From Pseudodesulfovibrio piezophilus C1TLV30 (GTDB taxonomy: Bacteria > Desulfobacterota > Desulfovibrionia > Desulfovibrionales > Desulfovibrionaceae), in contig NC_020409.1 in assembly GCF_000341895.1 (NCBI RefSeq), forward strand, positions 570,001 through 602,000: a DNA stretch of 32,000 nucleotides, read 5' to 3'. Shown here piece after piece: positions 1 through 32,000 of this stretch. How positions within the stretch are numbered: position 1 is the stretch's first letter; the number at the start of each line of letters is the position of its first letter. Both the position numbers and the translations under genes were made by a program. The notes under the pieces were generated by a model that worked only from the letters and a program-made list of their open reading frames with translations, was not told the DNA's origin and did no database searches.

Positions 1-2
1 CT

Positions 3-848
3 CCCTTTAAAAATGGCGAGATTGATGAACCTGCGTATCGAGAATTCATAGAGTGGCAAATAGAACAAGGTATTGATGGCTTGGTTCCATGTGGGACGAC
101 AGGAGAAGCCGCCACCATGACCCATGCTGAACAAGGTAAATTGATATCTATCTGTGTAGACCAAGTAAAAGGTCGTGTGCCGGTTATAGCAGGTGCCGGG
201 TCAAACAGTACAAAAGAAGCAATTGAACTTACCCTCTTGGCAAAGGCTGCAGGAGCCGACGCGACACTTCAAATTACTCCTTACTATAACAAACCAACCC
301 CTGAAGGGCTTGTGGAGCACTTCAAGGCAATTGCGTCTGCAGCTCCTTTTCCTATGGTCATCTACAATGTGCCTGGAAGAACGGGACTCAACCTGCTCCC
401 TGCCACACTCAAAAAGATAATAGATCAAGTTCCTGAAGCCATAGCCGTAAAAGAGGCCACTGGTGATATGAACCAGGCCGCACAAGTTATTGAAAAATGT
501 GGAAAAGAATTTCAGCTTTTATCCGGCGACGATTTTACGGTCTTACCATTATTGGCCGTTGGAGGCTGCGGAGTTATTTCCGTCATATCGAACATAATGC
601 CTAAGATGATGAGTGATATGTGCCATGCTTTTTTTGCTAAAGATTTTGGTAAAGCATTGGAGTGCAGTTTGAAAATGGCTCCGGTAAATAGGGCTATGTT
701 CATGGAAACGAACCCCATTCCAGTCAAGACATCTCTTAATATGATGGAACTTTTCCCAGCTGCTGAATTTCGATTGCCTATTTTACCACTGCAGGAAAAA
801 AACAGACCTAAATTGGAACAAGTTCTTAAAAAAGCCAAAGTTATCTAG
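3..848 (+). CDS. dapA: 4-hydroxy-tetrahydrodipicolinate synthase, 5' end cut by window edge
   Basis: Frame 3 is open from nt 3 (PFKNGEIDEPAYREFIEWQIEQGIDGLVPCGTTGE...), so the TTG at 81 in the ORF track is internal. DapA-type motifs are present: GTTGE, IYNVPGRTG, AVKEATG. The stop at 846-848 is followed by a hairpin plus T-run. Confidence 0.9.
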   Translation, partial: PFKNGEIDEPAYREFIEWQIEQGIDGLVPCGTTGEAATMTHAEQGKLISICVDQVKGRVPVIAGAGSNSTKEAIELTLLAKAAGADATLQITPYYNKPTPEGLVEHFKAIASAAPFPMVIYNVPGRTGLNLLPATLKKIIDQVPEAIAVKEATGDMNQAAQVIEKCGKEFQLLSGDDFTVLPLLAVGGCGVISVISNIMPKMMSDMCHAFFAKDFGKALECSLKMAPVNRAMFMETNPIPVKTSLNMMELFPAAEFRLPILPLQEKNRPKLEQVLKKAKVI

Positions 849-874
849 TTTTCTCTACAGATTAAAGATCGTCC

Positions 875-910
875 AAAACTCACTTCCGTTTAAACTGAAG
901 TGAGTTTTTT
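875..910 (+). terminator. Intrinsic terminator after dapA (A-run/T-run flanked, possibly bidirectional)
   Basis: ACTCACTTC (878-886) pairs with GAAGTGAGT (897-905) and is followed by TTTTT (906-910). An AAA run lies upstream. Confidence 0.6.
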
Positions 911-944
911 GCATTTAAATTCTTGATGTTAGATCCTCTCAATA

Positions 945-978
945 CAAAAATGCCCGGCGTGGACTATCCACACCGGGC
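945..978 (-). terminator. Intrinsic terminator after ppaC
   Basis: On the minus strand, GCCCGGTGTGG-atagt-CCACGCCGGGC (one mismatch) is followed by ATTTTT. It lies about 30 nt downstream of the ppaC stop. Confidence 0.55.
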
Positions 979-1009
979 GTACTTTGCGCTTCAATCAGTA
1001 GGTCGTTTA

Positions 1010-1930
1010 CTAGGCTTCGAAAGCCTTGATGAAGTTAGGTGCAACCTGCTTCTTACGGCTCATCACCCCTTCAAGGTAAACAGAAGTCCCATTGGGGGCA
1101 ATGCCAAAAGCCTTCTCGACAACGGCAGCATCATCAGATGCAATAAGCATCTCAGAGCCTTCTTTCATAATGTCAGTCAACAGCAAGAAAACTGAATGAC
1201 GTCCATCAGCTTTCACCTTCTCAATCTCAGCCTGAAGGGCCTCTTTGTGTGCATCCAGCATGGACAGATCAACAACTTCCAACTGACCAATACCAACTTT
1301 ATTTCCGGACATATCAAAGTCTTTGTAATCACGGAAGACCAGCTCTTCAGGAGAAGCACCATCAACCGCTGATTTGACTTTAAACATTTCCATGCCCAAA
1401 GCCATAACATCATCAACACCAGCAATCTTTGCCAAAGCTTCAACTGCGGCTTTGTCCTGATCAGTGCAAGTCACAGATTTGAACATGACAGTGTCACTCA
1501 AGATTGCACACAGAAGAATCCCAGCAACATTAGCCGGAATTTCAATATTATAAAAATCATACATGGATTTGATGACAGTTCCAGTACAGCCGACAGGCCA
1601 AACCCACATCTCGAGAGGATTCGAAGTCGTGACATCACCCAGTTTGTGATGATCAACTACAGCAATCAGTTCAGCTTTATCAAGATTATCAATAGTTTGA
1701 GAAATATCAGTGTGATCAACCAGAATAATCTGCTGATCTGTCGCATCGGTTACGATTTCAGGTGCAGCAAGACCAAACTTTTCGAGCACAAAAGCTGTCT
1801 CAGGGGCGATTTCCCCTTGGGAGATAGCCTTGGCCTCCTGGCCACGCTTAGAGAAAAGATCGGCGACAGCAATCGCAGAAGCAATAGTATCGGTGTCCGG
1901 GTTCTTGTGTCCAACAACCAAAATAGCCAT
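1010..1930 (-). CDS. ppaC: Manganese-dependent inorganic pyrophosphatase (family II, DHH/DHHA2)
   Basis: MAILVVGHKNPDTDTIASAIA..., VDHHKLGD (DHH motif) and a DHHA2-like C-terminus. The ATG at 1930 is preceded by AGGAGG. The 132-codon upstream extension in the ORF track overlaps the PTS IIC gene and is rejected. Confidence 0.9.
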   Translation of the reverse strand: MAILVVGHKNPDTDTIASAIAVADLFSKRGQEAKAISQGEIAPETAFVLEKFGLAAPEIVTDATDQQIILVDHTDISQTIDNLDKAELIAVVDHHKLGDVTTSNPLEMWVWPVGCTGTVIKSMYDFYNIEIPANVAGILLCAILSDTVMFKSVTCTDQDKAAVEALAKIAGVDDVMALGMEMFKVKSAVDGASPEELVFRDYKDFDMSGNKVGIGQLEVVDLSMLDAHKEALQAEIEKVKADGRHSVFLLLTDIMKEGSEMLIASDDAAVVEKAFGIAPNGTSVYLEGVMSRKKQVAPNFIKAFEA

Positions 1931-2025
1931 ATCTAAAATCCTCCTAATTAAATTAATCCTGTGATCAGGAATATTCGCCTTGAAATAGAATGTGCCAAAT
2001 ATCACAAACTGTGCAAGGTGCCAAG

Positions 2026-2700
2026 CTAAAAACGTCCATAAAGTACGAAAAGGGTAATTAAAATGACCCCGGTAGTTAAAACAGCATAGGCTCTTTTCAA
2101 ACGAAGAGCCATAAGCCCCCCCATGCTGGCAGCGATCCATAAATGCGGCCAGGTTATATCTATAGACGTGAGAAATGCTGGATAAAGAGTAAAAACAGTC
2201 TTGAATGTGAATTTTAGAACAAGTATCGCACAAAAAAACGCTCCCCAAGAAAGGAGCAAAGAACGGAGCACTGAACGCAAAATGAGTCTCGCTGGAAGAT
2301 CCTTTGTATTTGGCTTTCGAGCCCAATGAAGCAAGCTGTTATAACTTCCTCGTTCTTGTTCTCTAAACCATGCTTCAACACGCGTTCCAAGCAGAGCTAA
2401 GGGCATACTGGCAAAAAGAACACCCATTATTTTTGCGGGGTGTGTCAGGCCAAAAAAAGTAGAGAGAGAGAGAGCTGAAAAAGTCGCGGCGGTCAAATGT
2501 GGCGGAATAAATGTGCCTACGGGAATGAGATCAAGCCAGAAGAGTTCAAAAAAAATGGCAATATTAAAACTATTGACATAATTCCCGGTCAAGCAGCCCC
2601 AAAAAAGCCCTATAACCAAAGGACGTTCTAGAAGACCAACATTGAGCGAGACCCTAAAAAGAGAAAAGAAGGCAAAAAAAAAGCGACTTGTGCAAACCAA
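2026..2700 (-). CDS. PTS mannose/sorbose-family EIIC-like membrane component
   Basis: Polytopic membrane protein (LERPLVIGLFWGCLTG..., ELFWLDLIPVGTFIPP resembles the ManY-type IIC core). It sits immediately downstream of the IIA and IIB genes. The start is a TTG and is uncertain. Confidence 0.6.
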   Translation of the reverse strand: MVCTSRFFFAFFSLFRVSLNVGLLERPLVIGLFWGCLTGNYVNSFNIAIFFELFWLDLIPVGTFIPPHLTAATFSALSLSTFFGLTHPAKIMGVLFASMPLALLGTRVEAWFREQERGSYNSLLHWARKPNTKDLPARLILRSVLRSLLLSWGAFFCAILVLKFTFKTVFTLYPAFLTSIDITWPHLWIAASMGGLMALRLKRAYAVLTTGVILITLFVLYGRF

Positions 2701-2725
2701 AGGTAAGAATTGCTCTCGATCATGG

Positions 2726-3193
2726 CTAAAACCTCACCTGCACAGGATCGTTGGGGACACAACGAAAATCAAGAATGACTCCCCTTTTTGAAAGTTGTTT
2801 CAAACAACTTTCATCAGCATCGGAAAGCGCTACGCTTGGGGATATCTGTTTTTTCCCAGGGCTATAATGAACATTTCCAATATTAAGACTAGTATAGTCA
2901 AACCCAAAATCAAACGCTCTTTTGGCGTCTGAACAATTGGAAAAAAGAACAAGTATTGAAGAGATATTCCCCGCCTCAAGCATCCCTATCTCTTGAGCAA
3001 GATCCTCAATACTGATGAAAAGGCTTGAGACTGTTTGGGGTATAGCCAAGGACATGATTTCCTGTTGCAATGTATCACCAGCCAGTTCATCATTTGCAAC
3101 AATGACTACCTTTGCCCCTGTATAAGGAAGCCAAGTCTCAATGATTTGGCCGTGAATAAGTCTATTATCAATGCGAACAAGTGTCACGGCCAA
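2726..3193 (-). CDS. PTS mannose/sorbose-family EIIB component
   Basis: N-terminal RIDNRLIHGQ phospho-histidine motif typical of IIB-Man; about 155 aa. Confidence 0.85.
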   Translation of the reverse strand: MAVTLVRIDNRLIHGQIIETWLPYTGAKVVIVANDELAGDTLQQEIMSLAIPQTVSSLFISIEDLAQEIGMLEAGNISSILVLFSNCSDAKRAFDFGFDYTSLNIGNVHYSPGKKQISPSVALSDADESCLKQLSKRGVILDFRCVPNDPVQVRF

Positions 3194-3194
3194 C

Positions 3195-3635
3195 CTATTT
3201 CTTTGTTTTCTTCCGCAGCATGGCTCCTGCGACTTTTATGCCTTGTATTCCTGCAGCCTTAGCTTTTTCTGCAACAGCATCTATTTCCATCTTTCGAGAC
3301 TGCAACGTTGCAACAAGCATGGGCAAATTAACACCAGTAATAACTTCGAGATTCTCTGATTTCATGAGTGAAAGACTCATGGTTGTTGGAGACCCGCCAA
3401 AAAGATCTGTGAGTGCCACAACTCCTTTTCCTGTTTCAACAGATCGGATAGCTCTCCGGATTGAGTCCATTGTTTCATCAACCCCTAAATTCACGTCAAC
3501 TCCAACAGCCTGGCAATTCATTTGGGGGCCTAAAACAGTTATCGCAGCTTCAAGGAGCGTCTTACCAAACACTCCATGCGTGACAAGCACCACTCCGACT
3601 TCTGAAGTTCTCTTATTTCCAGATGTAGCAATCAT
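3195..3635 (-). CDS. PTS mannose-family EIIA component
   Basis: GVVLVTHG N-terminal phospho-His motif and DLFGGSP motif of EIIA-Man; 1-nt gap to the IIB start. Confidence 0.85.
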   Translation of the reverse strand: MIATSGNKRTSEVGVVLVTHGVFGKTLLEAAITVLGPQMNCQAVGVDVNLGVDETMDSIRRAIRSVETGKGVVALTDLFGGSPTTMSLSLMKSENLEVITGVNLPMLVATLQSRKMEIDAVAEKAKAAGIQGIKVAGAMLRKKTKK

Positions 3636-3637
3636 TT

Positions 3638-4519
3638 TTATCCCAGTTCCATGTGTCTATGTTCAATAGTCACTGCATATCCCTTTTTTTTCAAGGTCGC
3701 CAGCAATGACTCTGCCACGGAAACCGACCGATGCCGCCCTCCTGTGCAACCAAGAGAGAGCGTAATTCTATATCGTCCTTCATCGGCATAGAGAGGGAGC
3801 ATGTATGTTACAAAATCTTGAAATTTACTATTGAAATCGCTCCCGACTTGACTCTCAAGTACATAACTTTGAATAGACTTATCCAGCCCGGAAAGTGGTT
3901 TTAAGTTTTTATCGAAATATGGATTAGGCAAAAAACGCAAATCAAAAACGAAATCAGCTTCAGTGGGAACGCCATACTTAAAACCGAAAGAGATGATGTG
4001 AACACGCATACCCCGGCCAAGCTCTTCAATAGCTGTCCACTTTGTCTGCAAAACTCTTCTCAAATCATGCACAGAGTAGTCAGTTGTATCCAAAACGAGA
4101 TCAGCTTTGCTTCGAATAGGTTCAAGAAGACTTCGTTCTTTCTCCAAAGCTTTATCAAGGCCAAGGGATTGACTTTCCAAAGGGTGGAGCCGTCTGGTAG
4201 TGGCATATCGTCGAACAAGTTCCGGCTGTTTTGCCTCCAAGAAAAGAACTTGAGGAACAATTCCCATTGCAGCCAACTCTTTGAGCGCATGATTCCAACC
4301 ATCATTGAACTCAAGTTGCCGCATATCCATCCCAAGAGCCAACCCTCGGTATTTTGAATCCTGCTTTAAAATTAATTCAGCAATTTTAGCAGACATACTC
4401 GAAGGAAGCCCATCAATACAGAAAAAACCCAAATCTTCGAAGACCTTGAGTGCTGTACTTTTGCCGGAACCAGAAATACCTGTAACGACAACAACGGGAA
4501 AAGAATTGTGGGAAATCAA
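3638..4519 (-). CDS. rapZ: RNase adapter / nucleotide-binding protein RapZ (YhbJ)
   Basis: Walker A GISGSGKST near the N-terminus, C-terminal GCTGGRHRSV motif, and position after ptsN in the rpoN locus. TTG start in the ORF track. Confidence 0.9.
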   Translation of the reverse strand: MISHNSFPVVVVTGISGSGKSTALKVFEDLGFFCIDGLPSSMSAKIAELILKQDSKYRGLALGMDMRQLEFNDGWNHALKELAAMGIVPQVLFLEAKQPELVRRYATTRRLHPLESQSLGLDKALEKERSLLEPIRSKADLVLDTTDYSVHDLRRVLQTKWTAIEELGRGMRVHIISFGFKYGVPTEADFVFDLRFLPNPYFDKNLKPLSGLDKSIQSYVLESQVGSDFNSKFQDFVTYMLPLYADEGRYRITLSLGCTGGRHRSVSVAESLLATLKKKGYAVTIEHRHMELG

Positions 4520-4538
4520 GAAATCATCCTAAAAGACC

Positions 4539-4988
4539 TTAAACATCTTGGAGAAGTTGCCATAACTCATCATGAGATTCAGTCTCAATAAAACGTTTTC
4601 GAAAAGCCTCATCCTTAAGAATGCGTGAGATTTGGGCCAATATACGAAGGTGCATACCAGCACTATTCTCAGGTGCAAGAACAAGGAAAAAGATTGAGCA
4701 TGGCTTATGATCAAGGGCTTCAAATTCGACCCCTTGGAGACTTCGTCCCACAGCGATAACAACCTTCTCGATATTTTCAAGTTTGCCGTGAGGAATGGCT
4801 ATCCCGTCACCAATGCCGGTTGTTCCCAGGCTCTCACGTTCAAGAAGGACACGAACCGCTTGGTCCGTGTCCATCTCAGGATATGCTTCGCCAATAGGGG
4901 CGAGAAGTTCTGTCAAAGCCTCAGATTTTGTATCAGAGGCGAGATTGAAAAGAACGAAATTCTTTTCTAAATAATCACCGAGTTTCAT
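4539..4988 (-). CDS. ptsN: Nitrogen-regulatory PTS EIIA-Ntr
   Basis: EIIA-2 fold with GIAIPHG phospho-His motif; conserved position between hpf and rapZ. Confidence 0.85.
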   Translation of the reverse strand: MKLGDYLEKNFVLFNLASDTKSEALTELLAPIGEAYPEMDTDQAVRVLLERESLGTTGIGDGIAIPHGKLENIEKVVIAVGRSLQGVEFEALDHKPCSIFFLVLAPENSAGMHLRILAQISRILKDEAFRKRFIETESHDELWQLLQDV

Positions 4989-4991
4989 AAT

Positions 4992-5531
4992 TTAATTACC
5001 AGGGTCGATTAATCCGTAATCGCCATTCTTTCGCTTATAAATTACATTAACATCCTCAGTTTCCGCATTCAGAAAAACGAGGAATTCATTATCAAACGTG
5101 TTTAATTGCTCCGCAGCCTCATCTATTGACATTGGCTTTGCTTCGTAACTATCAGTGCCAACAATTGTAGGTATATGTTCTCCTGTCACATCGTCATATG
5201 AAAAGAAGTTCATTTGAACCTTATTGCCACGAGCCTGCTTGCTTCTATTCTTGACCTTTTCACGCATTCTACGCAGTTGAGCCTCAAGCTTATCCAAAAC
5301 CATGTCAATGGTAGAATACATATCTTCTGAATCTTCATATGCAGAGATATGAATGTTGTCAGCATTCAAAATAACATCAGCCTTGTGCCGAAACTTTTCT
5401 ACTAAAAGATTGACTTGGAGATCTGCTTCGGAGTCGGGAACGAACTTACCTATCTTTTCAAATCTCTTTTGTGCATAACCCTTCAAATGGTCAGACGGCT
5501 CAAAATTCTTGAAAGTGAAGCTTATGTTCAT
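4992..5531 (-). CDS. hpf: Ribosome hibernation promoting factor (long form)
   Basis: S30AE/YfiA-type N-domain (MNISFTFKNFEPSDHLKGYAQKRFEKI...) plus a C-terminal dimerisation domain (FLVFLNAETEDVNVIYKRKNGDYGLI); directly downstream of rpoN. Confidence 0.9.
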   Translation of the reverse strand: MNISFTFKNFEPSDHLKGYAQKRFEKIGKFVPDSEADLQVNLLVEKFRHKADVILNADNIHISAYEDSEDMYSTIDMVLDKLEAQLRRMREKVKNRSKQARGNKVQMNFFSYDDVTGEHIPTIVGTDSYEAKPMSIDEAAEQLNTFDNEFLVFLNAETEDVNVIYKRKNGDYGLIDPGN

Positions 5532-5568
5532 ACACTACCTCCTGTTCAAAAGGTGAAAGAAACTGAAC

Positions 5569-6975
5569 TTAGAAATATTGTTTACGCTTTGAAGAAGATG
5601 CAATTCCCATTGCTGAACGGTACTTGGCAACAGTACGTCGAGCTATATTAACATCAAGCTCATCCTTAAGAATTTCACCAATTTTTTCATCACTTAACGG
5701 TCTTTTAGTATCTTCGTTCGCTATCATTTTTTTGATGAGTGCCTTAACACTTTCTGAACCGACTTGCGAACCATCATTCAAATCCAATGCGCTGTTGAAG
5801 AAAAATTTCAACTCAAAGATACCATGAGGAGTCGAAACATATTTACTTGTGGTAATCCGACTCACGGTGGATTCATGCATTTCGATATCTTCAGCAACTT
5901 CCTTAAGAATTAAAGGCCTGAGTTTTGTAACTCCTTCTTCAAAAAAACCTCTTTGAAATCGTACGATGCTGTCGACTACTTTATACAACGTTCTCTGCCT
6001 CTGGTACAGACTTTTCATCAACCACGCGGCAGAACGCATCTTTTCCTGAAAATAATCTTTTTCCTTATCCGCAACATCCCGCATAGTGTCCATGTAAAAT
6101 GAATTCATCTGCAATCGAGGCATCCCATCCTCATTAAGGATAATCACAAATTCATCACCGTACTTGTATACAAAGACATCAGGACTTACATAGTGAGGTT
6201 CTGTACTGGAAAAATTGGTCCCAGGCATAGGATCCAACGTCTGCATTAAATCAAGATAACTCTTGAGGTCTTCCATGGAAATTTTAAATTTCCTAGCTAA
6301 GGGCTTATAACGGTTTTTTTCGAGATCTTCCAGATGGTCCTTAACCAAGGAGAACAGAATAGGATCATCAAGCCCTAAAACATCCATTTGCACGAGAAGA
6401 CATTCTTGTGGCGTTCGAGCAGCCACACCAACAGGGTCCAACCGCTGGAGTCGCAAAATCACAGCTTCAATTTCTTCATCCGAAGCATCGACCATGCTCA
6501 TAATTTCTTCATTAGTGGCCTGAAGATAGCCATTATGGTCAAGATTACCGATAATGATTTCACCGATAGCAATTTCTGATTCTGAGAAATTAGACAATCT
6601 CATTTGCCAGCTCATATGCCCATCCAGTGAGGGTTTTGAGGCAAGCCGAGCCTCAAAAGAAAGTCCTTCTTCAGGTACCTCGGAATCACGTGCCGACGCC
6701 TGCTTAGAAGTACTTGAGAATTCTCCCAAATAATTTTCCCAATCAGCTGTCCGCACAAGCTCTTCTTCTGCTTGAGATTCAGTTAACTCCTCTTTCTCTC
6801 GGATTTCTGTCTCAATTTCTGTTTCTTCCAGAAAAGGGTTTTCCAGAAGTTCCTGTTGAACAGTTTCCAAAAGCTCAAGGCGAGAAAGTTGCAACAGCTT
6901 TATGGCCTGCTGCAACTGGGGAGTCATGACCAGTTGCTGAGAAAGCTTGAGTTGTTGTCTGAGTTCAAGTCCCAT
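5569..6975 (-). CDS. rpoN: RNA polymerase sigma-54 factor
   Basis: Gln/Leu-rich region I (LELRQQLKLSQQLVMTPQLQQAIKLLQLS), an acidic region II, and the C-terminal RpoN box ARRTVAKYR. Confidence 0.95.
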   Translation of the reverse strand: MGLELRQQLKLSQQLVMTPQLQQAIKLLQLSRLELLETVQQELLENPFLEETEIETEIREKEELTESQAEEELVRTADWENYLGEFSSTSKQASARDSEVPEEGLSFEARLASKPSLDGHMSWQMRLSNFSESEIAIGEIIIGNLDHNGYLQATNEEIMSMVDASDEEIEAVILRLQRLDPVGVAARTPQECLLVQMDVLGLDDPILFSLVKDHLEDLEKNRYKPLARKFKISMEDLKSYLDLMQTLDPMPGTNFSSTEPHYVSPDVFVYKYGDEFVIILNEDGMPRLQMNSFYMDTMRDVADKEKDYFQEKMRSAAWLMKSLYQRQRTLYKVVDSIVRFQRGFFEEGVTKLRPLILKEVAEDIEMHESTVSRITTSKYVSTPHGIFELKFFFNSALDLNDGSQVGSESVKALIKKMIANEDTKRPLSDEKIGEILKDELDVNIARRTVAKYRSAMGIASSSKRKQYF

Positions 6976-7217
6976 ATTATGAAGCCTTAAAGACTAAACA
7001 AGATCTATATTTCAAGTTATATTCTTCTACATTAATAGTTTTTTTACTACATCTCGCTGCTACTATGCCACAGCGAAAATCTGTAAGCAAGCCATTCCTT
7101 GAGTAATATATTGTAACTATTGGATTAATGAGAAAGAGAAAATGATATGAAAGAAGTGTACCAATGTTTACGGTATGTGTAAATCATCAATGAGTTGAAA
7201 GGCACAAAAAAAAGAAA

Positions 7218-7943
7218 TCAAAGACGAAAATCCTCACCGAGATAGATTTGACGAGCTCGACTGTCTTGCACGATAATATCTGGAGTCCCTTCGAGAATAA
7301 CAGTCCCCTCGTAGACAAGATATGCTCTATCACAAATATTCAATGTTTCTCTAACATTATGATCAGAAATAAGAATCCCTATCCCCATGCTTTTCAGAAC
7401 GGAAATGATATCCTGAATATCAATAACAGCAATAGGGTCAACACCGGCAAAAGGCTCATCCAACAAAATAAATTTCGGATCCATTATGAGCGCTCTTGCA
7501 ATTTCCAAGCGACGTCTTTCCCCTCCTGAAAGAAACATGGCTGCTTGATCCGCAAGTTTGCTGATAGTGAACATCTCCATCAACTCTTCAGCTCTTTTTT
7601 TCTGAGCCTTGGAACTCAAAGACGTCTGTTCAAGTATTATTTCGAGATTCTGACGAACTGATAGTTTTTTAAAAATAGAATTTTCCTGAGGAAGATAACT
7701 CACCCCAAGCCGAGCCCGCTCATGCAAAGGTTTATTCGTCAGAGCTTTCCCCGACAAAGAAACCTGCCCAGTATTTGGCTTAACAATCCCAACAAGCATA
7801 TAAAAAGTAGTTGTTTTACCTGCACCATTTGGCCCAAGCAATCCAACGACTTCTTGTGGATTCAGTTCCAGATTTATGCCGTGTACAACTTCCTTTTGGC
7901 CGTACCTTTTGGACAGATTTGTTGCTATCAAACCATCAGACAT
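7218..7943 (-). CDS. lptB: LPS export ABC transporter ATPase
   Basis: Walker A GPNGAGKTT, signature LSGGERRR, Walker B ILLDEP. The ATG overlaps the lptA-like stop (TAATG). Confidence 0.95.
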   Translation of the reverse strand: MSDGLIATNLSKRYGQKEVVHGINLELNPQEVVGLLGPNGAGKTTTFYMLVGIVKPNTGQVSLSGKALTNKPLHERARLGVSYLPQENSIFKKLSVRQNLEIILEQTSLSSKAQKKRAEELMEMFTISKLADQAAMFLSGGERRRLEIARALIMDPKFILLDEPFAGVDPIAVIDIQDIISVLKSMGIGILISDHNVRETLNICDRAYLVYEGTVILEGTPDIIVQDSRARQIYLGEDFRL

Positions 7944-8797
7944 TATTGCACCTTGACACTGTCAGGGGTCATAAAAACAGCCTGTACTCTCTTGCCATTT
8001 CCACCAACAACCTCACTTCGATTTTCCTTGGCGTAAAAATTAATGACGTCACCTGTTAAACTGTTAGGACCATCCTGTAATTGAGGATTATCTTCCATCC
8101 GAAGCACTTGACGACTGACAAAATAAATCAACTTGCCACATGATCCTCGTGAACGCCCTTTTTGGGCTTTCACACTCCCTTCTGCTACGATTTTATCAAT
8201 ACTGTCAGCCGAAAATTTTTTATCAGAGCTCGAAGCAAGGTATGCAGACAATTTATGGGCCCAAAGAGTTAAATCACCATGTTCAGCAACGACATTTCCA
8301 ACAAAAGAAACCATCTTCCCACTCTCATCATAAATCATGCGTTCTGAAGATATCTTGATAGGAACTCTTCCCGGAGTGACACCAAATGCACTTGGTGAAA
8401 AAGGAGCTTCTGCTTGAACGTCGGCCTTGACTTCACCTTCCCCACTGGGAGGTAAAGGTATTGAAGAAACTACGATATCTTTCTCATTTTCCTGCTTCAT
8501 CTGGGCCGGTGCCAAAAAACGCATATGAGAATATCCAAGAGCATCCTTCTCGTCATGTGCGGTGGCATTGAGGTCGAAGACGGCCCCCCAATTCCCTTCA
8601 ACAAAATCAACTTTGACTTTCTGTCCTTTTAACAAGGTGACTCTGTGTTTACTCTGAGCAGTTCTCTTGGCTCGAACATTCAAATTCTGAGTGGCTTCAC
8701 GGATTTCCCCCCACCCATCGGCGTAAACCGAAGATGCAGCAACCATGATGCAGACACAAAAAATTATGGAGAGGGAAATACGTTTCATAGAAAACAC
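7943..8797 (-). CDS. LptA/OstA-family periplasmic protein with N-terminal SH3b-like extension
   Basis: Signal peptide (…AASSVYA), then an SH3b-like segment (NLNVRAKRTAQSKHRVTLLKGQKVKVDFVEGNWGAV), a linker, and an OstA-like C-terminal half. It lies between lptC and lptB. The start is GTG 8797 or ATG 8788. Confidence 0.7.
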   Translation of the reverse strand: MFSMKRISLSIIFCVCIMVAASSVYADGWGEIREATQNLNVRAKRTAQSKHRVTLLKGQKVKVDFVEGNWGAVFDLNATAHDEKDALGYSHMRFLAPAQMKQENEKDIVVSSIPLPPSGEGEVKADVQAEAPFSPSAFGVTPGRVPIKISSERMIYDESGKMVSFVGNVVAEHGDLTLWAHKLSAYLASSSDKKFSADSIDKIVAEGSVKAQKGRSRGSCGKLIYFVSRQVLRMEDNPQLQDGPNSLTGDVINFYAKENRSEVVGGNGKRVQAVFMTPDSVKVQ

Positions 8798-8806
8798 ACC
8801 ATATCT

Positions 8807-9409
8807 CTATTTATTAAGGGACATACCACTATATTTTTGGGGAGAGAATAAGGCCTCGACCCCGCCAGCTGCGATGAGTTCGCGACTAATCAGATCAATT
8901 TCAACGGCTGCACCAGTCAATGTCATATCAGGTCTACGAACAATGACGCCACCTTTAAGGTAGACCTTATGCATGGCACCAACATAATCGAGATGTTGAG
9001 CAAGCAATTCAATATCACCAAACCGGCCCGTCACATTATCATATAAGGTCAGATTATCATTGGATTGATCAACATCGCCAAGATCAGCCTTGACATAGAC
9101 TTCTTGTCGATCTTCGCCATAAAAAGCTGTCAATTGGGGATGCTCAACGCCAATGAGTTTTCTTTCCTGATTGTACTGAGCTTTTTTTGCAAGCAACTTC
9201 CACGTCATAGCCCCCTGCTTTCCTTGGACCAGTTCTATATCTTGCGCTACAATATCTGATTGATCCAAAATTTCATCTCGACTGCCACCTCCCGAAGCTT
9301 TTTCTGGAGTGACAAGAATATCGGTGAAAAAAGTCTCCTTGATAGCTATCCCCAAGAGCAAACCAAGAGCAAAAATGAGTATAAAGAAAAGCGCAGAACG
9401 CCTTTTCAT
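8807..9409 (-). CDS. lptC: LPS export system protein LptC
   Basis: A single N-terminal membrane anchor (ALFFILIFALGLLLGIAI) plus an ~170-aa periplasmic domain. It holds the conserved kdsC-lptC-lptA-lptB position. Confidence 0.7.
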   Translation of the reverse strand: MKRRSALFFILIFALGLLLGIAIKETFFTDILVTPEKASGGGSRDEILDQSDIVAQDIELVQGKQGAMTWKLLAKKAQYNQERKLIGVEHPQLTAFYGEDRQEVYVKADLGDVDQSNDNLTLYDNVTGRFGDIELLAQHLDYVGAMHKVYLKGGVIVRRPDMTLTGAAVEIDLISRELIAAGGVEALFSPQKYSGMSLNK

Positions 9410-9937
9410 CTAGTCTACCCACCGCTTCATGGCATCTTCAAATAAGCCACGAGCTTTGAGAATATAGCTAATGGCTTCACGAACCGCACCATGGCCTCCA
9501 CGCTTAGTAGAGACCCAATCTGCAATCTCAAGAACTTCGGGCATGGCATTGGACACACTCATCGCGAGTCCGGCATATTTCATTACTCCGAGGTCAATCC
9601 AGTCATCTCCAATAAATGCAGCTTCAGATGGCTTTATTCCTATTTTATCACACATTTCAATCAAGTAAGGAACTTTTCGATGATTGCCAGCATAATAATG
9701 CTTAATACCAAGCTCAGAGATTCTTTTTTCAACCGGAGGTTGATCCAACCCGGTGATAACACCAATTTCAAGCCCTGCCGTCTGGGCGAGTTTGATACCG
9801 AGACCATCCTGAACATTAAACCGTTTCATGACCATACCTTCATTGGTATAGTACAAACCTCCATCTGTTAAAACCCCATCAACATCAAGCACAAGCAATT
9901 TTATATTCTGGGCAAGCTTGAAAGCACGATCAGCCAT
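9410..9937 (-). CDS. kdsC: 3-deoxy-D-manno-octulosonate 8-phosphate phosphatase (HAD-IIIA)
   Basis: DVDGVLTDG and GDDWIDL HAD motifs; 175 aa; 8-nt overlap with kdsA. Confidence 0.85.
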
Positions 9938-10739
9938 TATTCAACTCCCAAAGAGCCTTGAGGCGGGTGAGGAGAGCCTCCACAGCATCAAGTGGCAAAC
10001 TGTTCGGCCCATCACATTTTGCATTATCCGGATCAGGGTGGCACTCCATAAAAACCCCGTTTGCACCGGCGGCAACTGCAGCCGAAGCCAAAACAGGAAT
10101 ATATTCCCGCTGCCCTCCAGAGGCCTTGCCAAGCCCCCCCGGCAACTGGACCGAATGGGTTGCATCAAAAACTACTGGCACATCAAATTTTCGCATTTCA
10201 GGAATGGAGCGCATGTCTACAACCAAATTATTGTATCCATACGTTACCCCACGCTCTGTCAGCCAAATATTTTCATTACCCGAGGCCCGTAGCTTATTCA
10301 CGACATTTTCCATATCCCAAGGAGCAAGGAATTGGCCTTTTTTCACATTAACAATTTTGCCTGTCTTTGCTGCTGCAACAAGCAAATCTGTCTGCCTGCA
10401 TAAAAAAGCAGGAATTTGGAGAACGTCAGCGACCTCCGCAACCAAGGGGGCCTGTTCAGGATGATGAATATCCGTAACAATAGGAAGCCCGGTTTCAGCC
10501 TTGACCTCAGAAAGCAAACGCACGCCTTCCTGCATTCCAGGCCCTCGAAAACTCGTAACAGAAGTCCTGTTCGCCTTATCAAAAGAACTTTTAAAAACCA
10601 ACGGCAAACCGAGCCGATCTGCGATCGCTGCAAGCGTTGTCGCTGCACGCAGTACGATTTCACGGCTTTCAATGACACACGGTCCGGCCAGAATAAACGG
10701 ACCGGACCGACTTTTTTGATATAATTCGCTTAGAGCCAA
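9930..10739 (-). CDS. kdsA: 2-dehydro-3-deoxyphosphooctonate aldolase (KDO8P synthase)
   Basis: [20 protein letters not shown] and [11 protein letters not shown] motifs. The TTG start lies directly after the pyrG stop. Confidence 0.9.
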
Positions 10740-12413
<1,674 letters not shown>

Positions 12414-12555
12414 TTATAAAGAAAAAACATGAAAAAACTCATGTGCCGTCAATGTTGACTGTCACGCGCCGGGCAAGTATGTTCCTGCCCAACAATCGCT
12501 GCTTCGCAAATTTTGCAGGGTACAGCCACAAAGTCAATACGAAGAGGAGAATTTC

Positions 12556-13371
12556 ATGGCTCGCGTTAATGCTCTGGTAATTACCGGGTACGGTACGAAC
12601 TGTCACGACGAATCCGCCTATGCCCTTAAGACCGCAGGAGCGGACAGTGCAGACATAGTGTACTTTTCCGATCTCGCAGCCGGGCACGTCTCGATGGATA
12701 AATACAATTTCCTCCTCTGTCCTGGTGGATTTCTCGATGGAGATGACCTTGGGGCAGCACAAGCAGCTGCTCTACGGTGGAGATGGTCAAACACGCAGGA
12801 AGGTACTCCAATTCTTGATCAATTGAAAATGTTTTTTAAGAATGGAGGAGTCATTCTCGGCATCTGCAACGGTTTTCAATTGTTATGTAAATTGGGCTTA
12901 CTTCCAGCTGTGGGTGGAAAATATTTTGAACGTCAAGTTTCATTATCCCACAATGATTCGGGACGTTTTGAAGATCGGTGGGTCACATTAAAGACAAACC
13001 CGGACTCACCATGTGTTTTCACCAAAGGAATTGAGTATTTAGACGTTCCCATCCGGCACGGTGAAGGGAAAATCATCCCCATGGATGACGCGTTACTCGA
13101 GGAAATTATCAAGAACAATCTTCACGCAGTACAATACACAGACCCTAAAACGGGATCACCAACTCAAGAATATCCACTCAATCCTAATGGCTCCCCTCTT
13201 GGTATTGCGGGTCTGACAGACCCCACAGGTCGCATACTTGGCCTGATGCCTCATCCTGAAGCATACAACCACCCGACCAATCACCCTTCGTGGACAAGAA
13301 ATGAAGGCAACACGCAAACTCTTGGCCTCGCTGTGCTTGAAGCCGGGGTTAATTATCTTAAAGATCAATAA
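12556..13371 (+). CDS. purQ: Phosphoribosylformylglycinamidine synthase glutaminase subunit (PurQ-like class I GATase)
   Basis: GICNGFQLL nucleophile elbow, HGEG, MPHPE. GAGGAG SD 7 nt upstream of the ATG. Confidence 0.8.
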   Translation: MARVNALVITGYGTNCHDESAYALKTAGADSADIVYFSDLAAGHVSMDKYNFLLCPGGFLDGDDLGAAQAAALRWRWSNTQEGTPILDQLKMFFKNGGVILGICNGFQLLCKLGLLPAVGGKYFERQVSLSHNDSGRFEDRWVTLKTNPDSPCVFTKGIEYLDVPIRHGEGKIIPMDDALLEEIIKNNLHAVQYTDPKTGSPTQEYPLNPNGSPLGIAGLTDPTGRILGLMPHPEAYNHPTNHPSWTRNEGNTQTLGLAVLEAGVNYLKDQ

Positions 13372-13389
13372 TACCGAGTTAATACTAAC

Positions 13390-13878
13390 ATGCCCCTCCA
13401 CTCCCCTCCCCCACTCAACTGGCGATCACTGATGGATGTGGCTTTCGGTCAGGCATGCAAGGCGGCCCAAATTGGTGAAATTCCTGTGGGGGCCGCCCTT
13501 TTTACTTTGACCGGTGAATTAATAGCCCAAGCGCATAATCAACCGATAGGCCTGCATGACCCAACCGGACATGCTGAAATTCTCTGTTTACGCAAGGCTG
13601 CAACAACAGTACAAAATTATCGTCTTAAAGATACGATCCTTGCTGTAACCCTTGAACCATGCATCATGTGTACCGGTGCACTCATTCATGCACGAGTTGC
13701 AGGAGTTGTTATAGGAGCTCTTGATAAACGAACAGGCGCAATGCTCTCCAATCTGGACGGAGCAAAACTCTCATTTTCCAACCACCATATGTGGACAATC
13801 TCCGGAGTTATGGAAAACGAATGTTCATCAATCTTGAAACGCTTTTTCCTCAATAAACGAAACAAGCAACAGAAATGA
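13390..13878 (+). CDS. tadA: tRNA-specific adenosine deaminase
   Basis: Cytidine/deoxycytidylate deaminase zinc motifs HAEILCL and PCIMCTGA; ~160 aa. Confidence 0.85.
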   Translation: MPLHSPPPLNWRSLMDVAFGQACKAAQIGEIPVGAALFTLTGELIAQAHNQPIGLHDPTGHAEILCLRKAATTVQNYRLKDTILAVTLEPCIMCTGALIHARVAGVVIGALDKRTGAMLSNLDGAKLSFSNHHMWTISGVMENECSSILKRFFLNKRNKQQK

Positions 13879-14008
13879 AGAACTTATCTTATTTGTTAAT
13901 TTCATACCTGCACGATCTGATTATTGCTAAAGCTTTACAAAATCCATATCCAGGCTATTCTATTTCCGGCTTTCCCGTTGAAACAATAAAACAGCTCAGG
14001 AGAGAATA

Positions 14009-14365
14009 ATGAAAATAGCACTGCCGACTCGTGATGGTTGTATTGATGATCATTTTGGTCATTGTGACCATTACACAATCATTACTTTGGATAATGACAA
14101 CAAAATCGTTTCAAAAGAACCGATGGATTCACCCGAAGGCTGTGGATGCAAATCTGATATTGCTCCCATCCTTTCGCAAATGGGTGTGAAGGTTATGCTT
14201 GCTGGAAACATGGGACAAGGCGCTGTCAACATATTACAATCGAATAACATCAAAGTAATTCGAGGATGCTCCGGCGAAATCGACACTGTAGCAGCCAACT
14301 ATTTGGCGGGCAAAGTTGAAGATCAACTGATAGTCTGTGACCATCATGATTGTGCCAATCACTAA
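14009..14365 (+). CDS. NifX/NifB-family (dinitrogenase FeMo-cofactor binding domain) small protein
   Basis: MKIALPT..DDHFGHCDHYTII pattern typical of NifX/NifB C-terminal domain proteins. AGGAGAG SD lies upstream. Confidence 0.7.
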   Translation: MKIALPTRDGCIDDHFGHCDHYTIITLDNDNKIVSKEPMDSPEGCGCKSDIAPILSQMGVKVMLAGNMGQGAVNILQSNNIKVIRGCSGEIDTVAANYLAGKVEDQLIVCDHHDCANH

Positions 14366-14396
14366 ACGCATCGTTTAACACGAGTCTTTCAAAATA

Positions 14397-14438
14397 ACTC
14401 GGCGAAACCGGCAAAAGGACTTGCCAGCTTCGCCGAGT
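14397..14438 (+). terminator. Long hairpin downstream of the NifX-like gene (possible terminator)
   Basis: ACTCGGCGAA (14397-14406) pairs with TTCGCCGAGT (14429-14438), with an inner GGCAA/TTGCC stem. The downstream T-run is weak (CTGTTTA). Confidence 0.4.
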
Positions 14439-14486
14439 CTGTTTATAAGCGCTCGACATCAGTAAGGACAATTCTACTGAAGACAC

Positions 14487-14579
14487 GGAGAGGTAGCGAA
14501 GTCCGGCCGTAACGCGCTCGACTCGAAATCGAGTTATGGGTCAAACCATACGTGGGTTCGAATCCCACCCTCTCCGCCA
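14487..14579 (+). tRNA. tRNA-Ser (anticodon CGA), class II with long variable arm, encoded CCA
   Basis: Acceptor GGAGAGG/CCTCTCC, anticodon stem CTCGA/TCGAG with loop CT-CGA-AA, long variable arm, T-arm GTGGG-TTCGAAT-CCCAC, discriminator G plus CCA. Confidence 0.9.
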
Positions 14580-14580
14580 T
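14560..14580 (+). repeat. attL core (3' end of tRNA-Ser)
   Basis: GAATCCCACCCTCTCCGCCAT, repeated at 20739-20760 with one extra C. Confidence 0.8.
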
Positions 14581-14643
14581 TGACAGCTAAGTCATCATTA
14601 TGACTAAAAATATAAGTAATAAAGTAGGTTCCGACTCCAAGAG

Positions 14644-14664
14644 GGTACACCAATCTGGTACACC
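14644..14664 (+). repeat. Direct 8-mer repeat GGTACACC x2 (13-nt period) just upstream of the integrase SD
   Basis: GGTACACC at 14644-14651 and at 14657-14664. Candidate operator or arm-type site. Confidence 0.5.
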
Positions 14665-14677
14665 TGAGGAGTCTACT

Positions 14678-16351
14678 ATGACCAAACCAGCCTACTTATT
14701 TCGCTCCAAAACTGGACTGTTCTACTTCCGTAGGAAAGTTCCTGCTGACCTCCTGACCGTCTATGGTGGGAGGAAACAAATCAAAAGATCATTACAGACC
14801 CATGACCCTCAGGAAGCCTATGAGCTTGTGAGGATTGAGGCCGTGCGCTCTGACCAAGAGTTCACTGAGCATAGGAAGATCATCAAGAGAGACAATAGCA
14901 GGAGACCGTCTGAGTCTTCTACACCTATGTCTGTACCTGAGATGAAACGCCGTGCATTACTGATGAAGCAACACATGCTGGAAGTTGATGATGAGCTACG
15001 TGTTTCAGGTGGATTCATTGAAGATGAAGACCACGAAGGCTACCTCCTCAGGTCTCAGGAACAGCTTGATGACATCAAACAAGCCTATGCCCGTGGGGAT
15101 GTAGATGCAGTCAAATCCCATATAAGGGAATGGACGAAGAATGAATCTGACATCCCTTATGAAGTGTCCTTGGAGTACATGAAGGCTTTGATTGAAGCCA
15201 CTGAGATACAGCTTGCAAGGAAGCAAGGTGAGATCATACTTACACCTGAGGTTCCTCCAAGTGAGGATGAGATACAGGTGGAAGTACCTGACCAGACTCC
15301 CGACAAGATCAAAGGCAATACCCTACGGAGCGTCTTCAAGAAGTACGTCGAGGAGCGACAGCCCAAAGGGAATACCGCTCGTGACTACCTTGCCCATATC
15401 CATAGGTTCACTCAGGTCTTAGGGGTTGATGACATAGCCCTTGATGACGTTACCCCTACTCATATCCGTACATTCAAGGATGTACTGGTACAGCTTCCTG
15501 CACGGGTTCCCAGTGAGATGAAGGGAATGACTGTCCTTGAGATGGTCAAGGCCATGAAGGGACGGGATGATATAGCACCACTCTCCGCAAAGACTATCAA
15601 TGACAAGGCTCTGAGCGCACTCAGGGCGGTCTATGGCTATGCTGTGAGGAATGGCTACTGTGACCATAACCCTGCACAGGGCATCAAGGTAGAAGTCTCC
15701 CTGAGGAAGCAGAAGGCTGGCAGCGACAGACTCCCATACTCTGTTGAAGACATGAATAAGATATTTCGTTTCCCGGTCTACACCGAGAATGACAGACCCA
15801 TAGGCGGGAAAGGTGAAGCTGCATACTGGCTACCACTACTGGCTGCGTTCACTGGCGCACGACTTGAGGAGCTTGGTCAGATTACCAAGGACAACGTGAG
15901 GAAGGAACGAGGCGTTCACTACATTGACCTCAGGGAACTTGATGAAGCCAAGACTGAGAACAGTAAGCGCAGGATACCAATACACCCTGAACTGATTAAA
16001 CTTGGCTTCCTGACCTACGTGAAGTCCATTAAGAGTGGACGGATATTCCCCGACCTACAGCGAGGTAAGGATGGTAAACTGACCTCCTCATTCTCAAAAT
16101 GGTGGGGAAGATATGCCCGTCAACACGGTGGTTGGGGTAAAGAGAAAGTGTTCCATTCCTTCCGTCACGCTGCCAAGGATGGCTTCCGAGAAGGTGACGT
16201 AGCAGAAGACCTGAGGGATGAACTCATGGGTCATGCTCCTAGGACCGTAGGCGAGTCCTATGGGTCTGGTAGTTCAATCAAGAGATTGTCTGAGGGAATG
16301 AGTAGGCTTACTTATCCCGGTCTTGATCTGTCGCATTTGACGAAGTGGTAG
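14678..16351 (+). CDS. Tyrosine-type site-specific integrase (large, ~557 aa)
   Basis: GAGGAG SD 6 nt before ATG 14678 (the ORF track start 14600 is an alternative). The N-terminal GLFYFRRKVP segment is typical of island integrases. C-terminal catalytic pattern: GARLEEL (R), HSFRH (HxxR), MGH, ESYG (Y). Confidence 0.9.
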   Translation: MTKPAYLFRSKTGLFYFRRKVPADLLTVYGGRKQIKRSLQTHDPQEAYELVRIEAVRSDQEFTEHRKIIKRDNSRRPSESSTPMSVPEMKRRALLMKQHMLEVDDELRVSGGFIEDEDHEGYLLRSQEQLDDIKQAYARGDVDAVKSHIREWTKNESDIPYEVSLEYMKALIEATEIQLARKQGEIILTPEVPPSEDEIQVEVPDQTPDKIKGNTLRSVFKKYVEERQPKGNTARDYLAHIHRFTQVLGVDDIALDDVTPTHIRTFKDVLVQLPARVPSEMKGMTVLEMVKAMKGRDDIAPLSAKTINDKALSALRAVYGYAVRNGYCDHNPAQGIKVEVSLRKQKAGSDRLPYSVEDMNKIFRFPVYTENDRPIGGKGEAAYWLPLLAAFTGARLEELGQITKDNVRKERGVHYIDLRELDEAKTENSKRRIPIHPELIKLGFLTYVKSIKSGRIFPDLQRGKDGKLTSSFSKWWGRYARQHGGWGKEKVFHSFRHAAKDGFREGDVAEDLRDELMGHAPRTVGESYGSGSSIKRLSEGMSRLTYPGLDLSHLTKW

Positions 16352-17027
16352 ACTCAACAGCAACGTTGTGGGAAGGCCCGTCCATCACTTTCTGACCTAT
16401 CAAAGTACCTATTATTGAGAAGAAAGCCACTGGCACAGCGACGATCAGTCCAACCTTTATAGAGTCCTTATTTCTTTGAAGAAAGGAGGTAACTTCCTCT
16501 GGACCTTTGATATACACTTCTGCTTTGATTTGTAGGCTACGCATTTCATAATATGCCCAAGCCAAGTATGCAAAATTAATGGGAAGCATCCACAGAATTT
16601 CTACCAGAGTGATAGAGTCCTTCATTATGGATTTAATCGAAGCGTAACCAACTGGGATTATCAACAGATAGAATAACCACGAGTATCTATTTAAGATCGT
16701 CCTCTTTCTCTCTGCGGCTTGTAGTATGGCATCAATTTCATGGAAAGCCGCTATTGGTTCAGGAGCGTCACTCGAAATACTTAGTGAAGTGTTCTTGGAT
16801 ACTGAGAGGTAAACATAGGGGTTTGAAGAGTCTATTGTTAGGTAGTCTAGCTCCTTCCCTTTATTCACTTCTTTCAATTCATCAATACTATCAAAGACAT
16901 AATCCCCGTCACGTATCTCAATATCCTCAGAATACTTCAATAACACAGCAACAATTCGTTCAATATCACCGATGAACAGTTTAGGGGCGCGATAACGACC
17001 ACTAGGCAGCTTCCTGATTTTCCTCAT
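16308..17027 (-). CDS. Hypothetical membrane protein (soluble N-domain plus 3 predicted TM helices)
   Basis: GGAGAG SD before ATG 17027 (GTG 17060 is an alternative). TM candidates are YSWLFYLLIIPVGYASI, LVEILWMLPINFAYLAWAYY and VGLIVAVPVAFFSIIGTLIG. I recognise no family. The 3' end overlaps the integrase 3' end by 44 nt (convergent). Confidence 0.6.
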   Translation of the reverse strand: MRKIRKLPSGRYRAPKLFIGDIERIVAVLLKYSEDIEIRDGDYVFDSIDELKEVNKGKELDYLTIDSSNPYVYLSVSKNTSLSISSDAPEPIAAFHEIDAILQAAERKRTILNRYSWLFYLLIIPVGYASIKSIMKDSITLVEILWMLPINFAYLAWAYYEMRSLQIKAEVYIKGPEEVTSFLQRNKDSIKVGLIVAVPVAFFSIIGTLIGQKVMDGPSHNVAVESTTSSNATDQDRDK

Positions 17028-17231
17028 AATCTCTCCAAATCTTTCAATATGCCTTATCACTTACCCCAAATAAATTCGACTACAAAATGTGAAGGGATGT
17101 ATAATACGTATACAACCGCGATTCCCCCCTTGCCTACCTGTCTACCAGCCTGAGAGGGATTAATTCCTTCCTCTACACACCCACCACATTCTCTACAATC
17201 TGCCACCATTCCCGGCGTAATTCAGAGCTTG

Positions 17232-17254
17232 AACGCGACAGATAACGCGACAGA
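17232..17254 (+). repeat. Tandem 11-mer AACGCGACAGA x2 (12-nt period)
   Basis: AACGCGACAGA-t-AACGCGACAGA, read directly at 17232-17242 and 17244-17254. Confidence 0.8.
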
Positions 17255-17742
17255 CTCCCGGCAACCGTTGGTATCACTACATCTACACTAGATACTATAT
17301 CTCCTAGAGTAACATACTCGCCGCCATTCCCACCTGAATGAGCATGAATGGAGGGGCTGTATGACAGCCAGTAGCGACCCTGTAGCCATCCACCTCACTA
17401 TCCATATAAATCTGAGCCACTTGTCTCTTAGATATACCGGTACTGTGATTACTAGACACTTAAAGATAATGAAGCGCACCCATTGGGATGCACATGCGAA
17501 TTATCAAGTGCAGTATGCAGCCATATGTGAGGCTGACTTAGAGGATGCCTGAACAAATGATACAGTGCTTCGGCAAACAACATCTCCCTCACAGTCACCT
17601 CACATATGGTGGCTATACTCACACCCAATCATTTCTGAATGGCCTATCGACCTCTACCCTGAGGTCTACCCTTGTCTCTTCTCCATTCGTTTGGAGTTCA
17701 TGCGTGGAGTGCAAACCACGTATGTATTGCGACCCATGGCAG

Positions 17743-17777
17743 CGTCACTAGCTCTCCCTGCTAGTGGCGTTGTTGTG
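17743..17777 (+). terminator. Terminator-like or attenuator-like hairpin about 90 nt upstream of the island operon
   Basis: CGTCACTAGC (17743-17752) pairs with GCTAGTGGCG (17760-17769): 10 bp including one G-U, loop TCTCCCT. It is followed by TTGTTGTG. Confidence 0.4.
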
Positions 17778-17857
17778 CGTTGGTGAGGTGGTGTGGGAGG
17801 TCTATTCGTTTCAAATTCTGCACCCATAGGGTGACACAAACAGGAGGCATATCAACT

Positions 17858-18145
17858 ATGCACACGGCAGATGAACAGGCTGACAAGCCCACTAAGACGT
17901 ACCTGACAAGAGGTAAGGATTCTAAGCGGATGTACTTCTACTCCGATAAGATGACCCTCTACAACTTCTACCTCATCAAAGGGTTCTACACTGAGAACCT
18001 TGGAGGGCAGGAGGTATCCACCTCTATCATCATGCGGAGAGCCTTGGAGCTACTGGCAAGGAATGTAGAGGCTATCTCTGAGGCTGGCTCCCCGGTCAAT
18101 GAGGTGAAGGATGAACTCTCACTGTTGTTCAGGAAGGTGCAGTAG
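17858..18145 (+). CDS. Small putative ribbon-helix-helix DNA-binding protein (95 aa)
   Basis: AGGAGG SD 10 nt before ATG 17858. KRMYFYSDKMTLYNFYLIKGF...VSTSIIMRRALELLARN fits a beta-strand/helix/helix RHH layout. This is a fold guess from the sequence pattern only. Confidence 0.55.
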   Translation: MHTADEQADKPTKTYLTRGKDSKRMYFYSDKMTLYNFYLIKGFYTENLGGQEVSTSIIMRRALELLARNVEAISEAGSPVNEVKDELSLLFRKVQ

Positions 18146-18147
18146 AC

Positions 18148-18453
18148 ATGAACGTAGACGTAAACAACATGACCAAGGAACAGCAAGAGATGCACGAAGC
18201 CATGATGACTGAGCTATGGTTTGTGACTCTCACTGCCACCATTGCGACCATGAAGCTCCCTGCCGACCAGATCAAGGCGGCACAGTTAGCACAGGCGCGA
18301 GGGTTCCTACTCGACAATGGAATTACCTTTGAGAGCCTGAACCCAATGAGGGCGCAGGAAGCTATGCAACAGGCATACACAACCATATTGAAAGACCTCC
18401 CGACACCGGAGGAACTGGACGCACGATTAAATGGAGAACAACATGACCAGTAA
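18148..18453 (+). CDS. Hypothetical protein (101 aa), helical, no recognised family
   Basis: AGGAAGG SD; the ATG lies 2 nt after the preceding stop (translational coupling). Confidence 0.5.
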   Translation: MNVDVNNMTKEQQEMHEAMMTELWFVTLTATIATMKLPADQIKAAQLAQARGFLLDNGITFESLNPMRAQEAMQQAYTTILKDLPTPEELDARLNGEQHDQ

Positions 18454-18625
18454 GAAGCAAGAGATACGCAAAGATGGCACGACTGTACGGAAGACCTGTG
18501 ACAACGGCGGGAAGCTGCCTGTCCTCACTATTGTTGATGCACCTGTAGGGACTGACAAGGACTGTGACTACAAGACCAAGGTTCCTCAGGGGCTTGGGAA
18601 TGTGACGTTGGCGCGAGGCAAGTAG
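18443..18625 (+). CDS. Hypothetical small protein (60 aa)
   Basis: GGAGAA SD 4-5 nt before ATG 18443 (18431 is an alternative). It overlaps the previous gene's end, and the next gene's ATG directly abuts its stop. Confidence 0.4.
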   Translation: MTSKKQEIRKDGTTVRKTCDNGGKLPVLTIVDAPVGTDKDCDYKTKVPQGLGNVTLARGK

Positions 18626-18883
18626 ATGGCTATACCTGAGAAGTATCGAGGATTCACATACACAGGAAAGATTCTGACTCTGAAACCGGAAGAGAAGCTG
18701 ACTGATGAAGAGATAATAGAATGGTTGCGAAGTATGGAACGAATTGGACAACCTCAGGCACTATACCCCGCAGGACTCTTGCGAATTGCTGAGAGGACTG
18801 AGGATGGTCATTACTTACTCCCGCCTCCTGAGGTGTGGGTAGAGCCTACTCCGAGGAAGTGGAGAGACATTAAGGGAGACTGA
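18626..18883 (+). CDS. Hypothetical protein (85 aa)
   Basis: The ATG lies immediately after the TAG of the preceding gene; GAGG SD upstream; no recognised family. Confidence 0.5.
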   Translation: MAIPEKYRGFTYTGKILTLKPEEKLTDEEIIEWLRSMERIGQPQALYPAGLLRIAERTEDGHYLLPPPEVWVEPTPRKWRDIKGD

Positions 18884-18884
18884 T

Positions 18885-19343
18885 ATGACGAACAAACATG
18901 AGAGGCTTACCTTGGAAGCCAATGCGATCTTCGTCAGCGCACAGATACAGATAAGGCACAAACTCAATCCTGAACAGGTGGAGACCTACCGGAACAACTA
19001 CCTGAATGGTATTGATATGCCGCCTATTGAGATTGCTCTGTTAGGTAATAGATATTGGGTAGTGGACGGGTTCCACCGTCTAGCAGCTATGAAGACTATC
19101 AACCCTGCCTACCCTGTTGATGCAATTCTCTTGAAGGGAATGTCACAAGCCAAGGTTAGGTGGAGGGCTGCGTCTGCGAACATGCAACACGGCCTACCTC
19201 TGACACGTACTGAGAAGCAACAGGCGTTCAAGGTCTTTGTGGGTCTCAAGATGAACCGTAAGACTTCCAAGAGGAAGCCCCTGAGGGATTGCGGCCCTAA
19301 GGACTTCATGTCCAGAAGTGGGTTCACTTTATCGGACCACTGA
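18885..19343 (+). CDS. ParB/Srx N-terminal-domain protein, 3' end apparently interrupted by IS insertion
   Basis: YWVVDGFHRLAA (DGxHR ParB-like motif) and NMQHGLPLTRTEKQQAF. GGGAGA SD. The stop codon TGA 19341-19343 is the first three bases of the IS terminal inverted repeat. Confidence 0.65.
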   Translation: MTNKHERLTLEANAIFVSAQIQIRHKLNPEQVETYRNNYLNGIDMPPIEIALLGNRYWVVDGFHRLAAMKTINPAYPVDAILLKGMSQAKVRWRAASANMQHGLPLTRTEKQQAFKVFVGLKMNRKTSKRKPLRDCGPKDFMSRSGFTLSDH

Positions 19344-19392
19344 GCGGCGAATTTAAGGTGGACAGTTTTACGTGTTACGCCGCCTTGTGGGT

Positions 19393-19424
19393 CCATCCCA
19401 GAGGGGGTACCCCCTCTGGGATGG
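19393..19424. repeat. Perfect 32-nt palindrome inside the IS, downstream of orfB
   Basis: CCATCCCAGAGGGGGTACCCCCTCTGGGATGG; every position pairs (checked base by base). Confidence 0.9.
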
Positions 19425-19468
19425 GACCGCTTTGATATATCTCCATCGGCTTGCGTCCGTCAAAGGTC

Positions 19469-20284
19469 TTAAGAAGGACCCCAATTATTGTAGAAGTTAA
19501 ACCACCAGGCCAAGGCACTCCGCAGCTCACTTCCTGTCTCCAGTTCCCGCAAGTAGACACATTCGTATTTCAAAGACTTCCAGAGTCGTTCGATCATGAC
19601 GTTATCCATCCAGCGTCCTCGGCCATCCATTGAAATGCGGATGCCAGCATCCCGCAGAGTCTTTGTGAATTCATAGCTGGTGAACTGGCTCCCCTGGTCT
19701 GTGTTGAATATCTCAGGTTCTCCATAACGGTTGATCGCATCCTCCAAAGCTACGACACAAAAGTCGGCCTCCATCGTATTCGACAAACGCCACGACAATA
19801 CTGCCCGGCTATGCCAATCCATGATTGCCACGAGATACAAGAAGCCTCGTTTCATCGGAATGTAAGTAATGTCGGTACACCAAACTTGATTTGGCTTTGT
19901 GATCTTCATGTTCCGCAACAAATACGGATATATTTTGTGCTGTGGATGAGGATCACTCGTCCTCGGTTTTTGGTAAATCGCCATCAAGCCCATCTTGCGC
20001 ATAAGTCGTCTCACACGACCACGGCCAACCAGATGCCTTTCATCCCGCAGAATGTTGCGCATCTGGCGTGAGCCGAAAAATGGTAGCTCCATGAACAACT
20101 CGTCGATGCGTTTCATCAACTCCAAGTTATACGATGATTCGCCAATCGGCTGATAATAGTATGTTGAGCGTTGCAGTTTGAGGATTCTGCATTGTCGCCG
20201 GACGCTGAGTTGTGGATGCTCTTTGTCGACGACTTCACGCCTTCGCTCGCAGCTCAGATTTTGGCGAAGGCTTGTTGCAAAAAA
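19469..20284 (-). CDS. IS3-family transposase OrfB (DDE), expressed as an OrfAB fusion by -1 frameshift
   Basis: The orfB frame is open from the T-TTT-TTG slippery heptamer (plus-strand 20278-20284). It reads [31 protein letters not shown] (D), [11 protein letters not shown] (D), [10 protein letters not shown] (E). The C-terminal end appears frameshifted (see findings). Confidence 0.8.
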
Positions 20285-20541
20285 TCCTTCTCGATCAGAA
20301 GTTGGCCGATCTTAGCGTGCAGATCCTTGATATGTGCATCGTCCATTTGCTGGCTCTTCTCTGCCTTGCCAGAAAATGACGCGACAATACCTTCTTTGGC
20401 TTGTCGTTTCCACGTGGATATCTGGTTGGTGTGAACTCCATACTTGCTGGCCAGCTCGGAAAGTGTGTGCTCGCCAGACAAAGCGTCGAGGGCTACACGG
20501 GCTTTGAATTCAGCAGTAAATCTTCTTCTCTTCTTGGACAT
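20254..20541 (-). CDS. IS3-family transposase OrfA (HTH)
   Basis: AAGGAGG SD before ATG 20541. MSKKRRRFTAEFKARVALDALSGEHTLSELASKYGVHTNQISTWKRQ is the classic IS3 OrfA pattern. Confidence 0.85.
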   Translation of the reverse strand: MSKKRRRFTAEFKARVALDALSGEHTLSELASKYGVHTNQISTWKRQAKEGIVASFSGKAEKSQQMDDAHIKDLHAKIGQLLIEKDFLQQAFAKI

Positions 20542-20738
20542 CGAAAAGCCTCCTTCGGCTATCATATGTCCCCCCTTATACTGTGGTCCAGTTTCTTAGA
20601 CCCACTTCTCATATCAACTAGGATGGCTTAAAAAGTTGCTCAATTGCTATCGAACGCTAAATCTCAACTTGCCAACTGTCACACCGACACAAGAACTGAA
20701 AATATCAATGATTCCAGGAGACACAGGGATCAAGGCTT

Positions 20739-20760
20739 GAATCCCACCCCTCTCCGCCAT
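20739..20760 (+). repeat. attR core (partial duplicate of the tRNA-Ser 3' end)
   Basis: GAATCCCACCCCTCTCCGCCAT. It matches 14560-14580 apart from one extra C, and similarity stops at ...CCAT in both copies. Confidence 0.8.
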
Positions 20761-21116
20761 GGAGATAAAAGCCCCTGTTGTCTTTGAAAACTCAATGGTG
20801 ATAGAGGCTTTCTTTTGCCTATTTCTCGAGATAACTGGAAGTAAAATTTTACTTAAGACGCATCTCAATACGCCTCTCTTAGCGTGCATCCTAAAGTCAC
20901 TGATATTATTATGTTATAATCAAATTTTAGTTACCCCAATCGTGACAAAGTATTCGCTTTGGTCTGCATAAATGCATTCAATTTCTTTCCATCTGGTTAC
21001 AATACCAGTTCATTATGCGTCATAATTATATGATCGTACCCTATCACTCCCCTATCTATTTTACATAAAAATTAACATACTGGACTATTCCACAACCTTA
21101 CCCCTTCGACTTATTA

Positions 21117-22502
21117 ATGAATATTGACTTTAAAGCTCACAATTCTTCTATTAACTATCTTGATTCATTAAAAGAAATAATTGCCCTCACATGGCCTCAA
21201 CTTTTGATGATGCTCGCTCAGTTCCTAGTGGCACTAGCTGATATTGTTGTTGCAGGCCACATAAACAAGGAGGTCCAAGCCTCTCTGGGGTTAATTTCAA
21301 TTTCCATTTTTTTCTTTTTGATCATTGCGACAGCAATATCAAGCGGAGCTGTTGCAATCATATCTCAATCGTTGGGCGCAGGACAACGAAAGCGAGTAGA
21401 ACGTTATACTAGTCTTCTTTTTATCCTTGCAATCAGCTTCGGTATTTTTTTTACCATCGTATTCAGCGTGGCTAAAAATGCCTTCCTACAAATACTTAAC
21501 GTTCCAGAATCCATTCTCCCAATTACTGCATATTTTCTAAGTGTCTATCTTTACGTACTGCCTGCCTACTATTTATTGTTAAGCACAAATGCCATTTTTC
21601 AGGCGTACAAAAAAGTCAAGTTCCCACTCTACTCTATGTGTCTTATTACTTCGCTTAATGGGATTTTGGATTTTGGACTCGGGTTAGGACTCTGGGGATT
21701 TCCCTATTTGGGATATAGGGGGGTAGCCTGGGCAACATTCTGTTCAGTCACTTTGGGAGCCATTTGTAATGTTCATAATATGTATCGGACAGGACTTTTA
21801 GTCTTCCCACTCTTCCCACCTCTACGCTGGATACGCATTGCGTGGAGATGCCTCTATAGCTACGCATGGCCAGCTGCGATGACACAAATCTTATGGCAGG
21901 GAAGCTATATAATTCTTTACATCATAATCAGATATCTTCCCGTTGAACATGTGGGGCCACTTGCTGGTTTTGCAGCAGGTATGCGCATTGAATCCATTTT
22001 GCTCATGCCAGCATTCGCCTTAAACCTAACAGCATCCATCCTCATTGGGCAAACTCTGGGAAAAGGCCAACACGATAAAGCACAGAAAATTGCTCTGAAC
22101 ATCCTCGGGGTCGGAACCGCGGTCATAACGTTGGCAGCGCTCTGTCTATGGAACTTTCGTGTCCCTATTTTGGATTTCATTGCACCGGATGCGATCGTTC
22201 AAAAAAATACTCTCTCATACTTGTCATATGTACTCCCAGCCACTCCCTTTACAGTCGGAGCAATGATTCTAGGAGGAATTATGAATGGGGCTGGAGCAAC
22301 CTTTTATACGATGATCTCGTTTGGTATTACAGCCTGGTTTATCAGAATACCCTTAGCCTACTTTTCATGCCAGATTATCTGGCTCAATTCTGAAGGAATT
22401 TGGTTCTCCATACTGGTCTCACATGTCTGTCATTGCCTTTGTCTCTTGTTTATTTTCCAATTCATGAATTGGCGTAAATTTGCCATGCGCACCCCCCGAT
22501 AA
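21117..22502 (+). CDS. MATE-family efflux transporter
   Basis: About 12 TM helices. The N-terminal LTWPQLLMMLAQFLVALADIVVAGH and the repeated MatE-like halves fit the family. No obvious SD. Confidence 0.85.
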   Translation: MNIDFKAHNSSINYLDSLKEIIALTWPQLLMMLAQFLVALADIVVAGHINKEVQASLGLISISIFFFLIIATAISSGAVAIISQSLGAGQRKRVERYTSLLFILAISFGIFFTIVFSVAKNAFLQILNVPESILPITAYFLSVYLYVLPAYYLLLSTNAIFQAYKKVKFPLYSMCLITSLNGILDFGLGLGLWGFPYLGYRGVAWATFCSVTLGAICNVHNMYRTGLLVFPLFPPLRWIRIAWRCLYSYAWPAAMTQILWQGSYIILYIIIRYLPVEHVGPLAGFAAGMRIESILLMPAFALNLTASILIGQTLGKGQHDKAQKIALNILGVGTAVITLAALCLWNFRVPILDFIAPDAIVQKNTLSYLSYVLPATPFTVGAMILGGIMNGAGATFYTMISFGITAWFIRIPLAYFSCQIIWLNSEGIWFSILVSHVCHCLCLLFIFQFMNWRKFAMRTPR

Positions 22503-22623
22503 AAATCATTATAAGAGGTTATAAATGAAACCACTCGTACAGAATCTTTTAGTTCCTGAATGAGTCGAATCTTGATTGACATTTATCTATCAACCATTTA
22601 GTTGATTTTGAATTTCATTATCA

Positions 22624-23223
22624 TTGTTTCAAACGAAGATATGGCGGATCATTTTGAACAATAAGGACAAAAGAAATGCAGAAGTTCTCTGCATTAATTA
22701 TGACGACTCCTTCAAGAAATTGTATAGAGCGAGTTTTGATTCATTGGTTTTGTACCTAAAAACACAATTCCGTTCATGCCCACAACAAGCAGAAGACATA
22801 GCCCAAAATGCTTTTGAAAAAATAGCGACTAGAAAAAATCCGGGACCCATTGGCAACATCAAGGCATTCCTCTGGCGCACAGCACATAATATCGCTATTT
22901 CCGATATACGTTCAAAACGATTGGCTACCAAATATCATGCAGAAACAAAGAATCTCTATGGGCAGGAAGAAGAATACCCTTTAACTCCTGAACGTATTTT
23001 AGAAGGGAAAGAACAGATTGGGCTGGCTGTACAGACACTTCGCCAAATGCCAGAGCAACGACGCAGAGCATTTATTTTAACAAGAATCGAAGGATTAAGC
23101 CACACCAAAGCCTCAGAAAAATTGGGAATATCTCGCCCAGCAGTCAGCAAACATGTTGCCAGAGCTACCTCCGATCTCTACACTGCATTGCATAATGAAC
23201 TCAGAAGCAGCACAAAAAAGTAA
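22624..23223 (+). CDS. ECF sigma factor, FecI-like
   Basis: Sigma-70 region 2 (AEDIAQNAFEKI...FLWRTAHNIAISDIR) and region 4 HTH (LSHTKASEKLGISRPAVSKHVARA). The gene is followed after 2 nt by a FecR gene. There is no in-frame ATG, so the start is TTG 22624 or TTG 22654. Confidence 0.8.
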   Translation: MFQTKIWRIILNNKDKRNAEVLCINYDDSFKKLYRASFDSLVLYLKTQFRSCPQQAEDIAQNAFEKIATRKNPGPIGNIKAFLWRTAHNIAISDIRSKRLATKYHAETKNLYGQEEEYPLTPERILEGKEQIGLAVQTLRQMPEQRRRAFILTRIEGLSHTKASEKLGISRPAVSKHVARATSDLYTALHNELRSSTKK

Positions 23224-23225
23224 CT

Positions 23226-24290
23226 ATGCATGAGATTGACGCAAATATCATAAACGTAGCCTGTCAGTGGCGCGCAACTTTGGCGGATGATCACGTTTCC
23301 ACCGTGGACAAAAACGCATTTGTCAAATGGCTCGAAGAAAACCCACTGCATAAAGAGGCCTATGAGCAAGTTGAAAAATTTTGGCAGGATCTGGAATTCT
23401 TAAAACAAGAATCTCTTGATGATTCTTTTTTCATTCCAACATGGCGAGAACGGACCAGATCCGTCGTGTGGAGAATACACGAGTGTATTAATAAAAAATC
23501 AAAGCCAGCGTTCTATGGTCTTGGAGGAGTGTGCGCGCTCGTACTGCTTGTATTTCTTTGTTTTCCCCAAATTATACTTTTTCCCTCGTATTCGGGGGAG
23601 ATCTTCGCCACTGGAATAGGAGAAAAAAAGACTCTTCACCTTGCCGACGGCAGCCGGATAACGCTGGGTGCTGACACATCAGTCAAGGTCACCTTCACTC
23701 GAACAAGCAGACATATACAAATGAGTACCGGTGAAGCATTTTATGAAGTAGCGAAAGATCCGAAAAGACCTTTTATCGTCGTGTCCGGAGAACATCAAAT
23801 CACAGTTCATGGCACAATATTTGATGTTCGTCATAATACCCAAAGAATACAGGTTGCAGTCAGAGAGGGAGTGGTAAGCGTAACAGCTTTACAAAAGATT
23901 TCTCCTTTGGATAGAACAAAGCCCCCCCAGCCTCCAACATCACACTCCCCTCTTGTACAATCCAAGATTCTGAAGGCTGGCGAACAACTGACAATCCTGG
24001 CTGAAAAAGGTTTACAGCCAGTTACTCACATCCAGCCTCAAAGCATTGGTCTATGGAGAAACAATATTCTAGCATATATCGACACACCTTTATCGGAAAT
24101 CGTAGCGGATATGAACAGATACCAAAGCCGAAAAATCAGTATCCATGATGCGCTCGTTGCAAATATAAAAATAACTGCCACATTCAATAGTAACGATGTT
24201 GATAAAACGCTCCAGACTCTAACAGAGATCTTGCCGATTCGGCTTGAATCCTCAACCGAGAGCTTACGTATTTATAGTGCTTTTAATTAA
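23226..24290 (+). CDS. FecR-family transmembrane anti-sigma / sensor protein
   Basis: Cytoplasmic anti-sigma N-domain (ACQWRATL...FVKWLEENPLHKEAYEQVEKFW), a single TM (AFYGLGGVCALVLLVFLCF) and a periplasmic FecR-type domain. Confidence 0.85.
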   Translation: MHEIDANIINVACQWRATLADDHVSTVDKNAFVKWLEENPLHKEAYEQVEKFWQDLEFLKQESLDDSFFIPTWRERTRSVVWRIHECINKKSKPAFYGLGGVCALVLLVFLCFPQIILFPSYSGEIFATGIGEKKTLHLADGSRITLGADTSVKVTFTRTSRHIQMSTGEAFYEVAKDPKRPFIVVSGEHQITVHGTIFDVRHNTQRIQVAVREGVVSVTALQKISPLDRTKPPQPPTSHSPLVQSKILKAGEQLTILAEKGLQPVTHIQPQSIGLWRNNILAYIDTPLSEIVADMNRYQSRKISIHDALVANIKITATFNSNDVDKTLQTLTEILPIRLESSTESLRIYSAFN

Positions 24291-24323
24291 TTTTCTTTAG
24301 ATATCACTTTTTACTCAGCCTAT

Positions 24324-24350
24324 GGTTACATCTCCCTCTTCTCGGGCGTC
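24324..24350 (+). promoter_or_regulatory. Candidate ECF-type promoter upstream of the TonB-dependent transducer
   Basis: GGTTAC-N17-CGTC resembles the generic ECF pattern GGAAC-N16/17-CGT. It lies about 60 nt before the probable GTG start. The match is weak. Confidence 0.25.
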
Positions 24351-24409
24351 TTATACAGTAGATGCGACTCAAACCGCATCAGCTAACACTTCCTGAGGAG
24401 GAAAATCAC

Positions 24410-26779
24410 GTGGTAACTTCGACTATTACTGTACCAAAATGCAACTCTTTTATAGCAACTTTCTTTTTTTTATTCATCACACTATTAGCCACTCAAGCAC
24501 TAGCTCAAGATGAGTATCGTGAATTAGACTTGCCACAGCAGTCTCTTCAAGAATCCTTGGTATCAGTTGGTAAAACATATGGAGTAACTATAGTTGCACC
24601 GAGTGATATTCTTCGAGATAAAATTGCACCACCAGTCTCCGGGCGGCTCTCTATTGAGCAAGCAATCAACCAACTGCTTCAAGACTCTGGACTTGAGAGG
24701 CAGCATTCATCTAACGGGTCTATTCTTCTCAAAAAAAAGGTCATCTTGACCAATACAGAGACGTCCTCCTCATCCAAAGCCTCGGATAAGAATGAAGAAC
24801 AGGGACTTCAACTTGCTCCCGTCATAGTCACCGGGGAACGGTCGGAACGCACACTGTATGAGACTGCGGCGTCCACTGCAGTCGTTTCAGGTGAAGACAT
24901 AGAGAAAACCCCTTCTTTCAAAGAAGTTGACGACATCCTTCAAACTATTCCAAACGTTGACCTGGGAGGAAACAGCAATGAAGGGCCAACAATCCGAGGT
25001 GTTAAAGCGGGTGGCCCATTAAGTGGAGTCTATGCCTTCTTTGGAGGCTCTCGGCCGAGGGCTACTATCACAGTTGATGGACGCTCTGTCAGTTTCGATG
25101 AATTCATATTTGGGGCCACCTCTGTATGGGATGTTCAAAGAGTCGAGGTTTTCCGAGGTCCACAAACCACTTCTCAGGGAGTAAACTCTATTGCTGGTGC
25201 CATTCATGTTGTCACCTCCGATCCTACATATGAACCACATTTCAAAGCACAGGCCGAGTACGGTGATTATAAAAGCGGCAGAATCTCAGCATCAGCTTCA
25301 GGCCCTCTTGTGGAAGACCAACTTGCCATTCTTCTGTCTGCAGATCTTCAACGAAGTGACAGTTTCATTGATATTCAGCCGACGTCGGATTATGGACCAG
25401 ACCCTAATACCTTTCTCAACGGCGTTATTCGAGGAAAGGTCTTGTGGGAGCCCACGAGTCTTCCTGAATTGAGAATGAAATTCACTCTCGGAAGCACTCG
25501 AAATGAGGCACCACAGGCTGAGTATGTCAAAACAACAGGCTCCATCAAAGACTTGAAGTCTATCTCTACGAATCTGCCGTCAAGACGTCTGATCGCGACG
25601 ACAGGAATACATGATGTTTCATATGAATTTTCAGATTCAATAAAGCTCAGCAACCGTTTTTCATACTCCGACATTGACAGCAATCGCTATGTTGATCTCC
25701 CAACATCTGGGAAAGCCAAATCGGAAAAAGATGAAGTATCCAATGAGACTACATTGCATTGGGAAAATCAGGAATCCGGATTGTCAGGGCTTATGGGGGT
25801 CTTTTACCAACACACCAATAGTGATGAATACCTCAATTACAGCCTTGCAGGAGAAGGGACTTTTGATGATTTGCAAACGAGTCTCGGACTCTACACTGAA
25901 GTGAATTACGATATCACGGACCGGTTGGATCTGACAATGGGGGTTCGGTATGAGCAAGACCGGCAGGACCGGTCAGGCGCAACTGTTGGCGGGAGTCTAT
26001 ACAACATAGACATGGAATATGACAAAACTTTTGAATCTATTCTTCCAAAAATATCGATCGGGTATGATGTATCTGATAATGTCAGAATTGGTGCACTTGT
26101 TTCACGAGGGTTCAACCCTGGTGGAGTGACACTTCTGTGGTCAGATGGCTCAACAAACTACTTCGATGAAGAAACAGTATGGAACTATGAGATATTCTCC
26201 CGTATCAAGTTACTTGAAAACCGACTCGTCCTTAACACCAATATCTTCTACGCAGATTACTCCGATTACCAACTCAATTATCTTGCCGGAGATTTCTATG
26301 GCAGCGCTGTTTATGGAATCGCCAATGCTGAAGAAGCTGTGAGCTACGGTCTTGAATTAAGTGCTGACTATCTCCCCACAGAGAAGCTCCACATCTACTC
26401 AGGGCTCGGCCTTCTTCAAACCGAGATTAAAAAATTCGATGATGCTGGTGGCATAGATGCTGAAGGTGCTTCATTCATGCGCTCTCCATCCATTACTTTG
26501 TCTCTCGGTGCTGATTATGAACTTATTAAAAATCTAACCATCGGTGGCCGCGCACGTTATGTGGGAGAATATAAAAGCGAAGATACCAACGATAGTCTTT
26601 CCGCAGGAGATTATGCTGTTGTCGATCTCCAGGCCAGTTATGAATACGACCCGTTTACCGTCTATGGATATGTCAACAATGTATTTGATTCATTTTATAC
26701 AATCAGTGAACTGACGGTTGGACGAGCAATTGTCGGCAATCCTCGAAAATTTGGTGTTGGCATAAAGTATAGCTTTTAG
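24410..26779 (+). CDS. TonB-dependent receptor/transducer with N-terminal STN signalling domain (FecA-like)
   Basis: GAGGAGG SD 8 nt before GTG 24410 (the ORF track ATG 24362 is an alternative). Features: signal peptide ...TQALA, STN domain (LDLPQQSLQESLVSVGKTYGVTIVAP), plug (APVIVTGER), and a beta-barrel ending GVGIKYSF. Confidence 0.9.
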   Translation: MVTSTITVPKCNSFIATFFFLFITLLATQALAQDEYRELDLPQQSLQESLVSVGKTYGVTIVAPSDILRDKIAPPVSGRLSIEQAINQLLQDSGLERQHSSNGSILLKKKVILTNTETSSSSKASDKNEEQGLQLAPVIVTGERSERTLYETAASTAVVSGEDIEKTPSFKEVDDILQTIPNVDLGGNSNEGPTIRGVKAGGPLSGVYAFFGGSRPRATITVDGRSVSFDEFIFGATSVWDVQRVEVFRGPQTTSQGVNSIAGAIHVVTSDPTYEPHFKAQAEYGDYKSGRISASASGPLVEDQLAILLSADLQRSDSFIDIQPTSDYGPDPNTFLNGVIRGKVLWEPTSLPELRMKFTLGSTRNEAPQAEYVKTTGSIKDLKSISTNLPSRRLIATTGIHDVSYEFSDSIKLSNRFSYSDIDSNRYVDLPTSGKAKSEKDEVSNETTLHWENQESGLSGLMGVFYQHTNSDEYLNYSLAGEGTFDDLQTSLGLYTEVNYDITDRLDLTMGVRYEQDRQDRSGATVGGSLYNIDMEYDKTFESILPKISIGYDVSDNVRIGALVSRGFNPGGVTLLWSDGSTNYFDEETVWNYEIFSRIKLLENRLVLNTNIFYADYSDYQLNYLAGDFYGSAVYGIANAEEAVSYGLELSADYLPTEKLHIYSGLGLLQTEIKKFDDAGGIDAEGASFMRSPSITLSLGADYELIKNLTIGGRARYVGEYKSEDTNDSLSAGDYAVVDLQASYEYDPFTVYGYVNNVFDSFYTISELTVGRAIVGNPRKFGVGIKYSF

Positions 26780-26793
26780 ACAGAGGACTCTCA

Positions 26794-28479
26794 ATGTCAT
26801 TATCAAAAAATACAATTCAAACAAAACCGCGGGTCAAAGGACCCGCGGTGCGAATCGCATCGGCCATCCATTCTGCTGCAGGATTGTGGTTCTTTATCCT
26901 TCTCTCTCTTGTCCTTTTTTCCGGAACTCTGGCTGTTTTTGCTCCGGAAATGGATCAATTGATATACCCTGAAATGCGGCTATCTCTCCCCCAAAAAGGG
27001 GTAGGTAAAATCAACCCAGGAGCCATATATGATGCTGTAACTCAGGCTTATCCCGGAATGGGGATAACATATATAGATATGGCCGCCCATGATCGATATG
27101 CTCCTGCCAAGACAACGATCATTTTCCCAGACAACAAGCGTCGTACAGTCAGCATTGACCCCTATACTGCAAAAATAATTGGTGAAATACCTGATATGAC
27201 TGTACACAGCTTCATAGCGCGCATGCACGCAGTACTCTTTCAAGGATTATTCGGTTTTTACGTTGTCAATTTCTGTGGAGTATTATTGCTCGCAATCACG
27301 ATTTCCGGATTAATTATCTACAAACGGTTCTGGAAATCTCTCTTCAAAATCCCCCGCTTTAAACGCGGCACACGTATACTGCTTGGTGATCTCCATAGGC
27401 TTATTGGATTGTGGTCGATTGGATTCTTGCTTATTATCAGTTTGACTGGAAGTTGGTATTTTTACAACTTCCCTCTTGCTCACCTCGGCCTAGTGCCCAA
27501 TATAATAGAGACCCAACCTTCACCTCATAATATCAGCCAAGCGGACCTTGATGCACTCGGCCCACAAACACCTCATCGGCAAAGCGGGGCCCACCTCATA
27601 TCCGTTGTTCTCTCTGCGTATCCAGATATGACCATTACTGGTATCATGCCCCCGATGAATCTGAATATGCCCTTTGTTGTTTACGGCGATCGAGATGAAT
27701 ATCTTCATGGCAAAGACTCTAATTCCATATCCATCAACCCTTTTACATCTGAAATTATCGGAGCCAATTTGTCCGAGGATCTCTCTTTGAGTCAATACGC
27801 TTTTCAAGGAATGAGCCAGTTACATCATGGAGAATTACTGCCGAAGAACTGGGGTTGGCCTGCTCAAATGATCATGAAAGGCATCTGGTTTCTTTGCGGT
27901 CTCGGAACTTGCTTCCTCTCAGTCTCAGGGCTTTATTTTTCACTCAAGCGTACACGGCAATCAATAAAGCAACTTGGCTGGAGAAAGGTCTGGCATTGGG
28001 GTAAACCTTGGGGCGGTCCCATGGGACTTTTCAAATATATCAACGTGCTGGTGCTCGTCGCTTTGATCGCTGGTTATATGCATATGGTTTCAATGGGCCA
28101 ACCAAAGCCAGCACTTCCACAACAAGCATTCTCTTCTCAACAAGCAGGCCCATTCAATGTTTCATTACGAATCAAGGCTGGCCCTAGAAATGATGCTATC
28201 AACCCGATACAGCCAGGCGGGCGTTTAATGGTTTTCCCCAATATTGAGGGAGGTCTATTCGAGGATGCACGCACCATACTCATCGGTTTAACGAAAGCCA
28301 AAGGGTCAAGTGCGCGAGGCGTTCGAGTTAAAGGAGCTGAAAAAATAGCGTTTGCCCCACTTCGCCTTCCCCGGCAACTTGAAGGCGTCGAAATTTGGAT
28401 TGAACTCACCCAATGGGATGGCACTACTTCTCGAACACAGTGGGCTCTTTCTTCGGGGAAAAATATCGCCCCATTATGA
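26794..28479 (+). CDS. PepSY-associated TM-helix protein (PiuB/FoxB-like putative reductase) with an extra C-terminal domain
   Basis: IHSAAGLWFFILLSLVLFSGTLAVFAPE N-terminal signature. Conserved His residues occur in TM segments (ARMHAVLF, LHRLIGLW, LHHGEL). About 127 aa lie beyond the last TM. Confidence 0.8.
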   Translation: MSLSKNTIQTKPRVKGPAVRIASAIHSAAGLWFFILLSLVLFSGTLAVFAPEMDQLIYPEMRLSLPQKGVGKINPGAIYDAVTQAYPGMGITYIDMAAHDRYAPAKTTIIFPDNKRRTVSIDPYTAKIIGEIPDMTVHSFIARMHAVLFQGLFGFYVVNFCGVLLLAITISGLIIYKRFWKSLFKIPRFKRGTRILLGDLHRLIGLWSIGFLLIISLTGSWYFYNFPLAHLGLVPNIIETQPSPHNISQADLDALGPQTPHRQSGAHLISVVLSAYPDMTITGIMPPMNLNMPFVVYGDRDEYLHGKDSNSISINPFTSEIIGANLSEDLSLSQYAFQGMSQLHHGELLPKNWGWPAQMIMKGIWFLCGLGTCFLSVSGLYFSLKRTRQSIKQLGWRKVWHWGKPWGGPMGLFKYINVLVLVALIAGYMHMVSMGQPKPALPQQAFSSQQAGPFNVSLRIKAGPRNDAINPIQPGGRLMVFPNIEGGLFEDARTILIGLTKAKGSSARGVRVKGAEKIAFAPLRLPRQLEGVEIWIELTQWDGTTSRTQWALSSGKNIAPL

Positions 28480-28581
28480 GACCTTCATCAACTGCTAAAA
28501 AAACATTGGATTGATTCACGAGTTTAGCCGTCTCCCTCATTAATTAATTATACATAGTCACTGCTCCTGGAGGACTTAAAC

Positions 28582-28887
28582 ATGAAAATTACTACCGTAC
28601 TTATTCCACTTTTCATATTGTTCTTATGCTTTAATGCTCACGCCCATACACTATATTTTACTCTGAGCGATGACGGAGACAACATGGTCGAACTTGAAGG
28701 AATGTTTTCAAATGGTGTCATGGGTGCTGGCATCGCAGTCAATCTCTACAGTAAAGAAGATAACGCTCTCATCTGGAAAGGACGAACGGATGAGTTTGGG
28801 CTATGCACTTTCGAACGTCCCGATAAGCCCTATGAAGTTGAACTTGACGCAGGGCCGGGGCATCAGTCCAGAGAAGACGGAATCTAA
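28582..28887 (+). CDS. Small secreted protein, CarboxypepD_reg/transthyretin-like beta-sandwich (hypothetical)
   Basis: GGAGGA SD. The signal peptide ends AHA, leaving a mature N-terminus of His (HTLYF...). The G.AV.LY....I..GRTDEFG.C.FE....YEV pattern fits the fold. Confidence 0.6.
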   Translation: MKITTVLIPLFILFLCFNAHAHTLYFTLSDDGDNMVELEGMFSNGVMGAGIAVNLYSKEDNALIWKGRTDEFGLCTFERPDKPYEVELDAGPGHQSREDGI

Positions 28888-28905
28888 TACTGCTATTCTG
28901 TTACT

Positions 28906-28937
28906 AAGCGGGTGTAAATCTGAACCTACACCCGCTT
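28906..28937 (+). terminator. Hairpin after the small secreted-protein gene
   Basis: AAGCGGGTGTA pairs with TACACCCGCTT (11 bp, 10-nt loop). There is no clear T-run. Confidence 0.45.
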
Positions 28938-29325
28938 AATATAGCGCAGTAGGCAGTTGTTTTGACAATATAATCATGACTGGCTCATATAAAGAGGCCA
29001 TTTCCCCGAAAGTTGATTCTAAAGAGCGTCAAGAACTGCCATTTATTTATCTGTAACATACGACTAACGGCATCGCTCCACTCAACGTTTCCTTGTGGAG
29101 TCAATTGAGACAATTTTCTTTTACGACCCGCCATCAGCAGAAATATCGGTATGAAATAGAGACAAAAACTATGTACTCATACCTGATTCACTGGAACCTA
29201 AATATCCCCCCTTCAGCATGATCTTCCATGATCGCCAGCTTGACCTTCGCTCCCCATCCTTCATCTGATTATATGCTTGTTGCCAATGTCGATATTGATT
29301 AAATTTGTCCCTGACACACAACTTT

Positions 29326-29487
29326 TCACTCAACAAGAGGTTGTCCCAACTCTCGCATAACGACTCTCTTGCCGATACCGGCTCCCCCTGAAACGATCAG
29401 AATTTTTCCGGTTATATTTAAAACAGAATCAAATCTTTCAAGCAGACTTTTTTTACCATAAGGCTTTGTCAAAAAGAACACCTTCAT
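29326..29487 (-). pseudogene. Remnant of a short-chain dehydrogenase/reductase gene (N-terminal Rossmann segment only)
   Basis: The 53-codon ORF ...GKILIVSGGAGIGKRVVMREL... carries the SDR TGxxxGIG-type dinucleotide motif and then stops. The next expected strand (GTNLINIDI) appears in a different frame downstream. Confidence 0.4.
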
Positions 29488-29771
29488 AGCTCTTCTCTTT
29501 ATTTAGATGGGCTGTAAAATCTTTTTTCAAACCCTAGAATTCTAAAATCTGGACATTTGTGTCACTAACGCAGAGAACACAAAAGATTGACAGGAACCAT
29601 CATGAACGGACAGAACATGTGCCTGCCAGAATGATAGGCAGGAAAGAAAGAGATAACGCAAATATGAACAATACAGGTTCTATAAAACTGCAGGGGGTTC
29701 ATATTGAAAAATTATTTAAAAAACATTCTGTTAAGTCAGTTTAATTAAACCTATACCTAAAAAATATTCAT

Positions 29772-31955
29772 ATGGATAGAGTGCACTCCCAATTGCCATC
29801 CAATAAATTTAGACTGCTTACAGTGGTCATGGCTATCGGCTTTTTCACCTCGTTAGGCATTGGCCTTTTTTCTTTTGTAGTTCCACTTATGAGTCTGGAT
29901 GAGAAAATTAGTGGAGCTTGGCTTGGGAGTGCCTTTGCCGGATATTATTTTGCCAAACTCTTGGCGGCACCTCTCAGTGGAGCTGCCGCTGATAAATTCG
30001 GACCAAAGCCTGTGCTGATCTGTGCGACTTTAGCCGGTTGTCTTATTCCACTCTTCGCACTCTTGAAAAATGACTTAGAGGTTCTTTATTTTGTCCAATT
30101 CTCCTTAGGACTCATTTCCGGACTTATAAAACCAGTCGGAATGGCCATTTTGGGAAGTAATATTGCCAGGAAATCACTTCCACGCTCTTTTGCATTTCAC
30201 GCCTTCTCATATCATATAGCTCTTTTCATCGGCCCCCTGATTGGAGGGATATTTTATATCAAAGGATCAGTTCAGCCCATTTTAATAGGCTTGTCGATAT
30301 GCATGGGGCTGAGCTGCCTTGTCAGCATCTTTTTACTCCCAAAACAAACAACAACGACAGTATCTCCTTCAAAACAACACACATCTTTTTCCTTCGGATT
30401 ACAGACCCTTGCGCTCTTAATTGCTATTGGTGGCCGTACTATTGGAATTGGATTTCTGGCTGCTTTCTACCCAATATTACTGAGTATAATTCTAGGCAGA
30501 GGCATCAAGATCGCCCTCCTTTTTGCCATTCCTGGCCTGGCAACCTGCCTCGGACTTCTGGCAATAAACAGATTTGCTGAACACAAGCCTGATCTGCATA
30601 TGACAATTTGTGGCATGCTGTTAAGTTCCTTAGCCATGTTTTTTCTTGGAGAAGCCGAAACCTCCTGGCAATTTATCACCCTTGGATCAACGATGGGCAT
30701 AGGTGCCGCTCTTTCTGTTCCGGCATCAATGTCAATGGCATCCGATATATCGTTACAACAAGGTAAGATTTTTGGGACCGCTCACCTGGCAGCAGGTCTC
30801 GGTTTTCTGATTGGCCCATTGCTTGGCGGCTTTCTTATTCCGGAACTACACTCTATCAATCCTGTTCTCCAAATTGCAGCCACTCTAGGCGCACTTTCTT
30901 GTGTTCCATTACTGTGCTCTGCACTTCAGAGTCACTTTCATTTTGGCAGAGGAATCGCATGGGGAGTTGCACTAACTTTAGCTCTATTTCTGATTATTCC
31001 AGCAGCCGTCAGGAGTAAGGTGCTTTTGCAAAAAGATTCCCATATAAATGATGGAATATACCAATTCACCGATGTTGCTATGGGCACCATTGTCAATCTG
31101 ACCCTCGTCGCTGACAGTCAAAAAAAAGCAGATGATGCCGCTCGAAAAACCCTTACGACCATGCGTGCGCTTCAGCAGGACTTCGACTTTCGCAGTCCTC
31201 ATGGATCCATCGGAAGAATTAATCGAGATGCAGGCCATGGCTGGGTCAAACCATCACAGAGGTCTTTTGGCCTCATCATGAGAACATTGGTCATCAGCAG
31301 ACAATCACAAGGAATCTTTGATCCTTCGGTCGGTGCTTTAACAACATCCCCAATCTACTATGCACTGGATACGCATCTTGCAGAAAAGAAGAAAGGACTC
31401 GTTGATTACAGACTTATTGAGATAGATACTTCAGGAAAGAGAATCCGCCTTGCCAGGATGGGGATGGCACTCGATATGGGGGGAATTGCCAAAGGGACAA
31501 TAATAGATACCGCAGTGACCGTTTTAAAAAAACAAGGTATCAAATCCGGAATAGTCGAAGCAGGCGGAGACTTTTATTGCTTTGGAGACCGAGAATGGCA
31601 CATTGGAATCCGTCATCCTCGTGATAAAAAGCTCTTCGGCACGCTCGCCATTCGAGAACAAGGCGTCTGCGGTTCAGGTGATTATCAACAATATGTCACA
31701 TTCGAAGACAAAAAAGGGAGTGAACGACGACATCATATTATTAACCCTTCCACTATGCTCTCAGCGCACCAATCCATCGGAGTCACTGTCATCTCCGACA
31801 CCGCAGAACGTGCGGACGCTTTGGCTACCACACTCTTTATCATGGGGCCGATCAATGGACAGGAATTCCTCGATAAATATTATCCAACAACCGCTGCGGT
31901 CTGGTTTTCTCCCGATCAATCCGTTATTCTCTCCAAGAACTTTCCTGCCCGATGA
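29772..31955 (+). CDS. Fusion protein: MFS transporter (12 TM) + extra TM + ApbE-family FAD:protein FMN transferase domain
   Basis: The N-terminal ~390 aa has an MFS topology and loop motif (PLSGAAADKFGPKP). A 13th hydrophobic helix (GIAWGVALTLALFLIIPAAV) follows. The C-terminal ~300 aa carries ApbE motifs: ALDMGGIAKG, GSGDYQ, HHIINP, ADALATT. Confidence 0.85.
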   Translation: MDRVHSQLPSNKFRLLTVVMAIGFFTSLGIGLFSFVVPLMSLDEKISGAWLGSAFAGYYFAKLLAAPLSGAAADKFGPKPVLICATLAGCLIPLFALLKNDLEVLYFVQFSLGLISGLIKPVGMAILGSNIARKSLPRSFAFHAFSYHIALFIGPLIGGIFYIKGSVQPILIGLSICMGLSCLVSIFLLPKQTTTTVSPSKQHTSFSFGLQTLALLIAIGGRTIGIGFLAAFYPILLSIILGRGIKIALLFAIPGLATCLGLLAINRFAEHKPDLHMTICGMLLSSLAMFFLGEAETSWQFITLGSTMGIGAALSVPASMSMASDISLQQGKIFGTAHLAAGLGFLIGPLLGGFLIPELHSINPVLQIAATLGALSCVPLLCSALQSHFHFGRGIAWGVALTLALFLIIPAAVRSKVLLQKDSHINDGIYQFTDVAMGTIVNLTLVADSQKKADDAARKTLTTMRALQQDFDFRSPHGSIGRINRDAGHGWVKPSQRSFGLIMRTLVISRQSQGIFDPSVGALTTSPIYYALDTHLAEKKKGLVDYRLIEIDTSGKRIRLARMGMALDMGGIAKGTIIDTAVTVLKKQGIKSGIVEAGGDFYCFGDREWHIGIRHPRDKKLFGTLAIREQGVCGSGDYQQYVTFEDKKGSERRHHIINPSTMLSAHQSIGVTVISDTAERADALATTLFIMGPINGQEFLDKYYPTTAAVWFSPDQSVILSKNFPAR

Positions 31956-32000
31956 AATTATTGTTACTAATCGGTATCAATCTTGCTTTAATCTCATAAT

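Follow-up and report, generated by a model that had tools for sequence, protein, structure and literature searches.

In satellite phage P4, the integrase gene lies at one end of the element, and a promoter and a long untranslated leader that mediates RNA-based immunity precede the main operon. The elements described here resemble P4 in having an integrase at one end and a long leader-like region before the main operon but lack homologues of sid, psu, delta, alpha, and epsilon, and the predicted RNA fold of the leader-like region has little covariation support. Islander-type tRNA islands are likewise bounded by an intact tRNA gene and, at the opposite end, a displaced copy of the tRNA 3' end, with a tyrosine integrase gene directly adjoining attL (PMC4383910). 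The present family differs in being very small, with a fixed intact size of 7.8-8.0 kb, and in its conserved 10-11-gene core, for whose proteins no homologues were detected outside the family. The PICMI, minimalist phage satellites found in Vibrionaceae, are defined by int, alpA, and a primase gene (DUF3987/DUF5906) beside fis (PMC10803314). They are comparable in size (~6-8 kb), in having few genes and large non-coding regions, in the absence of capsid-remodelling genes, and in one gene overlapping the integrase gene; unlike them, the family has int only and targets tRNA-Ser, and its overlapping gene runs convergently to int and codes for a membrane protein. VEIMEs (virion-encapsidated integrative mobile elements) of marine virus particles are likewise small and integrase-bearing, with many genes lacking database homologues, and some encode small-terminase homologues (PMC9618062). 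VEIMEs are defined by recovery from virions, whereas no relatives of the family were found in IMG/VR, GenBank phages, or viral-contig collections, and neither AlpA nor a primase was detected in it.

The member of this family considered here lies in a 32,000-nucleotide stretch of the Pseudodesulfovibrio piezophilus C1TLV30 genome (the window). It is likely that positions 14560-20761 are a genuine island, inserted into the 3' end of tRNA-Ser(CGA) through site-specific recombination and now a decayed three-part composite that probably arose by fusion of two tandem elements.

Table 1. Features of the tRNA-Ser island, in window coordinates
Feature	Position	Strand	Remarks
tRNA-Ser(CGA), intact integration target	14487-14579	+	ARAGORN; Rfam RF00005, 57.3 bits
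attL core, tRNA 3' end, GAATCCCACCCTCTCCGCCAT	14560-14580	+	same core bounds all relatives
Left-arm GTACACC pair, 13 nt apart	14645-14651 and 14658-14664	+	upstream of int start codon
Large tyrosine integrase (int), 557 aa	14678-16351	+	CCH47797.1; DUF6538, SAM-like, and catalytic domains
Membrane protein (mem), 239 aa	16308-17027	-	WP_041720103.1; soluble N-terminal part and three hydrophobic segments
Non-coding control region, ~800 nt	17028-17857	.	five-member alignment
Promoter-like TTCGAC-N18-TATAAT	17076-17105		within control region
Tandem 9-mers ACGCGACAG	17233-17241 and 17245-17253		within control region
TTGGTA and TAGATA	17268-17273 and 17289-17294		within control region
Inverted repeat AGAT-N5-ATCT	17290-17302		overlaps TAGATA
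g1, 95 aa, first operon gene	17858-18145	+	RHH-like pattern RxxFYaD...TL...I..FY...S.S.vLRRAv
g2, 101 aa, conserved helical protein	18148-18453	+	
g3, 64 aa (RefSeq: 60 aa), conserved small protein	18431-18625	+	46% identity to L003 counterpart
v1, 85 aa, variable-slot gene	18626-18883	+	0 counterparts in relatives
Truncated ParB/Srx-family gene	18885-19343	+	phrog_1033, E = 5e-10; 70% identity to P0002, aa 1-145
IS3-family insertion sequence, 1,296 bp	19314-20609	-	orfA 20254-20565, orfB ~19469-20185
Right end, 129 bp, outside 7.9-kb family	20610-20738	+	without GTACACC pair
attR core TGAATCCCACCCCTCTCCGCCAT, one extra C	20739-20761	+	

Integration at tRNA-Ser(CGA)

A preliminary description had read the locus as a tRNA-Ser-integrated island, and the att repeats, the tRNA gene, and the adjacent tyrosine integrase support that reading (Table 1). 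As it had noted, the 21-nt 3' end of the tRNA recurs with one extra C and repeat similarity stops on the right at the same base in both copies (CGCCAT/T in attL versus CGCCAT/G in attR, the slash marking the boundary). The attR copy, GAATCCCACCCCTCTCCGCCAT with the extra C, occupies 20740-20761 and is directly preceded by a T; because of this indel, an ungapped search overlooks it. Zero chance matches to the attL core are expected within the window. The left edge of attR, TTGAATCCC, is like the third att copy of one relative (L014) and unlike ATGTATCCC in the family attR sites.

The NCBI annotation bears out an integrase start 98 nt past the tRNA. The protein matches Pfam PF20172 (E = 4e-20), PF13102, and PF00589 and phrog_1 (E = 6e-38), and candidate catalytic residues (R, K, HxxR, H, and Y, picked by eye from motifs) fall at invariant columns of alignment A1; the integrase appears intact. 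Distant DUF6538-type integrases in seven other genomes are also encoded just downstream of tRNA genes. Each of the five family members has the left-arm GTACACC pair at a constant distance from the core (85-105 nt), and the four intact relatives carry pairs at both ends, whereas the window copy has the left one only. These pairs are putative arm-type binding sites, which the integrase would use in recombination. A proposed check for an empty tRNA-Ser site or an attP junction found neither, so mobility is supported by comparative evidence only.

The higher GC content and heavy AGG/AGA use that had been judged by eye hold against the flanks when computed: GC amounts to 0.479 across 14581-19313 and to 0.432 in both flanks (highest same-size flank window, 0.454), and of the Arg codons, 53% are AGA or AGG in the element, against 32% in the flanks (Fisher p = 3e-4). 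The published mean for the P. piezophilus genome is ~50% GC (PMC3559428), which places the element close to the genome average and the flanks on the low side.

Intact relatives and the family plan

Four intact relatives of 7.8-8.0 kb with one gene order were identified (L003, L014, L015, and L019), all in metagenome or SRA assemblies and none in isolates. L003 is a 7,883-bp contig that spans exactly attL to attR with its genes ordered as in the window; the others lie at tRNA-Ser(cga) with the same 18-nt core at their boundaries. From the left, the shared plan comprises a GTACACC pair, the integrase, the convergent membrane-protein gene, the ~800-nt non-coding region, g1, g2, g3, and a variable slot, followed by genes for a ParB/Srx-HTH protein, for a helical protein of 219 aa with a zinc knuckle, and for a protein of ~361 aa, then a ~60-aa ORF that was called in three of these four relatives, a GTACACC pair, and attR. 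Protein identities between the window and L003 are 61% (integrase), 29% (membrane protein), 47% (g1), 56% (g2), 46% (g3), and 70% (ParB, aa 1-145). The 219-aa protein is the most conserved family product (64-69% identity between subtypes; integrase, 61-82%). Judged by these comparisons, the family is one of rare, undescribed, predicted integrative elements of 7.8-8.0 kb.

One metagenome contig is identical to the window in chromosome sequence except for ~20 differences in ~10.5 kb; the family member that it has at this tRNA is another one, with an integrase 79% identical to that of L003 and 55% identical to that of the window. Different members thus occupy the same site in near-identical chromosomes. 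Tandem arrays are found at the tRNA site in L014 and L019, and the tandem partner in L014 is a 2.7-kb att-bounded restriction-modification module.

Gene content and control region

The gene map agrees with the layout given in the preliminary description, in which int is followed by a membrane-protein gene pointing left, an extended non-coding stretch, and an operon that runs rightward. Scans with Pfam, PHROGs, NCBIfam, and PADLOC likewise confirmed that the cargo is unrecognisable and that capsid, terminase, replication, relaxase, and T4SS genes are absent; except for the integrase, the genes that define P4-like, PICI, cf-PICI, PLE, or PICMI satellites are all missing, and PADLOC detected no defence module in the window. 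The membrane-protein gene overlaps the 3' end of int by 44 nt, and its product had no family match in the same four scans. It is 32-35% identical to its counterparts in L003, L014, and L019, with no detectable homology to that of L015, and on these comparisons the slot is apparently fast-evolving and replaceable.

Conservation of the control region is equal in all frames, which marks it as non-coding. In the five-member alignment, a conserved block extends to ~17326, the tandem 9-mers differ in sequence between subtypes, and no Rfam family was matched. Its predicted divergent promoters, a putative conserved palindromic operator, and the subtype-specific 9-mers may together form a switch for the rightward operon. 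The first operon gene, g1, is conserved in all five members and has no Pfam or PDB match, so the ribbon-helix-helix assignment, made earlier and supported at this level, comes from its sequence pattern only. In all five members g2 matches PF11123, with a best hit (E = 6e-5, 23.4 bits) below the cut-off of 27.5; its likeness to this family of T7-type small terminases is weak and falls short of the threshold, and the hhalign comparison with T7 gp18 was not significant. Only three representatives of g2 relatives were found at E < 1e-10 among 1.84 billion proteins.

Truncation and the composite right end

Two features had been overlooked in the preliminary description: the IS3-family element and the truncation of the last operon gene. 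Over codons 1-143, which end at 19313, the ParB/Srx ORF is homologous to the relatives' ParB/Srx-HTH proteins of 249-267 aa, with profile matches to Noc, ParB, and sulfiredoxin structures, and its final nine codons and stop codon are supplied by the insertion sequence. DNA homology to L003 ends at 19313 (5033 in L003), exactly at the start of the IS. This element is typical of its family in its orfA (HTH_Tnp_1), orfB (rve), size of ~1.3 kb, and terminal inverted repeats (19314-19340 and 20583-20609); it matches PF01527, PF00665, PF13276, and NCBIfam transpos_IS3 (E = 1e-71), and it is multi-copy, with orfA identical in at least four genome copies. It is atypical in that no target-site duplication flanks it (ATGTCC versus CATATC), a result that hinges on the placement of its ends: one is set by where ParB homology is lost, the other by the inverted repeat. 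The missing duplication fits a deletion next to the IS or recombination involving two IS copies.

The 129 bp beyond the IS gave a local alignment score of 33 with the right end of the 2.7-kb L014 module, which none of 500 shuffles reached; the similarity is statistically clear but short (~25 nt and a few short blocks). Scores against the four family right ends were not above those of shuffles, whereas the family ends score 53-68 among themselves.

The composite consists of the left 4.75 kb (14581-19313; ~60% of a ~7.9-kb family element), the multi-copy IS abutting ParB/Srx codon 143, and a last 129 bp plus attR that resemble the right end of another att-bounded module, one that can sit in tandem at the tRNA. 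The abutment without a target-site duplication points to an IS-associated deletion at the ParB/Srx gene, and since the remaining right end resembles another module, this deletion probably fused two tandem att-bounded elements. It would have removed the C-terminal HTH of ParB, the genes for the 219-aa and ~361-aa proteins along with the ~60-aa ORF, the middle att, and the right-arm sites; the ParB C-terminus, the three final genes of the plan, and the right-arm sites are all missing from the window copy. With these sites gone, efficient excision of the window copy has probably been lost despite the intact integrase.

Alternative interpretations

The preliminary description had taken the 6.2 kb as a minimal complete element. 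A functional satellite or mobilizable element of that size, with everything between the repeats as cargo, would account for the apparently intact integrase, the att cores at both ends, and the otherwise uninterrupted ORFs, but it is very improbable: the multi-copy IS takes up 21% of the att-bounded interval, the ParB/Srx gene is cut at codon 143, and comparison with the four relatives of 7.8-8.0 kb reveals three conserved genes and the right-arm sites missing. Least probable is that the segment is what remains of a larger prophage or integrative conjugative element; although truncation and IS-mediated decay are typical of dead prophages, all four independent intact relatives end at att sites 7.8-8.0 kb apart and lack virion and conjugation genes.

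For the intact family, a small integrative plasmid-like element that replicates itself after excision is unlikely. One or both of the 219-aa and ~361-aa proteins would serve as a novel initiator, with the ParB/Srx-HTH protein acting in DNA segregation or processing and the tandem 9-mers as iterons, in keeping with the ParB-superfamily protein, the subtype-specific repeats inside a long non-coding region, and the position of the 219-aa protein as the most conserved of the family. However, two repeat copies are not a typical iteron array, there is no ParA partner, sequence and fold searches gave no similarity to Rep, primase, or helicase, and no free circular contig was recovered. An island that is mainly cargo, moved by its own integrase only and with an operon for an unrecognised defence, toxin, or host-interaction system, is given an equally low probability. 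The membrane-protein and variable slots turn over between members, and a restriction-modification cassette lies in tandem in L014. Logan contigs from SRR1344817, SRR1344818, SRR1344820, and SRR1344821, 100% identical to the window, span int and mem only, and expression of both would be apparent if these are RNA-seq runs. The lack of PADLOC matches counts against this interpretation, and the strict gene order, constant size, and control region kept by members that are 70% diverged are easier to reconcile with a life-cycle module than with cargo. Because the family has no recognisable replication, conjugation, or virion genes, we tentatively suggest, at somewhat less than even confidence and although the IMG/VR and GenBank phage searches gave no link to a phage, that its intact members may rely on a transfer helper, most plausibly a phage.

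The tRNA-Ser island and its boundaries

The preliminary description presented the island as a minimal, ~6.2-kb unit inserted at tRNA-Ser(CGA). Its account of the boundaries was accurate: tRNA-Ser(cga) is intact at one island boundary and is the sole tRNA gene in the window, the last 21 nt of the tRNA recur with one extra C at the other boundary (21/22 nt), and the integrase starts 98 nt past the tRNA. A T precedes the repeat in both copies. An ungapped search of the window, in which no chance matches were expected, recovered the first repeat copy alone. With an intact tRNA, a direct repeat of its 3' end, and an adjoining recombinase, the island belongs to the tRNA-integrated tyrosine-integrase type, and as an island type it is ordinary. 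The unusual composition, originally judged by eye, was borne out by calculation: GC content is 0.479 in 14581-19313 and 0.432 in both flanks (same-size flank windows, ≤0.454), and AGA and AGG make up 53% of Arg codons in the element versus 32% in the flanks (p = 3e-4). Because the mean GC content of the P. piezophilus genome is ~50% (PMC3559428), the element differs from its local flanks and not from the genome average. Seven genomic islands of 8-30 kb were listed in that genome report, and one of them (GI3; 9.8 kb, tRNA and integrase, "unknown, nucleotide metabolism") may include this locus. The right flank, with functions assigned by eye from ORF translations, holds a MATE efflux gene followed by an ECF sigma factor, FecR-like anti-sigma factor, and TonB-dependent receptor cluster; it is ordinary chromosomal content and does not resemble the loci fetched from relatives.

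Coordinates of features in the window and on related contigs
Feature	Position	Strand	Size	Remarks
tRNA-Ser(cga)	window 14487-14579			
Last 21 nt of tRNA	window 14560-14580		21 nt	
Repeat of tRNA end	window 20740-20761			one extra C
int start	window 14678			NCBI CCH47797.1, 557 aa
int-mem overlap	window 16308-16351			
Tandem 9-mers	window 17233-17253			
Tandem 9-mers	L003:2652-2671			
Tandem 9-mers	L014:6540-6559			
Tandem 9-mers	L015:6540-6559			
ParB/Srx ORF	window 18885-19343			last operon ORF
IS3-family element	window 19314-20609		1,296 bp	27-nt terminal inverted repeats 19314-19340, 20583-20609
IS orfA	window 20254-20565	minus		HTH_Tnp_1
IS orfB ORF	window 19469-20125	minus		rve; NCBIfam IS3 transposase E = 1e-71
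Palindrome in IS	window 19393-19424		32 nt	
Right flank	window 22624-26779			
Logan contigs L022-L025	window 14602-17126, 14724-17132, 15010-17147, 14681-17527		2.1-2.9 kb	
Intact element	L014		7.9 kb	between att cores
Intact element	L015		8.0 kb	left chromosomal context as in window: CTP synthase, PurQ, TadA, NifX-like gene, tRNA-Ser
Intact element	L019		7.8 kb	
Second module	L014:11773-14480		2.7 kb	
Second integrase	L019:7813-10129			583 aa
End of integrase homology, hairpins	L001:10571-11339			
Ferredoxin, EamA genes	L014:159-1287			left of tRNA
Homologues of ferredoxin, EamA genes, inverted	L015:12829-14533			right of element
Distant integrases	L005-L011, near 9760-10000			

A 7.9-kb family with a fixed gene order

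A relative of the ParB/Srx protein encoded by the island (70% identical, 253 aa) was found on a 7,883-bp metagenome contig, L003. This contig starts with GGTTCGAATCCCACCCTCTCCGCCAT and ends with ATCCCACCCTCTCCGCCATG and thus spans attL to attR. A search with the ~361-aa protein of L003 recovered three more intact relatives, L014, L015, and L019. The 18-nt core ATCCCACCCTCTCCGCCA bounds all four elements; the contigs that reach the tRNA (L014 and L015) carry tRNA-Ser(cga), and L003 and L019 begin within its 3' end. The proteins flanking the L015 element are 70-82% identical to their counterparts in the window.

Gene order is fixed in the family. It begins with int, a convergent membrane gene (mem) overlapping the int 3' end, ~770-860 nt of non-coding DNA, and the small genes g1 (~95 aa), g2 (91-107 aa), and g3 (64-82 aa), and continues with a variable slot holding one or two small genes, a ParB/Srx-HTH protein of 249-267 aa, a protein invariably 219 aa long, one of 356-364 aa, and a 56-62-aa ORF that was called in L003, L015, and L019. 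In the window, mem encodes a 239-aa protein. The overlap between mem and int is ~35-55 nt in all five members. The mem C-terminal peptide ...SNATSPxPDK is kept even in L015, where the remaining mem protein is unrelated, presumably because the integrase C-terminus is encoded on the opposite strand of the same DNA.

The family is rare. Searches of 5.8 billion clusters gave three matches for ParB, four for the ~361-aa protein, and four for the 219-aa protein, and an exhaustive HMMER search of 1.84 billion proteins gave three g2 representatives at E < 1e-10. Only ~6 loci were found among billions of proteins. All copies with a recovered left junction sit at one tRNA gene, and the recovered host flanks are sulfate-reducer-type (Desulfovibrionaceae-like) contexts.

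The window copy is a truncated and probably fused element

Orthologous int, mem, non-coding region, g1, g2, and g3 are present in the window in the family order, with identities to the L003 proteins of 61% (int), 29% (mem), 47% (g1), 56% (g2), and 46% (g3), as well as 70% for ParB (residues 1-145 only). The ParB gene is cut at codon 143, and the 219-aa, ~361-aa, and ~60-aa genes are absent. The island is therefore not a complete unit; it contains an IS3-family insertion and a truncated ParB/Srx gene, both of which had been overlooked. The cargo was also described as almost entirely unrecognizable, and this description is supported.

DNA homology to L003 stops at window position 19313 (L003 5033), past the DFMS codons, and the IS inverted repeat begins at the very next base. 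The insertion was assigned to the IS3 family on the basis of orfA (HTH_Tnp_1), orfB (DDE rve), and the terminal inverted repeats, and the C1TLV30 genome holds at least four copies with an identical orfA protein. A frameshift considered at the orfB C-terminus was dropped, since the 238-aa product is shared by further copies in the genome and the RefSeq model is a 388-aa fusion protein. Within the element, close to the orfB-distal end, there is a perfect 32-nt palindrome, CCATCCCAGAGGGGGTACCCCCTCTGGGATGG. The 3-4-bp target-site duplication of the IS3 family is absent (the IS is flanked by ATGTCC and CATATC), which points to an IS-associated deletion.

The 129-bp gap between the IS and attR lacks a GTACACC pair (a putative arm-type integrase site) and does not resemble the right ends of the four intact relatives, whose mutual scores are 53-68. 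It matches the right end of a second module found on L014 (score 33, reached by 0/500 shuffles), and the left edge of the window attR reads TTGAATCCC, as in that module, rather than ATGTATCCC. In the simplest history, a family element and a second module would have stood in a tandem array that then underwent an IS-associated deletion. The deletion would have taken out ~2.7 kb of the family element, namely the part of ParB that encodes the C-terminal HTH, all three genes beyond it (219-aa, ~361-aa, and ~60-aa), and the right-arm sites. The middle att site and the bulk of the second module would have been lost as well.

Integrase and candidate arm sites

The large DUF6538-type tyrosine integrase is predicted to insert the element into the tRNA-Ser 3' end. 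Candidate catalytic residues picked by eye from sequence motifs (R421, K451, H519, R522, H545, and Y554 in 583-aa numbering) are invariant in alignment A1 with relatives. Intact copies carry one GTACACC pair, with a spacing of 13-14 nt, ~90-100 nt inside attL and upstream of the int start codon, and a second pair ~100-115 nt ahead of attR; the pairs at both arms are candidate arm-type integrase binding sites. Only the left pair is found in the window. Because the right pair has been lost, the window copy is expected to be unable to excise efficiently, its intact int notwithstanding, and it is probably dead.

A scan of the genome collection with the integrase alignment returned distant integrases only (≤34% identity), and their loci contained none of the cargo of the tRNA-Ser element. 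Seven distant DUF6538-type integrases were fetched from other phyla (L005-L011), and each of them has a tRNA gene ~35-210 nt upstream in the same orientation (tRNA-Glu, Phe, Ser, Leu, His, Met, and Pro). A literature search found no paper mentioning DUF6538 integrases. The 6-kb virome scaffold MT838812.1 was considered as a relative and rejected; its integrase is related but no cargo is shared.

Proteins of the operon

The last operon ORF in the window was assigned to the ParB/Srx superfamily (phrog_1033, E = 5e-10), in agreement with the NCBI annotation. The N-terminal ParB/Srx domain was further supported by PF02195 on the relative P0003 and by profile-search matches to Noc, ParB, and Srx structures (E = 0.004-0.01). 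The GERR arginine box of CTP-dependent ParB clamps is absent, and DGFHR or DGYHR occupies what we take to be its position. The first product of the rightward operon, g1, had been called RHH-like. Its strand-helix-helix sequence pattern suggests a ribbon-helix-helix protein, but no such family or structure was matched in Pfam or the PDB.

All five g2 proteins match the T7-type small terminase family PF11123 below its gathering cut-off (best, 23.4 versus 27.5 bits). Comparison of g2 with T7 gp18, a true PF11123 member, by hhalign gave a probability of 0.6%, which is not significant. The 219-aa protein is encoded by the most conserved gene of the family, with 64-69% identity between subtypes (int, 61-82%). 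Its structural model is confident and all-helical with an N-terminal CCCH knuckle (pLDDT 79, pTM 0.76), and comparison with the PDB and BFVD gave nothing at E < 1 save a local zinc-knuckle match. The AlphaFold model of the ~361-aa protein is poor (pLDDT 48), and its Foldseek matches are meaningless. PDB profile searches with the g1, g2, 219-aa, and ~361-aa proteins returned nothing credible.

The non-coding region and its expression

In its left half, the non-coding region shows DNA-level conservation. The conserved blocks are not coding according to tblastx, the region contains no known RNA in Rfam, and covariation in RNAalifold was too weak for a structure claim. A promoter-like TTCGAC-N17/18-TATAAT adjoins a ATACGTAT palindrome. 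Tandem 9-mers vary by subtype, with two copies of ACGCGACAG in the window, two of ACGCTACA in L003, and TTTCAACA or TTGCAACA elsewhere. About 14 nt beyond them lies TTGGTA...TAGAT, with an invariant inverted repeat, AGAT-N5-ATCT, overlapping it. The region looks like a switch region that combines a shared operator with a subtype-specific site. The g2 proteins fall into two groups, {window, L003} and {L014, L015, L019}, as do the 9-mers, and no other protein gives this grouping. Binding of g2 to the 9-mers is a weak lead drawn from sequence comparison, in which the matching grouping rests on three independent groups.

Logan assemblies SRR1344817, SRR1344818, SRR1344820, and SRR1344821 yielded contigs (L022-L025) that are 100% identical to the window and cover int and mem only. 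In three of them, the end falls at 17126-17147, which places it 100-120 nt ahead of the mem start codon. A public RNA-seq series exists for this strain (GSE58269; PMC10533852), and given their shortness and consecutive accessions, the contigs are probably transcripts from it. If so, int and mem are transcribed in culture.

Stacking and turnover at tRNA-Ser

On L014, the 7.9-kb element is followed in tandem by the second module, which is delimited by the same att core and lacks an integrase. The module encodes a resolvase-HTH fragment, a 292-aa protein with a PD-ExK-like motif, and a C5 DNA methylase, and on this content it may be a restriction-modification cassette relying on the integrase of its neighbor. 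On L019, the first attR is followed after 140 nt by the start of a second DUF6538 integrase, which has ~25% identity to that of the family, indicating that different islands stack at tRNA-Ser(CGA). L001, a JGI metagenome contig, has ~20 differences from the window chromosome in roughly 10.5 kb up to the tRNA. The family member inserted at this tRNA is not that of the window, its integrase sharing 79% identity with L003 and 55% with the window copy. Homology in the L001 integrase ends at ~codon 225, where three consecutive short hairpins start (CCCCCGGCAAAGCCGGGGG, GAGCCACTCAAAGTGGCT, and CCGCCTAAAGGCGG), followed by the contig end.

The family occurs at the same tRNA in differing chromosomal contexts, and its modules are mosaic: int, g2, g3, and ParB each give a different grouping of the five members. 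The different member in L001, the varied contexts, the tandem arrays on L014 and L019, and the mosaic modules argue that this hotspot has seen recent turnover and recombination. Searches for an empty site, using the exact predicted attB (tRNA end and right flank) in metagenome contigs and a degenerate pattern representing the MATE gene of the right flank in metagenomes, gave no match. Ferredoxin and EamA genes left of the tRNA on L014 are homologous, in inverted orientation, to genes right of the element on L015; this arrangement suggests a chromosomal inversion with a breakpoint at the tRNA hotspot.

Relationship to known mobile elements

The preliminary description recognized no capsid, terminase, replication, relaxase, or T4SS genes, and profile searches were consistent with this: no replication, conjugation, virion, AlpA/Xis, or defence family was detected in any member. 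The proposed defence module found no support from PADLOC, which identified no defence system. PICMIs comprise int, alpA, and a primase (DUF3987/DUF5906) next to fis (PMC10803314); here only int is present, PF05930, PF12728, PF13148, and PF19263 are without a match in the window and L003, and the target is tRNA-Ser. The hallmarks of P4-like elements (psu/sid/delta/alpha), PICIs (pri-rep/terS/ppi), cf-PICIs (capsid-portal-protease), and PLEs (PLE core) had no Pfam, PHROGs, or NCBIfam match. VEIMEs are virion-packaged (PMC9618062). The family has no IMG/VR or GenBank phage relatives, a result that reflects sequence search and not a packaging test. Viral-contig scans with int and the 219-aa and ~361-aa proteins gave no match; in tblastn against GenBank phages, the 219-aa and ~361-aa proteins likewise gave none, and the ParB protein gave weak generic matches only. 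Unlike integrative mobilizable elements, no member has a relaxase domain.

The simplest reading is a helper-dependent "hitcher", because the element is compact and has a conserved, life-cycle-like operon without transfer machinery. A phage is our tentative first guess for the helper of the intact family, held at somewhat less than even odds. The main alternatives to a helper-dependent element are plasmid-like self-replication with a novel initiator and a pure cargo island. Taken further, the helper-dependent reading would make the intact family a new class (phage satellite or minimal virus-like agent) whose core of g2, g3, ParB/Srx-HTH, 219-aa zinc-knuckle, and ~361-aa proteins is unrelated to known satellite modules, with g2 as a very distant small-terminase-like DNA binder that reads the 9-mers as a packaging or switch site. 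The exclusive agreement between the g2 and 9-mer groupings supports the last point, but we consider this full proposal rather unlikely.

Collectively, these results replace a "mystery minimal element" with a concrete history, in which two tandem hotspot islands were probably fused and disabled by an insertion sequence. They also define a compact family of ~10 genes with a fixed architecture, whose life-cycle genes escape the models now available for satellites, plasmids, phages, and defence systems. Compact and coherent, the family is wholly uncharacterized, yet an unusual mechanism is so far not indicated. Small helper-dependent elements are thought to explain much of the unexplained island content of bacteria, and we know of no satellite characterized in anaerobic marine bacteria. 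The direct value of the window copy is limited because it is probably dead; as intact and broken copies can be compared, the family offers a tractable case in which to look for a novel mechanism of transfer or hijacking among anaerobic marine bacteria.

Follow-up and report, generated by a model that had tools for sequence, protein, structure and literature searches.

Genetic layout of a tRNA-Ser island and its relatives

The window, by which we mean the whole 32-kb stretch of DNA analysed here, contains a small tRNA-Ser island with the following genes and elements.

14487-14583, plus strand: tRNA-Ser(CGA) and attL; the tRNA 3' end (14555-14583) recurs as attR at 20734-20763
14600-16351, plus strand: tyrosine integrase (DUF6538, SAM-like and Phage_integrase domains)
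16308-17060, minus strand: membrane-protein gene without a family match; likely true start ATG 17027
17858-18145, plus strand: gene 1 (95 aa), Shine-Dalgarno (SD) sequence AGGAGG at 17842-17847; ORFan outside the island family
18148-18453, plus strand: gene 2 (101 aa), homologue of the T7-type small terminase (PF11123)
18885-19343, plus strand: ParB-like nuclease-domain gene, its 3' end severed by an IS3 insertion
19314-20609, minus strand: IS3-family element, terminal inverted repeats 19314-19340 and 20583-20609

Between the integrase and minus-strand gene on one side and the operon on the other lies an ORF-less gap of approximately 0.8 kb, which is kept in all five island copies. The minus-strand gene probably begins at ATG 17027 and not at GTG 17060, a start favoured because of the homologue alignment and a GGAGAG seen upstream; the gap would therefore be approximately 830 nt long. 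Only four other copies of the island are known, all from metagenomes (L003, L004, L005, and L007) and with integrases approximately 60% identical. They have a common layout of integrase, minus-strand gene, 767-861-bp ORF-less gap, and operon, in which the minus-strand slot is variable (the L003 gene differs from that of its close relative L007). L013, a distant sister island, has homologues of g1, g2, g6, and g7. The IS3 element of the window stands in place of the distal genes g6 and g7, both present in relatives, and the full-length ParB-like homologue in L005 has 253 aa; the window copy is thus an island shortened by the IS3 element and may be a dead copy. The family is very rare, five copies having turned up in a search of 5.8 billion protein clusters, and its ecological weight is therefore probably small. 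Scans of genome, metagenome, and viral contigs with the integrase, the ParB-like protein, and the 219-aa protein, both single-protein and alignment-based, gave no confirmed relatives, and searches of viral contigs found no island copy in viral-particle contigs. L009-L011 and L006, with integrases 42-47% identical, were rejected as relatives given that their cargo is unrelated, and the L001 sequence past the IS was rejected as island DNA, being a toxin/immunity locus.

An intact island measures approximately 7.5 kb. Its integrase with flanking att repeats on both sides, its small size, and its lack of virion structural genes (capsid, tail) are hallmarks of a phage satellite, as is a packaging gene related to the helper type, here gene 2. 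All 6 gene-2 family members match PF11123 (best E-value 3.7e-11), and the family aligns to the small terminase (TerS) of ProddE with 93.8% probability in hhalign. Gene 1 possibly encodes a small DNA-binding protein of the ribbon-helix-helix (RHH) type; this putative assignment was tried and not confirmed by Pfam (no match), PDB (E = 0.5), AF2 (pLDDT 60), or hhalign (no match to CopG or Arc). No recognisable replicase was found among the island-encoded proteins, and PADLOC and NCBIfam returned nothing useful for them.

Conservation, coding status, and folding of the gap

A sequence-only reading of this DNA had singled out the gap as non-coding, unusually structured, and functionally important. 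We agree on all three counts: no ORF is conserved across the five copies, no coding signal is present in any frame, and the length of the gap and several of its blocks are conserved in all copies. The conserved blocks contrast with the diverged genes around them, gene 1 being 32-40% and the minus-strand gene 17-32% identical between islands. Every feature that the earlier reading had listed in the gap is there, displaced by a few bases at most, and so is the surplus of C over G in the first approximately 300 nt. Its statement that no ORF has an SD sequence is incorrect: among the ORFs of 50-73 codons that tile the gap in the window, ORF 17361-17552 has GGAGG 6 nt upstream, an ORF that is present in the window copy only.

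No RNA family fits, and the same reading had likewise matched none. Rfam 15 gave the tRNA as its sole match at the gathering threshold and only spurious miRNA/lncRNA matches (E of at least 0.26) at a permissive one. The gap also had no blastn matches in phages or plasmids, and a search of viral and metagenome collections for the exact sequence pattern of its best-conserved block was negative. Against shuffled controls, the whole gap has a folding z-score of -5.4 or -7.5 on the plus strand (two runs) and of about -2 to -2.7 on the minus strand, and its 12-bp inverted repeat and 11-nt tandem repeat were reached in none of 300 dinucleotide shuffles. RNAalifold over the whole core yielded no convincing global fold, with an unfavourable covariation term of +5.08; its long-range helices were not used, as they either do not vary or include bases of the promoter block described below. 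The covariation statistics rest on four independent lineages and are weak except for one 6-bp helix. We note that palindromic protein sites would give the same "covariation" as paired RNA.

DNA blocks in the 5' half

Judged from its sequence, the gap is made up of two parts, a 5' half (17061-17446) and a 3' half starting at the conserved block 17447-17467. The 5' half has the following features; where no strand is given, none was assigned.

17068-17110: conserved block AAATATTTCGAC..AAAATGTGAGG..TATA(A/T)(T/A), a sigma-70-like divergent promoter region
17112-17230, plus strand: C-rich, G-poor spacer of variable sequence, skew -0.3 to -0.55 in five of five copies
17202 and 17320, plus strand: GCC(A/G)CCATTCCC, twice
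17232-17254: tandem 12-nt repeat, AACGCGACA twice (also written AACGCGACAGA twice)
17265-17331, plus strand: most conserved block, GTTGGTATCACT, AGAT-N5-ATCT (17290-17302), GAGTA-N3-TACTC (17307-17319), then GCCGCCATTCCC
17355-17369, plus strand: hairpin GGCTGT/ACAGCC, degraded in L003
17418-17441: conserved block CACTT(A/G)..GTCTTAGATA(C/T)(C/A)CCGGT

Comparing the copies reveals neither a consistent nor a strand-specific folding signal in the 5' half, where what is conserved behaves as DNA sites would. A DNA-level function, one of the hypotheses put forward earlier for the gap, may apply to this half. The sigma-70-like candidate combines TTCGAC/TCGACT with TATAAT at 17100-17105 over a spacer of 18-19 nt; the gap contains 3 such TATAAT/promoter-like matches against 2.3 expected, which taken alone is not above chance. 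The C-rich spacer would be Rut-like if transcribed. AGAT-N5-ATCT forms a mini-palindrome or hairpin, and a hairpin at the position of 17355-17369 is found, with differing sequences, in four lineages.

The two units of the tandem repeat change in concert from island to island, and the repeat classes AACGC(G/T)ACA and ATT(T/G)CAACA track KRMxFY and (V/I)RKxFY in the gene-1 protein. Elsewhere in the islands, only scattered 9-mers with 0-1 mismatches to the unit occur. The repeat is a candidate operator, probably of the gene-1 protein. That it changes together with the first operon protein had gone unremarked in the sequence-only reading.

A block with the format of T7-group phage promoters

The boundary between the two halves is marked by a single conserved block.

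17447-17467, plus strand: block M3, GATTACTAGACACTTAAAGAT, with the promoter format of T7-group single-subunit RNA polymerases (RNAPs); predicted start at approximately 17464-17465

The format, A(A/T)TT(A/G)-N5-CACT-(T)A(A/T)A-purine, comprises an A/T-rich segment at -17 to -13, a 5-nt variable region, CACT, TAAA, and a purine start. All five copies fit it and point towards the operon genes, and the spacing is that of T3, SP6, and ProddE-clade promoters (the T3 and SP6 strings were confirmed); in the window, position -17 of M3 is G. The format pattern, which was defined post hoc, has a single match in the 32-kb window against 0.11 expected, and it is enriched in the island gaps relative to approximately 120 unrelated viral loci. 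With a position weight matrix (PWM) built solely from phage promoters, the top match in the window on both strands falls exactly on M3, and the top matches in L003, L005, L007, L012, and L013 also lie inside the gaps on the operon strand, L012 being the island of P. senegalensis; in L004, M3 is third in the locus. The window M3 reaches 12.7 bits, less than the average top score of shuffled 32-kb sequences (14.4); real promoters score 0.8-19.9 when left out one at a time. M3 is single in the window, L004, and L005, and promoter-like copies stand in tandem, two or three of them, in L003, L007, and L013. This block, the T7-type small terminase, and the IS3-shortened, rare, satellite-like family are all absent from the earlier reading.

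Real phage promoters of this format exist. ProddE-like phages carry repeated motifs of the same format, on the same strand and right behind their RNAP genes, for example AATTACCCTGCACTTATAGCA (three copies), AATTAAGACGCACTAGTAAG (at least four), and AATTAGGTTGCACTAGTGA (three). The gap of L013 has two tandem copies, AATTAACCCTCACTAGTAAGAAG and AATTAAGGCCCACTAGTAAGAAG, and its motif occurs in a ProddE-like phage in at least four copies in which both conserved segments are equal and the 4-nt specificity region alone differs. ProddE itself lacks an M3 or T3-like motif; its own promoter was spotted by eye and then confirmed as two exact copies, a de novo k-mer search having returned terminators only. 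Another copy lies in the 530-bp non-coding right end of ProddE, adjoining short CTAAAG-type repeats. The specificity segment of M3 (CTAGA/CTCGA/CTCCA) matches no phage found, and two scans of IMG/VR for M3-type promoters gave single chance-level matches and no contig with several copies. L169 was rejected as a phage with M3-type promoters because it is unrelated.

A structured leader in the 3' half

Downstream of the M3 block, the 3' half has the following features.

17465-17857, plus strand: structured untranslated leader, approximately 390 nt, folding z-score -6.3 (plus) versus -3.4 (minus)
17510-17620, plus strand: long hairpin with core inverted repeat 17521-17537/17594-17609
17649-17666 and 17703-17720, plus strand: hairpins
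17739-17783, plus strand: GC-rich terminator-like hairpin, 14-bp stem (17739-17773) including G-U pairs, -23 kcal/mol, U/G-rich tail
17821-17833, plus strand: pre-SD hairpin CACCC-ATA-GGGTG, whose pairs show compensatory changes between islands

Folding of this half is strand-specific: in the five copies, the z-scores are -6.3, -2.9, -5.9, -4.7, and -2.7 on the plus strand and -3.4, -2.6, -3.5, -1.4, and -1.5 on the minus strand, and the leader of L013 gives -5.1 and -1.6, respectively. The perfect 12-bp inverted repeat of the long hairpin (17521-17532/17598-17609) encloses TGCTTCGGCA. The terminator-like hairpin, 75 nt ahead of the ATG in the window, is present in five of five copies at 74-82 nt from the ATG and with -20 to -27 kcal/mol, its sequences differing. 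The tail that follows it is U-rich, with interruptions in 4 of the 5 copies (UUGUGCGUUGG in the window), and a simple terminator scan did not call the window hairpin 17739-17783 a terminator; in L013, a canonical one lies 40 nt ahead of gene 1. T7-type RNAPs are also able to stop at signals composed of a hairpin and U residues. In the pre-SD hairpin, pairing is kept in 95.8% of cells, both sides have changed in 4 of the 6 pairs, and neither the paired fraction nor the covariation score was reached in 500 shuffles. These pairs were counted on four sequences other than the window, because MAFFT was unable to place the shorter loop of the window; the window and L004 have identical stems.

Of the roles proposed earlier, a long leader with an attenuator came closest to what the comparison shows. 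The leader part stands for the 3' half only (approximately 17465-17857), and the attenuator part lacks a conserved, mutually exclusive antiterminator pairing across copies: the 9-nt complement 17390-17398/17783-17791 is window-specific, with no counterpart seen in the L003 sequence. A single structured RNA of approximately 650 nt is not supported, with a 5' half that lacks consistent or strand-specific folding and conserved parts that behave like DNA sites. The gap is unlikely to be one large ncRNA, because a predicted promoter of the phage-RNAP type and a folded leader of approximately 390 nt precede the operon.

A proposed control region driven by a helper-phage RNA polymerase

Taken together, the gap looks like the cis-regulatory region of a small tRNA-Ser island that resembles a satellite of T7-like (Autographiviridae, ProddE-like) phages. 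We propose that a helper-phage-RNAP-driven promoter and an insulating leader control this satellite-like island, an explanation that we consider about evenly poised between right and wrong. The promoter at 17447-17467 would face the operon and be followed by the folded untranslated leader with its long, terminator-like, and pre-SD hairpins. Without a helper, a host-RNAP transcript entering from the left would be untranslated and C-rich, hence Rho-prone, and would run into the hairpin and terminator; the operon (gene 1, the small terminase, and so on) is therefore proposed to be silent. A T7-like helper, which makes its own RNAP, would have that RNAP fire at the island promoter, with read-through into the operon. 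The 5' half would supply DNA-level sites, i.e., the divergent sigma-70-like block, the tandem-repeat operator, and three strongly conserved blocks. Our computations show the conservation and non-coding status of the gap, the strand-specific folding of its 3' half, the hairpin covariation, the promoter-format match, the terminase homology, and real phage promoters of that format; helper-RNAP transcription, read-through, silencing, and satellite behaviour are what we infer. The helper-RNAP model leaves the best-conserved blocks (17265-17441) unexplained.

A different account, which we consider unlikely, is that the gap mainly serves replication and/or packaging at the DNA level and mimics the control region of a T7-like genome, either as an origin primed from a promoter, as in T7 phi1.1A/1.1B, or as a pac site resembling phiOR or a concatemer junction and read by the island TerS. 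The blocks and repeats would then bind proteins, with the promoter there for priming or maturation instead of gene expression. The tandem promoters behind the RNAP gene of ProddE-like phages and the additional copy in the right end of ProddE are in line with this, as are the tandem copies in L003, L007, and L013, the TerS gene just downstream of the gap, the location of the most conserved blocks in a 5' half without an RNA-structure signal, and the lack of a recognisable island replicase. However, M3 has no AT-rich unwinding region behind it, there are no iteron arrays beyond the two-copy repeat, and three copies (window, L004, and L005) have one promoter only, while strand-specific folding and the fixed positions of the terminator-like and pre-SD hairpins better suit an mRNA leader. 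The replication/packaging account is compatible with control by a helper RNAP.

Without any phage polymerase, host RNAP could start at the sigma-70-like promoter near 17100 and transcribe a long leader that works as a classical attenuator, with Rho, a protein, or RNA controlling read-through at the 17739-17773 terminator. The promoter-like block is conserved, its TATAAT being perfect in the window; an unstructured stretch rich in C and poor in G is typical of Rho loading sites; the terminator-like hairpin is conserved; and the tandem repeat could serve as an autoregulatory operator. Nevertheless, we regard this scheme as improbable: the other four copies have a poor -10 element, the spacing is 18-19 nt, the 17068-17110 block may instead serve the divergent minus-strand gene, a conserved alternative (antiterminator) pairing was not found, and the phage-promoter-format block and its L012 and L013 counterparts would be left unexplained. 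Strong plus-strand folding, a terminator-like 3' end at a fixed position, and hairpins maintained with differing sequences would also suit a discrete, trans-acting structured ncRNA of approximately 400-650 nt that ends at the 17739-17773 hairpin and acts as immunity RNA, decoy, or guide, for the island or against phage. This is highly doubtful given that even permissive thresholds reveal no Rfam family, that sequence conservation is lowest in the structured 3' half, whose length differs between copies by more than 80 nt, that the conserved 5' half is unstructured, that the covariation term over the core is unfavourable, and that P4-type internal complementarities are not conserved. Finally, degradation of the window island by an IS element and the short ORFs that tile the region might suggest a decayed gene or a neutral spacer with chance hairpins. 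This is hardly credible and already contradicted by the gap length and blocks kept in five copies and by inverted and tandem repeats exceeding all 300 shuffles; the pseudogene idea was rejected, there being neither a coding signal nor a conserved ORF or frame.

Comparison with known systems

M3 shares with T7-, T3-, SP6-, and ProddE-group promoters a motif of approximately 20 nt with an A/T-rich -17 to -13 segment (AATTA/ATTTA), a 5-nt variable "specificity" segment, CACT, a 3-4-nt A/T melting segment, a purine start, equal spacing, and gene-ward orientation. It differs in being predicted, in lying in a chromosomal island without an RNAP gene, and in being single in the window. The T7 phi1.1A/1.1B origin and the phiOR/right end are control regions of T7. 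Like these and the ProddE right end, the gap is a non-coding region of several hundred bp near terminase genes, with a phage-format promoter (tandem in some islands), hairpins, and short repeats. By contrast, the window gap lacks an AT-rich segment, a terminal repeat, and a CCTAAAG-type array, and is located upstream of TerS, not downstream of TerL.

The early operon of satellite P4 has a long leader with premature termination, CI RNA immunity, and complementarities of the seqA/seqB/seqC type. Compared on the basis of general knowledge of P4, the island also has a long untranslated leader and predicted premature termination before its main operon, but seqA/seqB/seqC-type complementarities were not found in the gap, which has no match to related Rfam families. 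Known satellites detect their helpers via antirepressors or transactivators. In a non-exhaustive search of the literature, we found no description of a satellite of T7-like phages or of a helper-RNAP promoter as a satellite switch. More tentatively, these islands could be the first satellites of T7-like (Autographiviridae) phages, sensing the helper directly via its RNAP, with a helper-type promoter in a terminator-insulated leader that keeps the operon silent in the host and on only with the phage polymerase; this promoter might additionally prime replication or maturation of the island. If true, promoter mimicry together with an insulating leader would add a simple induction logic, satellites would extend to podoviruses of anaerobic sulfate reducers, and the region would be a compact natural expression cassette that is host-silent and responsive to phage RNAP. 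More generally, a candidate large ncRNA can prove to be a composite of DNA sites and a structured leader.

The nearest parallels in overall layout are PICIs and PICMIs, the latter being minimalist marine phage satellites (PMC10803314). The island resembles them in its small size, integrase, att repeats, lack of capsid and tail genes, variable accessory-gene slot, and possession of a small terminase homologous to that of the presumed helper type. It differs in that it is known from sequence alone, lacks AlpA, Fis, a primase, and a repressor module, and has a T7-like podovirus as presumed helper, its induction being proposed to occur through direct transcription by the helper RNAP and not via an antirepressor.

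The tRNA-Ser island and its copies

The 3' end of the tRNA-Ser(CGA) gene at 14487-14579 occurs again at 20734-20763, which delimits a 6.2-kb island on the P. piezophilus chromosome with the following features:

14600-16351, tyrosine integrase with a DUF6538 N-terminus, first island gene
16308-17060, - strand, membrane-protein gene, second, between the integrase and the ORF-less gap
3' of the gap, + strand, operon of five small genes
19314-20609, IS3-family element interrupting the fifth operon gene (ParB-like)
20254-20565, - strand, IS3 orfA
19469-20125, - strand, IS3 orfB

Judging from the sequence and from alignment with homologues, the true start of the minus-strand gene is probably the ATG at 17027. 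The islands of intact relatives hold three genes beyond the window set, encoding a full ParB-like protein, a 219-aa Zn-finger-like protein and a protein of approximately 360 aa, indicating that the window copy was truncated by the IS element. The window copy is probably defective. The gene 1 protein (95 aa, 17858-18145) is 100% identical to one NCBI hypothetical protein of P. piezophilus and has no further relative among 5.8 billion clusters. At the starts of genes 2 and 3, a 37-nt direct repeat (78% identical; 18163-18199 and 18437-18473; AACAACATGACCAAGGAACAGCAAGAGATGCACGAAG and a variant) resembles a gene start that was duplicated, or a translational signal common to the two genes. The IS element contains a perfect 32-nt palindrome (16+16, CCATCCCAGAGGGGGT/ACCCCCTCTGGGATGG) at 19393-19424, between the left inverted repeat and orfB. 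In metagenome contig L001 (3150-6216), an unrelated polymorphic-toxin/immunity-like locus takes the place of attR after an IS 99.8% identical to that of the window, implying that the IS is present twice, that a rearrangement occurred or that the assembly is chimeric.

First direct DNA and protein scans found no relatives of the gap or the island. A protein search returned integrase homologues at about 60% identity, and the metagenomic islands L003, L004 and L005 share the window layout of integrase, overlapping minus-strand gene, ORF-less gap (767-834 bp) and operon. A fifth copy, L007, was found via the island's most conserved protein, the family of which counts no more than four clusters across the entire database. 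The comparison set consists of five island copies from four independent lineages. The gaps of L003 and L007 are 88% identical despite different minus-strand genes (11667-12506 and 1765-2472, compared with 16308-17060 in the window), so that the gap goes with the operon and, on this sequence comparison, the minus-strand position next to the integrase is a swappable cargo slot. No version of the minus-strand gene matched a defence system or any other family. L007 has a second DUF6538 integrase (583 aa, 7971-9722) directly 3' of the first island, suggesting tandem islands at one attachment site, and the L004 island is longer (attR at approximately 20487-20527), its 17956-20527 stretch holding additional cargo, among it a DNA methylase and an HTH_7 fragment.

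A non-coding gap with structure in its 3' half

All gap features listed in the sequence-only reading were found in the sequence. None of 300 dinucleotide shuffles reached the 12-bp perfect inverted repeat or the 11-nt tandem repeat; TATAAT is present, but a single occurrence is no more than expected by chance. The gap is non-coding, as had been claimed, with no coding signal in any frame. None of its ORFs is conserved among the island copies, and the short similarities between islands occur in several frames on both strands, falling on the same nucleotide blocks. A 63-codon ORF (17361-17552) is preceded at 6 nt by a well-placed GGAGG and overlaps at its start with the hairpin at 17355-17369; both the ORF and its ATG are missing from the four other islands, so that it is probably not a gene.

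An Rfam scan of the gap, a check proposed in the earlier reading, gave no match, permissive thresholds included. The suspected structure was borne out by folding of the whole gap, which is better than shuffles on the plus strand (z of -5.4 and -7.5 in two runs) and much weaker on the minus strand (z about -2 to -2.7). From the alignment of island copies, the gap reads as follows:

17068-17110, conserved block TTCGAC...AAAATGTGAGG...TATA-like, sigma-70-like divergent promoter region
3' of this block, C-rich, G-poor spacer of variable sequence
3' of the spacer, tandem 12-nt repeat, both copies varying in step between islands
17265-17331, best-conserved stretch, with invariant mini-palindromes AGAT-N5-ATCT and GAGTA-N3-TACTC
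17355-17369, hairpin; in three other islands, a hairpin of wholly different sequence at the same place
17418-17441, conserved block
17447-17467, M3, a conserved block in T7-group promoter format
3' of M3, variable 300-400-nt stretch, strong hairpin with U-rich tail, small hairpin, SD, gene 1

We divided the gap at M3 and folded each segment against 100 shuffles. Over the five copies, the 3' half has z of -6.3, -2.9, -5.9, -4.7 and -2.7 on the plus strand and -3.4, -2.6, -3.5, -1.4 and -1.5 on the minus strand, while the 5' half has no consistent folding signal on either strand. The folding signal lies in the 3' half and is strand-specific. No global fold proposed by RNAalifold for the 5' core was credible, and the covariation term was unfavourable.

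Every copy has a long imperfect hairpin shortly 3' of M3 and a U-tailed hairpin of -20 to -27 kcal/mol, 74-82 nt upstream of the start codon, the sequences of which are not alignable between copies. The small hairpin before the SD covaries (95.8% of cells paired; both sides changed in 4/6 pairs). In 500 shuffles, neither its paired fraction nor its covariation score was matched, and the signal collapses in slid controls; the window stem, CACCC/GGGTG, is identical to that of L004.

In the 5' half, the tandem-repeat unit is AACGCGACA in the window, AACGCTACA in L005 and ATT(T/G)CAACA in L003 and L004, and is absent elsewhere in the islands bar scattered 9-mers with 0-1 mismatches. The repeat falls into two classes that go with KRMxFY or (V/I)RKxFY in the gene 1 protein, which suggests a candidate operator/repressor pair. 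The suspected ribbon-helix-helix fold of this protein was not confirmed.

A candidate phage-type promoter

Long ORF-less gaps also precede the operons of L012 (P. senegalensis, same chromosomal site) and L013, two DUF6538-integrase islands that are more distant. L013 is a true relative by sequence homology, its g1, g2, g6 and g7 being homologous to those of the window island family. It encodes a T7 gp14-like protein, 39-40% identical to an internal virion protein from Desulfovibrio phage ProddE, a temperate Autographiviridae phage encoding its own RNA polymerase. All six members of the gene 2 family (18148-18453 in the window) match PF11123, the T7-type small terminase, and the family profile matches ProddE TerS with 93.8% probability.

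The L012 and L013 gaps hold AATTAACCCTCACT, identical to T3 promoter positions -17 to -4, and that of L013 has two tandem AATTAA-N4-CACTAGTAAGAAG-type copies. Just 3' of the T3-like motif in L012, approximately 6-7 TAGG(G/A/T)TTA-like units with approximately 11-12-nt spacing (10150-10230) look iteron-like, or like the short repeats of T7 genome ends. Scanning IMG/VR with AATTAA-N4-CACTAGTAAG found a 42.7-kb ProddE-like phage, with homologues of RNAP, primase-helicase, DNAP, TerL and integrase and at least four same-strand AATTAAGACGCACTAGTAAG copies, two in tandem directly 3' of the RNAP gene. ProddE (L014) has AATTAGGTTCCACCTATC twice, after the RNAP gene (8630-8647) and in the non-coding right end (42293-42310), where it adjoins CTAAAG-type short repeats; both are unannotated in the ProddE record. 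Among 80 loci retrieved around related RNAP genes, close ProddE relatives have repeated plus-strand AATTA-N5-CACT-(3-4 A/T)-purine motifs, e.g., AATTACCCTGCACTTATAGCA three times. In ProddE-clade phages (ProddE; phage locus L177, at 2613 and 2661; L171, L175 and L176), the RNAP promoter immediately follows the RNAP gene, as tandem pairs in several phages and a single copy in ProddE.

M3, just 5' of the structured leader, has the same format and spacing:

Window, GATTACTAGACACTTAAAGAT
L005, AATTACTCGTCACTTAAAGAC
L007, ATTTACTCCACACTTAAAGCT
L003, ATTGACTCCACACTTAAAGAT
L004, ATTTGCTCGACACTAGAAGAT

In L003 and L007, one or two extra copies lie approximately 100 nt downstream. With a PWM made from phage promoters only, M3 is the top match of the entire 32-kb window, although, at 12.7 bits, it scores lower than the best matches of shuffled windows do on average (14.4); the top match also falls in the gap in L003, L005, L007, L012 and L013. 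A search of IMG/VR for a phage with an M3-type promoter found none.

Interpretation

We read the gap, from these comparisons, as a putative composite control region belonging to a satellite-like island with links to T7-like phages. The 5' half we read as DNA-level sites (a divergent host-type promoter, the candidate operator and conserved blocks) plus a Rho-prone C-rich stretch, and the 3' half as a predicted phage-RNAP-type promoter and a structured leader whose terminator-like hairpin lies upstream of the operon. In the mechanism that we favour and infer, host transcription would be halted upstream of the operon, and a helper polymerase would initiate at M3 and read through into it. The operon, including its helper-type small terminase, would be expressed during infection only.

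A purely host-driven attenuator would draw on the U-tailed hairpin and leave the format of M3 aside, and is less likely. Less likely again is a free-standing large ncRNA, for which the plus-strand folding speaks, and against which stand the Rfam result and the 5' half; a decayed gene, which has no conserved frame behind it, comes last. The main rival is that the M3-type promoter may function within a site for replication or packaging, a reading not mutually exclusive with helper-RNAP expression. The placement of ProddE-clade promoters, after the RNAP gene and, in ProddE, also at the right end with short repeats, parallels T7 phi1.1A/B and phiOR/SRR, and a promoter within a replication/packaging site is a T7 feature at phi1.1A/B and phiOR, the proposed analogue for the gap.

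Follow-up and report, generated by a model that had tools for sequence, protein, structure and literature searches.

An IS-interrupted tRNA-Ser island of Pseudodesulfovibrio piezophilus carries the front of an operon of orphan genes and a truncated ParB/Srx gene

The island and its integration site

The window analysed here is a stretch of 32,000 nucleotides of the Pseudodesulfovibrio piezophilus C1TLV30 genome (NC_020409.1, positions 570,001 to 602,000 of the forward strand), and all coordinates below refer to it. Five small ORFs on the plus strand, at 17858-19343, sit inside a 6.2-kb island that is bounded on one side by a tRNA-Ser(CGA) gene and on the other by a repeat of the tRNA 3' end. 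The tRNA gene (14487..14579, plus strand), found by ARAGORN and scored at 57 bits by the Rfam tRNA model, serves as the integration target, with attL at its 3' end (about 14555-14583, GGTTCGAATCCCACCCTCTCCGCCATTGA; direct repeats D7 and D9), and a right-end remnant with attR, also located by direct repeats, lies at 20613..20763 on the plus strand (GGCTTGAATCCCACCCCTCTCCGCCATGGA; attR at 20734-20763). The attR region can be aligned to the right ends of four related elements, L063, L073, L074 and L076, which are described below. Adjoining the tRNA gene, a 583-aa ORF (14600..16351, plus strand; 557 aa in the NCBI annotation) encodes a tyrosine integrase with an N-terminal DUF6538 domain. It matches Pfam DUF6538 (4e-20), Phage_int_SAM_5 and Phage_integrase, as well as phrog_1 (6e-38), and shares 61-62% identity with its counterparts in L063, L073 and L074. 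With an integrase gene beside a tRNA gene whose 3' end is repeated at the opposite boundary, the locus is a tRNA-targeting tyrosine-recombinase island; the minimal integrative element proposed earlier from the sequence alone has thus been delimited by its tRNA-Ser, integrase, attL and attR.

Convergent with the integrase gene is a gene for a membrane-anchored protein with no assigned role (16308..17060, minus strand, with a likely true start at 17027), and the 3' ends of the two genes overlap by 44 nt. A single strongly hydrophobic segment spans residues 199-225 of the protein, which gave no family match in Pfam, PHROGs, PADLOC or NCBIfam. It is 29-34% identical to its counterparts in L063 and L074; the slot is variable, with an unrelated multi-TM protein occupying it in L073.

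A conserved noncoding control region

The membrane-protein gene and the five ORFs are separated by a conserved noncoding control region of about 800 nt (17061..17857, plus strand), defined by alignment of four elements. Its similarity extends over all frames and both strands, so it is conserved as DNA and not as coding sequence. A coding gene in this gap was considered and ruled out by six-frame comparison, in which conservation was found at the DNA level and not at the peptide level. Rfam reports the tRNA alone and no known RNA in the gap, and the gap has no match to phage DNA. A sigma-70-like promoter facing ORF1 is predicted at 17076-17105 (10 of 12 in the promoter scan), followed by two tandem copies of the 11-nt repeat AACGCGACAGA (17232-17254), the palindromes CTAGAT..ATCT and GAGTAACATACTC (17288-17319), and conserved blocks at about 17410-17445 and 17443-17478. 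The tandem repeats covary between elements. Block 4 (17443-17478), which reads ATTaCTcGACACTTAAAGATaAtGAAGC, is present in the same orientation in all five elements, with PWM scores of 37-46 bits. The core of ATTaCTcGACACTTAAAGATaAtGAAGC resembles T3, SP6 and K11 promoters (CACTAAAG, GACACTATAG).

A tightly packed operon of small genes

The operon begins with ORF1 (95 aa, 17858..18145), a candidate small DNA-binding regulator. It is followed by ORF2 (101 aa, 18148..18453), which is all-alpha and acidic (pI 4.5), ORF3 (60 aa, 18443..18625), which is basic (pI 9.5) and has no assigned role, and ORF4 (85 aa, 18626..18883), a strict ORFan that occupies the operon's variable slot. ORF5, as read, has 152 aa (18885..19343), and its 18885..19313 segment, 143 codons, is the 5' remnant of a ParB/Srx-HTH gene. 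All five are on the plus strand. Purine-rich SD motifs precede them (from ORF1 to ORF5, AGGAGG, GGAAGGTG, GGAG, GAGG and GGGAGA), and the junctions are, in the same order, a 2-nt gap, an 11-nt overlap between ORF2 and ORF3, 0 nt and a 1-nt gap.

Syntenic homologues of ORF1, ORF2, ORF3 and ORF5 are present in four other elements, and for the L073/L076 pair dN/dS is 0.06 for ORF1, ORF2 and the ParB gene and 0.28 for ORF3; the range of 0.06-0.28 indicates that the genes of the operon are real and under selection. The five ORFs, their SD motifs and their tight junctions, all described in the sequence-only reading, are thus upheld, four of the five ORFs by synteny and low dN/dS. The co-occurrence of the five genes, which that reading had named as a check, holds in part: ORF1, ORF2, ORF3 and the ParB gene occur together in the four relatives, but ORF4 has no homologue there, its position being taken by unrelated ORFs, and the conserved module includes just three of the four genes upstream of ParB. 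Among 1.84 billion representative proteins ORF4 matched only itself, and ORF1, ORF2 and ORF3 each have no more than one or two non-self homologues. Homologues of ORF1 are P0009 and P0010, in addition to the L074 and L076 copies; for ORF3 they are P0011 and the L063 and L074 copies, at 46-59% identity.

Past the ParB/Srx fold discussed below, nothing was assigned by Pfam, PHROGs, NCBIfam, PADLOC, PDB or Foldseek, and PADLOC gave no match below E=0.03 for ten element proteins; ORF3 has no family match. The earlier view that the genes belong to no characterised partition, defence or satellite family is therefore in line with our negative searches of Pfam, PHROGs, PADLOC and NCBIfam. The ribbon-helix-helix (RHH) fold that had been suggested for ORF1 found no such backing. 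ORF1 has no match in Pfam, PHROG, NCBIfam or PDB-sequence profile searches, hhalign against CopG, Arc and Mnt was negative, and its pattern, a beta-strand-like RMYFYSD and then G..S.S..(L/M)RRA, is compatible with an RHH protein by eye only.

For ORF2, the only family common to its homologues, below threshold, is the small terminase of the T7 gp18 type (PF11123/phrog_891). All five homologues match PF11123 at E<=0.5, the best at 6.2e-5 and 23.4 bits against a gathering cut-off of 27.5, and all five match phrog_891 (best 0.0046). Alignment by hhalign to seven gp18 sequences from diverse Autographiviridae (P=0.03, probability 1.6%) or to T7 gp18 alone (probability 0.6%) was not significant. The single-sequence AlphaFold model of ORF2 has a pLDDT of 56, and Foldseek with this model was uninformative. 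We keep the small-terminase identity of ORF2 only as a hint from the profile matches.

The ParB/Srx-type protein

The product of ORF5 is named 'ParB/Srx family N-terminal domain-containing protein' by NCBI. It matches phrog_1033 (5e-10) and, weakly, the profiles of sulfiredoxin, H. pylori Spo0J/ParB and SerK (E=0.1-0.7). The window protein is below threshold for Pfam ParB_N, and its homologue P0002 has a precomputed PF02195 annotation. DGFHR and N..HGL.L...E are invariant in the ParB alignment, with VDGFHRLAA present in the window protein, in L063 and in P0002. These profile matches and motifs place the N-domain in the ParB/Srx superfamily, as the motifs had led the sequence-only reading to propose. 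That reading had also noted the lack of ParA, relaxase and primase; neither the island nor the intact relatives yielded a ParA-type domain, and a relaxase or primase was not detectable in either.

Phage ParB-like relatives in IMG/VR are about 30% identical, and an SF2 helicase gene lies directly downstream in 47 of 61 viral loci, a linkage suggesting that these phage relatives belong to DNA-metabolism modules and not to partition loci. The 490-570-aa proteins encoded downstream of the phage genes had been candidates for large terminases; Pfam shows that they are SF2 helicases.

Insertion of an IS3-family element and loss of the distal genes

The ParB/Srx gene is interrupted after codon 143 by an insertion sequence (19314..20612, minus strand), with orfA at 20254-20565 and orfB at 19469-20125. 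Pfam matches are to rve (2e-27), HTH_21 (1e-12) and HTH_Tnp_1 (1.6e-12), and terminal inverted repeats are found at 19314-19340 and 20583-20609. Two consecutive ORFs, HTH_Tnp_1 and then the rve DDE core, between terminal inverted repeats identify it as an IS3-family element. DNA homology to L063 stops at 19313, and 19314-19343 is IS sequence, so that the final 10 codons of the '152-aa' ORF5, and its stop, come from the IS. At the protein level, the remnant and residues 1-143 of the L063 protein (253 aa) share 70% identity, and the alignment stops at residue 143, just ahead of the HTH of the relatives. The L063 protein runs on past this residue into an HTH and a C-terminal domain, and weak HTH matches are found in the relatives at residues ~142-161 (HTH_23, 0.004). 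Only the ParB/Srx N-domain is left in the window copy, its HTH and C-terminal dimerisation domain being absent.

No target-site duplication was found at the IS flanks (..GTCC and TATC.., read from the sequence). From the IS end to attR only about 120 nt are left, and about 3 kb of element DNA is missing between the ParB N-domain and the right-end remnant. Comparison with the relatives indicates that the ParB gene was hit by an IS3-family insertion and that an adjacent deletion took the HTH and C-terminal half of this gene together with the genes for a 219-aa and a 361-aa protein. The window copy is therefore a decaying, probably immobile remnant, and the module is almost certainly non-functional in P. 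piezophilus. IS elements are scarce in the P. piezophilus genome (PMC3559428), and the interrupting element is one of the few.

Intact relatives

The four syntenic relatives, L063, L073, L074 and L076, are 7.8-10.6 kb long and have a common gene order, tRNA target and att core; tRNA-Ser is also the target of L073, L074 and L075. As is usual for mobile islands, the cargo varies, with a DNA methylase and a 292-aa ORF in L074, and the same tRNA is also used by other islands. In their left half, the integrase gene is followed by the variable membrane-protein gene on the opposite strand, the ~800-nt noncoding control region and ORF1 to ORF3. The right half holds one or two variable ORFs, the ParB/Srx-HTH gene, genes for a 219-aa Zn-ribbon-like protein and a ~361-aa protein, a small ORF and attR. 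The ParB-like protein of the relatives has 249-267 aa with an HTH. Of the distal genes, those for the 219-aa and ~361-aa proteins, both deleted from the window copy, are the two best conserved. The ORFs in the window are the promoter-proximal front of a single rightward operon of at least eight genes in a small integrative element. They do not make up a complete five-gene operon with ParB at its end, as previously read: the IS interrupts the ParB gene, and the distal genes are deleted.

The AF2 model of the 361-aa protein, built from a 4-sequence alignment, has a pLDDT of 52, with the C-terminal domain alone near 75 and a poor N-terminal half. Foldseek found no match for it in the PDB, and PHROGs gave no match to the protein.

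The family comprises five known copies in all, the window copy included, so that comparative inference is thin. No member was found in IMG/VR viral contigs, and profile scans with the 219-aa and 361-aa proteins of IMG/VR and JGI metagenomes gave no further members. A scan of GTDB genomes with the ParB profile returned just ~30%-identical alphaproteobacterial and planctomycete relatives, located in different islands.

Proposed explanation and alternatives

We favour, with moderate confidence, a reading in which small integrative elements that depend on a helper (satellite-like) form a new family, of which the locus is a decayed copy. No replication, packaging-motor, capsid or conjugation genes could be recognised with Pfam, PHROGs, NCBIfam or PADLOC, intact relatives included, and we therefore infer that the intact element would depend on a helper; since its genes match no characterised family, it would be an unclassified, probably helper-dependent island. 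The DUF6538-type tyrosine integrase inserts the intact element of ~8 kb into the 3' end of tRNA-Ser(CGA). ORF1 may be a small regulator or excision cofactor whose sites would be the conserved control-region repeats and palindromes. The ParB/Srx-HTH protein, with DGFHR in place of the GERR CTP patch, might act as a sequence-specific DNA-binding or DNA-processing protein for the excised element and not as a ParABS clamp. The helper would most likely be a phage, which would make the element satellite-like, and helper packaging may be steered to the element by ORF2, as a gp18-like small terminase.

A narrower form of this reading, which we consider improbable, is that of a new class of minimal satellites parasitising T7-like podophages of Desulfovibrionaceae, that is, phages with a single-subunit RNA polymerase. 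ORF2 would then be a gp18-type small terminase redirecting the packaging of the helper, the motif ATTaCTcGACACTTAAAGATaAtGAAGC would be a promoter for the helper RNA polymerase, through which helper infection would switch the operon on, and replication and capsid assembly of the ~8-kb genome would fall to the ParB/Srx-HTH, 219-aa and 361-aa proteins.

Alternatively, the element may be integrative and mobilisable, riding on conjugation with an oriT in the noncoding region, while a conjugative element would provide relaxase and T4SS in trans. ORF1, if RHH-like, and the ParB/Srx-HTH protein could be relaxosome accessory or DNA-processing factors. RHH proteins often serve relaxosomes in an accessory role, and ParB-like proteins are encoded by conjugative elements. 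The conserved palindromes and repeats of the noncoding region would suit this, as would the failure to find relaxase and replication genes in the element itself. However, none of the five elements encodes a MOB, T4CP or T4SS-related domain, the searches for an RHH fold in ORF1 were negative, and the sole recurrent family hint, that of ORF2, is phage-related; we regard mobilisation as unlikely. That the operon is cargo, a novel defence or anti-defence module with a nuclease-like ParB/Srx effector and small partners on an ordinary integrase island, appears rather unlikely. ParB/Srx domains do occur in nucleases and defence-associated proteins, and the island has variable slots, among them that of the membrane protein, which could be a second defence or exclusion gene; the methylase and the 292-aa ORF of L074 are such cargo. 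Against cargo, PADLOC was negative for every protein scanned, an elaborate conserved control region precedes the operon, and in every copy it is the operon, and not a variable cargo region, that accompanies the integrase as the conserved core, a pattern typical of element-maintenance genes.

The two remaining explanations seem very unlikely to us. One makes the element a very small temperate virus or virus-like element, in which the ~361-aa and 219-aa proteins would be divergent structural or replication proteins and the five ORFs early genes. The compact unidirectional layout with overlapping genes fits this, and the best BFVD matches of the 361-aa model are phage scaffolding and capsid-assembly proteins (E=0.03-0.05, one with a probability of 0.98), but these superimpose with an rmsd of about 22 Å and are not significant. 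Moreover, the 361-aa protein gave no match to T7 gp9 in hhalign, searches for capsid, portal, ATPase and Rep folds found none, and IMG/VR holds no member. The other would have the ParB-like protein act as a centromere-binding partition protein, stabilising the excised circle as an episome with a ParA from host or helper. The succession of a ParB/Srx N-domain and an HTH in the intact relatives agrees with such a role, and the repeated motifs of the control region could be parS-like sites. Yet the GERR arginine patch for CTP clamping is replaced by DGFHR, no copy has a ParA or a replication gene to sustain an episome, and the genes beside the phage relatives encode SF2 helicases, not partition proteins.

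If the intact relatives are mobile, they would constitute a new family of "hitcher" elements, very small and integrative, in sulfate-reducing bacteria, in which the biology of phage satellites and mobilisable islands is almost unexplored. Save for the integrase and the non-canonical ParB/Srx-HTH protein, their conserved core consists entirely of orphan proteins. Mobile relatives would be further evidence for widespread minimal helper-dependent islands that escape satellite finders keyed on AlpA, primase and terminase. They would also offer a tractable case for a role of DG.HR-type ParB/Srx proteins outside partition, to which the pairing of phage ParB-like proteins with SF2 helicases is a related lead. 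The window locus itself is an IS-inactivated, decayed remnant, and the intact relatives are the better experimental material.

Comparison with known systems

Canonical ParB proteins of ParABS systems have the ParB/Srx N-domain fold in common with the protein described here, but in the latter DGFHR stands for the GERRxR CTP-binding motif and no ParA accompanies it; the features of a CTP clamp were not found. The phage proteins of phrog_1033 ('ParB-like partition protein') resemble it in having an N-domain with DG.HR and N..HG motifs followed by an HTH; theirs pair with an SF2 helicase, whereas the partners here are the orphan 219-aa and 361-aa proteins. ORF2 is similar to T7 gp18 (PF11123, DNA_Packaging_2) in its length of about 90-100 aa, its all-alpha character and a central L..A....LLD......L.P segment, but its score is under the gathering threshold and no large terminase gene is nearby.

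With PICI, SaPI and P4 satellites the element shares a tyrosine integrase specific for a tRNA or att site, a divergent control region and a rightward operon whose small genes are tightly packed. Like SaPI and PICI with their TerS, it may also have a small terminase of its own, although the candidate, ORF2, resembles the T7 gp18 type only below threshold. It differs in having no homologues of a Stl/Str-type repressor, Pri-Rep, Cpm/Ccm, Sid/Psu/Delta or alpha-primase and in being half the usual size; no PHROG or Pfam match to PICI, SaPI, P4 or PLE hallmarks was found in the window, in L063 or in the 361-aa family. PICMI, the phage-inducible chromosomal minimalist islands of Vibrionaceae, are defined by int, alpA and a primase gene (DUF3987/DUF5906) and are usually inserted next to fis (PMC10803314). 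They too are very small integrase islands (6-8 kb) with few genes, most without an assigned role, and large noncoding regions (PMC10803314), without genes for capsid remodelling or packaging motors and with a presumed dependence on a helper. In contrast to PICMI, the element described here has int only, with no AlpA or primase among the window and L063 proteins, and it resides in tRNA-Ser, with a ParB/Srx-HTH gene and an orphan core of its own.

Organization of the island in the window

ORF1 to ORF5, the five small plus-strand genes of the sequence-only reading, lie inside a 6.2-kb island bounded on the left by tRNA-Ser(CGA) (14487-14579) and on the right by attR (20734-20763), a 29-30-nt imperfect copy of the tRNA 3' end that pairs with attL. 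The 583-aa tyrosine integrase (14600-16351) has DUF6538, SAM-like and catalytic domains, and the minus-strand gene of a 250-aa membrane-anchored protein converges on it. These two genes overlap by 44 nt at the integrase 3' end (16308-16351), as they also do in L063, L073, L074 and L076, the contigs with intact relatives of the island. ORF1 (17858-18145, 95 aa), ORF2 (18148-18453, 101 aa), ORF3 (18443-18625, 60 aa), ORF4 (18626-18883, 85 aa) and ORF5, the ParB/Srx-like gene (18885-19343, 152 aa), are arranged exactly as claimed, each behind a purine-rich Shine-Dalgarno motif and with tight junctions: ORF1 and ORF2 are 2 nt apart, ORF2 and ORF3 overlap by 11 nt, ORF3 abuts ORF4 (0 nt), and 1 nt separates ORF4 from ORF5. 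Two 37-nt stretches in direct repeat, 78% identical to each other (18163-18199 and 18437-18473), span the sequences that code for the N-termini of ORF2 and ORF3, encoding NNMTKEQQEM and NNMTSKKQEI, respectively; the repeat may have arisen by duplication of a translation-initiation region, or may be due to chance. Beyond the island, a 461-aa multi-pass membrane protein (21117-22502) is followed by three plus-strand ORFs in a row (199, 354 and 805 aa; 22624-26779), resembling by eye an ECF sigma factor, anti-sigma factor and TonB-dependent receptor cluster.

Truncation by an IS3-family element

NCBI has a protein with 100% identity to the 152-aa product of ORF5 under the name "ParB/Srx family N-terminal domain-containing protein". 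The ORF5 product is 70% identical to a full-length 253-aa relative up to residue 143, beyond which the relative goes on into an HTH and a C-terminal domain of about 100 aa. DNA homology to this relative stops at 19313; therefore, the "152-aa" ORF takes its final ten codons and its stop from the IS. The apparent five-gene operon with ParB at its end is an artefact produced by this truncation. The IS3-family element (19314-20612, minus strand) directly follows the ParB-like N-domain. It contains orfA (20254-20565) and orfB (19469-20125), has HTH_Tnp_1, HTH_21 and rve domains, and ends in imperfect terminal inverted repeats (19314-19340 and 20583-20609); a perfect 16+16-nt palindrome (19393-19424) lies in its 3' untranslated end. 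Its two flanks show no target-site duplication, implying an adjacent deletion, and only about 120 nt separate it from attR. We infer that an IS-associated deletion took away the rest of the element. The window copy is thus disrupted, having lost the HTH and C-terminal half of ParB and the two best-conserved distal genes, and is probably dead. IS elements are few in the P. piezophilus genome (PMC3559428).

Intact relatives and the conserved operon

An exhaustive HMMER search with concatenated ORF1-4 against 1.84 billion representative proteins returned two non-self homologues each for ORF1 and ORF2, one for ORF3 and none for ORF4. The contigs of the ORF1-3 homologues, together with contigs found by integrase, yielded four intact syntenic elements: L063 (~7.9 kb), L073 (~8.0 kb, sharing its chromosomal neighbourhood with the window island), L076 (~7.8 kb) and L074 (10.6 kb, with a DNA methylase and a 292-aa ORF as extras). 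Each of the four has the same tRNA-Ser and att core at its boundaries. Their conserved order is integrase, opposite-strand membrane protein (a variable slot, occupied by an unrelated protein in L073), a noncoding region of about 800 nt, ORF1, ORF2, ORF3, one or two unrelated small ORFs, ParB/Srx-HTH (249-267 aa), a 219-aa protein whose N-terminus is Cys-rich (64-69% identity among copies), a 361-364-aa protein (43-60%) and a 56-62-aa ORF. Window ORF4 occupies the variable slot of the operon. Of the five genes, ORF1, ORF2, ORF3 and ParB belong to the conserved core; ORF4 is outside it.

For the close pair L073/L076, dN/dS is 0.06 each for ORF1, ORF2 and ParB and 0.28 for ORF3; the 219-aa protein has 0.085 and the 361-aa protein 0.18. 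These values show that the genes are real and evolve under purifying selection. No further family members came out of scans of IMG/VR, JGI metagenomes and GTDB genomes, and among 5.8 billion clusters there are four members of the 361-aa family. These comparisons show a tRNA-Ser-specific integrative element family, in whose conserved operon ORF1-ORF5 form the proximal portion.

In L074 (17100-20510), an HTH_7 fragment, the 292-aa ORF and a C5 DNA methyltransferase separate the 361-aa gene from attR and look like a restriction-modification module; their position makes the right end of the element a cargo slot. Other islands also occupy the tRNA-Ser(CGA) site: L075 has a partial DUF6538 integrase there (70% identical) with wholly different cargo, and in L076 a second DUF6538 integrase (7971-9722) stands in tandem immediately past attR.

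Control region

The gap of about 800 nt between the minus-strand membrane-protein gene and ORF1 contains a noncoding control region (17061-17857) with blocks conserved in all five elements (L063 2456-3269, L073 12507-13273, L074 12345-13178, L076 2473-3333). Searches against Rfam and phage DNA gave no match to it. A predicted sigma-70-like promoter (17076-17105) faces ORF1, and two palindromes are found at 17288-17319. Tandem repeats of 9-11 nt with 12-nt spacing (AACGCGACAGA twice in the window, ATTTCAACAC twice in L074) differ in sequence between element subgroups, suggesting a putative co-evolving protein-binding site. A conserved block of about 30 nt (17443-17478 in the window) is present in one or two copies per element; its core, GACACTTAAAGA, resembles promoters of single-subunit phage RNA polymerases.

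Relationships of the encoded proteins

The ParB-like protein matches phrog_1033 (5e-10), and its profile gives weak matches to sulfiredoxin, H. pylori ParB and SerK. Its motif reads DGFHR where the CTP-binding patch has GERRxR, and, as the sequence-only reading held, no ParA is present beside it; a ParB/Srx-superfamily DNA-binding protein is therefore predicted, rather than a canonical partition clamp. Relatives of about 30% identity occur on 61 IMG/VR contigs, 47 of which have an SF2 helicase (ResIII, DEAD, Helicase_C) nearby, as the next gene in 36 and next but one in 11, making a conserved gene pair; these phage relatives are genes of DNA metabolism, not partition. A DGQHR-motif paralogue of about 280 aa often lies between the two genes. 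More distant ParB/Srx-HTH relatives on L001 and L065-L068, mostly alphaproteobacterial (L001 is a metagenome contig), adjoin RNase H, serine resolvase and DUF6538-type integrases, in L068 beside tRNA-Val; these neighbours suggest a wider association of the subfamily with small integrase islands.

The sequence pattern of ORF1 is RHH-compatible; profile searches gave no RHH support. ORF2 is all-alpha, and all five family members match phrog_891 and PF11123 (T7 gp18 small terminase; best 6.2e-5, under the gathering score); the hhalign comparison with gp18 was not significant. For ORF3, ORF4 and the 219-aa and 361-aa proteins, searches of Pfam, PHROGs, NCBIfam, PADLOC and PDB sequences all gave no match. 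The AF2 model for the 361-aa protein is of low confidence and gave no significant Foldseek match; its best BFVD matches are phage scaffold or capsid-assembly proteins (E=0.03-0.05, poor superposition). Profile and structure searches thus bear out the earlier view that the genes have no characterised match.

Lifestyle and comparison with known systems

No replication, packaging-motor, capsid or conjugation genes are recognisable in the intact elements, which are therefore most likely helper-dependent hitchers. A phage satellite-like lifestyle is favoured, with even chances overall of being right. The conserved sites of the control region would be the targets of ORF1 and the ParB/Srx-HTH protein, and ORF2 would possibly be a small terminase. 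The gp18-like ORF2 and the phage-promoter-like block point to a satellite of a T7-like phage, a narrower reading that we consider improbable.

Four rival readings are less likely. The element might be a conjugation-mobilised IME or a tiny undescribed virus; its operon might be a novel defence cargo module, although PADLOC matches none of the proteins; or it might serve episome partition, against which stand the DGFHR motif and the missing ParA. Compared with these, the satellite-like reading is preferred. Such a rare family of orphan elements merits testing, in its intact relatives.

The element does not show the combination of int, alpA and primase that defines PICMI, and it likewise falls outside PICI, P4 and PLE, as well as ParABS. 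It is best called a variation on the theme of small integrative or satellite-like islands.

What the first reader, a model, noticed from the sequence alone, without database searches (positions are those of the whole stretch)
29772..31955. MFS transporter fused through a 13th TM helix to a periplasm-facing ApbE flavin transferase domain
Seen: a single 727-aa ORF. Residues ~1-390 form a 12-helix MFS-like core. An extra hydrophobic helix (GIAWGVALTLALFLIIPAAV) follows. The final ~300 aa is an ApbE domain with ALDMGGIAKG, GSGDYQ, HHIINP and ADALATT.

Established knowledge: ApbE flavinylates extracytoplasmic proteins (NqrC, RnfG and others) using FAD on the periplasmic side.

Inference: an odd 13th helix would place ApbE outside the cell. 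The fusion would then physically couple a transporter (a flavin or FAD exporter?) to the enzyme that consumes the flavin. The gene lies 0.9 kb downstream of a PepSY-TM/TonB cluster. As far as I recall, comparative genomics has linked ApbE with PepSY-type putative reductase clusters; this is from memory and should be verified. No canonical flavinylation acceptor motif ([ST]GA[ST] in a small secreted protein) is evident in the neighbouring genes, so the substrate is unknown.
Basis: partly seen in the sequence, partly recalled or inferred. Interest (0 to 1): 0.65.

Follow-up and report, generated by a model that had tools for sequence, protein, structure and literature searches.

The report
Export pump fused to flavin-attaching enzyme
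A genuine, conserved gene of sulfate-reducing bacteria joins a membrane export pump to the enzyme that attaches flavin to proteins outside the cytoplasm; this hints, without proving it, that the pump delivers the enzyme's flavin substrate, which would address the open question of how FAD reaches that compartment.

Summary
Window 29772-31955(+) is one 727-aa ORF made of a 12-helix DHA1-like MFS, a 13th helix and a complete ApbE domain. It is not an artefact: an independent metagenome contig carries the same ORF, and 83 protein clusters (40-61% identity, Desulfovibrionales) share the architecture with both halves conserved. Four lines of evidence place ApbE in the periplasm: loop charge bias, an AlphaFold model with 13 helices, export signals on the stand-alone relatives, and secreted acceptors next door in relatives. 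The proposed link to the upstream TonB/PepSY cluster is not supported. That cluster is separated by 0.9 kb of decayed DNA, lacks a flavinylation substrate, and is absent next to every orthologue examined. Conserved synteny instead runs downstream, to a DctBD-like two-component system and then frdCAB. In one sister subclade a secreted double-FMN_bind protein lies immediately upstream, among iron-uptake genes. The idea that the MFS exports FAD for its own ApbE domain is plausible: exporter motifs are present, only basic charges are conserved inside the membrane, and Listeria EetB/FmnA-FmnB is a precedent. It remains unproven, and the MFS was lost at least three times within the clade. No paper found describes this fusion. 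I rate it a new variant of a known kind, of moderate interest.

The parts
29772..31955 (+). Complete MFS-TM13-ApbE fusion gene (727 aa plus stop codon)
   Evidence: ORF list. Pfam MFS_1 plus ApbE. Same intact ORF on independent contig L001. 83 homologous clusters share the architecture.
29796..30938 (+). 12-helix MFS core (residues 9-389), DHA1-like. Motif A is around D74. Motif B has K/R120. Antiporter motif C (GPLIGG) is in TM5 and echoed in TM11. Conserved intramembrane basic residues are K/R62, K/R120 and the invariant R222.
   Evidence: AF2 helices. NCBIfam best hits are Tet/Bcr/MdtL/MdtG/FslB-type efflux pumps, all below cut-off. Foldseek matches NorA, VMAT1/2 and MFSD10 at TM 0.72-0.85. 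Family conservation.
30948..31034 (+). 13th transmembrane helix (residues 393-421; hydrophobic core 394-413). It is a topological adaptor running from inside to outside, and it occupies the position of the signal peptide, lipobox or anchor of stand-alone relatives.
   Evidence: Hydropathy peak 2.38. AF2 helix 393-421. The TM12-TM13 connector is about 6 aa and the MFS loops obey the positive-inside rule. The sequence is not conserved. Stand-alone relatives align to the profile from about position 391-403 and carry export signals there.
31056..31952 (+). Periplasm-facing ApbE (FAD:protein FMN transferase) domain, residues 429-727, with invariant D568/G570/G571/K574, S635-Y638, H654-H655 and D682/T686.
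   Evidence: Pfam ApbE covers the full profile. phmmer hits solved ApbE/Ftp/FmnB structures with motifs in register. Foldseek TM 0.80-0.85 to FmnB, Ftp and TM1553. Invariant columns.
28888..29771 (.). Non-coding gap separating the fusion gene from the PepSY/TonB cluster. This is context and not part of the system. It contains stop-interrupted opposite-strand fragments, for example an SDR-like N-terminus.
   Evidence: Six-frame translation. No promoter or terminator signal above background. No remnants of the TetR, NAD kinase or NrdD genes found upstream in relatives.

Best explanation
The gene encodes a bifunctional inner-membrane protein of a Pseudodesulfovibrio-like sulfate reducer.

Shown computationally, about 0.9 confidence: a 12-helix MFS with its N- and C-termini in the cytoplasm is followed by a 13th helix that crosses the membrane once more. 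The C-terminal ApbE domain therefore sits on the periplasmic face, tethered to the membrane in place of the usual lipoprotein anchor.

Inferred from intact catalytic motifs and fold, about 0.8 confidence: the ApbE domain uses FAD and Mg2+ to transfer FMN onto a Thr/Ser of exported FMN_bind-type proteins. In the window organism the acceptor must be encoded elsewhere, for example RnfG or NqrC-type subunits. In a sister subclade the acceptor is a secreted double-FMN_bind (PplA-like) protein encoded immediately upstream.

Inferred, about 0.4 confidence: the MFS half is an active exporter of an anionic substrate, most likely FAD. It would supply the cytoplasmically made cofactor directly to its own ApbE domain, as a one-polypeptide analogue of the Listeria EetB/FmnA exporter plus FmnB.

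The neighbouring TonB/PepSY cluster is not part of this system.
For: Reality and conservation:
- One ORF with both Pfam domains, and the same ORF on independent contig L001.
- 83 clusters share the architecture, with invariant residues in both halves.

Topology:
- Family-wide K+R totals about 13 in the predicted cytoplasmic loops against about 3 in the periplasmic loops, with a 6-aa TM12-TM13 connector.
- The AF2 model (pLDDT 87.6) has 13 helices followed by the ApbE fold.
- Nested stand-alone relatives carry a signal peptide, lipobox or anchor where TM13 lies.
- In relatives the adjacent acceptors have signal peptides.

ApbE competence:
- Full-length Pfam match.
- Alignment to TM1553 and FmnB with the HH-I-[IL]-[ND]-P, GSGDY and DALAT motifs in register.
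- Foldseek TM 0.80-0.85 to FmnB, Ftp and ApbE structures.

Acceptor link:
- A double-FMN_bind secreted protein lies directly upstream of the fusion in L008, L009 and L093, and upstream of the nested stand-alone ApbE in L088.

Exporter character of the MFS:
- Best NCBIfam similarities are efflux pumps.
- Structural neighbours are NorA, VMAT and MFSD10.
- Motifs A, B and C are conserved, and the conserved intramembrane charges are all basic, which fits an anionic, phosphate-bearing substrate.
- A TetR gene lies immediately upstream in four loci.

Precedent and need:
- FAD exporter genes co-localise with apbE in 2169 genomes (PMC9973259).
Against: - No direct evidence identifies the MFS substrate.
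- The MFS was lost or split at least three times inside the clade (bootstrap 98-100 for the mixed subclades). ApbE of this clade can therefore work without it.
- Outside this clade, MFS-ApbE linkage is not seen: 1 of 77 unrelated ApbE loci, consistent with chance.
- TetR-regulated DHA1-like pumps usually export xenobiotics or metabolites.
- No conserved membrane-embedded acidic residue is available for H+ antiport.
- The most conserved neighbourhood is the frdCAB/C4-dicarboxylate cluster, which known ApbE biology does not explain and which contains no acceptor motif.
- The acceptor in the window organism was not identified.
- The window protein has three K/R just after TM13 (family mean 2.1 K/R against 2.1 D/E).
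Confidence: 0.45

Rival explanations
1. The MFS exports some other anion and was fused to ApbE only because the two genes were operon neighbours. Candidates are a carboxylate siderophore or citrate, succinate or another C4-dicarboxylate, or a toxic metabolite. The fusion is topologically permitted and gives co-expression and anchoring, but there is no substrate hand-over.
For: A TetR repressor lies directly upstream in four loci, the classic efflux-pump layout. There is weak similarity to siderophore and drug exporters such as FslB, Tet and Bcr. One subclade sits in an iron-uptake neighbourhood. Adjacency to frdCAB-fumarase-DASS is conserved in the others. Basic intramembrane residues fit any anion. 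The MFS is dispensable in nested stand-alone lineages.
Against: Both halves have been kept in one reading frame across 37-61% identity divergence. Fusions of operon neighbours usually mark a shared pathway. A separate DASS dicarboxylate carrier is already present in the frd cluster. No siderophore biosynthesis genes were seen next to any fusion locus.
Confidence: 0.3
2. The MFS exports FAD, but the ApbE domain acts mainly as a periplasmic FAD pyrophosphatase, like T. pallidum Ftp. It would generate free FMN for flavin homeostasis or as an extracellular electron shuttle, rather than modifying proteins.
For: The structural neighbours include T. pallidum Ftp, a bifunctional FMN transferase and FAD pyrophosphatase. 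The review notes that some ApbEs hydrolyse FAD and that a single residue can switch the activity (PMC12052999). No acceptor is encoded near the window gene.
Against: Close relatives of this ApbE are encoded directly beside secreted FMN_bind acceptors. The residue that governs the switch was not mapped here.
Confidence: 0.1
3. One reading: the fusion is the flavinylation arm of the adjacent FecI/FecR-TonB receptor-PepSY_TM iron system, maturing a flavoprotein that works with the PepSY reductase.
For: PepSY-like flavinylation clusters are real and common (PMC8238504). The fusion lies about 1.3 kb from a PepSY_TM gene. A sister subclade places the module among TonB/Feo/DtxR genes.
Against: The window cluster has no DUF2271 or FMN_bind substrate, and its 101-aa secreted protein resembles only the N-terminal part of NikL-type subunits. 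The 0.9 kb spacer carries decayed opposite-strand fragments. None of ten related loci has a PepSY gene or a TonB-dependent receptor gene beside the fusion. Downstream synteny, not upstream, is conserved, with the kinase and regulator 70-83% identical.
Confidence: 0.07
4. The MFS half is a degenerate, non-transporting membrane anchor for ApbE.
For: TM13 alone, or a lipobox, suffices in stand-alone relatives, and the MFS can be lost.
Against: Transport-cycle motifs A, B and C and the intramembrane R222 are invariant or nearly so across the family. A 12-helix anchor would be costly when one helix is enough.
Confidence: 0.06

Closest known systems
ApbE / Ftp periplasmic FAD:protein FMN transferases (E. 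coli, V. cholerae and S. enterica ApbE; T. pallidum Ftp; T. maritima TM1553)
   Same: The C-terminal 300 aa has the complete ApbE fold and motifs. Its predicted location is extracytoplasmic and membrane-tethered.
   Different: The tether is a polytopic MFS plus a 13th helix, not an N-terminal lipid anchor or signal peptide. Sequence identity to solved structures is only 19-28%.
Listeria monocytogenes EET flavinylation module: FmnB (ApbE-like), EetB/FmnA ECF FAD exporter and the PplA double-FMN_bind lipoprotein (PMC9973259)
   Same: FmnB is the best structural match (TM 0.84). Relatives of the fusion are encoded next to a secreted double-FMN_bind protein, with a lipobox in L008. The logic is the same: a dedicated transporter is genetically coupled to an extracytosolic ApbE.
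   Different: The transporter here is an MFS rather than an ECF/ABC type, it is covalently fused, and its substrate is unproven. The host is a Gram-negative sulfate reducer. The acceptor site is D-x-[VI]-A-K-A-T rather than D-x-x-[ST]-G-A-[ST].
MATE-family flavin exporters Bfe (Shewanella) and YeeO (E. coli)
   Same: The proposed role matches: moving FAD or flavin across the inner membrane of Gram-negative bacteria (PMC3551548 and related papers).
   Different: The superfamily is different (MOP/MATE versus MFS), and these exporters are not fused to or co-localised with apbE (discussion in PMC9973259). The window's own MatE gene (21117-22502) is only generically MATE.
DHA1-type MFS efflux pumps (NorA, TetA, Bcr/CflA, MdtG/MdtL) and VMAT/MFSD10
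   Same: 12-TM fold, motifs A, B and C, and TetR-linked gene organisation in part of the family.
   Different: All NCBIfam scores are far below the family cut-offs. No conserved intramembrane acidic residue is present, only basic ones. There is an extra 13th helix and an enzymatic domain.
PepSY-like flavinylation gene clusters (Meheust et al. 2021, PMC8238504)
   Same: A PF03929 PepSY_TM gene lies within a few genes of an ApbE-domain gene.
   Different: There is no DUF2271 or FMN_bind substrate and no DUF4198 Pfam hit. The association is not conserved in any orthologous locus.
Trypanosomatid ApbE-fumarate reductase fusion (reviewed in PMC12052999)
   Same: ApbE is fused to another functional module, and there is a curious recurrence of a link between fumarate reductase and ApbE.
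   Different: There, ApbE is fused to its own acceptor enzyme in the cytosol or glycosome. Here the partner is a transporter, and the neighbouring FrdCAB lacks any FMN_bind domain or acceptor motif.

Membership tests
ApbE family (PF02424; FAD:protein FMN transferase) | Full-length match to the family profile above the curated threshold | tested here: met
   207.9 bits against a cut-off of 25.6, profile positions 1-265 of 266, residues 437-710.
ApbE family (PF02424; FAD:protein FMN transferase) | ApbE alpha/beta fold | tested here: met
   The AF2 model (pLDDT 87.6) superposes on FmnB, Ftp, TM1553 and the E. coli, V. cholerae and P. stutzeri ApbE structures at target-normalised TM 0.77-0.85.
ApbE family (PF02424; FAD:protein FMN transferase) | Catalytic His (V. 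cholerae His257 per PMC12052999) and the Mg2+/FAD-binding motifs | tested here: met
   H654-H655-I-I-N-P aligns with the H-H-I-L-D-P of TM1553 and FmnB. GSGDY and the D682...T686 (DALAT) motif are also in register and invariant in the family. The residue-by-residue equivalence to V. cholerae His257 and to the Mg2+ ligands rests partly on memory.
ApbE family (PF02424; FAD:protein FMN transferase) | Extracytoplasmic, membrane-associated location | tested here: met
   Computational only: charge bias, 13 helices, export signals in stand-alone relatives, and secreted acceptors next to relatives.
ApbE family (PF02424; FAD:protein FMN transferase) | FMN transfer to Thr/Ser of a D-x-x-[ST]-G-A-[ST] acceptor | not testable with these tools
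   No acceptor is encoded in the window. Acceptor candidates next to relatives are FMN_bind domains with a variant D-x-[VI]-A-K-A-T site.
Major facilitator superfamily, DHA1-like H+ antiporter/exporter | 12-TM MFS fold and MFS_1 profile match | tested here: met
   MFS_1 scores 119.9 bits against a cut-off of 33.4. There are 12 helices at residues 9-389. Foldseek TM 0.72-0.85 to NorA, VMAT and MFSD10.
Major facilitator superfamily, DHA1-like H+ antiporter/exporter | Motif A (G-x3-D-[RK]-x-G-[RP]-[RK]) and antiporter motif C (G-x3-G-P-x2-G-G in TM5) | tested here: met
   The family consensus is 'aPl.G..aDr.Gpr' and 'f.GPllGg'. D74, P155 and G154/G158 are invariant or nearly so. The motif definitions are from memory of the MFS literature.
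Major facilitator superfamily, DHA1-like H+ antiporter/exporter | Conserved membrane-embedded acidic residue for proton coupling or cation binding | tested here: not met
   No D/E is conserved at 60% or more within any TM helix except motif A D74 at the cytoplasmic end. The conserved intramembrane charges are K/R62, K/R120 and R222.
Major facilitator superfamily, DHA1-like H+ antiporter/exporter | Membership of a named, curated exporter family | tested here: not met
   All NCBIfam hits are far below their cut-offs, for example Tet(A) family 46 bits against 475 and 2A0121 37 bits against 320.
PepSY-like flavinylation system (Meheust 2021 operational definition) | [quoted passage not shown] | tested here: inconclusive
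   A PF03929 gene at 26794-28479 lies two ORFs and 0.9 kb upstream of the ApbE-domain gene. The spacer holds gene debris, so operon linkage is doubtful.
PepSY-like flavinylation system (Meheust 2021 operational definition) | Flavinylation substrate (DUF2271 or FMN_bind) in the cluster | tested here: not met
   No such Pfam hit in any neighbouring ORF and no acceptor motif.
PepSY-like flavinylation system (Meheust 2021 operational definition) | Association conserved in orthologous loci | tested here: not met
   No PepSY gene or TonB-dependent receptor gene lies next to the fusion in L001-L006, L087 and L091-L094.
Dedicated FAD-exporter plus ApbE module (Listeria EetB/FmnA-FmnB type) | EetB (PF07456) ECF-S subunit or ECF-T/A partners | tested here: not met
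   The transporter is an MFS, and no ECF components were seen in the window or in related loci.
Dedicated FAD-exporter plus ApbE module (Listeria EetB/FmnA-FmnB type) | Transporter moves FAD outward and is required for flavinylation | not testable with these tools
   Requires genetics or transport assays.

The most novel reading that the evidence does not exclude
The MFS half is the first MFS-type FAD exporter and is physically coupled to its consumer. It hands cytoplasmic FAD directly to the tethered periplasmic ApbE domain. It may work as an FAD(out)/AMP(in) exchanger that also removes AMP, the product that inhibits ApbE. The fusion would then be a self-contained periplasmic flavinylation machine. 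It would also be a Rosetta-stone clue to how FAD reaches ApbE in Gram-negative bacteria that lack Bfe- or EetB-type exporters.
Probability: 0.35. Interest if true: 0.75.

Novelty: new variant of a known kind. Interest (0 to 1): 0.55.

Why it matters
ApbE-dependent flavinylation underlies Rnf, Nqr, NosR and many extracytosolic electron-transfer and iron-reduction systems. A 2025 review nevertheless states that the route by which FAD reaches periplasmic ApbE is 'still obscure' (PMC12052999). Known flavin exporters are the MATE type (Bfe/YeeO) and the ECF type (EetB/FmnA). A transporter covalently fused to ApbE provides a specific, cheap-to-test candidate for a third route: compare full-length protein against TM13-ApbE constructs, make point mutants of R222, K120 and D74, and assay FAD transport in liposomes. 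The fusion also gives a natural scaffold for studying substrate hand-over between a transporter and a periplasmic enzyme.

If the MFS turns out to carry something else, the value is smaller. The family would then be a clade-restricted way of anchoring ApbE, with an unexplained, conserved association with the fumarate reductase locus.

Tried and rejected
1. Frameshift or assembly artefact: rejected.

2. L024 (Armatimonadota), with separate adjacent MFS and ApbE genes, as independent 'Rosetta stone' support: rejected. That ApbE has no export signal and the MFS is only 23% identical. A background scan found an MFS-like gene within 3 kb in only 1 of 77 unrelated ApbE loci, consistent with chance.

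The exhaustive HMMER search was used instead.

4. The tRNA-Ser/integrase island as an explanation for the TonB/PepSY cluster: the repeat of the tRNA 3' end lies at 20748, so the island ends before the cluster.

5. Promoter and terminator scan of the 0.9 kb gap: nothing above the shuffled background.

6. Remnants of TetR, NAD kinase or NrdD in the gap: none.

7. The small 101-aa secreted protein as a DUF2271 or DUF4198 acceptor: no Pfam hit, only sub-threshold similarity to the N-terminal part of NikL.

8. The window MatE as a Bfe/YeeO orthologue: only generic MATE similarity (42 bits against a 465 cut-off).

9. A hidden acceptor motif in the conserved frd neighbourhoods: none found.

11. The exact 727-aa product is not on record, so the source genome beyond the window could be viewed only through L001.

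12. A first bootstrap attempt timed out and was redone with faster distance calculations.

13. The residue that switches ApbE between transferase and FAD pyrophosphatase activity (T. pallidum N55 / E. coli Y60, from memory) was not mapped.
Full report
OBSERVATION. The window contains a single ATG-initiated ORF of 727 aa at 29772..31955 on the + strand. Pfam assigns MFS_1 to the N-terminal part (E=1.5e-34) and ApbE to residues 437-710, covering positions 1-265 of the 266-position profile (E=2.6e-61). The base composition of the gene is unremarkable for the window.

IS THE FUSION REAL? Yes. An independent JGI metagenome contig (L001; 5 mismatches over the 2684 shared bases) carries the same uninterrupted 727-aa ORF. 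A search of 5.8 billion clustered proteins returned 83 clusters of about 700-820 aa that carry both Pfam domains. They are 40-61% identical to the window protein and are named, where named at all, from Pseudodesulfovibrio, Maridesulfovibrio, Salidesulfovibrio and other Desulfovibrionaceae. In a 52-sequence alignment both halves hold invariant residues. In the MFS half these include motif A D74, motif C P155 and R222. In the ApbE half they include D568/G570/G571/K574, S635-Y638, H654/H655 and D682/T686. An exhaustive profile search of 1.84 billion representatives at 50% identity found only 16-17 that span the whole profile, against 4351 hits at E<=1e-30 that are mostly stand-alone ApbEs. The architecture is therefore genuine and under selection, but rare and clade-restricted.

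TOPOLOGY. Four independent lines place ApbE outside the cytoplasm.
- Averaged over the family, the loops predicted to be cytoplasmic for a standard N-in MFS carry about 13 K+R in total, against about 3 for the periplasmic loops. The TM12-TM13 connector is only about 6 residues, so TM13 must run from inside to outside.
- An AlphaFold2 model built on the family alignment (mean pLDDT 87.6, pTM 0.67) has 12 helices between residues 9 and 389, a 13th helix at 393-421 and the ApbE alpha/beta fold from residue 429.
- The closest stand-alone ApbE relatives align to the family profile from about position 391-403. They carry a cleavable signal peptide, a lipobox or a single anchor helix exactly where TM13 lies.
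- In relatives, the gene next door encodes a signal-peptide-bearing FMN_bind protein, which only an extracytoplasmic ApbE could modify.
TM13 itself is hydrophobic but not conserved in sequence, as expected for a topological adaptor. One small point runs the other way: the window protein has three K/R just after TM13, although the family average there is charge-neutral.

THE TWO HALVES. The ApbE half matches the sequences of solved ApbE, Ftp and FmnB structures, with HH-I-[IL]-[ND]-P, GSGDY and DALAT in register. The model superposes on Listeria FmnB, T. pallidum Ftp and T. maritima TM1553 at target-normalised TM 0.80-0.85. It looks catalytically competent.

The MFS half resembles efflux pumps. 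Its best NCBIfam similarities are Tet(A), Bcr/CflA, MdtL/MdtG and FslB-type exporters, all far below the family cut-offs. Its structural neighbours are NorA, VMAT1/2 and the organic-anion carrier MFSD10. Motifs A, B and the antiporter motif C (GPllGG in TM5, echoed in TM11) are conserved. The only conserved intramembrane charges are basic: K/R62 in TM2, K/R120 in TM4 and the invariant R222 in TM7. No acidic residue is conserved within the helices. By inference, this describes an active transporter of exporter type with an anionic substrate. It does not describe a classical drug/H+ antiporter, nor a dead anchor.

GENOMIC CONTEXT IN THE WINDOW. Positions 1-14,000 encode core functions: RpoN, LptABC, KdsA, PyrG, PurQ and a TadA-like deaminase. 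A tRNA-Ser gene (14487-14579) is followed immediately by an integrase gene, and a 16-nt repeat of the tRNA 3' end at 20748 bounds a small island. After the island come a MATE transporter, a FecI-like ECF sigma factor, FecR, a TonB-dependent transducer with an STN domain, and a 561-aa PepSY_TM protein. Last is a 101-aa secreted protein that has no DUF2271 or DUF4198 hit and shows only sub-threshold similarity to the N-terminal part of NikL. An 884-nt spacer (28888-29771) follows. It contains stop-riddled opposite-strand fragments, for example an SDR-like 'ILIVSGGAGIGK' N-terminus, and no recognisable promoter or terminator. No ORF in the window carries a flavinylation motif apart from a chance SGAT inside the receptor barrel.

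COMPARATIVE CONTEXT. Contig L001 extends beyond the window and shows a dCache_1 histidine kinase and a sigma-54 response regulator downstream of the fusion gene.

- Class i. The same two genes follow the fusion in two Pseudodesulfovibrio genomes, and frdCAB, fumarase, malic enzyme and a DASS carrier come next. The kinase and regulator are 70-83% identical between L001 and those genomes, so this is orthologous synteny and the window organism is Pseudodesulfovibrio-like. The upstream neighbour differs in each genome: NAD kinase, NrdD, or here the PepSY cluster.
- Class ii. In Maridesulfovibrio and in the divergent P0153, a TetR gene sits immediately upstream of the fusion. In three of these four loci (L005, L091, L094) the pair is divergent from the same frd cluster; in L092 the upstream neighbour was not annotated.
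- Class iii. In a third subclade (L008, L009, L093) a secreted protein with two FMN_bind domains lies directly upstream of the fusion. The same protein precedes the nested stand-alone ApbE in L088. L093 places this pair among HemS/ChuX, ExbB-ExbD-TonB, a DtxR-type repressor and FeoAAB-FeoC. L088 places it beside a ZnuA-type ABC system, two DUF4198 proteins and FeoA.

None of these loci has a PepSY gene or a TonB-dependent receptor gene next to the fusion.

EVOLUTION. In a neighbour-joining tree of the ApbE domain, all fusions and their nested stand-alone relatives form one clade against generic ApbEs (100/100 bootstrap). Three subclades that mix fused and stand-alone forms are strongly supported (100, 100 and 98). 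The order at the base of the clade is weak (51-57). Because the MFS halves are homologous throughout, the parsimonious reading is a single fusion event followed by at least three losses or fissions. One locus, L087, has the two halves in overlapping ORFs in different frames. The MFS is therefore advantageous enough to persist across deep divergence, but it is not indispensable to this ApbE.

MECHANISM. Shown computationally: a membrane protein whose ApbE domain faces the periplasm and is tethered by TM13. Inferred from intact motifs and from acceptor-encoding neighbours in relatives: it transfers FMN from FAD to exported FMN_bind proteins. In the window organism the acceptor is encoded elsewhere. 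Rnf-type complexes are widespread in Desulfovibrionaceae (PMC11434368), but I could not survey the source genome.

Inferred with moderate confidence (about 0.4): the MFS exports FAD to feed its own ApbE domain. The arguments for this are:
- the fusion itself;
- the exporter-type motifs and the anion-compatible cavity;
- the Listeria precedent, where a dedicated FAD exporter (EetB/FmnA) co-localises with apbE in 2169 genomes and works with FmnB and the double-FMN_bind lipoprotein PplA (PMC9973259);
The arguments against are:
- there is no direct evidence for the substrate;
- the MFS was lost repeatedly;
- no MFS-ApbE linkage exists outside this clade (1 of 77 loci);
- the TetR-regulated layout is typical of metabolite or xenobiotic efflux;
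- the conserved frd adjacency remains unexplained, with no acceptor motif anywhere in those neighbourhoods.

COMPARISON WITH THE KNOWN. The C-terminal half is a member of the ApbE family: profile, fold, catalytic motifs and predicted location are all met, and only activity is untestable here. The N-terminal half is an MFS of DHA1-like character. It does not belong to any curated exporter family, and it fails the 'conserved intramembrane acidic residue' feature. The locus does not qualify as a PepSY-like flavinylation cluster, because the substrate is absent and the association is not conserved. Functionally the closest analogue is the Listeria FmnB/EetB-FmnA/PplA module, but with a different transporter superfamily and a covalent fusion.

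Searches of PMC and bioRxiv, together with targeted reading of the two large flavinylation surveys and the 2025 ApbE review, found no mention of an MFS-ApbE fusion or of an MFS-type flavin exporter. Databases label these proteins simply 'MFS transporter' or 'FAD:protein FMN transferase'.

VERDICT. Novelty: a new variant of a known kind, namely an ApbE with a transporter-plus-13th-helix anchor, so far uncharacterised. Interest is moderate (0.55). The fusion is clade-restricted and its mechanism is unproven, but it offers a concrete, easily tested candidate answer to a question the field itself flags as open.

Noticed in passing
window 14487-20763: A tRNA-Ser(CGA) gene (14487-14579) is followed immediately by a DUF6538/phage-integrase gene (14600-16351). 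An IS-type rve transposase lies at 19469-20125. A 16-nt repeat of the tRNA 3' end (CCCTCTCCGCCATKGA) occurs at 14568 and 20748. This looks like a small (about 6 kb) tRNA-integrated genomic island.
   Followed up: partly
window 22624-28887: FecI-like ECF sigma factor, FecR, STN-domain TonB-dependent transducer and PepSY_TM gene cluster in a Pseudodesulfovibrio-like sulfate reducer. The PepSY_TM protein (561 aa) has a C-terminal extension of about 170 aa with no Pfam or NCBIfam hit. The following 101-aa secreted protein has only sub-threshold similarity to the N-terminal part of NikL-type ECF subunits.
   Followed up: partly
window 28888-29771: An 884-nt spacer with stop-interrupted opposite-strand coding fragments (for example the SDR-like 'MKVFFLTKPYGKK...ILIVSGGAGIGKRVV' followed by a stop), suggesting decayed genes. 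A perfect 10-bp hairpin (AAGCGGGTGT...ACACCCGCTT) lies just after the 101-aa ORF.
   Followed up: partly
L008 9037-9768; L009 9316-9984; L093 4762-5469; L088 4801-5469: A family of secreted proteins of about 220-245 aa (lipobox in L008) with two FMN_bind repeats. Their putative flavinylation site is the non-canonical D-x-[VI]-A-K-A-T rather than D-x-x-[ST]-G-A-[ST]. They are always encoded directly upstream of this ApbE clade, and sit among Feo/TonB/DtxR/DUF4198 iron-related genes in L093 and L088.
   Followed up: partly
L002, L004, L005, L091, L094 (flanks of the fusion gene): Adjacency of the fusion gene to the frdCAB-fumarase-malic enzyme-DASS carrier cluster is conserved across lineages only 36-55% identical. 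No FMN_bind domain or acceptor motif occurs in any ORF there. This is unexplained.
   Followed up: partly
protein P0273 (from the census): A second, independent 'polytopic membrane domain plus ApbE' fusion. The N-terminal domain of about 400 aa gives weak MOP/Wzx-flippase hits (Polysacc_synt_3 just above threshold). MOP is the superfamily that contains the MATE flavin exporters. YbeY-ApbE (P0168) and NusG_II-ApbE (P0232) fusions were also seen.
   Followed up: partly
L087 8001-10186; protein P0092: Split or truncated versions of the fusion. In L087 the MFS (398 aa) and ApbE (349 aa) ORFs overlap by 61 nt in different frames. In the complete genome of Pseudodesulfovibrio sediminis a 445-aa product covers only profile positions 282-725. 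These could be frameshifts, pseudogenes or genuine fissions.
   Followed up: no
L001 versus L002/L004: The fusion protein evolves faster than its neighbours. It is 54-61% identical to the Pseudodesulfovibrio orthologues, against 70-83% for the adjacent histidine kinase and sigma-54 regulator.
   Followed up: no
window 31952-31999: A 15-codon hydrophobic mini-ORF (MKLLLLIGINLALIS) starts at the ATGA that overlaps the fusion gene's stop codon. It is probably not significant.
   Followed up: no
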